DNA of 41,905 bases, from NCBI RefSeq assembly GCF_001194135.2, contig NC_068985.1:76388560-76430464 (forward strand). The letters are read 5' to 3'. Shown here one piece after another: positions 1-41,905 of this stretch. This stretch comes from Octopus bimaculoides (lineage: Eukaryota). Position 1 is the first letter of the stretch. The number at the start of each line of letters is the position of its first letter. Below the pieces are notes generated by a model that saw only the letters and a list, made by a program, of their open reading frames with translations, was not told the DNA's origin and searched no databases. Position numbers and translations under genes: made by a program.

Positions 1-529
1 GTGTGTGTGTAATGTTGCTGATGTGTGTATGTGTGTGTAATGTTGCTGATGTGTGAGAGAGAGAAAGAGGGAGAGAAAGAAAGAAAGGAAGGAAGAAAGA
101 ACGAAAGAAAGAAAGAGAGAGAGATAACTGAAATTATTTTTATTTCCTTTTTATAGTGAGTATGCAAGACAGAAAGTGTGGTGAAGTTCTTTTGTTAGTG
201 TGAGAGAGAGCGGTTATGTATGTATGTATGTATGTATGTATGTATGAATGGCTACAGTGACACACACACACACACATGCAGGTTGTTATGTATGTGTGAG
301 TGTGTCACTGAAGCCATTCACACACACACACATACATAACAACCTGCATGTGTGTGTGTCACTGTAGCCATTCATACATACATACATAACCTCTCTGTCT
401 CACACTAAAAAAAGAATTTCACCACTCTCTGTCTCACATACTCACTATAAAAAGGAAATAAAAATAATTTCAGTTATCTCTCTTTCTTTCTTTCTCTCTC
501 ACACACACATGCACACACCAGCAACATTA

Positions 530-545
<16 letters not shown>
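1..545. repeat. Large imperfect fold-back (arms about 1-298 and 327-545)
   Basis: For example 121-164 gagataactgaaattatttttatttcctttttatagtgagtatg is the exact reverse complement of 437-480. Further matches cover 212-298 / 327-391 and 1-55 / 519-542. Confidence 0.95.
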
Positions 546-563
<18 letters not shown>

Positions 564-1935
564 TGCCAACTTCAAAAGAAATCGCGCACTCTCTATCTCT
601 TTCGCTTTTACGGTTTTGTTTCCCTCTGTCCCTCCAACACTTTTTATGGAAAAGGCCGATGTGATGTAAATAAACACACGTGGGTTAAGTGACAGCTTTG
701 GCACTGGTATCGTAAGATCACCTTTTATACATTTATATTGTGTAATTCACTGACAAATTGTTACATACCAACATAAATTCATAGAACTGTAGCTAAATAT
801 TGGTTGTTTTAGAACATTTCTAAAGCATTTCATGAAACTGAGTTATGTCATCAGAAATTAGATTTCATTAGGTTATTTGAGACAAACAGCTCTGAAATTT
901 ATAATAATGTTCATTTTTTCCTATTGCAGCACCAATTGGATGAAGTTCTACAACCATGAAAGAACGAGTTTACTGAGGATTCTTTACAGGAAAAAAAAAT
1001 TAGACCAATATTCTTACACATCTTACCTGTTTATGTTTTTGTTTTTATTTCTTTTCTTTTAGTTTTTCCAAAACAAAACATCACTATTTATTTCCTACAG
1101 GATACCAAATCAAAAAACTGATGGAAACTACGATTTCCATTAACAAAAAGTGCTTCTTTGTGATTAGCTTAAAAGAGTAGCAAAACACCAGTCTTAACAT
1201 TATTGTACAATGACAGTATATGTCCTGTATCAGCACATAGTCAAAAATTCTATATACAAATGATATATTTTGCTAATTTCCCTTAATATTCTGAACAATG
1301 CCATCCCTGCACCCAAAGAAAAAAAAAAGCCTTGATCAATTTTGAGCTAAATCAAAACAAAATTGTGAAGCATTAATCAAAATGTTTTTATTTACTACTG
1401 CATTAAACACTGTTATCCAGTTGTTTTTATTTTAATAACATTCTCCTGTGTATATGACAGCAGAACTTATGAGAATGCAGAATGTTGAATGATTCCAATC
1501 CCTGAAAATTAAAACAACATTGACATAAAGAAGAAAATTCATAAGTATGAGACAATATTTTCAGTGAGAAAACTCTAAGTAAAAATAATGCCTTATGATG
1601 ATGGGTTTAATATTGTAATTCTCCACATGCTAATTCTTGCCACGTATTAGGAGAACATACAACTGCTTCATTTTGTTCATTCAAATTTCATCCACTTCAG
1701 CCACCGATCATGTCACCCAGTGTTTGTCCTCTTCCTTTCCTTTATTTTCATTTGGAAGTTTCCCACAATTATTTGTGTGTAATTTTTCACTCTTGTATAA
1801 TGCACACATCCATCATTGTAAGCAATGAAACCCCCAAAACAAATATCAGTCACATACAATATATACAAACTTTTTTTTAGTGTCTATGATTTGTAAAAAA
1901 GAAATGGTCACTCAGATTTGCAATTGTCATATAAA

Positions 1936-2185
1936 TCATCATCATTATAATCATCATATTTTTATGTCCATTTTCCATGCTGGCATGGATTAGATGGATT
2001 GTCATGTTCCAAGTTTGTTCTTCTTCAGAGTGTTACTGTGCTCCTAGACAGATAGGTGGACCATGCTCCATTTGAACATTTTAAAGTTTGGTTTGGTTTC
2101 TATGACTGGATACCTTTTCTAACACCAACCACTTTACAGAATGTACTGGATGTATATTTTCATGGCACCAGCTCTAGAAAGACTA
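1936..2185 (-). mobile_element. Family C, old copy
   Basis: (CAT)n...tgtccattttccatgctggcatgg...gtttctatgactggataccttttctaacaccaaccact. Confidence 0.75.
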
Positions 2186-2329
2186 GGTATCTTTTCAAAC
2201 TTGAGCTGTCTTCATTAGCACTTGTGAGGTTGCCTTGTGCCCTACATGTCAATGGTATCCTCACTGCTCTACATATCGAGCAATACAACTAATATAGTAG
2301 GTAGAATAAAAGGCAATTGCCAATGATGA

Positions 2330-3130
2330 ACTAGAATGAAAAGGAGAATGACATGAGAGTATGAAGGAGGAGACCAGATAATTGGGGTCACAGTGCAGTA
2401 AAAGAAGTGCTAGAAGTAATAGAAAGAACAGTAATGGATAGTCATAAAAAATGTTGTGATGGATGTTAAAATGTGTGAACCTGGAAGAGCGGTGTGATAA
2501 TTAACAGCATAAAAGGATAACAGGAGAGTAATGTTAGTTGGTAAGAAGGGATGTGAATGATGAGTAGTCAAGAAGGTGATGGTAAGAGAATGATGAATAC
2601 CTGAGAGAAAGGGAATGAAAGTTGAAAGGGTGAATATCAAATTCAACACAACTTTCAATTAATTTGGCATAGTAATGGAGGAGAGCCACATATTTACTGC
2701 TAAGGGAGTGCAGGCATATTAGATACCCATAGATCTGATGTAAACTGTCTTTATTCAGGCATCATGATGAGAGAGACATTTAGTGCTGGTAAAAGAGAGA
2801 ACAAGTGGTCATTAATGAGTTTGACATGAATGAAAATAGCAGAGATAGGTAGTGTTAGCTGTTGGTAAGAGAGTGACTGATGTAAATTAAGAAGTGAGCT
2901 GAGAAAGAGAAAGTGTTGGCTTGCAAGTATATGTGCATAAGATACAAACAGATACAACACAATCCCTCATAACTTGATAGAAGGAAGAAAGGAAAAATAT
3001 AGATAGTGGTAGAGAAGGTAATTGAGTAAGGGCATTTCTAATGTTTCTTTCATCCCATAGGTGGCATGGTACAGTGAATGTGGAATGGCTGAAAGAGCAC
3101 GTTCTAAATTGGTAACAAAGTGAGAATGAT
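2330..3130 (-). mobile_element. Highly decayed CR1/L2-type LINE ORF2 3' fragment
   Basis: About 800 bp of strong purine/pyrimidine strand bias. Peptide remnants such as VKLINDHLFSLLPALNVSL resemble CR1-group AIRLIN...RNVASL. Similarity is weak. Confidence 0.4.
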
Positions 3131-3164
3131 AACAGATGGAGGTTCAGCAGATACAAAAGGAGAA

Positions 3165-3685
3165 AAAGCCTAAATATGAATCAAGTAAAATCGAAATCGT
3201 AGCTGTGGCCAGTGCTGCCTGACTGGCTTCCATACTGGTGGCACATAAAATGCACCATCCAAATGTGGTTGATGCCAGTGCCCTTGTGCCGTGCCTAAAT
3301 ATGAAACAAGTAAAATCGAAATTGCAGCTGTGGCCTGACTGACTGGCTCCCATGCTGGTGGCATGTAAAATGCATGATCCAAATATGGTCAAAGCCAGTG
3401 TCCTCTGACCGGCTCTCGTGCTGGTGGCACGTAAAAAGCATCATCTAAATGTGACTGATTCCAGTGCCGCCTGACTGGCTCCCATACTGGTGGCACATAA
3501 AGAGCACCCACTACACTCTCAGAGTGGTTGGTGTTACAAAGAGCATCCAGCTGTAGAAACATTGCCAGATCAGATTGGAGCCCAGTGCAGCCTACTGGCT
3601 TGCCAGACCTCAGTCAAATTGTCCAAACTATATCAGCATGGAAAGCAGATGTTAAATGATGAGGATGATGATGATGATGATGATA
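3165..3685 (+). mobile_element. RTE-tailed SINE-like family C with an internal tandem array
   Basis: About four 65-bp units, then gagtggttggtgttac..agagcatccagctgtagaaac...gcatggaaagcagatgttaaa(GAT)n. Confidence 0.8.
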
Positions 3686-3935
3686 TGTATATATATACAT
3701 ATATATATATTTATTACAATTAAAAGGGTAAAGAATTATCAATTTATTAATTTATTAATAAATTAATAATTAATAATTTTTACCAAGCCCTTCGGTATAA
3801 TAGCACCATTATCGGTGAAGAACTTATTTAAAAGTTCTTATACATTTATAAACATAATTAAGGGGTCAGATAGCCTGTTGGAGTTTCAGCACTTTAGCTG
3901 CTATTTCTGAACTTCTTTATGTTTATACATATATA

Positions 3936-4084
3936 TCATCATCATCATCATCGTTTAACGTCCGCTTTCCATGCTAGCATGGGTTGGACGATTTGACTGA
4001 GGACTGGTGAAACCGGATGGCAACACCAGGCTCCAGTCTGATTTGGCAGAGTTTCTACAGCTGGATGCCCTTCCTAACGCCAAC
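3936..4084 (-). mobile_element. Family C, young 5'-truncated copy
   Basis: (CAT)n-cgtttaacgtccgctttccatgctagcatgggttggacg...gcccttcctaacgccaac. About 4 differences over about 135 bp from the copy at 28444. Confidence 0.9.
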
Positions 4085-4095
4085 TGTAGAAACTA

Positions 4096-4167
<72 letters not shown>

Positions 4168-4174
4168 TAGTTTT

Positions 4175-4900
4175 CATCACTGCCCCCATTTTAATATAGA
4201 TTTTGCCATGCTTGCATGGTTGGTCAACTCTTCTCCAACACTGAACTTGGTCCTGTGTCATATCTTTTGTGACATGCAACAACTTGAAATCAGTTTTCAC
4301 CACTTCCTCCAAAGTCTTCTTGTATCTCTGTCTATTTTGTGTCACTCAGCTGTCACCATCCATATGCATCACATGTCCATACCGCTACTGTCTCTTTCTC
4401 ACATACTACATCTGATACTCTTCATATTCAATCATTATCATAGCTCATTTATATTCCCATCATGCACGCATACAAATGCAACACATCTAGTGAGTATATT
4501 CACTTCACTCCTTTCTTTCACGCCATGCAACATTACAGTTTATGCATGAACACCATACAACTTGCTTTCCATTCTAAAAACTACCTTTGTTGGCAGTAGA
4601 GATATAGCTCCTTGTACTTTTTCTGATCTGTTCCTGCTCTGGGTATTATGCTTTCAAAACACCCACTGCTGTTAATTGGGTCATTTAGGTTATAGAAGAT
4701 ATCAACTACTCCTAGAGAGCCACCCAGGCATTTGAGAGAGGCTATTTTATGTGTACTCTTAGTGCTTATTACCTCATTGCACCTACCACATGTGAAGTCT
4801 AATTTCTCTGTTAATCTGCTTGTGATCCCACCACACCATTTGTTTATGCATTGTTTACACTAACAAGACTGTATGGAATTTCTGTCTAAGCATGGTTTGA
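4175..4900 (-). mobile_element. Decayed RTE-clade LINE, 3' end of ORF2 plus 3' tail
   Basis: Minus-strand translation fragments NSIQSC..CKQC..KWCGGITSRLTEKLDFTCGRC and RYKKTLEEVVKTDFKLLHVTKDMTQDQVQCW (cf. RTE GRPRKTW.EVV..DL). It ends in ccaaccatgcaagcatggcaaaa followed by a decayed GAT tail. Confidence 0.8.
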
Positions 4901-5149
4901 TATACAGAAAAAATTCGCACAACTTTAAACACGACAAAAAGTAAATTTGAAAGTGACCTTTTGAACTTTAATGATGTTGACTGGAATAGCATATATGCTT
5001 TGAAGTCAACCTTGTGGAAATCAAATAATCGTTTTTTCCCCTTTTTTTTTCATGAAAAAAAGCATTTATTGCACATTAAAAAATATGGTAACTTAGTTAT
5101 GCATGTTCTGTTACTCTGTTACTATAGAAGATATAATTAATTATTTCTA

Positions 5150-5399
5150 TTGGGTTGGTGCATAATTATTGTGGCTTTTTTCAACAAATTTTATTCAACA
5201 AAAACAATGAAAACATGTAACAAAAACATCTTTAAATGATTATTCTGGAGCATATTCACCATCTACTTCAATTACTGCTTCCCATTTGCTTGGCAGACAG
5301 TCAGACCATCATTTAAAGATGTTTTTGTTAAATATTGTTATTGTTTTTGTTGAATAAAATTTGTTGAAAAAAAGCTGCAATAATTATGCATCAACCCAA
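5150..5399. mobile_element. 250-bp mariner-derived MITE with about 90-bp inverted arms
   Basis: TA-flanked TIRs ttgggttggtgcataattattg / caataattatgcatcaacccaa, resembling the Hsmar1/Made1 TTAGGTTGGTGCA start. The core encodes SDCLPSKWEAVIEVDGEYAPE* on the minus strand (5240-5305), a mariner transposase C-terminus. Confidence 0.9.
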
Positions 5400-6168
5400 T
5401 AATTATCACATTTCTTTTATTCAGCTAATGGAAAGTATTTTATATAATTGTTGTTGTTGTTGTTTATCTCAAGGTAAATTCTAATTGAACAAAATTATGA
5501 TCAAAAGCATTCAAGCTGTGAACATAGAGCATCATATTGTTATATTTCAAAGACTATATTATCCAATATGTTTTTCATTTTGTTTTTAAACAATGTATTA
5601 TGTAATTTGAAGGACGCTCACAATAATTTATTTGTGAATCATAGAAATAAAGTTACCTGTAAATATCTATACAGGGAAGTTTTTTTTTTTTTTTTCTGAA
5701 ATATCACCCTCCTGCATATTATTAGAATTTCTTTCATAGACAATTCTTTAGTCACTGTTATTTCTAGCCGAGGTGGTAATTGCCTAGATAGATTTTAATT
5801 TGCTCATTGGTACTAGATTGCTACTGTTTGTGTTCTTGTATAGCCTCAGGTTAGCAACCCTTAATAAACAGATCTATGCTCAAATGCATTCCGATTACAA
5901 TCAGCCCATCTTTTATTCTTTTATCCAGAACCAGATTATTCAATGTCCTCCTCCTCCTCTATAGTGACAAACCATAACCTAAAGGATACTTGACCACTAT
6001 TTTTCATCATGTTCAGCAATGCAAGCAATCATGAAGAGGCTTGCTCCCTTACTGACTCGTGTTTCTTGCAGTTTTTCAGCCCCAAATCAACCCTGACTGA
6101 GCAGACACAGAAGTGCTTGATCTGAAGTGCTCCATCCATAACTTCCCTGCCTTTTTAGACTTACATAT

Positions 6169-6425
6169 GGGGAGGCACATAGCTTAGTGATTAAGGTGTT
6201 TGAATCATGGTCATGATATTAGGGTTTCGATTCCTGGACTAGGCAACAAGTTGTATTCTTGAGCAAAAACTTCATTCCACATTGCTCCAGTCCTCTCAGC
6301 TGACATAAGTAAGTAATCCAATGACAGACTAGGGTCCCATACAGGTGGGGAATATATGCACCACAGAAACCAGGAAACCAGCCCTAACAGTCTATATGAC
6401 TTGGGAAGGCCCTTTATCCTTTATC
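6169..6425 (+). mobile_element. tRNA-derived SINE family D
   Basis: A-box TAGCTTAGTGATTA, B-box GGTTTCGATTCC, then tcttgagcaaaaact and a gacagactagggtcccatacagg...cagaaaccaggaaacc body. Confidence 0.75.
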
Positions 6426-7239
6426 CTACACTGGTAGTATGTGAATTAGGATAACTTTTCTATTTCTAATAGGCTGAGAAACTATGTAGAAAATCCCTCC
6501 TTGGCTTGGGGTTATTTCCATAACCAAGTCACTTATTTCTTAAATTACCCAGAACAGCTTCTCATCTAAAAATATGTTCTACAAGTGACAAGTTGTTGCT
6601 GTTGTTATTGCTGTCGCTCTGTGTATAATTCCCTTATTTAAGGCAATAGAGTGTAATATCATGAAGAATTGACTGATATTTCTAGCATTTTAGCTGCTTG
6701 TGTTAAAAATTGGCATATCTCTATTTAATTTATAATGAAGATATGAACAAAATTTTTGATCAAGATTACTGCATTTGCCAGTGATGCACCCCTATTTTAC
6801 AGAGATGCTTTAAGAAAAATAAAACAAATTTAGTTTGTTTCATCATACACTTATTTTATTGAAAGATATTTTGGCATGGTTTTGTGGGAGAAAATGTATA
6901 ATTTTGTGCATGTTAATACTATATTATGGCAGTATATTGGAATAAAGTATAAAACCATAAATTCATTATAAATAAACTACATTATGGAAGTACTATATCT
7001 CAGCTTAATCTTCTTTCAGGTTAACTCTATTGTTGTTCATAATTTAAACAAGGAAACTGCCATACAGGATGTAAAGCTCATATTCCTGATTGTGATGTTC
7101 TGTATTATGATCACCCACCAGAGTAGCACACCACCACTATGATCTTGGTGTCATCAACTCATAGCAAATAGTTAACAGGTAGTTGAAAATTTAACATGCT
7201 TTTCATTTTTCTGAGAGAATATTTTCATTTAGATTTAAC

Positions 7240-7379
7240 AGGTGTGGCTGTATGGTAAGAAACTTGCTTCCTAATCACATGGTTCCAAGTTCAGTCCCAC
7301 TGTGTGGCACCTTGGGCAAGTGTCTTGTATTATAACCTCAGGCTGACCAAAGCCTTGTGAGTGGATTTGGTAGATGGAA
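7240..7379 (+). mobile_element. SINE family A 5' half, cut by an N gap
   Basis: Head and core match 9851-9990. Confidence 0.85.
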
Positions 7380-7640
7380 NNNNNNNNNNNNNNNNNNNNN
7401 NNNNNNNNNNNNNNNNNNNNNNNNNNNNNNNNNNNNNNNNNNNNNNNNNNNNNNNNNNNNNNNNNNNNNNNNNNNNNNNNNNNNNNNNNNNNNNNNNNNN
7501 NNNNNNNNNNNNNNNNNNNNNNNNNNNNNNNNNNNNNNNNNNNNNNNNNNNNNNNNNNNNNNNNNNNNNNNNNNNNNNNNNNNNNNNNNNNNNNNNNNNN
7601 NNNNNNNNNNNNNNNNNNNNNNNNNNNNNNNNNNNNNNNN
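7380..7640. other. Assembly gap (N run); other gaps at 12853-12942, 27393-27675 and 28814-28823
   Basis: N runs. Three of the four abut or lie inside repeats. Confidence 1.
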
Positions 7641-8015
7641 GATAACACAGTCATTAAACAATGTTTGGCATAAATCAGGTATGAGTTATGTATACTGGGG
7701 AAGAAGGTGTAGCACTATGATGTGACCTCCCTATATAACTGCTGATGTTACATGTTACATAAATAGAAAAGCAATATTTTTGTCAGCTTGTGCTAAGAGA
7801 CTGACAGCTTGGCTTGTTTTCAATATTTTGTTATAAGAAATAATTTTTGTACATAATGAGTTAGGCTCACTAGGCTTCCTAGCCTATGATGCTTGGTCTC
7901 CCATCACAATAAAACAATATAGACACAGTGGAATAATATTTTGATGCATTTAAAACTATAAAGAGCATGTCATCATGCACCAATGAATAAGGTATGCAGA
8001 AAACAGTTAAGAAAA

Positions 8016-8247
8016 GGCGGCGAGCCGACAGAAACGTTAGCATGCCGGGCGAAATGTTTAGCGGTATTTCGTCTGCCATTATGTTCTGAGTTCAAATTCA
8101 GCCGAGGTCAACTTTGCCTTTCATCCTTTCGGGGTTGATAAATTAAGTACCAGTTACGCACTGGAGTTAATGTAATCAACTTAATCCCTTTGTCTGTCCT
8201 TGCTTGTCCCCTCTATGTTTAGCCCCTTGTGGGCAATAAAGAAATAA
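8016..8247 (+). mobile_element. tRNA-derived SINE family B, copy 1 of a tandem pair
   Basis: Head GGCGGCGAGCCGACAGAA, B-box GAGTTCAAATTC, core TTGCCTTTCATCCTTTCGGGGTTGATAAATTAAGTACCAG (resembles the Nin/Deu-type SINE core; identity not verified). Confidence 0.9.
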
Positions 8248-8264
8248 GAAAACTGTTAAGAAAA

Positions 8265-8496
8265 GGCAGTGAGCTGGCAGAAACGTTAGCACACCAGCCG
8301 AAATGCTTAGTGGTATTTCGTCAGCCATTACGGTCTGAGTTCAAATTCCTCTGAGGTCAGCTTTGCCTTTCATCCTTTCGGGGTCAATAAATTAAGTACC
8401 AGTTATGCACTGGGGTCGATGTAATCGACTTAATCCGTTTGTCTGTCCTTGTTTGTCCCCTCTGTGTTTAGCCCCTTGTGGGTAGTAAAGAAATAA
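8265..8496 (+). mobile_element. SINE family B, copy 2 of the tandem pair
   Basis: Same structure at a 249-bp period. Confidence 0.9.
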
Positions 8497-9326
8497 GAAA
8501 ACTGTTAAGAAAAGATATTTGCAAGATTGTTTACTTAATGATTTTATTTATTTTTGTACCCTTGTACTCTCTTTAAAAAGGTAGTAGATTGATTGAGTCA
8601 CAAAAGAGATGGATTCAATATTTTGTAGTTTCTATTCCAGTTCTCTGAGTTCAAATCCCACCAAAGTCAATATTACCTTTCATCTTTTTGAGGTTGGTAA
8701 ATAAAATACCAACCAATCCAGTACAAGGTTGATTCTTCTCTTTCTTTTTGTCTCAGCCTTTTCTATTTATGTATCATTGACTGAATTTGAGAATTGCATT
8801 AATGCCTGAGGAATTCAGTTGCTCAAACAACTGAGTGCTCATTATTGACACTGACATAGAATCCACCATTAATCTTTGAAATAAACAAAGAAAAGAAGAC
8901 TCTGTTAGTTGCAGATAACATTACAAGAAGGGGTCACTAACTCACACCTTTCTTTTCAGGTATTCTTTTCAGACTACATTAACCAATGTGTCTTTTTCTT
9001 TTATAAGACAGCTAGAAAGAGGTGTAGGAACTGGATGAACCGTATACCCTCCTCTTTCAAGAAATTTAGCTCATATAGGTTCATCAGTGACACTTTTAAT
9101 ATGTACTATTTCCACCACATGGTGGATATTGATTAAATTCATTATGCTTGAATAGAGCATTATGTTGTATGTTTATTTTAATAAAAAGATATTTTAAATA
9201 ATTAAAAATTTTCTTCATTTTTAATTATGAACATTTCAAAAACTCTTTTTACCATTAGATTTCACTGTTACAAATTAGTTGTTAAAAATATAATTTAAGC
9301 TACAGACCTGACTGAAACCTTTTTAA

Positions 9327-9681
9327 CCCCTTTCTTATCTTGGTTACCATATTTCTCTTGAAAGACATTGCCTTTATTTCAATTCATTTTAAAATTTCTT
9401 TCCCCCTTTTCTTCCTTTTTCCCCCTTTTCTTCTTGTTTCCTTTCTTTTTTTTTTTTGCTACTGTTTGTATTTTCTTCAGTTTGAGATTTGTATTTTAAT
9501 GTGGTTTTGTATTATCTATATATCATATAAAAAAAATTTTAATTAATGAAGAATTTAGTAAAATAATTTTCTCATTGTAATCACATAATTTTGATGGCAG
9601 GTTTTAATTTGGATAATTTTAAAACATAAATTTTGTGTCATAAAAACAGGGATGATCTCAGGTGGGTTGGTTTCTAAAGGG
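9327..9681. mobile_element. piggyBac-like MITE family P2 (with an internal low-complexity insertion)
   Basis: TTAA flanks (9323-26, 9682-85) and CCCCTTTC...CTAAAGGG ends. The interior (ttaccatatttct.ttgaaa, gaattta.taaaat, gggttggt) matches the copy at 33041. Confidence 0.75.
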
Positions 9682-9850
9682 TTAAATAGTGCTCTTAAAC
9701 GAGACTCGTTATTCTCAGCTTGTGCTAAATACCATTAAAGAGAAAATATTAACATTTTATAAAATATGTTATGTTCTTAAATGCCTTGATATGCTTATAA
9801 ATGGATGAGAAAGAACAAAGTTTAAAAACCATAACCTGTTTCAAATTCAT

Positions 9851-10202
9851 AGGAGTGGCTGTGTGGTAAGTAGCTTGCTTACCAACCACATGGTTCCGGG
9901 TTCATTCCCACTGCGTGGCACCTTGGGCAAGTGTCTTCTGCTATAGCCTCGGGCCGACCAAAGCCTTGTGAGTGGATTTGGTAGACAGAAACTGAAAGAA
10001 GCCCGTCGTATATATGTATATATATATATGTTTGTGTGTCTGTGTTTGTCCCCCCACCATCGCTTGAAAACCGATGCTGGTGTGTTTACGTCCCTGTAAC
10101 TTAGCGGTTCAGCAAAAAGAAGCCAATAGAATAAGTACTAGGCTTACAAAGAATAAGTCCTGGGGTCGATTTGATTCGACTAAAGGCGGTGCTCCAGCAT
10201 GG
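9851..10202 (+). mobile_element. tRNA-derived SINE family A (near full length)
   Basis: A-box-like TGGCTGTGTGG, B-box-like GGTTCATTCC, core GCCTTGTGAGTGGATTTGGTAGACAGAAACTGAAAGAAGCC, internal TA/TG microsatellite, tail ending GGCGGTGCTCCAGCATG. Confidence 0.9.
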
Positions 10203-10473
10203 GTGCAGACATCTTGGTGACAATATAAAGAGATAACAGGTCATTGGACATCGTATGAGAAGAAAAAAGTTATGCACACTCAATGAGCAACACAAGAAAC
10301 TGAAGGGGAGAGGACACTGAGGAAGCCTTACCAGGGGGTTTGAGAAAGATGGTTTAATAACATGCTAAGATGTATAAGAATAAGAGGATTTCGAGGTCCA
10401 TGATTGCTGATGTCTGTAGGAATGGTACATGAGGAAGATGAAGGATTAATAATATGTAAACATCTTTTCGTCT

Positions 10474-10728
10474 AGTAGTTGTATGCTGTCAACTTAATGT
10501 GACAGTCTCCTGAAGGGAATAATACTACTGTTGGTTAGACCTAGGAAGCTGCACCACTTCTTGTCGGCCATGACACATTTCCTGTGTCCTTATGTTTACA
10601 AGGGAAACATAAGGACACAGGAAATGTGTCAAGGCCGATAGGAAGTGGTGCAGCTTCCGAGGTCTAACCAACAGTAGTATTATTCCCTTCAGGGGACTGT
10701 CACATTAAGTTGACAGCATACAGCTACT
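10474..10728. repeat. Long hairpin: 124-bp arms, 7-nt loop
   Basis: agtagttgtatgctgtcaacttaatgtgacagtc...ccttatgttt-acaaggg-aaacataagg...gactgtcacattaagttgacagcatacagctact, with few mismatches. Confidence 0.95.
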
Positions 10729-10786
10729 TCATCGTATCACTACTGCATAAATCTCCCTGAGAGATTTAGAAATGTATTATTTCTAA

Positions 10787-10950
10787 ATCTTTTCGTCTGT
10801 CTTTACGTTTTGAGTTCAAATTCCGCTGAGGTCAACTTTGCCTTTCATCCTTTCGGGGTCGACAAATTAAGTACCAGTTGCATACTGGGTCAATCTAATT
10901 GACTGAACCCCTCCCCCAAAATTTTGGGCCTTGTGCTTAGAGTAGAAAAG
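10787..10950 (+). mobile_element. 5'-truncated SINE family B
   Basis: ttcgtctgtctttacgttttgagttcaaattccgctgaggtcaactttgcctttcatcc...ggccttgtgcttagagtagaaaag. Confidence 0.85.
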
Positions 10951-10959
10951 AATATGTAA

Positions 10960-11140
10960 ATATCTTTTATCTTTTAATTGTTTCAGTCATTAAGACTGTG
11001 GCCATGCTGGGGTACTGCCTTGAAGAATTTTTAATCAGATGAATTGATCCCAGTACTTACTTTTTTTTAAGCCTGGTACTTATTCTATTGGTCTCTATTG
11101 CTGAACTACTAAGTTACGGGGGACATAAATACATCAACAC
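10960..11140 (-). mobile_element. SINE family A 3' half
   Basis: Reverse complement of the family A tail (tttcagtcattaagactgtggccatgctgggg...). Confidence 0.8.
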
Positions 11141-11631
11141 TAGTGGACTATTGGTTAAAAAAAATCTTTGTAGAACATATTCAGTTTTTGCAGTAAAAAT
11201 AACAATAATGGATAATGGTTTCTGAAAGTAGAAGAGATGCCAAGTGCAAAACAAATAATACAATTTCTGACAATGTTCTTTTCTAAGACTGTACTTTCCA
11301 CGCTACCTAAGAAAACTTTCACCATCTCAAAAGTCAAATGCTTCAGAAGAAAATACAATTTCAAATGAAATTATGGATTGCATTGTTCTCAATAAATTTC
11401 CAGGTATTTTATAGTTATTAAAATAACTGTGCAATTTCCATGGTTACTGTTAGTAAATATATAATGAAATAACACTGACAACAAACTGGTGTAAGGCACT
11501 TTTCTGATAAATTTTTTTATTTCTGTAGAATTTATTTGAGTAAGATTTTTCTTATGATGGTGACAATGATAATAATAATAATGATAATATTTTAAAAGGA
11601 TTGACATAACTCTTCACAAAGGTAAACAGAC

Positions 11632-11838
11632 AAGATGAAGAGCATGATGTGGTTGCAATAGATATTTTATTGGTTGAAAGATATTTCAACAGCAAGCCTG
11701 TTTGTGATAAAAATTCATAATTCTATAATTATGAATTTTTATCACTTTTTATTTTGAACTCAACAAAGACAGGCTTGCTGTCAGAATATTGTTCAACCAA
11801 TAAAATATCTATTGCAGTCACATCTTGCTCTTCGTCTT
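11632..11838. repeat. Long hairpin with a perfect 19-bp inner stem and 4-nt loop
   Basis: gtgataaaaattcataatt-ctat-aattatgaatttttatcac (11704-11745) sits inside outer arms aagatgaagagc...cagcaagcctg / caggcttgctg...gctcttcgtctt. Confidence 0.95.
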
Positions 11839-12174
11839 AATAATAATAATAATAATGAATAAAAAGAAACAAATAGCTTAGTAAGAATTAGAAACTGAAA
11901 TGAATCCCAAACTTGTGCATCTGATGGGTTTTTTTTTCATGTCTCAAGTATTCATTTCAAAGTTGTAACATCTCTTTAATACAGTAACAATATATACTTA
12001 CTATTGGCAATGTAAGCATATATTGCTGTGATAAACATTTATTGAAGCATAAATTATGTTTGTGTAGAAAATTTAGGAATTATGCAGTATAATTATCATG
12101 TTAGAAAAAAAAGTTCAATTGTATCTGTAAAACTTTTAAACTCTAGATTAGAAAATATGTACATATATATATAT

Positions 12175-13319
12175 ATATATAATATAATTAGGATAAAATC
12201 TTTATAAGAATTTATCAAGTAGTCAGCGTGAAAAAACCCCATAAGGAAAAAAAAAACTCATCGTTTTTTTCCCATAAATATATATAATTTATATAAGGGC
12301 ATTAACTATATAGTAATGCCTCACGCGTAGAGGGACTAAATAAGTCAAAAACTACCAAAAAATAAGCAACATATTTATCGAAAGCGAGGGAATGCAACTT
12401 TCAAAAATTAATCTCCTAAAAACATTTAACTTAACGGCAAACCACTGGTTTCTCAATTAATACACCAAAAACTGTGAAGTAAGCTGCATCTTTTGTTCAT
12501 CAGTACACGTATGGTCGAGACACATAAAAAATAAACAAAAATAAACATACCACGATGTACCCAACATAATACGAGGACTTCTGTTCATCATTATATATCC
12601 GTAAAAGAGGTTAGAATTTATCCGGTTGCATCTCAGTAACACGTACTAATACAGAATAATATTCAGCACTGAATATATTCTAATTATTTATAATATAATA
12701 TAGGATAAAATCTTTATAAGAATTTATCAAGTAGTCAGCGTGAAAAAACCCCATAAGGAAAAAAAACTCATCGTTTTTTCCCCATAAATATATATTACTT
12801 GATAAATTCTTATAAAGATTTTATCCTATATTATATTATAAATAACTAGAATNNNNNNNNNNNNNNNNNNNNNNNNNNNNNNNNNNNNNNNNNNNNNNNN
12901 NNNNNNNNNNNNNNNNNNNNNNNNNNNNNNNNNNNNNNNNNNAATATTATTCTGTATAAGCACGTGTTACTGAGATGCAACCGGATAAATTCTAACCTCT
13001 TTCACGGATATATAATGATGAACAGAAGTCATCGTACTATGTTGGGTTCATCGTGGTATGTTGATTTTTGTTTATTTTTTATGTGTCTCGACCATACGTG
13101 TACTGATGAACAAAAGATGCAGCTTACTTCACAGTTTTTGGTGTATTAATTGAGAAACCAGTGGTTTGCTGTTAAGTTAAATGTTTTTAGGAGATTAATT
13201 TTTGAAAGTTGCATTCCCTCGCTTTCGGTAAATATGTTGCTTATTTTTTGGTAGCTTTTGACTTATTTAGTCCCTTTACGCGTGAGGCATTACTATATAG
13301 TTAATGCCCTTATATAAAT

Positions 13320-13325
<6 letters not shown>
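12175..13325. repeat. Composite direct plus inverted repeat (A-B-A-A'-gap-B')
   Basis: A (taggataaaatctttataagaatttatcaag...) lies at about 12175-12290 and 12690-12795, with an inverted partial A at 12797-12852. B at 12283-12662 is mirrored at 12943-13325. Confidence 0.95.
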
Positions 13326-13351
<26 letters not shown>

Positions 13352-14639
13352 CATGTGTATGGATAGATAGATAGATAGACAGACAGATATATATTTATAA
13401 CTGCATTGGATATATTATCATACATATTTTTATTTTAAAAGAAATTGAATCATTGTGTTTATGGATGGATGCCTTTTCTGCTGTTGATATAAAGTAGGTA
13501 TTTTATATCCCTATATATTGTAAAAGGTCACTTAAAAGGATTAACAGTAAGAAGGACATCCACCCAGAGAACAATATTAAAAAATAGTCATGGTGCCCAC
13601 AGGGTTGATCCCTCATTTAATTGAAAAAATAACTTTAAATTGTTTCTTATTGTAAAGCAAGATGAATAATATGTTAAGTACAAAGTAAATGAATGACGCT
13701 AGGTACCAAATATATGTCTTGGTGATTCATTTATAATTTATAACATTTACAACTGGCATGGTTGCCTTTCATAATAGATATGGATGGAGAAATCAAAATG
13801 AATTCGAAGGGATAGCAACATTGGTTATATTTTGTTTATCAGAGTTTTTAAAAAAACATAAAGCAGTGTGTATAATTGTTCTCTGAAAAGCAGGTATCTA
13901 ATTTTTTAGATTGTGTCCTTCATCAAACAACATTCTAAGAAAGTTAAATGAAGTCAATAGCTTTTAGGTGACGACAATAACAAAATCTTTCATAGAAAGG
14001 ATTTTGAAAAGTGTTAATCTGAAATTTATCATTTCCCACTTCCTCATAGCATATCAACATATTCCAGTTCAATCTGTTTTATGAAAAAAAACAACAAAAA
14101 GCATCTCATGATGCCACAGACCAACACTACCTCGTTGGACTGCAACAATGGGACTTGAGTTAGAACTTAGTGGAATCAGGCAGAAATACAGACAAACAAA
14201 CACACACACACACACACAAAAATATACACACATATGTATGTATATAGATATGTAAAAGGCACTTCCCACTGCAACATACATATTATAAGACATCCAATAA
14301 GAGAACTATAAAAATCTTACATATCCTTAACTCCCAAACTCTACCAATCTTTTAACCTTTCTAAGCTTAACAATAGTGACCCAGTTTTACTCGTAGTAAT
14401 TGTAACTATATCAACCTCACTTTACACCCTTTACATTCAAACTACTTACGTAAGGATGCAGTATATCAGGGTAAAATATAAATGCCAACTAAGCAAACAC
14501 ATGCAAGTCTATTCAAAATCAGGTATGACTGACACACCTTTTTCTTTTAAATATGTCAGATGAAGACCTACTCCACTCGCATTGTAATTTGGGACCTCAA
14601 AAATATAAAAAAACATTCCTTTTTGCTGAAACTAGAATG

Positions 14640-14662
14640 ACTTCATATATACATATATATAC

Positions 14663-14727
<65 letters not shown>

Positions 14728-14950
14728 TGTGTGAGTGTATTTATGTATGTGTGTGTATATATATGTTGTAGTTCTAACCTCTTTGTTTCTTCGCAGGATA
14801 AACATATAGATATAAATATTCTATTTATTTTATGTGTAGATATAAATTTATTATACAAATATATGTACAAGTACATACACAAGCACTCACACACACAAAT
14901 ACATATGCAAAATGCACACATGCACACACACGTACGCACATACACATAAC
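14640..14950. repeat. Compound TA/TG/CA microsatellite
   Basis: Directly visible. Confidence 0.95.
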
Positions 14951-14954
14951 AACA

Positions 14955-15100
14955 AGGCTTTATACAGTTTCTCTCTACCAACTTCACTCATAAGGCATTA
15001 GTTGGCTCAAGGTTAGAGTAGAAGACTTGCCCAAGGTACTATGCAGATAGAATTCAAGACTGTGTTTTTGCTATGTGAATTCTATATCAAAGCAGCCACA
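14955..15100 (-). mobile_element. SINE family A head/core, decayed
   Basis: cagtttctctctaccaacttcactcataaggc...cttgcccaaggt...cagccaca is the reverse complement of head plus core. Confidence 0.7.
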
Positions 15101-15767
15101 TTTTTGCTTGAATATTTATTCATTTGTTTTAAATCTGTTTTCTTATGCTGGTGTGGGTTAAACAAATACATTTTTTGAGATATTATTTTGCAGCCAAATG
15201 TCCTTTTCGTTGCTATCCCTTACCTGTTTTTCCAGTAGAATATTTAATTTTCTGCAAAGTTTGTGGATAATTTTCTTTTTAAGTGTAAGCATGCATCATT
15301 TTTAAGCATTGCACTTTTTCATCCAAAGTGCATAGTGCAAAGATTCACAGACCTATACATGCACATAGGCACATATATATATTAAAAAACGAAAAAAAGA
15401 AAATATTTTGAAGACTTATTGTGAATAAAAAGAAGAATATACATTTTTTTAACAATATGTGCTACTGGTTTCAATTGTTTTTTCAGAAAATGTAGTCATG
15501 TTCTAAGAGAATAGAAAATATATTGAAATAAATTAAACAAATTTTTATGGTATCAGTTTTGGAAGTTTCCATGTTTTTCTAATAAAATGATATGGTTGGA
15601 CTCCTTCTCAAGGCTGTAGGAGTGACAATTTAAGTAATGGTAGTTAATCCTTACTGCCGATATTGGTAATTAAGGAGTGGCTATAAGTAGTAGCTATAGC
15701 AATAGTGGTGGTCATTGTAGAAGCAATGGCTACCTCATGCTCAGTAGTTGTAGCAACTAAAGCAGCT

Positions 15768-15798
<31 letters not shown>

Positions 15799-15899
15799 TG
15801 GTCCAAGTGGCAGAAACCATAGAAATATTCGGAGTGATTTATTCTTCTCCGTCAGTGGTAAGTGTGGGATTAGTGGCCATAGCACATTCAAAATATTTT

Positions 15900-15998
15900 C
15901 TTATTCTTGTTTTTAATACAAATTCAATATAACACACACACATGCATACATATATATGTAATATTTATACATACATATGTATATATATTTATACATAC

Positions 15999-16034
<36 letters not shown>

Positions 16035-16070
16035 TTGTATACATATGTATTTATATAGGTACAAATATAC

Positions 16071-16119
<49 letters not shown>

Positions 16120-16500
16120 AACATATACATGTATACATGCACATATCTATTTGCATATATATATGCACATACACACATGTATATATATATGTATGTATGG
16201 ATGTGTGTGTGTATGTGAGAAAGAGAGAGAGACAGGCTGTGTATCTACGTGGTGTCAAGTGTCTTCAGCTATACTTTGTATGTGTGTGTGCATATATACA
16301 CACATACCTGCACACACATATGTATATATGTATTTATTTGTGTGTGTGTATGTTATGTATGTACATATGTATCTATTTGTGTGTGCATGTGTGTGTAAAT
16401 ATATATATATATGTATGTATGTATGTACATGCATGTATGTATGTGTGTGTTTGTGTCTGTACGTTCATGTATGAACATGTATGTGTATGGGTGCCTGTTA
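15900..16500. repeat. Compound (TA)/(CA)/(TG) microsatellite tract of about 600 bp
   Basis: Directly visible; it is the source of several spurious YI/CV-rich ORFs. Confidence 0.95.
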
Positions 16501-16745
16501 GTGTCTCTTGGCCTCATCACCACATAATAGTTGTAAACCAGCATAATCATCATACAAATCTTGTCCTTCCTTTCCAATCTTCCATGCAAACATTCCAGCC
16601 CAAGGAAAATATTATGTTGTTAGGAAATAGGTGGAGGTTGGCAACAGAAAGGTCGTCTTCAACCATATAAAATCTGGTTCAACAAATTCTGTTCAACTCA
16701 TGTGACCAAGGAAAAGTTGGCATTGCAGTGAAGCTGCTGCTGCTG
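16500..16745 (+). mobile_element. 3' half of the RTE-tailed family A variant
   Basis: Aligns with 25755-25990 (atagttgtaaac...tttccaatcttccatg...ggaggttggcaacagaaagg...ggaaaagt). Confidence 0.65.
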
Positions 16746-17039
16746 CTGTTGCTGATGGTGGTACATATACACATACACATATTTTTTTTATCTTTTCCTT
16801 GTTTCAGTCATTAGACTGAGGTCATGTACCCATGATGCAAAAAAAATATAACTCAAAAATGAGGTGAGACAACCAAAACTTACAGGGCAGGAAACAGGTA
16901 AGAAAGAGGAAATGTCTTTTATATTTCGAGTATTACACTCTTCTACACAATGAAAAGATAGACAAGAAGAGAAAAAAAATCAAGAGAAAGAAAATGGAGA
17001 AAAATAACACACAGGCATGCAACTATCACAGTTGAAAAA

Positions 17040-17044
17040 TTTAT

Positions 17045-17110
<66 letters not shown>

Positions 17111-17202
17111 GCACACACACATACATATTTATGTATTTATTTATTTATGTGTTTCAGCCAAGTGGCTGCGGTCATGCTGGTGCACCACCGTGTATGTATA
17201 TG

Positions 17203-17234
<32 letters not shown>

Positions 17235-17425
17235 ATATGTGTGTATAGGGTTACATGGGTAATGATGAAGATCTACAAATCATTAATATATATATATAAA
17301 TCTATATATATATATATATTATGTGCATATACATATACATACATATATATATATATAGATACATATACACACATATATATAAATGTATATATATATATTA
17401 TATACATATAAATATATATATATAA
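17040..17425. repeat. Compound (TA)n-rich microsatellite containing a 40-bp SINE A tail scrap
   Basis: Directly visible; gtgtttcagccaagtggctgcggtcatgctggtgcaccaccg lies at about 17150-17190. Confidence 0.9.
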
Positions 17426-17428
17426 GTT

Positions 17429-17835
17429 AGGCATGGCTGTGTGGTAAGAAGTTTGTTTCCCAACCACATGGATCCGGGTTCAGTCCCACAGCATGGCACC
17501 TTGGACAAGTCTCTTCTACTATCGCCTCGAGCCAGCCAAAGCTTTGTGAATGGATTTGGTAGATGGAAACTGAAAGAAGCCTATCAAATATATATATATA
17601 TTCATGTGTGTGTCTTTGTGTCTGTGTTAGTGCCCTCCCACCATCGCTTGACAACCAATGTTGATGTGCTTACGTCCCTGTAACCTAGCGGTTCAGCAGA
17701 AGAGACCAATAGAATATGCACCAGGCTTACAAAGAATAAGTCCAGGGGTTGATTTCTTCAACTAAAAGGTGGTGCTCCATTATGGCCACAGTCAAATGAC
17801 TGAAACAAGTAAATGTGTAAAAGAATAAAAGAATA
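17429..17835 (+). mobile_element. SINE family A, full length
   Basis: Same head, core and internal microsatellite. The tail ends GTCAAATGACTGAAACAAGTAAA...AAAGAATAAAAG. Confidence 0.9.
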
Positions 17836-18087
17836 GATAGATAGGTAGGTAGGTAGGTAGATGGACAATTATATAGGTGTATGTATGTATATATACACGA
17901 AAACAGAAGCATGAAGAACAAACAAATGTGTGTGTGTGTCTTTTTTAATGTATGTGTGAGAGTGTTACCTGATATTAGTTGAAGGATACATATATATATT
18001 TATATATTCCTGAAATATAAATATATTCTTGAATATAGCATACAGAATAGGTTGATAAAATTACCAAAGTTGATAAAATGGTAGTTG

Positions 18088-18289
18088 CTATCGCATATCT
18101 TCTTCATCTGAATCAACCATTATCTTTTGGTTATTGTCATGATAATTTGCCAAATGTATTTTTTGAACCGTTCTTTCACTTTCATTTGACTTTGGCCATA
18201 TAACTGGATGATATACATTATGTTTGGATGAATCTTCTGTAGATTTTGCTGGGCTGTTAATTACTTTAGCGGGAAGGATAATAACTTCA
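18088..18289 (-). CDS. Candidate alternative C-terminal coding exon, isoform 2: (S)EVIILPAKVINSPAKSTEDSSKHNVYHPVIWPKSNESERTVQKIHLANYHDNNQKIMVDSDEEDMR*
   Basis: Strong acceptor atatgtttttctgtttcag|T with a phase-2 start, also compatible with the 61-nt exon (ag+t=Ser). 66 open codons, seen in track ORF 18088..18324 whose ATG is intronic. A possible ATTAAA lies on the minus strand at 17944-17949. Confidence 0.65.
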
Positions 18290-18471
18290 CTGAAACAGAA
18301 AAACATATATTGTAATATGTACATAGATATATATATATATACATATATTTACATAATCAATGTTATTGATGATAGTGATGTTGATGATGGTGATGTTGAT
18401 GATGATGATGATAAGGAGGAGGAGGAGGAGGGGTTTGTTTATGTTAGTGTTTCATTATTACAGTTGTTATT

Positions 18472-19470
18472 AAGGTGGTGGGCTGGCAGAGTCATTACTA
18501 TTCCTGACAAAGTGATTGGCAGCATATTTTCCAACTTTACATTCAGAGTTCAAATGCCACCAGGGATGACTTCAGCTTTCATCCTTCTAAGGTCAATAAA
18601 ATAAGTACCAGTTGTGCACTGGGGTCGGTGTAAGTGACTGACACCTTCCTGGAAAGTTGCTGGCCTTGAGCAAAAATCTGAAACCGATATTATTGATGAT
18701 GATGCTAATGATGACAAGGAGCAAGAGAAAAAGGAAGAGGGGGATTTGTTTATGTTAATGTTTTATTATTTTAGTTGTTATTAAGGGGGTGAGCTGACAG
18801 AATCGTTAGCATGCTGGATAAAATGCTGAGCAGTATTTCACCCATCACTACATTCTGAGTTCAAATTCCGCTGAGGTTGACTTTGCCTTTCATCCTTTCA
18901 GGGTCAGTAAAATAAGTACCAGGGTAAAGGCTCCAAAAAGGGTCTCAGGGAATAATATCCCTGCCTCCCTGAGCTAGTTTTCCACCACATCTCTTAAAAA
19001 TTATGGTAGAAGCCTTGGTCTCGAGACCACTCATGTCTAGAAACCAAAATAAGTAAGGGCATGCTCCCTGCAGAAAATCCAGCTCCAAAAAAAAGCCTCA
19101 TGATAGCAAAGGAGAATGGGCACCAGCCAACCCAAAGGTCGGGATGGACTGCACCTGCCTACCTCAGTTGCTATGGCATTGAGGTAGATCTGGCCACCCC
19201 CATTAACAGGGACAAAACCCAGATTTAAAATGATGATGATGATGAACATTGGGGTTGATGTAATCGACTCATCCTCTCCCTCAAAACTGCTGTCCTTGTG
19301 GCAAATTTGAAGCCGTTATTATAGTTGTTATTATAGTTAGTAGAATCATTTGCATGCCAGATAAAATGCTTAGTGGCATTTTGTCAGTCTTTGCATTCTG
19401 AGTTCAAATTCCACAAAGATCCACTTTAACTTTCATCCTTTTAGGAGAAAATAAGTATCAGTCAAGCACT
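18472..19470 (+). mobile_element. Array of three decayed SINE family B units; unit 2 is interrupted by another element
   Basis: Units at about 18472-18685, 18783-19314 and 19335-19470, each preceded by agttgttatta. Confidence 0.8.
18923..19243 (+). mobile_element. Retroposon 3' fragment with a (GAT)n tail, inserted in SINE B
   Basis: Splits the family B body between gtaccag and cattggggttgatg. Contains gtaagggcatgctccctg and gaggtagatctggccaccc and ends in atgatgatgatgatg. Confidence 0.7.
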
Positions 19471-19705
19471 AGTGCCCTCACCCAAAATATCAGACCTTGT
19501 TCCAATAGTGAAAAAGATTATTATATTTGTTACTAGCATACCTGTGTCATCAAAAATGCCAACAGTTTTATAAATAATAGAAAATGGTGCATCAATAGAA
19601 TAGAGAAAGCAATTGATAAATGTCAACAATCTAGTAAATAAACATACATACACAGAATCGAAGCACTTGAACAATCACCCACATAATGTATGTGTGACAT
19701 ACACA

Positions 19706-19707
19706 AG

Positions 19708-19801
<94 letters not shown>

Positions 19802-19884
19802 CAAACATACATATGTACATATACATACATATATATGTAAATATAAATACTTATACATAATATGCACACATGAATATGTGTGTG

Positions 19885-19930
<46 letters not shown>
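19706..19930. repeat. (GC)n(CA)n plus (TA)n microsatellite
   Basis: Long uninterrupted CA run followed by a TA run. Confidence 0.95.
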
Positions 19931-19934
<4 letters not shown>

Positions 19935-20474
19935 TATATAGTTGAAATTCATAGAAAAACAAAAAACAAAGACAGGTGTATGAACAACAAGCAAATGTAT
20001 TAGCTTGATGCTCGGGAAAATGAAAAAGTTTTTTACGTTTCGAGTAATCAAGGACAGCATTCACTTGTACTTTCTTGTTATTGTTGTTTAGCTCTAAATC
20101 AACTCCAATTAAACCAGACCTAAGATTGATCAAAGTCGTTCTAGACATAACCATCCCCTGGTAAGTCTACAACCACATTATTTAAAACAGCAGGGTACTA
20201 TTTGAAGGAGAATTGTCTGCTATTTCTAGCAGGAGGAGTGACTCTGTGGATGCTCCCTTGTTGGTTTATCCAGTACCATGATAATAGATGAAAGTGAAAG
20301 AGCCTAAATTTATGAATATATCTTCAGTTATATTTTGGAAAGATATAATTCAAGATGATTGCATCATTAATAAAAAAATTTCCAACACTATCTCCAACTG
20401 TACAGTACACAAGAGCACCTATAAAATTTGAAACCACAACTCCATTCAACTGGCCACTTAATAAAATTGAACAT

Positions 20475-20615
20475 CATCATCATCATCATATTTGACACCC
20501 ATCATCCATGCTGGTTTGACAGGAGGTGGCAAACCAGAAGACTGCACCAAGCTCCACTGTCTGTTCTGGCATGGTTTTATGGCTGGATGCTTTCCTAATG
20601 CCAACCACTTTACAA
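20475..20615 (-). mobile_element. Family C, old copy
   Basis: (CAT)n...ccatgctgg...ggctggatgctttcctaatgccaaccactttacaaag. Confidence 0.75.
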
Positions 20616-21202
20616 AGTGGACTACCATTCATAAAATGCATAGTGCATACACACATACATATGTATGTATATACAAATATATGCAAAAACAACAAATCCA
20701 ATAAGAACTACTGTATCTAACTTTAAATTGATTAGAGAAAGAAAGGAAAGAGATGGATGTATAGAGAGAGGGAGAGATGGAGCTAGATTTCATTTAAAGA
20801 GAAAAATGGATAACTAGATCGATATAAAGTCTGTGAAAAGGAGAGAGACACACATATCTTACATTTGTTTGTAATATGAGAAATTTTGAATATATTCTTG
20901 AAAGTATTTTTTAGTAATTTATTCAGAGGAGGAAGGGCAATCCCCTGTCTCTTTTCAGGGTTCCCAGACCATTGGGAAAGAGAGCTTAGAAGTTATCCTT
21001 ATGCTAAAGTCCTGGCCCAAATACTTGCAATAGACTGGGTCTTACTAGAGGCATCCAAAGGCCAGGTGATAGCATTAAACTTGTTGACAGACTATGTCAG
21101 TTATTGAGAAACAGGCACCGTCACAGTTACTGGTTTCAACACAGTTTCCATTTATTGTATTTCAATTATACACTGCTTTGATTGACAATGAATGTCATAA
21201 AT

Positions 21203-22180
21203 GACACGTGCCTAAGTACTGCACAGCAGAATTGAAATTGGAACCACTTTGTTGTGGGTATGTGATAAGATTCAAAGCATTCAGCGGAACATAGCTTCAG
21301 TAGTCTAATTTGTAAAGTACTTTTAAATATAAAGATGAAAAATTTAACATTAAACTGATTAACTCAGTGTGTGTGTGTGTACATATGCATTTTTGTGTGT
21401 TCATGTGTATACATATGTTTTTGTGAATGTCAATATTCAAGTTTGTAAAATGGGTTCAAGACCAAAACTGTGCAAAGACTTCACACTGTTTATAAGCTAG
21501 TCACAAACGAAAGTAAAACTATACAGAAGACAAAATAAAAAGGGAAACTCGACAGGAAATGTTAGATAGACAGTGAGGAGAATATCAAGAAAACAAGGGG
21601 AAAAAAGTGTGGGGCGGAGGGTGAAATCATGAGGGTAAACCTTAATAAGGGATCTTTTTGTCATTCTATTTCATTACTGACATAATTAGAATCAAAAATT
21701 TTTTAAATCCTGTGATAAATTTTGCTAAATGGCTAAGCCTTGTAATGCAGCACATTAGTTTTCTTGTGTTTTTATTCCTGAACTGTTCTGTACCATATAT
21801 CATCATAATTTAAAATCCGTCATATTTGTGTACTTCCTAAGAGAAATCCATCACCCTACCAGAATAGTACCACTCACATTAAGAATGACATGTTTAGAAT
21901 AAAATTATATTTGGTTTATATTTAATGATAGCTGAAAGTTAGTTTGACCAATGAATATGGTAAAAGACACTTGTTTAAGGTGCAACACAATGGGATTGAA
22001 CCTGAATCCACTTAATTGTGCATATGTGATAAGATTATAAACCTCCAACAGAACATAGCTTCACTAGTCAAATTTCTAATGTGTGGGTGTGCATGTGTAT
22101 ATATGCATTTTTGTGTAAGTGTATATATATGTTCTTGTGAGTATGCTTATTCGAGTTTGTAAAATGGATTTTACACCAAA
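21203..22180 (+). repeat. Old local direct duplication of about 230-260 bp (21203-21465 and 21966-22180)
   Basis: Shared blocks in the same order: tatgtgataagatt, gaacatagcttca.tagtc.aattt, atatgcatttttgtgt, agtttgtaaaatgg. Confidence 0.8.
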
Positions 22181-22628
22181 ATTCAAAAGTGCTAAAAATA
22201 TTTCATACAAACATCCTCACTAAAACAAACATAGAGATGGCACCACACCTTAAATTCAAAATTACAGAAACTGAATTTAGAGTTAATGGAAAGGAAATTC
22301 ATAACAAAACTTACAGAAACAGATTAAATATGTTTACTGTTAATATACTCACCAAACCAAAACCAACATGCACATTACTGTAAGTGATTTATGAAGTATG
22401 GTGTTATGTACCAATATAATGAAATGGAATTAGGATAAAACAGAAACATTTGTGAATGAAATTATAGAAAACAAAAATCCCAGAAATCTCATGCAATTTA
22501 ATAGAATTATAAATAGTCGGCTTGAATATTCCAAAGAAGCATTTCCCGCACCAGGAGAAAAAGAGACAGACAGGTAAGGGGAAGAAGAAATAAGAGAAAA
22601 CAATGCTATGCTAAGAGTGAATCACCTA

Positions 22629-22779
22629 TTATAGGGATGTAGCATTGTTATTGACAGTGTCATCAGTTGTTCTTGGATTGGGGGAGTTCTTAAGCTGATG
22701 AAGCATTTCTCGTTGGTTAGCAAGCCGTCTTTCACGAAGTTCTGTCAGATTATAGGACACCATTTTAATGTTGCCATGT
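22629..22779 (-). CDS. C-terminal coding exon, isoform 1: (R)HGNIKMVSYNLTELRERRLANQREMLHQLKNSPNPRTTDDTVNNNATSL*
   Basis: Acceptor tttggtcaaatttcacttccag|A with a phase-2 start matching the 61-nt exon (ag+a=Arg). 49 open codons, CpG retained (cgt, cgg, cga) in a CpG-poor background. A possible donor AG|gtgatt lies 3 nt after the stop. Confidence 0.85.
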
Positions 22780-25604
22780 CTGGAAGTGAAATTTGACCAA
22801 AGAAATTGACACTAAATGAATGGAATTAAAAAATTTTCAGTAATGCAATTAGTTCTTATGATTCTCTTCAACCCCCATCTCTCACACTATATTTCCTTGT
22901 CATGGGTTCTTCTAATACTCATTAGTGAACATATTATTTTCTTTTTAATATATCTACATGGTTGGAATAACCATGTAGATATGCATCAAATGTAGGATTG
23001 TGGATTCAGAATACAATGAGCAATACCTAATTTGGCTCTCCAGTTTGATGGATCATTTGTCACTTTCAACACCAAGCATTCAATTGTTTTGTCAACTGGA
23101 CAACCAAAACTGTTAAATATGTAAGTGGCTGAGCATTCCAAAGACACATATACCTTTGAATAATTCTAAACCAAAACAGTATGACAATGCCGGACCATCT
23201 GAGAGGGTTCCATACAGTTTCTATTAATCCAATTTCGCTCACAAGGCTTTGAAAATGACCCTTATTCAAGATGTTAACACAATGACATCAAACATAAGAC
23301 CTCATGGTTTGAATTGAAATTTTATAACAATTTTTCAATACTTGCATCCAAATTTTTTTAGTTTCCTTCTAATAAATTATATTGAAGATATAATTTGATT
23401 CAGATGATTTGTGTACTTGTACCTTTAGTCTTTTTATTTTATTTCTGACAATTTGTTCAGTTTTTCATATCATTGACAATCTTCTGTAGGTCTCTGATTT
23501 CTAATTTTCTCCTTGTCCAAACATATTTTTATACATCTGTGATTCTGTTGTGCAATGTATCTTTTCTTTTTTTTTAAGATAGTCACGTCTGATTTGAGGG
23601 AGATTAAGATTAGTCTACTTTTTTTAAGTAAGTAAAAGTAACCACAGATAAGGTCCTTGGAACTATTTATTTTGTTGCTGTTGTTAACAAGTAGTCTCAG
23701 AACTTTGAATCAGATAGTGCTATAGCATGAAAATAATTAGAATTTGAAAGTAGGTAACAGTTCTTGCTCTATAAACATGTTAAAGTTCTGGAAGTGTATT
23801 GTTCATTCTGCCAAGTAAAGTCCTGCTGTGATGATGGCAATCAACATCATTTTACGTCCACTCAACCACAGTGGTACAAGTTAGATGGGTTACCTGAAGC
23901 AGGGTTTTACAATTGAATGCCCTTCTTGTCACCAAATTGTTTTCTCACCTCATACAAAATTGAGGAGTCAGTCTATTTTATCACCTTGACACACATGGTA
24001 TCTGCAATAATAGCAGTGCAGAAAATAAGTATATAACATCTATTTCAAATATTTTCACTCATTGTGCCACTGCACATTGTGTGTCACATATGATTTACAA
24101 GTGTGCTTCAAGCTTTGAGGTGAGCTGTAAAAAGCTAGGATATTTAGAAAATTTGAGTATTTTTAATGAATTGCACCCCGACATGTCTATTCCTCTGCAG
24201 CAAGGTGCAATGTGCAGTCATATTTTTAAAATAATTTTAATACTTCTTTATTTTTTTATGTATTTAATAAAGCATTTAAAAGCTGATGATGTGTCATAAC
24301 ACATTTGGGACTTTAACCAATCTGTTGTAGAGTAAAAAAAAGGTTGAAAACTGCTGCTCTATTTTGTTGTTCAGTAAAATTCTTAAAGTTCTAAGAAGGG
24401 TCCAGTTCCCAAATATCAGAATTCATGGTGCCCACACTTATCTATGGGTTTTATTATCAAATTTCTTTTTCCTTTTCCTGTCAGAGTCCATCACTATTTT
24501 CTCCAGCTTAAAGATTATTGTTGCAGTTTTCACAGACAGTCTGCTATAGATGAAGACGAGATGATAAGAATGCTAGGGCATTTCGAAGGATAGACTAGAA
24601 ATGGATGAAAGCCTAGACATAATTGATTATTGGGTATTTTCATCTGGTACTTTCCTTCTGGTTGTTATTTACCCCTAATCAAAGGGGCCTATAATCAAAG
24701 AAATCACATCTGTTTTTCACAGAAAATAATATACCTAGGACTATATTAACCAATGTATGCATCTCATTTTTTTTTTATAATGGCTTAGTCAGAGGAGAAA
24801 AGGAAGTGACCATGACCTTTTAAGGGCTTTTGAAACTGGTGGAAGGGAAGGAGGAAGTTATTTGTTAGTTGGTAGGATATGATTAATGGGAAATTTGACT
24901 GCTATTTCTAATAGGTTGAGCAGTTATCTAGAGGCTCCTTCATTGATGAGTTGTTTTATATTTTTATGTTGGTGGCAGTTGTTATGCCAACATCAATCAG
25001 CCTAATGGTTAAACTGTTAGACCTATGATAATAAGGCTTGTTTCCCTGCACAAGGCAACACATTGTCACCTTGGACAAAATACTCCATTTCATGTTGCTT
25101 TATTCCATTCAGTTGCATCTACTGTATACTCACCCAAAATCCAATAAATACAAAAAGTCAAGAGACCTTAGTTGCAACTACACACTGGAGGATAGTGTGT
25201 TATGTAGATAGTCAGCTGAACAAACAACTAAATGAGATCTACAGACATGTAGCTCTCAATATTTCCTTTTACACTCCTACTAAGTTGCTAATATGACTGT
25301 ATATCTTGTGAGTAGCTAAATATGTATTTGTAGTGGTTGTAATAGCTATAAATTAGAGATTAGCCATGGGCTGTAATCCTCCCCCACAATTGCCTACACA
25401 GTTTGATTATTCATTTAATTTATATCACAATTTATGAATGATGGCATCATTGATTGTAGTTTTCTCAAAGAAAAGAGCATCTACAATCTGGTGCCAATGA
25501 CTTAAATGTAAGAAAAGATTCTTCAAAGAGAAATCATTTTCCACCAAATTTTACATCCTTTGCCAATGTACATTGGCAAAAAATATAAACATACATATAT
25601 ACAT

Positions 25605-25673
25605 AGCCAAAGCCTTGTGAGTAGATTTAGTGAATGGAAACTGAAAGAAATCCATCACAAATACATACATACA

Positions 25674-25758
<85 letters not shown>

Positions 25759-25995
25759 CACATGATAGTTATATACAAGTGTTGCAATCATATAAATGAT
25801 GTCCTTCATTTGCAATCAACCATGAAATATGTCTGGTCATAGGGAAATAGTCACTTACTTGGAGGCAAGTGAGGGTTAGCAACAAGAAGGGCATCCAGCC
25901 ATGACAAAAAAAAAACACCTCAGCAAACTCTATCTGACCCATAGAAGCATGGAAAAGTGGACATTAAAAGAATAATGACAATGTTGATGATGCAC
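25605..25995 (+). mobile_element. SINE family A core with an alternative RTE-type tail
   Basis: Family A core, then (TACA)n/(TG)n, then ...gagggttagcaacaagaagggcatccagcc...gcatggaaaagtggacattaaa...gatgatg. Confidence 0.8.
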
Positions 25996-26140
25996 ACTTT
26001 CTGTCTATCAAAATCCCCCTCATGAGGCATTAGTCAACCTGAAACTTTAGTAGAGGACACTTTGCTCAAGGTGCCACACAGAGGGATCAAATCCAGAATC
26101 TCATGGTTGTGAAACAAACATCTTAACCACTTAGCCATGA
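25995..26140 (-). mobile_element. SINE family A head/core, decayed
   Basis: tttctgtctatcaaaatcc...tgctcaaggtgccacac...catcttaaccacttagcca. Confidence 0.7.
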
Positions 26141-26349
26141 TTGCAAGGATTTTCAAAGATATTTTCAATGACTACAATTAAGAATGACCAAGTTAAGTGC
26201 CCAGCGCCTGCAGTAACCACTATAGAACTATATAAATAAAAAATCTCTTGGATCATTGTATGGAAACCATGTAAATATGATAAACCAAGCTGCAGCAGTA
26301 AAAAAGATAGAAAGTATATAAATAGGAAACAAAAGCATAGAAATATTAA

Positions 26350-26550
26350 TTGCAGCAGCAGTAGTAGTAGTAATTGTAGTTGTAGTAGTAGTGGTAGTAG
26401 TAGCAGCAGCAGCAGAAACAGTAGCAGTTACTCTAAGAAGTAATAGTAATAGTAACAGCAGCAGCAACAGTAGTAGTAGTAGTAGTTACCCCAAGAATTG
26501 TAGCAGCAGCAGCAATAGTAATAGTAGTAGTAGTAGCAGTAGTAGTAGTA
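26350..26550. repeat. Compound (GCA)n/(GTA)n trinucleotide tract
   Basis: Directly visible; a related tract lies at 15690-15800. Confidence 0.9.
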
Positions 26551-26828
26551 ATCTCAGTAAACAACACTTCAAGTCAGTGTTTACTATATCATAATTAGAA
26601 TGTGTCTATTTGCTAATTAAGAATTTATTAGTATTAACAGCTACTGTAAAACATTGAGTTGTTGATATTGTTGTTGAACAAGACTTGATAGAAAACTAAT
26701 TAAAAAAAATTTAGACAAAGTATGAAAATTCAGTTTTATGTGAAATCAATTCTTTATGATACAGAATTATTTCCACTTTTTGTTTAAAAAAAATTAGGGG
26801 CTTACAATTACCACAAGTTTTTTTTTAA

Positions 26829-27048
26829 CCCTTTAGCATTCAGATTATTCTGTCAAATGCAATACTTATTTATTCACATTGTTTTGAATTTATCACCTAT
26901 TATCTTGTAGCTTTGATATTTCAATGATGTAATTGCTTATTTTAAGAATAACGTTATGGGATTTGTGGGAGAGGCTGGATCTGACCAGTTTAAGTATAAA
27001 ACAGGTAGAATATTTGAGCCTGATATGGCTAATTTAAATACTAAAGGA
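26829..27048. mobile_element. piggyBac-like MITE family P1
   Basis: TTAA on both flanks (26825-28, 27049-52) and TIRs CCCTTTAGCATT / aatactaaagga. Confidence 0.8.
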
Positions 27049-27675
27049 TTAAATTCTCAATTTTTTTTTTTTTTGCATACACCATTTAATTCATTACTGC
27101 CTAAGGTGCACTTTGGTCAACCTTTTCTGAGAAGTAGGCAACATGAATCACAGCTCATCTTCAGGTGGACCACACTGCTAAAAAGATTCAAAATAATTTT
27201 TCTTGTGGTATGCCATTCAGTTTGTCCATGACTAATTAAAATTAATGCCATTGAAGTCTTTGATTTATTTCCTATATTTCTCTTTCTGCAATTATGCAAG
27301 TTATTTTGACCCAAATGTCTTCCCAATGCTATTTTTACTTGAAAAAGGAATCTGTTCACTGATCAAAGCAGGTTTGAAAAGACTGTGCTTTTNNNNNNNN
27401 NNNNNNNNNNNNNNNNNNNNNNNNNNNNNNNNNNNNNNNNNNNNNNNNNNNNNNNNNNNNNNNNNNNNNNNNNNNNNNNNNNNNNNNNNNNNNNNNNNNN
27501 NNNNNNNNNNNNNNNNNNNNNNNNNNNNNNNNNNNNNNNNNNNNNNNNNNNNNNNNNNNNNNNNNNNNNNNNNNNNNNNNNNNNNNNNNNNNNNNNNNNN
27601 NNNNNNNNNNNNNNNNNNNNNNNNNNNNNNNNNNNNNNNNNNNNNNNNNNNNNNNNNNNNNNNNNNNNNNNNNNN

Positions 27676-27900
27676 TGTCTGTTTGTTCCCTACCACTACT
27701 TGACAACCAGTGTTGATGAGTTTACATCCCCATAACTTAGCTGTTCAGCAAAAGGAACTAATAGAATAAGTACCATGTGTAACAGAAAAAAAAAAAAAAA
27801 AGGACTAGGGTTGATTCATTCGACTAAAATTCTTCAAGGCAGTGCCCCAGCATGGCTGCAGTCTAATGACTGAAACAAGTAAAACATAAAAGATAAAATA
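27676..27900 (+). mobile_element. SINE family A 3' half after an N gap
   Basis: cttgacaacc...ataacttagc...gaataagtacc...cagcatggctgcagtctaatgactgaaacaagtaaa. Confidence 0.85.
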
Positions 27901-28420
27901 GAAGTAAATTTTGATTGATTTAGATTTTCTGTTTTTTATCAAACATCATTCAACACATCTTTCCACCTACTAAATAATCTCCATTCCTGCCATTAACCTA
28001 ATTCAATTATTTTCAATTTTTTTAAACTTAAGTTTTGTAATTATAGAAATTTGTTCCATCATTGTCCAAATATTGGCTTTTGAAGCAAAACTTTTTAAAA
28101 TTTAAGATTAAAACATGCACTTCTTGTTTGAAAGATGTTTAGGGTGTGGATATGGTTCTTGTCATTATTGTTTAGCCCCAAGTGGATCTTGTGCCTACTC
28201 AAGACAGTTGTCAAGGGACCTTTATGCATTCTGTGACTTGCTTCCAGTTAATAAATACTATAGGTCCCATACTTTGCTTTGCTTTTATGCTGTTGAGATG
28301 GCCCTGATTAGACTGAGCAGATTTATGAACAATAGTCATTTCCTCTATAACAGTCTATCTTACATTTTTTCAAACATAATGTACCTCAGACTATAATATC
28401 TTGTGACACATTTTCTTTAA

Positions 28421-29103
28421 CCCTTTAACATCATCATCATCATCATCGTTTAACGTCCGCCTTCCATGCTAGCATGGGTTGGATGATTTGACTGAGGACT
28501 GGTGAAACCGGATGGCAACACCAGGCTCCAATCTAATTTGGCAGAGTTTCTACAGCTGGATGCCCTTCCTAACGCCAACCACTCAGAGAGTGTAGTGGGT
28601 GCTTTTACGTGTCACCCGCACGAAAACGGCCACGCTCGAAATGGTGTCTTTTATGTGCCACCCGCACAAGAGCCAGTCCAGGGGCACCGACAACGATCTC
28701 GCTCGAAAAACCCCATGTGTCATTTGCACAACAGCCAGTCCATGGGCACCGGCAACGATCTCGCACGAAAGATATCATGTGTCGCCCGCACATGAGCCAG
28801 CCCAGGGGCACTGNNNNNNNNNNCCCGCACATGAGCCAGCCCAGGGGCACTGGCAACGATCCCACTCGAAAGATTTCATGTGTCGCCCGCACATGAGCCA
28901 GCCCTATCAAAAGTAATGCTTATATATTCATATTATTTTGAATTACTCATGTATTATCTGACAGCTTTCAGAGTTCAATGATGTGACTGTTTATGTTTAG
29001 AATGACAAATGTTGGGTAGGTGTGAGAGGCTGGATCTGGCCAGTTTGAATGCAAAACAGTAAGATTATTTGGGCCAGATATGGCCAGTTTAAATGCTAAA
29101 GGG
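28421..29103. mobile_element. piggyBac-like MITE family P1, interrupted by a SINE (28429-28904)
   Basis: ttaa|ccctttaaca at the left end and aatgctaaaggg|ttta at the right end. The interior at 28905-29103 aligns with 26850-27048 (gagaggctggatctg, gatatggc..tttaaat). Confidence 0.8.
28429..28904 (-). mobile_element. Family C, young copy with an internal 62-bp tandem array
   Basis: Same tail plus at least four units of atgtgtcgcccgcacatgagccagcccaggggcactggcaacgatc..., with a 10-N gap inside the array. Confidence 0.9.
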
Positions 29104-31204
29104 TTTAGCTGGTTGGTGAGATTTAAAGGAGATCTATTTATTATCTGCAGTACATTGAGCAGCCACAAAGAGACACATTTCTCAACCTGTTTACTTTTGG
29201 AGACCCCTTGAAATATATTCTATAATTCAAAGTACCCCTACATAAAAATTTTTATAACAATTTGTGATGAACAACAGAAGTAGTACTAGGTCAACATAGT
29301 AATCTGTGAATCATACTTAAAGCATTTGATCTTCATCAGTAGCAAATATCTACTAGCAACTACATGCTAAGACAAAATAAGCCACTACTGATATAGTAAA
29401 ACAGTGCTGGCTAATCACAACATCAGTGATTTTGTCTTAGCATGCAGTTATTAGTGGATACTTGCTACTAATAAAGCCCAAAGAGGCAAGGATACATATT
29501 TATCAATGCCACCACTGCTGCTGGGCGATTTTTATCTGATACTGATATATTTTTAATTCTATACATCCTTAAGAGATAGATACCTTCTCAAGATAAATAT
29601 CACAGTTTATCAGGCTCTCAACAATGTACATGCTGCTTTTAAAACATTTTACTAATATTTTGTCTTTCTCTTTCAAAAGGCTGAAACTAGTTTATGCCAA
29701 AAATAACTGAAGTTTTTCTTAAGTTTACTGACAATACGAAAAATAAAAAAAAAGAACAGAAATCAGACAGCTTGTTCACAAAACTTCTTGATAAGGATTT
29801 CATTTGGACAATAAAATATCAAACATATCAAGTATTCACAAAAAAATATATATATATATATAAATGACCAGCATTGTATATAAAGCATCAGATTTCATGA
29901 AGAAATTTTTGAGAAATTTCATCCTAACTAAAACATTATCTAGACTAAATTATTCAGTATTTCCCAATTAAGAGGTGATTCTTTTTCCTCTGGGGTTTCC
30001 TTACCACCTAAAGATGTCAGGATTTCCCTACTTTAGGGAATATATTGTGCATCATAATCCTCATTTAACTACTGCTTTGCATGTGCATGTATAATAAAAT
30101 TTTAAATATAGAATTAAACACAAAAATAATTTGAAAAATATATTTGAATTTAATTAGTCTATTTGTCACATTTCAGACAACTCCCAGTCACTTTATAAGG
30201 ACACCAAGGCTTCCAGGAAAATGTGGCTGAGAAATACTGGCATAATGTTTCCTCATTGGCTCCAAGAGTTTAATAATCTGTTGTCAGTGAATTTTATGCC
30301 AGAGTTTGTTGTCTGTCCCCTGTAGTTTAGTAAACTAGGCCAAGTAGAATGAAATGTACTGTAAGAATTTTGACTTCTCATTAGAAAAATTACTTTTATA
30401 ACTTTAGCAGATCCTCTGACTAAATTTTAAAAAGGGCAGTGCTTATGACCTTTTTTTGTATGGTATCCAAAATTGATTAGAGAAAGAAAGGAACTCATGG
30501 ATTATTGTTAGGCCAAAAACCTGATCTCAATACTTTTCATGAAATGGGCTCTGCTCAAGGAACCCAATGACAAGGCGGTGGTGCTAAACCCAATGATGTA
30601 TTACATTTAGCAACCTCTTAAATTCTTGACCAATGAATCTCAAGTTAGATACTCTGAACTAGCATAAAAGCAATTGAACTAATCATTTTCCGTTTGACTG
30701 TTTAGCTAGGTAGAGACATAGGATCATAGCTAATTTATTCAAGACTTTTGTCATGTTGTTGGTAATGTAACGTTTTTCTTAGCTCAGACGTCAATAGATA
30801 AGTTTTCTTGGTGCAGTCTTCAACCTGATAATGCAGTGGTTCCATTTTGGTGGGTAATACCTTCAGAGTTTGTTCTATCAGTCGGCTCATAATGTTGCAT
30901 TATCCCTGTTTCATAACTGGTCCCTTCCTCAGTGAGTAGAATTTCAAGAGTAGAACATACAAGGATCATGAGCACAACCAAGCCTTCTCAACAACAAATG
31001 GCATAAAACATGCATTAATTTTTGATGATATATATGTATGTTTAGCAAGTTATTTAATCTAAGATTCTATGTTGAAATTATAATGGTTTGTCCAGATTTA
31101 TAAATCTGTCTTATCTAGGGTTAGCTCTTCATTCCCTCACTCAGTCTGCTTCATTTTTATCTCCCATTCTCCATCCATTTTTTCACTCTGTCTCTATCTG
31201 TCTC

Positions 31205-31211
31205 TGTCTGC

Positions 31212-31270
<59 letters not shown>
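31205..31270. repeat. (CT)n microsatellite
   Basis: Directly visible, about 100 bp into the intron downstream of the 61-nt exon. Confidence 0.95.
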
Positions 31271-31363
31271 TTCTCTAACTCTGTCATTTACTTTCAATTT
31301 TTTCTATGATAATGGCACACAAAATGAAGGTAAACTGATAACAGAAATAAATGTATATTTTAC

Positions 31364-31424
31364 CTGCTTGGCGTCTTCCCATTGCCAGTAATGACTATTG
31401 GTGATATTTTTTTAACTTTGTTGC
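31364..31424 (-). CDS. 61-nt internal exon of the cytoplasmic tail: (G)NKVKKISPIVITGNGKTPS
   Basis: Acceptor ttattattttatag|GC and donor CAG|gtaaaa. Only one of the three frames is open, and it is the one that joins the phase-1 end of the TM exon (g+gc=Gly). The exon ends in phase 2. Confidence 0.85.
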
Positions 31425-31874
31425 CTATAAAATAATAAAAATTTATTTCTGATTATACAATGGTATAATGATCATCTTATTATAAACATTAAAACACATA
31501 CATATTCTGTTACTTTATTTATTATAGTTTTTTCTGGTAATAGAGGAATATAATAGCAGTTTAAAGGGGTTTTTTTTTTTTGTACATATGTTCATTAAAA
31601 CTCTACTTCACTGCAACTCTTAAAATTCAAAATATATTATTTACAGTCACATATTTGAACTAGTATCATCTTGATAGTTACTCTCTAAGCTTCTTCCGTT
31701 GCTAATAATATTCAGTAATTATCTCCAAATTTGGAGCCAAACCCTTCATAGAATTCATGGGTGTGGACTGTAAATTATTCTCATTCCACTGTCAATGCTT
31801 TAGATACACTTCTCTTAGTTATTTTCCTGCTTCTGACATTTCTTGCTCATTTTTTCAAATCAGAGTATAAATAG

Positions 31875-32037
31875 AGGCAGGCGTGGATATGAGTGGTAAG
31901 AATCTTGCTTCTCAACCATATGGTAGTGGGTTCAGTCCTTGGGCAAGTGTTTTCTATTATAGCCTTGTGCCAGCCAAAGCCTTGTGAGTGGATTTGGTAG
32001 ACAGAAACTGAAAGAAGCCTACTGTATATATATATGC
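31875..32037 (+). mobile_element. SINE family A head/core
   Basis: Core GCCTTGTGAGTGGATTTGGTAGACAGAAACTGAAAGAAGCC is intact. Confidence 0.85.
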
Positions 32038-33040
32038 ATAAGAACAAAAACAACAAAGCCCTTTGAATTTAATAAAGGATTCAGTTTGAAATACTGTAAA
32101 CATTACCAAATATAACAGGCACCTGCAAAATGTCATACAATGACCAAAGCATTAAAAGTGTAACAACCAAGATGAGGGAAAATGTCAGTGTATAATGATG
32201 TTAATCCCTATCTTAGATATCTAAGACATTCCGACCAAAATAACGTGCGTGTGCGTGTGAGTGTGTGTGTGTGTGTGTGCACACGCGCATGTGTGTGTGT
32301 GTGCATGAGCATGCATGTTATGTATGTAAGTTCTTTATTTATATTGTTTGAAAAGTGATTTGATTTGAGATCATGCGTCATGCCATGACTATGTCAATTG
32401 TAGAGTCTTTGTACTCATTAAAATCACATTTACATTGTTATATATCTATTTACACTATATTATGATTTTTGATAATAATTGCAAGCATCAAATATGTATA
32501 TCTAATTATATTAGGTATCACAGTGTTTTAAGTTTCGATATCATTTATGACCTGATCACTGGCAATTCTTTTCCCTATTATCTATAAAATTAATCAGTAA
32601 TGGAAATATCATCATTAAATTATGTAAAATTCTTTGTAAAAGACTAGCTGTCCCTAACAGAAAAATTATTAAGCTGCCTTTCAATGTCTGTAACTTGATG
32701 TAACAAAAAACAGGGAAAAAATTTACACTTGGTTCATTTAAACAATAACAATAGATTATCCTATAAAGTGGAGAGAATCTCAAAATACAAGCCATGTCAG
32801 CAAGATTATTATACAGTCTGTCAATTTTACATCTGCTTAGTGCAATATTTTTAACAAGTATTTTCTATCCAAAGAACTCTTAATCTCTTCTCTGCATTTT
32901 GCATTTGTGTTGAGTTGTTAGGGTTTCCCAACTTAACAACAGAATGCTAACTAAAATTGAATTTAAACACTTAGCTGAAATATATAGAGCAATCCATACC
33001 AAATAATACCAAAATAAAAAGCAGAAAAATTATGATTTAA

Positions 33041-33271
33041 CCTTCCCATAATTCGATCTTTTTGTTACCATATTTCTGTTGAAATACACCCTCTTTATTT
33101 CAATTAATTTTGAAAATAATCACGAATTTACTAAAATGTCTTGATCATTACTAATCTAGTGGTTGCAACATAAATTAACATGGAAGCTTAATGGGAAATT
33201 TTATTTAGATCACCTTAAAATGGGAAGTTTGCATCAGAAGCAAAGACAGTTTTGGGTTGGTATCAAAAGAG
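33041..33271. mobile_element. piggyBac-like MITE family P2
   Basis: TTAA flanks (33037-40, 33272-75), homologous to 9327-9681. Confidence 0.75.
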
Positions 33272-33440
33272 TTAAACCATTCCTAAATTTTACTAGAATC
33301 TTCCATTCACTAATTAGTATGCTAATTTTTGTATTTCACATATATCTCGCAGAATCTTTAACAAAAATTCTGTGAAGGCCACTTGTAGCAAAATAAACAA
33401 CATAGGATTATAAATCTTTAGCCACAGCTAAAAATTTTAT

Positions 33441-33621
33441 GGCATTCTTTCATTTATGACTACTAAGGTTCTGGTTGATCTGATCAATGGAACAATCTGC
33501 TCGTGAAATTAACATCCAAGTGGCTGAGTACTCCACAGACATGTATACCCTCAACATAATTCTCAGGGAGATTCAGCATGACACAGAGTGCAACAAGGCT
33601 GGCCCTTTGAAATACAGGTAC
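33441..33621 (-). mobile_element. SINE-like family E fragment
   Basis: tgctcgtgaaattaacatccaagtggctgagtactccacagac...caaggctggccctttgaaatacaggtac. A decayed relative lies near 23110-23160. Confidence 0.6.
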
Positions 33622-34067
33622 TGATGTTTAAGCACAGCATAAACATCTCAACCTAAATGCATTGCTAAGAAACTTGGATGCATATCCAAAGAAGAAATAG
33701 TTATTTTTGGATAGAAAGCACCTGTCAAAAGAAATAGTTCCTTATAAGTTGTGAATTACTTCTCTTTACTTATGCCTCAAGTGTATATGTTAATCATGAT
33801 ATAGACTTGCTTTTCACTATCATATAGCGTGGTCATCTGATTGATTCAACATTCATGAAAATTAAAGTAATGACAAAAGTCGTCAGTTCAATATAAATAA
33901 TTATACTCTACACATCTACACCATATATCAAGTATTTTCTGTCTTGTTCATCAAGATACAAAATCCAAATGAATACAGCCTTATTTAAATACTACCAAAA
34001 ATCTTCTCTGTTACTCAAATCTACTAACCTACCACCCAGTAAATTTATATACATAAGGATTACTTAC

Positions 34068-34202
34068 CACAAGGGCAACGTTTTTTCAGATGCTTCCAGA
34101 AGTAAGCCACGAAAATTATCACCAAAAGCAATAGAGTTAGGACAACTACTATAATAACAATTGCAGTTGTACTAAGTCCAGCATTATCACTTTTTTTCTC
34201 CC
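34068..34202 (-). CDS. Internal exon encoding the transmembrane helix of a type I membrane protein: EKKSDNAGLSTTAIVIIVVVLTLLLLVIIFVAYFWKHLKKRCPC
   Basis: On the minus strand: acceptor gtattggtgttttccag|GG and consensus donor TG|gtaagta. The 135-nt exon is open, with phase-1 introns on both sides. A 23-aa hydrophobic stretch is followed by a basic stop-transfer sequence (WKHLKKR) and juxtamembrane cysteines (CPC). Confidence 0.9.
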
Positions 34203-34756
34203 CTGGAAAACACCAATACATTTATTGATTAGTTCTGGCTTCTAGTTTGAATAACAAAGATAATATTCACTTATAATGAACTTTTGAGTTCAAGACAAAT
34301 AGTAGAATAAATTTTATGTCATGTGAAAGAAGAGAAATATGATGGTTCCACTAAAATCCTTTACTGTATAGAGATTATGTCCACTAGTGTTGCAGGGTAA
34401 ATAAATTTATCAATGCCATAAGGCAATGAATTCGTAAAGACAATAGAGTGTCAGATAGAATATTTTATAATCATTGTTTCTGTACTTTATGCTATAAGTT
34501 CAAATCCTGCCAAGAAATTTTTGTCACTAAGATTCTTTTGTCCACAACAAATAAAATACCTGTCCAGAGTGGTGGGTTAGTACAATTATTAACGTTTCAG
34601 ATGAAGTTTCTTGTGTTCACTGTTCTAGGTTGTTTATTTTATGAGTTCAAATTCCATCTCTTCTCATAAACTTCACCATGCTAGGAATGATGTGACAACA
34701 GGCTAACAAAAGCACCTCCATGTTGAATGTAGATTAATTCAGAAGAATTAGATTTA

Positions 34757-36040
34757 TCAGGTTATCCCATAAGTTCTGTCTGAATTTTGAATAAAGAAAA
34801 CAAGTGATCAAATGTTATATTTAATTGAAATTTAATCATCAATGTACCTTCCCTGATTATCTATGACTTCCTTCTATCTATTTACAAGCTTTTTTAATCC
34901 CATCAACATAAAACTTTATTGGTTTCAAAGCGAAGAACTCTGAAATGTCAGTTTTGGCCTCCTCCTGGCTTGCGAAAGTTATGTCCCCCGAATGATTCTG
35001 TAAACTACGAAACAAATGGTAGTCTGAAGGAGCAAGGTTGGGAGAATAAGGTGGATGAGGAATTTTTTCCCAATGAAGCTCTTCGATCTTCTGTGATGTG
35101 ATCTTTGCAGTGTGGGGTCGTGCATTGTCCTGATGAAACATCTCTCCTTTTCAATTCACTAAAGCAGGTCTTTTTTTCTTCAAAGCTTGGTTCAAACGCT
35201 CTAATTGCTGACAGTAGACTTGAACATTGATTATTGCATTAGGTGGTAACAATTTAAAGTGAATTACTCCTTTGCAATCCCACCAGATAGAGAGAAGAAC
35301 CTTTTTCCCATGAAGTTACCTTCTCGGTTGTGGTTGAGCCTTTTCCTTTTACCAAGCTACTGTTTACGATGTTTAACATTTCCATAAAAGATCCATTTTT
35401 GGTCACCAGTCACAAGTCTACCAAAGAGGGTGAAATGAGTTTGTGAGAATGGAGAAAAGAGCAGATGTCAACTCAGGATTTGCGGTTGCTTTCGGACAAT
35501 TCATGAGGCACACATTTTCCAAGTTTAGGAACCTTTCCAAGTTGTTGAAGATGACAATGAATAGTTGTATGGTTTGAACTAAGCTTTATTGCCAATTCTT
35601 CAACTGATAATGCAGGATTTTCTTCAAGTAATGCCTTAAGGAGCTTATCCTCAAATTCAACTGGACGTCCTGTTCGATCTTCATCTCCAAGGCTGAAATC
35701 TCCACTTCTGAATTTTGCAAACCATCTTCTGCAAGTTCTTTCATTCAAGCATTCTGTCCCATAAACTGAGTGTGTTTTGAGTCACTTCAGCTGCAGAGTT
35801 TCCTTTTTTGTTCTCATAAAGCATTATGTGCCTCAAATGCTCTTTGGATACTTCCATGTTAGAAAGGGTTTTAATCAAAGAAATTTTAATTCTATTATTC
35901 TGTAAAACAATATTTAATAGGTTAAATGTACACAAATGCATAAAAATAATTTTTAATTCCATTAGACATTCTAAAATACTATTAAATTTCATTCAATTTC
36001 AAAAAGGGTAAAATCGGACAGAACTTATGAGATGACCTGA
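34757..36040 (-). mobile_element. Full-length (about 1.28 kb) decayed mariner DNA transposon
   Basis: Imperfect TIRs tcaggttatcccataagttctgtc / gacagaacttatgagatgacctga, TA on both flanks (34755-56, 36041-42), and an internal transposase pseudogene. Confidence 0.95.
34832..35857 (-). pseudogene. Mariner transposase pseudogene (several frameshifts and stops)
   Basis: Fragments MEVSKEHLRHIMLYE, RTCRRWFAKFRSGDFSLGDEDRTGRP, GKCVPHELS (cf. WVPHEL), VTGDQKWI, HQDNARPHTA and HPPYSPNLAPSDYHLF (cf. YSPDLAPSD). Confidence 0.95.
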
Positions 36041-36213
36041 TATTAGGTCAAAGTTAAATCAAATTTGAAGTTTACTTCATATACTGGTTTAATGGCCTAT
36101 TAACTCAAAGCAAGATGTTATCAACATATATAAACTTTATAGAAATAGCTGTTGAGTCTCTTTCTCTGAAAGAAGTAACTCAGCTAATAAAAATAACAGT
36201 TAAATCTTTCCCA

Positions 36214-36251
<38 letters not shown>

Positions 36252-37329
36252 TCTCAGACATCTTAAAAATAAAGGAAATATGTATTTGGTAATGCTCTCC
36301 TCAGTACAGTGTCTTCAGATAAAAGGACCAAAGGCAAAGTTGACTTAGGCAGGAGTTGAACTAGGTTCTCAAAGTGTTGGTGTAAAAGACTGTAAAGCTA
36401 CGACAGTCATAACTGGAAAGGGCTGGTCAAATGTTAGCATGATCAAAGATGAGCTGGAGCTAAAACAAAAATACATATTGCAGTTGATCCAAGTGAGCCT
36501 CTATATAATCACTCCAGCAACTAGAAATATCAGCTAAATCTCTTTATCTTTACCAAATTGCACATTATATCTTAAATCAGGAAGGACACAATAACTAATA
36601 AAGCTATATTTGAAAAAAAAAAGACACGATTAGGAAGGTGACAGGGTCATCAAGGAGCAACAACAAACAACAACACCATCAGTAACACTAAACAACAACA
36701 ATATTTTAATCAATGATCAAACAAGTAGAAACATTTGCTTGTTTTTCTTGAAGACATTCACACACAAAAGTGTCTGTTTGTGTGGATGGGTGAAAAATAG
36801 CATTAGGGGTAACAAGATTTCAATAGGGCAATCACTGGTTCACTGTATTTATGACAGTGAGGGTAACAAGGGAACATACAGTCACTTGTCTAAGGTGATA
36901 CCCAGAGGGATTGAACTCAGAATTACGAATTTGTGGAGTGAAATGCTTAATAACATAGCCATTACTTGTGGCCAAAGATTATGCTAATAATTTGTAAATT
37001 CACAATTGTTAATAGTATTGTAGTAATGCTTTGACAGGGAAGCCACTGGAGAATGGAATTGTGATGTCATACATACTGAATGCTAAGTAAACATTCTGAA
37101 AAGCAAGGTGCAAGAAGGTGATAAATATATAGACCAAAGGTGGTAGTTGATAATTTAGAGGCTTGTAATATTCCTTTGGAGAAATCGCATTTTTAATGCA
37201 TGTGGTTGTGTGGCAAGAAGCTTGCATGTGCAAACCAGAGTGGTTATTGTAACCATAATGACAACACAGCTAAATTTAGCACTGTTGTGGATTAAGTCTA
37301 CAAAAAGATATTAGCAGTGCAGCCTGAAG

Positions 37330-38830
37330 GTAGGGGAAATTTTGTTTTGGGGGCACAGTGGGGGTGAATTACTCGTATTTTATTGTTATTTTTCACTAGT
37401 AAGGTATCTCCACTGGTCGTGAGGCAATTTTGTTTGCCTTTGGTTGCGTTGATTTTGTAGAAAAACTCTTAGGGGGTTTATCCCACAACGCAAGAACTTT
37501 TTCTATTGAAAATTTTTTTTCCTGAAGACTAATGTAACTGGCTTTTTGTTTCTGTTCAAGGACATTTAAGCACTGCTTGCTGTTAACTATATGGCGAACA
37601 CCAGGTTTTGTGAATAAAATTATTTGGATATCGTGAAGTACCTATTTGAGATTACCCAGGCCTGGCCAGGAGTTCGAATAGGCCAGAGGACAGTGGACAT
37701 TTAACTGTGCATTATTTCCTTTTTTTGAAACTGTTTTTTTTCCTTTTCTCCTTTTTTTGTTTTAATTTTTCTTCTACAGTTAACTGTGAAAATGGAAAAA
37801 ATAAATAATAGCATTACTTTGGAGTGGGAGATCAACCCACCCAAAGAATGGATGAAAGATTTGGAGGAGAGGACGGTGGTTCTGAGGACCTATTCAGGGT
37901 CCTTGGACATCATTGTCCCCTTTTCCAGACCAGAGATAGAAGAAGAGCTGGCGGAATATATGCTGATGATAAGGCATATTGCCAGGGGTCCCAAATATGC
38001 AACTGTATGGTTGCTGTTCGAAACCCTGGAGATGTCATGTAAGTTCGCCAGTCAGCCCCTGGAAGGAGAAAAGATTTTGTTTCTCTCCTCATATTGTGGG
38101 AGAAAATGCAAGCATGTGTGGGTGTGTGGGTTGCCACCAGGGGTTAAGCCCGAGTGGATAGCAGAAACTATCCATAAATAATGTCGAGATGGAAGTGGGG
38201 TTAAGCGCCCGGGTAAACCGGAGGACTCCTCCCCTCAAACCGGAAAAAAGAAAAAGAAAAAAAGGAAAAAAATGGCGTGCTAACAGTTGAGCTGCTGACG
38301 GACGTTGAACCATTGTTGGTGGGAATTGTGCCACCGATGGCGGAAGTGGTTACCTCATCTCCAGAGGAAGAGGAATTATTGGTCTTCTACAGAGGCGGAG
38401 AGGTGGAGGAGGTGTTAGAAAAGCACCAGAAGGGAGTAACTTTAACCTGCACACGTGATCCCGAATGTCCTCCGCAGATAGCTGTGGAGGTCATAATGTC
38501 CGTGTTGCATAGGTTGAAGGCTTAATGAGGAATATCACTTGTGGCATGGCGATGCCGACACATCAACCGCCTTGTGCTTAAATGAGGTGTGGGCAATGGC
38601 GGAAGATGTGGTCACAAGCGATGCTGGGGTGGAATATGGATAAAAAGTTGAAAAGCCTCAATGTTATGAATTGAGGAGGGGTTTGAAACCTTATTTTGTT
38701 TAAACAAAGTAAGAGGTGTAAGGCCTCCTTTTTGCATCAGTGAACATTACGAACAATGTAAGAGGCTTGTTGCCTCATATATAAGACAACAATGTTTTCG
38801 GGGATCAGACAGTCAGTGGGCACTGCTTGT
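37330..38830 (+). mobile_element. GC-richer non-LTR retrotransposon relic (ORF1-like, possibly Tx1/L1 clade), internally deleted
   Basis: Abrupt rise in GC/CpG content. Track ORF 37786..38181 ends in an RRM-like KHVWVCGLPPGVKPEWIAETI. The frame continues after one stop into a Lys-rich tract, then after an A-run frameshift into ORF 38277..38525. Boundaries are approximate. Confidence 0.5.
37786..38525 (+). pseudogene. Broken LINE ORF1-like reading frame
   Basis: 131 aa, a TAA at 38179, then CRDGSGVKRPGKPEDSSPQTGKKKKKKRKK in frame, then a -1 shift in the A-run into NGVLTVELLTDVEP...LHRLKA*. Confidence 0.5.
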
Positions 38831-38946
38831 TCCCTCCATTTATTCATTAATCATCATTTTTTTCATTCACATAACATTATGTCTATGTCCAGCCCGCAGC
38901 TTCCTTTTTCTGTATGAGGCCTTTATGGCCAATCTTGATGAAATAA

Positions 38947-39150
38947 AGAAGCTTGCTTCCTAACCATATGGTTTTCAGTTCAGTCCCACTGTGTGGCACA
39001 TTGGGCAAGCGTTTTCTACTACAGCTTCGAGCTGATCAAAGCCTTGTGGATGGATTTAGTAGTTAGAAATTGAAAGAAGCCTGTCACATATATATATATA
39101 TATGTATATGTGTGTGTTTATGTGTGTGTTTTTGTGTGTGTGTGTGTGTG
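38947..39150 (+). mobile_element. SINE family A head/core plus microsatellite
   Basis: aagcttgcttcctaacc...cccactgtgtggcacattgggcaag...gaaagaagcc followed by TA/TG repeats. Confidence 0.8.
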
Positions 39151-39869
39151 TAGACAAATGAAGTTTGTTAGACCTATATAGTTAATGTTCTGCTTAAACT
39201 GCAAGTCAATGATTGAAATAACAGTGAGATGACCTTAGTCTTAGGTGCATGCCAAACACTTTTAAAGGAGTGAATAACTGGTAAGTGATTCAAAGGGTTT
39301 GTTGAGTTACAGTTTTTAGTGATCCCAACAATAAGGCATGACAGAGAACCTTTGATGAGTGCAGAGAATAAGCTTTGAAGACAAGACATCATATTCATGT
39401 TTGTCTTTCATTGTTGAAAATATCCAAGACATTGAATTGGCTTGCATGTCTAGTCTGGTGGATCCAGAAGTGGCTTATGAAATGTTTTTGAACCAAGAGT
39501 CTTCTACCTGTAGGTCATGGATGGAAAAGTGCAGCATTTTTGGGCATTGATAGCTCAAGCTTTGAAGAGTGAACACTTCTCAACAACAGCAGTTTATTTT
39601 GCTTTCAGCTGTTTTGGACACCACTGTCAATCAGATGGTACCAGTTAGATTGGTTTTAGGCTAGTAACTCCTATGAGTCAATTACAATTTTGAGGCCTTT
39701 TAAAGGTGTTTGTAAGTAGTATACTTTTGAGCACCCTCAGAAAAGTGATATCATATTAATGGAAGTAGAAGAAGAGAGGAGGGTGTGAATGATAACATCT
39801 TCAGAAATTTCAAGATTGAATATTACATCAGAATGACAGTACTTTAACATATGTGGGTAGGTGTCATCA

Positions 39870-39904
39870 GAATATGGTCCTAATCAAAACATATACATAC
39901 CAAA

Positions 39905-39935
<31 letters not shown>

Positions 39936-39944
39936 CATACACAG

Positions 39945-39991
<47 letters not shown>

Positions 39992-40050
39992 TATATATAT
40001 ATACATACACACACACACACACACACACATACATATACATGTACATATAT
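39870..40050. repeat. Compound CA/TA microsatellite
   Basis: Directly visible. Confidence 0.95.
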
Positions 40051-40074
40051 ACTATCCTAACTGTAGAAATAATA

Positions 40075-40215
40075 CATCCATCTTTACATTCTGAGTTCAA
40101 ATTCTACCAATATTGACTTAGCCTTTCATCATTTTGGGGTCAATAAAATAAGTACCAGTTGAGCACTGGGGTCGATCTATGTGACCTATTCCTTCCCTAT
40201 AATTTCTGGTCTTCC
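40075..40215 (+). mobile_element. SINE family B, 5'-truncated
   Basis: ctgagttcaaattc...gcctttcatcattttggggtcaataaaataagtaccagttgagcactggggtcgat. Confidence 0.8.
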
Positions 40216-40229
40216 ACACCAACACTACA

Positions 40230-40510
40230 ACCATTAACTTACATGTATGATCTTCTTTTTACCTCTTCCAGCACTACAACAACAACAACATACATTGCTC
40301 TGATCAGAGCAAACTGCATATCCCTGGCAACCAAACTCATATGAAGCATCATTTTCTCCTCCTCTTGTCAACCTACAGAATCTTATGCTAAATACTCAGT
40401 TCACAAATCTCTCTGGAATTCTCTCTGTGCCTACATCACTACTGCAAACCCCAACCTACAGAAGTTCATCAACTGCACATCAACATCAACAACTTCATAA
40501 ATCACTGTAG
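40230..40510 (+). mobile_element. Decayed CR1/L2-type LINE 3' end
   Basis: The plus strand reads SLWNSLCAYITTANPNLQKFIN, matching the LWNSLP...NLQ.FK..IN C-terminal motif of CR1/L2-group ORF2. Confidence 0.45.
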
Positions 40511-40964
40511 AAACTTGCAAAAACCATGGGTGTTGCTGTTCTTCTCCTGACTAATTTAAAACATATGAATAAATATGAACAAACATGTGTTTGAAAAATC
40601 TGTATAATTCATATTTATGTACACATTTTTCCAACCTAAATTTTATATTATTTTATAAAAATACAAACTATCATTATCTTTATTATTTTCTTCTTTTATT
40701 TTGTAAATTTTGTGGTTGTCATTTTGTGGTTGCTACTTCCAGCAATTAAATTGTCTGTTTACCCAGGTTAGTTGTGACCAGCCTGACAGCCAAATCATCT
40801 TTACAAAAACAGAACTGTCGAAAGATATATATGGTCACATTTATAAATATTCAACAAATGGGAAATGAGTCACAGATAGAGCCTCCATGCAGGCACTTTA
40901 TAGGCTAGAAATAGCAGTAAACTTTCACTTGAGTCAGATCCTACCATTTTCAAAAGACACATTC

Positions 40965-40973
40965 TCTCTCTCT

Positions 40974-41026
<53 letters not shown>

Positions 41027-41041
41027 ATACACACACACACA
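40965..41041. repeat. (CT)(CA)n microsatellite
   Basis: Directly visible. Confidence 0.95.
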
Positions 41042-41424
41042 CTGGATCACTTTTTTCTAACACTTCATCAGGGAGAAAAGAAAAATGTCTGTGACCCATT
41101 GTTGTTTCTTGGCCTCTGAAACTGGTGGAAGAAAAGAAGGAAACTGGAAACTTGGTTTGAATGCTTGCAATGCACTGAGCTTTGTTAAACGTACCTAAAG
41201 GCTCAGTAGTGATATTAGAAAAAGAGATGGTTTAAGTCTACCATCTATATTAGATTGCTACCCATAGCAGTCCTAGATACACTATGCTGAGAAAGAAGAG
41301 AAGTTGGGCTGGTCATTGCCGGAAAGCCTTTCACTATAAGACTGTTCAGCTACAGCTGCTCTGGGTCTAATCAACAATACCAACAATATTGATAAAATTT
41401 TGCTTTTGGTCAAGATGATTTATT

Positions 41425-41578
41425 TATCATCATCATTTAATGTCCATTTTCCATGCTGGCATGAGTCAGATGGCTTCACAGGAACTGGTAAACTACACTA
41501 GGCTTCAGTCTTCTGTTTTGGCTTGGTTTCTATGGCTGGATGCCCTTCATAACACCAACCACTTTACAAAGTGTACTT
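41425..41578 (-). mobile_element. Family C, old copy
   Basis: (CAT)n-ttaatgtccattttccatgctggcatg...ggctggatgcccttcataacaccaaccac. Confidence 0.8.
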
Positions 41579-41760
41579 CGTTCAAATTGTATTTAAAACA
41601 ATGATAATCTAAAACAATGATAATTTATGTAAGCTGGTTTTTGTATATAATATACAGGTTAGCATATATTATAATGGATGAAGGGATGATTATTGAATGT
41701 TTATTATTTTGATATTTTGATATTTTTAATAATTTTTCTATCTTTATAAAATAAGTATTT

Positions 41761-41877
41761 CATCATCGTTTAACGTCTGCTTTCCATGCTAGCATGGGTT
41801 GGACGATTTGACTGAGGACTGGTGAAACCGGATGGCAACACCAGGCTCCAATCTAATTTGGCAGAGTTTCTACAGCC
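41761..41877 (-). mobile_element. Family C, young truncated copy joined to an inverted tail
   Basis: About 3 differences over about 112 bp from 28444. It switches strand after tttctacagc. Confidence 0.9.
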
Positions 41878-41905
41878 GGTCGAACTATCCAACCCATGCT
41901 AGCAT

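What the first reader, a model, noticed from the sequence alone, without database searches (positions are those of the whole stretch)
18088..34202. Hidden spliced gene: 3' end of an unidentified type I membrane protein
Four minus-strand exons have canonical AG/GT sites and chain in the correct phases (1, 1, 2). They give ...EKKSDNAGLSTT-[23-aa TM]-KHLKKRCPC-GNKVKKISPIVITGNGKTPS-(R or S)-tail. Three of the four are absent from the ORF track. I cannot name the family; the ectodomain lies beyond the window or in exons I could not confirm.
Basis: partly seen in the sequence, partly recalled or inferred. Interest (0 to 1): 0.7.

Follow-up and report, generated by a model that had tools for sequence, protein, structure and literature searches.

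The report
Unconfirmed membrane-anchor exon in octopus DNA
One of the four proposed exons, which encodes a clean membrane-spanning segment between strong splice signals, stands out from chance, but the other three exons are no better than chance and no related protein exists in any database searched, so this is at most an unproven candidate gene.

Summary
All four minus-strand segments exist as described. They have AG/GT boundaries and chain in phases 1, 1, 2. Both assembly gaps lie inside the putative second intron, so no codon depends on them.

Only E1 (34202..34068) beats chance. Its summed splice-site score ranks 2nd of 125 open AG..GT candidates in the window. It holds the only membrane-spanning-like stretch not made by a microsatellite. 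It stays the only such exon candidate in about 125 kb of octopod strand sequence even at much looser thresholds (0 of 300 simulated windows at E1's own thresholds).

The rest of the chain carries no weight. Seven equally good phase-compatible alternatives to E2 exist, and eleven to E3a/E3b. The composition and CpG signals are weak.

No homolog was found: 5.8 billion clustered proteins, an exhaustive phmmer search of 1.84 billion representatives, Pfam and PDB. A control query did recover an Octopus sinensis RefSeq protein, so annotated octopus proteins were within reach.

The 7.7 kb upstream holds no signal peptide, ectodomain exon or domain, only a dead mariner transposon and a retroelement ORF.

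My estimates: E1 is a real exon of an unannotated, lineage-restricted single-pass membrane protein, about 50%. The whole model is right, about 15-20%. It is all chance, about 35-40%. Interest is low until RNA or cross-species evidence exists.

The parts
34068..34202 (-). E1: candidate internal exon, 135 nt, entered in phase 1 and left in phase 1. It encodes a juxtamembrane stretch, a membrane-spanning segment and a basic stop-transfer stretch.
   Evidence: Sequence read. PWM scores are acceptor 5.4 and donor 5.6, rank 2 of 125 open AG..GT candidates on both strands. It is the only candidate with a clean membrane-spanning-like stretch in the window plus the O. sinensis locus L001, even at thresholds of 3/3/2.5. 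0 of 300 simulated windows gave one at E1's own thresholds. GC is 0.37 against 0.29 in the flanks.
34096..34164 (-). Predicted membrane-spanning segment AIVIIVVVLTLLLLVIIFVAYFW (23 aa). It is preceded by EKKSDNAGLSTT and followed by KHLKKRCPC.
   Evidence: The best 19-residue Kyte-Doolittle mean is 3.72. The other stretches in the window with a mean of at least 2.8 are microsatellite or low-complexity translations such as VCVC, LLLL, VVVV and IIII. Pfam gives only sub-threshold hits of the membrane-segment type.
34219..34221 (-). In-frame ATG, 6 codons upstream of the E1 acceptor, in the same ORF (MYWCFPG-EKKSD...). This is an alternative start for a small N-out signal-anchor protein.
   Evidence: ORF 34063-34221; sequence. 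The base at -3 is T, a poor Kozak context (read from the sequence).
31364..31424 (-). E2: candidate 61-nt internal exon (GNKVKKISPIVITGNGKTPS), phase 1 in and phase 2 out.
   Evidence: Sequence. The sites are weak by PWM (acceptor 1.4, donor 2.5). It is the nearest of 7 equally good phase-compatible candidates downstream of E1.
22629..22779 (-). E3a: candidate terminal exon (R-HGNIKMVSYNLTELRERRLANQREMLHQLKNSPNPRTTDDTVNNNATSL-TAA).
   Evidence: Sequence. Acceptor score 1.5. It holds 3 CpG in 148 nt where the surrounding kilobase is poor in CpG, and its ORF ranks 18 of 250 by CpG density. Its composition score ranks 10 of 69 in a fair control.
18088..18289 (-). E3b: alternative candidate terminal exon (S-EVIILPAK...NVYHPVIW...MVDSDEEDMR-TAG).
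   Evidence: Sequence. Acceptor score 4.35. Its composition score ranks 11 of 69 and its ORF ranks 35 of 250 by CpG density. It abuts an (ATC)n-like microsatellite at 18290-18450.
27393..27675 (.). Assembly gap 1, inside putative intron 2.
   Evidence: The right flank is a dispersed repeat.
28814..28823 (.). Assembly gap 2, inside putative intron 2 and within a 78-bp tandem duplication.

Best explanation
E1 (34202..34068, minus strand) is most likely a genuine coding exon. It would supply the membrane anchor of an unannotated, lineage-restricted single-pass membrane protein.

Inferred mechanism: the 23-residue hydrophobic segment spans the bilayer. The polar stretch EKKSDNAGLSTT lies outside or in the lumen. 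The basic stretch KHLKKR holds the C-terminal side in the cytosol, following the positive-inside rule. The two cysteines in RCPCG next to the membrane are possible palmitoylation sites. A short, probably disordered cytosolic tail follows.

Shown here: the exon-like anatomy of E1 and its statistical rarity.

Inferred only: that E1 is transcribed and spliced, its topology, and everything downstream of it. E2 and then E3a or E3b are one possible completion (I give the whole chain about 15-20%). The real downstream exons could be different ones or lie outside the window.

The N-terminal part is also open. It either lies more than 7.7 kb upstream, beyond the window, or the protein simply starts at the in-frame ATG at 34221. 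In that case it is a small N-out signal-anchor protein of about 120-140 aa with no ectodomain.
For: - E1's splice sites are the second best of 125 open AG..GT candidates on both strands. The best one lies inside a real retroelement ORF.
- Only 39 acceptors and 23 donors of E1's strength occur in 83.8 kb.
- E1 holds the only hydrophobic span in the window that is not made by a microsatellite.
- In 300 third-order Markov simulations of the window, strong-site open exons occurred 0.37 times per window. None held a membrane-spanning-like stretch.
- With thresholds loosened to 3/3/2.5, E1 is still the only hit in both strands of the window plus a 20.8-kb O. sinensis locus.
- The charge layout around the segment fits a stop-transfer anchor (read from the sequence).
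- GC and CpG are raised over the flanks in all four segments. CpG o/e is 0.42-0.57 against 0.26 for the window. The ORFs rank 18, 33 and 35 of 250.
- None of the four segments lies in a repeat found within the window.
- Published work reports that the original O. bimaculoides gene models are fragmented and miss terminal exons (bioRxiv 10.1101/2022.06.11.495763). An unannotated exon is therefore not implausible.
Against: - There is no homolog at all. The search for homologous proteins gave nothing for E1+E2+E3a+E3b. An exhaustive phmmer search of 1.84 billion representatives gave 0 hits at E<=1e-3.
- All non-repeat minus-strand ORFs of at least 38 aa from 13.9 to 41.9 kb gave nothing.
- The same database returned an O. 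sinensis RefSeq protein for a control ORF. An annotated octopus ortholog should therefore have been seen.
- Pfam shows only sub-threshold membrane-segment noise. PDB shows nothing.
- No upstream exon, signal peptide or domain lies in the window.
- The splice PWM is a generic metazoan one, not trained on octopus. The thresholds were set after seeing E1.
- E2, E3a and E3b are not separable from chance.
- No transcript evidence could be consulted.
Confidence: 0.5

Rival explanations
1. Chance. The region is repeat-rich non-coding DNA, either intergenic or a large intron. E1 is a fortuitous open frame whose AT-rich codons happen to spell a hydrophobic run between a GTAAGT and a pyrimidine-rich AG. 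The other three exons were picked from many available in-phase options.
For: - No homolog exists in any protein set, including one shown to hold O. sinensis RefSeq proteins.
- No Pfam or PDB match.
- A chain is guaranteed by chance once E1 is given: 7 alternatives to E2 and 11 terminal alternatives.
- E3a and E3b rank only 10-11 of 69 in the fair composition control.
- ORFs of 53-86 aa are expected many times over in a 33% GC window.
- The window is otherwise made of microsatellites, SINE-like repeats, a dead mariner and a retroelement ORF.
- Across a genome scan of tens of thousands of windows, a per-window chance of about 1e-3 still yields dozens of E1-like false positives (inference).
Against: - E1 combines three independently rare features at one site. 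Nothing like it appears in 300 simulations or in about 125 kb of real octopod strand sequence at loose thresholds.
- All four segments have about twice the window's CpG o/e.
Confidence: 0.37
2. This is the 3' end of a larger type I membrane protein. Its signal peptide and ectodomain exons lie beyond the window's right end. It runs E1-E2 and then has two alternative terminal exons, E3a and E3b. This is a sub-case of the best explanation, not exclusive of it.
For: - The strong E1 acceptor in phase 1 implies an upstream coding exon.
- E2 is the nearest phase-compatible candidate.
- E3a and E3b are the two nearest long phase-compatible terminal candidates, and the only ones of the 11 that do not look like repeat junk.
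- Intron sizes of 2.6, 8.6 and 13 kb are ordinary for octopus genes (general knowledge).
- The E3b tail carries a YxxPhi motif (YHPV) and an acidic cluster (DSDEED), as in sorting signals of trafficking receptors. This is recalled from knowledge and short enough to arise by chance.
Against: - A larger protein with an ectodomain should be easier to annotate and should have homologs, yet nothing matched.
- No ectodomain exon or domain lies in the 7.7 kb upstream.
- E2's sites are weak.
- The tails are not significant in a fair control.
- E3b's acidic end abuts a microsatellite.
Confidence: 0.15
3. Relic. E1, and perhaps E3a and E3b, are leftovers of a once-functional gene, a duplicated gene fragment, or an exon carried by an unrecognised mobile element. 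The splice signals and frame survive but nothing is expressed as protein now.
For: - E1 looks exon-like, yet no partner exons can be established and no annotated protein contains it.
- Transposon relics lie within 0.7-3.6 kb: mariner at 34881-35992 and a retroelement ORF at 37794-38178.
Against: - A relic of a duplicated gene should still resemble its parent, but no parent was found in 1.84 billion representatives.
- E1 is not repeated within the window or in L001.
Confidence: 0.1

Closest known systems
Small single-pass (bitopic) membrane proteins with a short cytosolic tail, for example the glycophorin A type (Pfam PF01102)
   Same: Polar, Ser/Thr-containing stretch next to the membrane, one hydrophobic span of about 23 residues, a basic cluster right after it, and a short tail. 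Pfam's best weak hits are of this type.
   Different: The score is 14.6 bits against a gathering cut-off of 30.1. The match covers only the hydrophobic span. There is no detectable sequence relationship to any protein.
Type I receptors whose cytosolic tails carry YxxPhi plus acidic-cluster sorting signals (furin / CI-MPR style). Recalled from knowledge; a lead, not a test.
   Same: The E3b tail contains YHPV and DSDEED near its C-terminus. Cysteines lie next to the membrane in E1.
   Different: The motifs are short and expected by chance about once per tail (YxxPhi), or lie beside a microsatellite (the acidic run). There is no ectodomain, no signal peptide and no homology. It is not established that E3b belongs to the transcript.
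Octopus protocadherins, the large lineage-expanded type I family in octopus genomes (general knowledge)
   Same: Type I topology in an octopod genome.
   Different: No cadherin repeat or any Pfam domain occurs in minus-strand ORFs upstream of E1. No hit to any protein. Here the membrane-spanning segment sits in its own small exon.

Membership tests
Expressed protein-coding gene (the claim 'hidden spliced gene') | Canonical splice sites of good quality at every junction | tested here: inconclusive
   E1 has acceptor 5.4 and donor 5.6, rank 2 of 125. E2 has 1.4 and 2.5, which is weak. E3a has 1.5 and E3b has 4.35. The PWM is generic, not trained on octopus.
Expressed protein-coding gene (the claim 'hidden spliced gene') | An in-phase open chain beyond what chance gives | tested here: not met
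   There are 7 phase-compatible alternatives to E2 and 11 terminal alternatives of at least 40 codons.
Expressed protein-coding gene (the claim 'hidden spliced gene') | A homologous peptide in related species | tested here: not met
   0 hits. A positive control found an O. sinensis RefSeq protein. Only annotated proteins were searched, not octopod genomes.
Expressed protein-coding gene (the claim 'hidden spliced gene') | Transcript or junction evidence | not testable with these tools
   No RNA-seq or cephalopod transcript resource was reachable. The E1 ORF is not on record.
Expressed protein-coding gene (the claim 'hidden spliced gene') | Coding-like composition relative to local non-coding ORFs | tested here: inconclusive
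   CpG density is in the top 14% of 250 control ORFs. Amino-acid score: E3a and E3b are in the top 2% against stop-to-stop ORFs, but only ranks 10-11 of 69 against acceptor-to-stop controls.
Type I single-pass membrane protein | One hydrophobic span of about 20-25 residues with basic residues on its cytosolic side | tested here: met
   23 residues with a 19-residue Kyte-Doolittle mean of 3.72, followed by KHLKKR.
Type I single-pass membrane protein | A cleavable N-terminal signal peptide | tested here: not met
   No initial-exon candidate with a hydrophobic N-terminus splices into E1 in phase 1 within 34203-41905. It could lie outside the window.
Type I single-pass membrane protein | An extracellular domain upstream of the membrane-spanning segment | tested here: not met
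   Pfam on all minus-strand ORFs of at least 30 aa upstream finds only mariner transposase domains. No protein homolog was found for ORFs of at least 38 aa.
Glycophorin_A (PF01102) | Score at or above Pfam's gathering cut-off | tested here: not met
   14.6 bits against 30.1.
DUF3377 (PF11857) / GAPT (PF11770) | Score at or above Pfam's gathering cut-off | tested here: not met
   15.2 bits against 26.5, and 12.9 against 21.1.

The most novel reading that the evidence does not exclude
This is an octopod-restricted orphan gene, possibly of recent or de novo origin, that two or more annotation efforts missed. It encodes a small single-pass membrane protein of about 120-140 aa. It has two alternative cytosolic tails, one of which carries endocytic and acidic-cluster sorting signals.
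Probability: 0.12. Interest if true: 0.4.

Novelty: new member of a known kind. Interest (0 to 1): 0.2.

Why it matters
If E1 is real, it marks a gene missing from current octopus annotations, with no relatives outside the lineage. That would be a small addition to the catalogue of cephalopod-specific membrane proteins and a reminder that these annotations miss short multi-exon genes. It would not change any general picture. If it is chance, the case shows that an in-phase AG/GT chain in a 33% GC genome carries almost no evidential weight. Only the quality of individual exons does.

Tried and rejected
1. Homology with the spliced peptide carrying both tails: word-indexed search and exhaustive phmmer. 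Nothing.
2. Homology with every non-repeat minus-strand ORF of at least 38 aa from 13.9 to 41.9 kb, to catch hidden ectodomain exons or any annotated gene that would give an orthologous locus. Nothing.
3. Pfam on the models and on all upstream minus-strand ORFs. Only mariner domains.
4. Using the O. sinensis locus of the control hit as an orthologous region. It is not syntenic and shares only dispersed repeats.
5. Exact-product look-ups of the E1 ORF and the retroelement ORF: not on record.
6. Back-translated pattern scans of metagenome and prokaryote genome contigs for E1, E3a and E3b, hoping for host contamination (searches failed on length). Nothing.
7. PDB sequence search, Rfam and tRNA scans for intron-hosted RNAs that would betray a host transcript. 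Nothing.
8. Poly(A) hexamers after both stops. They are present at +130 and +142, but such hexamers occur every ~420 nt here, so this is uninformative.
9. Amino-acid composition as coding evidence. It looked significant against stop-to-stop ORFs but not against a fair acceptor-to-stop control, so I do not rely on it.
10. Reading the plus-strand ORF at 37794 as a neighbouring gene with a shared promoter. Rejected: its only relative is a gag/ORF1-like protein with a CCHC knuckle.


Full report
**What the window is.** It is 41,905 bases at about 33% GC. It is heavily CpG-depleted (o/e 0.26) and full of (TG)n, (TA)n and trinucleotide microsatellites and dispersed SINE-like repeats. It has four N runs. 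The only protein relative found for anything in it is an Octopus sinensis RefSeq protein. The species itself is not known to me.

**Step 1, the observation.**

All four minus-strand segments are present with the stated boundaries and phases.
- E1 is 34202..34068, 135 nt. Acceptor ttttccag|GG, donor G|gtaagt.
- E2 is 31424..31364, 61 nt. Acceptor ttttatag|GC, donor CAG|gtaaaa.
- E3a is 22779..22629. Acceptor cttccag|A, ending in TAA.
- E3b is 18289..18088. Acceptor gtttcag|T, ending in TAG.
The split codon after E2 is AGA (Arg) with E3a and AGT (Ser) with E3b.

The program asked for the gaps to be tested first.
- Both gaps (27393-27675 and 28814-28823) lie between E2 and E3a/E3b, in the putative intron 2. 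No exon or split codon touches them, so the frame is independent of their length.
- The right flank of gap 1 is a dispersed repeat. Gap 2 sits inside a 78-bp tandem duplication.
- Two things do depend on the gaps: whether the two halves of the model are physically linked, and whether a small exon is hidden there.

**Step 2, is it more than chance?**

I scored all AG..GT-bounded open segments of 50-400 nt on both strands with a simple generic metazoan splice PWM.

E1 stands out.
- It ranks 2nd of 125. Rank 1 lies inside a genuine retroelement ORF.
- It is the only candidate with both sites scoring at least 5.
- The window has only 39 acceptors and 23 donors of E1's strength in 83.8 kb.
- 22 ORF stretches in the window reach a 19-residue Kyte-Doolittle mean of 2.8. 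All but E1 are microsatellite or low-complexity translations such as VCVC, LLLL, VVVV and IIII.
- In 300 third-order Markov simulations, strong-site open exons occurred 0.37 times per window. None held a membrane-spanning-like stretch.
- With thresholds relaxed to 3/3/2.5, E1 remains the only hit in both strands of the window plus a 20.8-kb O. sinensis locus.

The remainder does not stand out.
- Downstream of E1 there are 7 phase-compatible internal-exon candidates at least as good as E2.
- Downstream of E2 there are 11 phase-compatible terminal candidates of at least 40 codons.
- Given E1, an in-phase chain is therefore certain by chance.

Soft signals for the other exons are weak.
- All four segments have GC above their flanks and CpG o/e of 0.42-0.57 against 0.26 for the window. 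Their ORFs rank 18, 33 and 35 of 250 control ORFs by CpG density.
- An amino-acid composition score puts E3a and E3b in the top 2% of stop-to-stop ORFs. Against a fair acceptor-to-stop control they rank only 10th and 11th of 69, close to repeat-derived junk and above two real transposon ORFs. I treat this as weak.

**Step 3, outside evidence.**
- The peptide with both tails found nothing in the 5.8-billion-cluster protein set.
- It found nothing in an exhaustive phmmer search of 1.84 billion representatives.
- It found nothing in PDB.
- In Pfam it gave only sub-threshold matches of the membrane-segment type: Glycophorin_A 14.6 bits against 30.1, DUF3377, GAPT.
- As a control, the plus-strand ORF 37794-38178 recovered O. 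sinensis LOC115225585 at E = 1.7e-49. Annotated octopus proteins are therefore in the database, and an annotated ortholog of a 115-130-residue C-terminal region should have been seen.
- A third search used every non-repeat minus-strand ORF of at least 38 aa from 13.9 to 41.9 kb. It also found nothing.
- No protein encoded by the window itself appeared in any search. Whatever annotation of the source genome is in the database does not include these exons.
The one O. sinensis locus I could fetch is not syntenic.

**Step 4, the surroundings.**
- Upstream of E1 on the minus strand lies a frameshifted mariner (Mos1-type) transposase relic at 34881-35992 (HTH_48 and Transposase_1).
- At 37794-38178 on the plus strand lies a gag/ORF1-like retroelement ORF. 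Its O. sinensis relative has a CCHC knuckle.
- No minus-strand ORF upstream carries any other Pfam domain.
- Only 7 donors score at least 2.5 in the 7.7 kb upstream. None closes an ORF in phase 1 with a start codon or a usable acceptor. At a threshold of 0 the few candidates are microsatellite or transposon translations, and none has a signal peptide.
- So nothing in the window supports an ectodomain.
- An in-frame ATG at 34221, six codons before the acceptor, allows a different reading: a small N-out signal-anchor protein that starts in this very ORF. Its Kozak context is poor (T at -3).

**Step 5, the most likely working.**

If E1 is real, it supplies a stop-transfer or signal-anchor membrane span.
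- The polar, Ser/Thr-containing stretch sits outside.
- 23 hydrophobic residues sit in the bilayer.
- KHLKKR sits on the cytosolic face (positive-inside rule).
- Two membrane-proximal cysteines may be acylated.
- A short tail follows.

With E3b the tail would carry YHPV (a YxxPhi motif) and DSDEED (an acidic cluster), which resemble sorting signals. Both are short. One abuts a microsatellite. I hold this as a lead only.

The anatomy and its rarity are shown. Transcription, splicing, topology and the identity of the tail exons are inferred.

**Step 6, comparison with known families.**
- It works like, at most, a generic small bitopic membrane protein.
- It is not a member of any family I could test. 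Every Pfam match is below cut-off and limited to the hydrophobic span.
- There is no cadherin or other ectodomain, so it is not a protocadherin.
- There is no sequence relative anywhere.

**Verdict.**
- E1 is a real exon of an unannotated, lineage-restricted single-pass membrane protein: about 0.5.
- The whole four-exon model including both tails: about 0.15-0.2.
- Pure chance: about 0.35-0.4.
- Relic exon: about 0.1.
- Published experience that the first O. bimaculoides gene models miss terminal exons (bioRxiv 10.1101/2022.06.11.495763) keeps the positive reading alive. The complete absence of homologs keeps it from being more than a candidate.
- Interest is low until junction reads or cross-species conservation are checked.

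Noticed in passing
window 34881-35992, minus strand: A dead mariner (Mos1-type) transposase split over at least three frames. The HTH_48 part lies around 35476-35992 and the DDE C-terminal part (Transposase_1, E = 3.6e-19) at 34881-35150. It lies 0.7 kb upstream of E1.
   Followed up: partly
window 37794-38178 (+), and 38217-38522 (+): An intact 129-aa ORF (ATG..TAA) in a patch richer in GC and CpG. It is 66% identical to the first ~130 residues of O. sinensis LOC115225585, a 281-aa single-exon protein with a CCHC knuckle (CLEPGHIKKNC), so it is a gag/ORF1-like retroelement protein. The window's copy diverges after about residue 129. A second 102-aa ORF follows in another frame with no relatives.
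   Followed up: partly
window 3918-4084, 28430-28579, 41760-41879 (also 3489-3697, 41426-41577); L001 8520-8730 and 2155-2280: A SINE-like dispersed repeat. Copies within the window are 97% identical to each other and 78-86% identical to copies in the O. sinensis locus. Other families recur at 9850-10208, 17417-17830, 27680-27900 and 10961-11144.
   Followed up: no
window 10474-10728: Nearly the same peptide (CDSxLKGIILLLVRPRKLHHFLSAxTHFLCPYV...) is read from both strands. This indicates an inverted repeat (palindrome) of about 250 bp, possibly a small foldback or MITE-like element. A weaker self-complementary stretch lies at 29325-29482.
   Followed up: no
window 20959-21065, plus strand: An open AG..GT segment with a very strong acceptor (8.3) and a protein-like translation (FPDHWERELRSYPYAKVLAQILAIDWVLLEASKGQ). 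It ranks third by splice-score sum.
   Followed up: no
window 22400-22810, both strands: The patch around E3a is open in several frames on both strands. One example is the plus-strand ORF 22434-22574 (DKTETFVNEIIENKNPRNLMQFNRIINSRLEYSKEAFPAPGEKETDR), which has the best composition score of all 250 control ORFs. The patch is locally richer in GC and CpG. The 'exon-like' look of E3a may therefore be a property of the patch rather than of one frame.
   Followed up: no
window 26130-26600: A long trinucleotide-repeat block that reads as poly-Leu, poly-Val/Ala, poly-Thr or poly-Ser depending on frame and strand. Similar (TG)n/(TA)n blocks lie at 14.6-17.4 kb, 19.7-20.0 kb and 39.9-40.1 kb. These create most of the window's long ORFs and false membrane-spanning-like stretches.
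   Followed up: yes
whole window: CpG o/e is only 0.26 overall. It is higher (0.5-1.1) only in repeat or retroelement patches at about 8-8.5, 10-11, 12-13.5, 28-29 and 38-39 kb.
   Followed up: no
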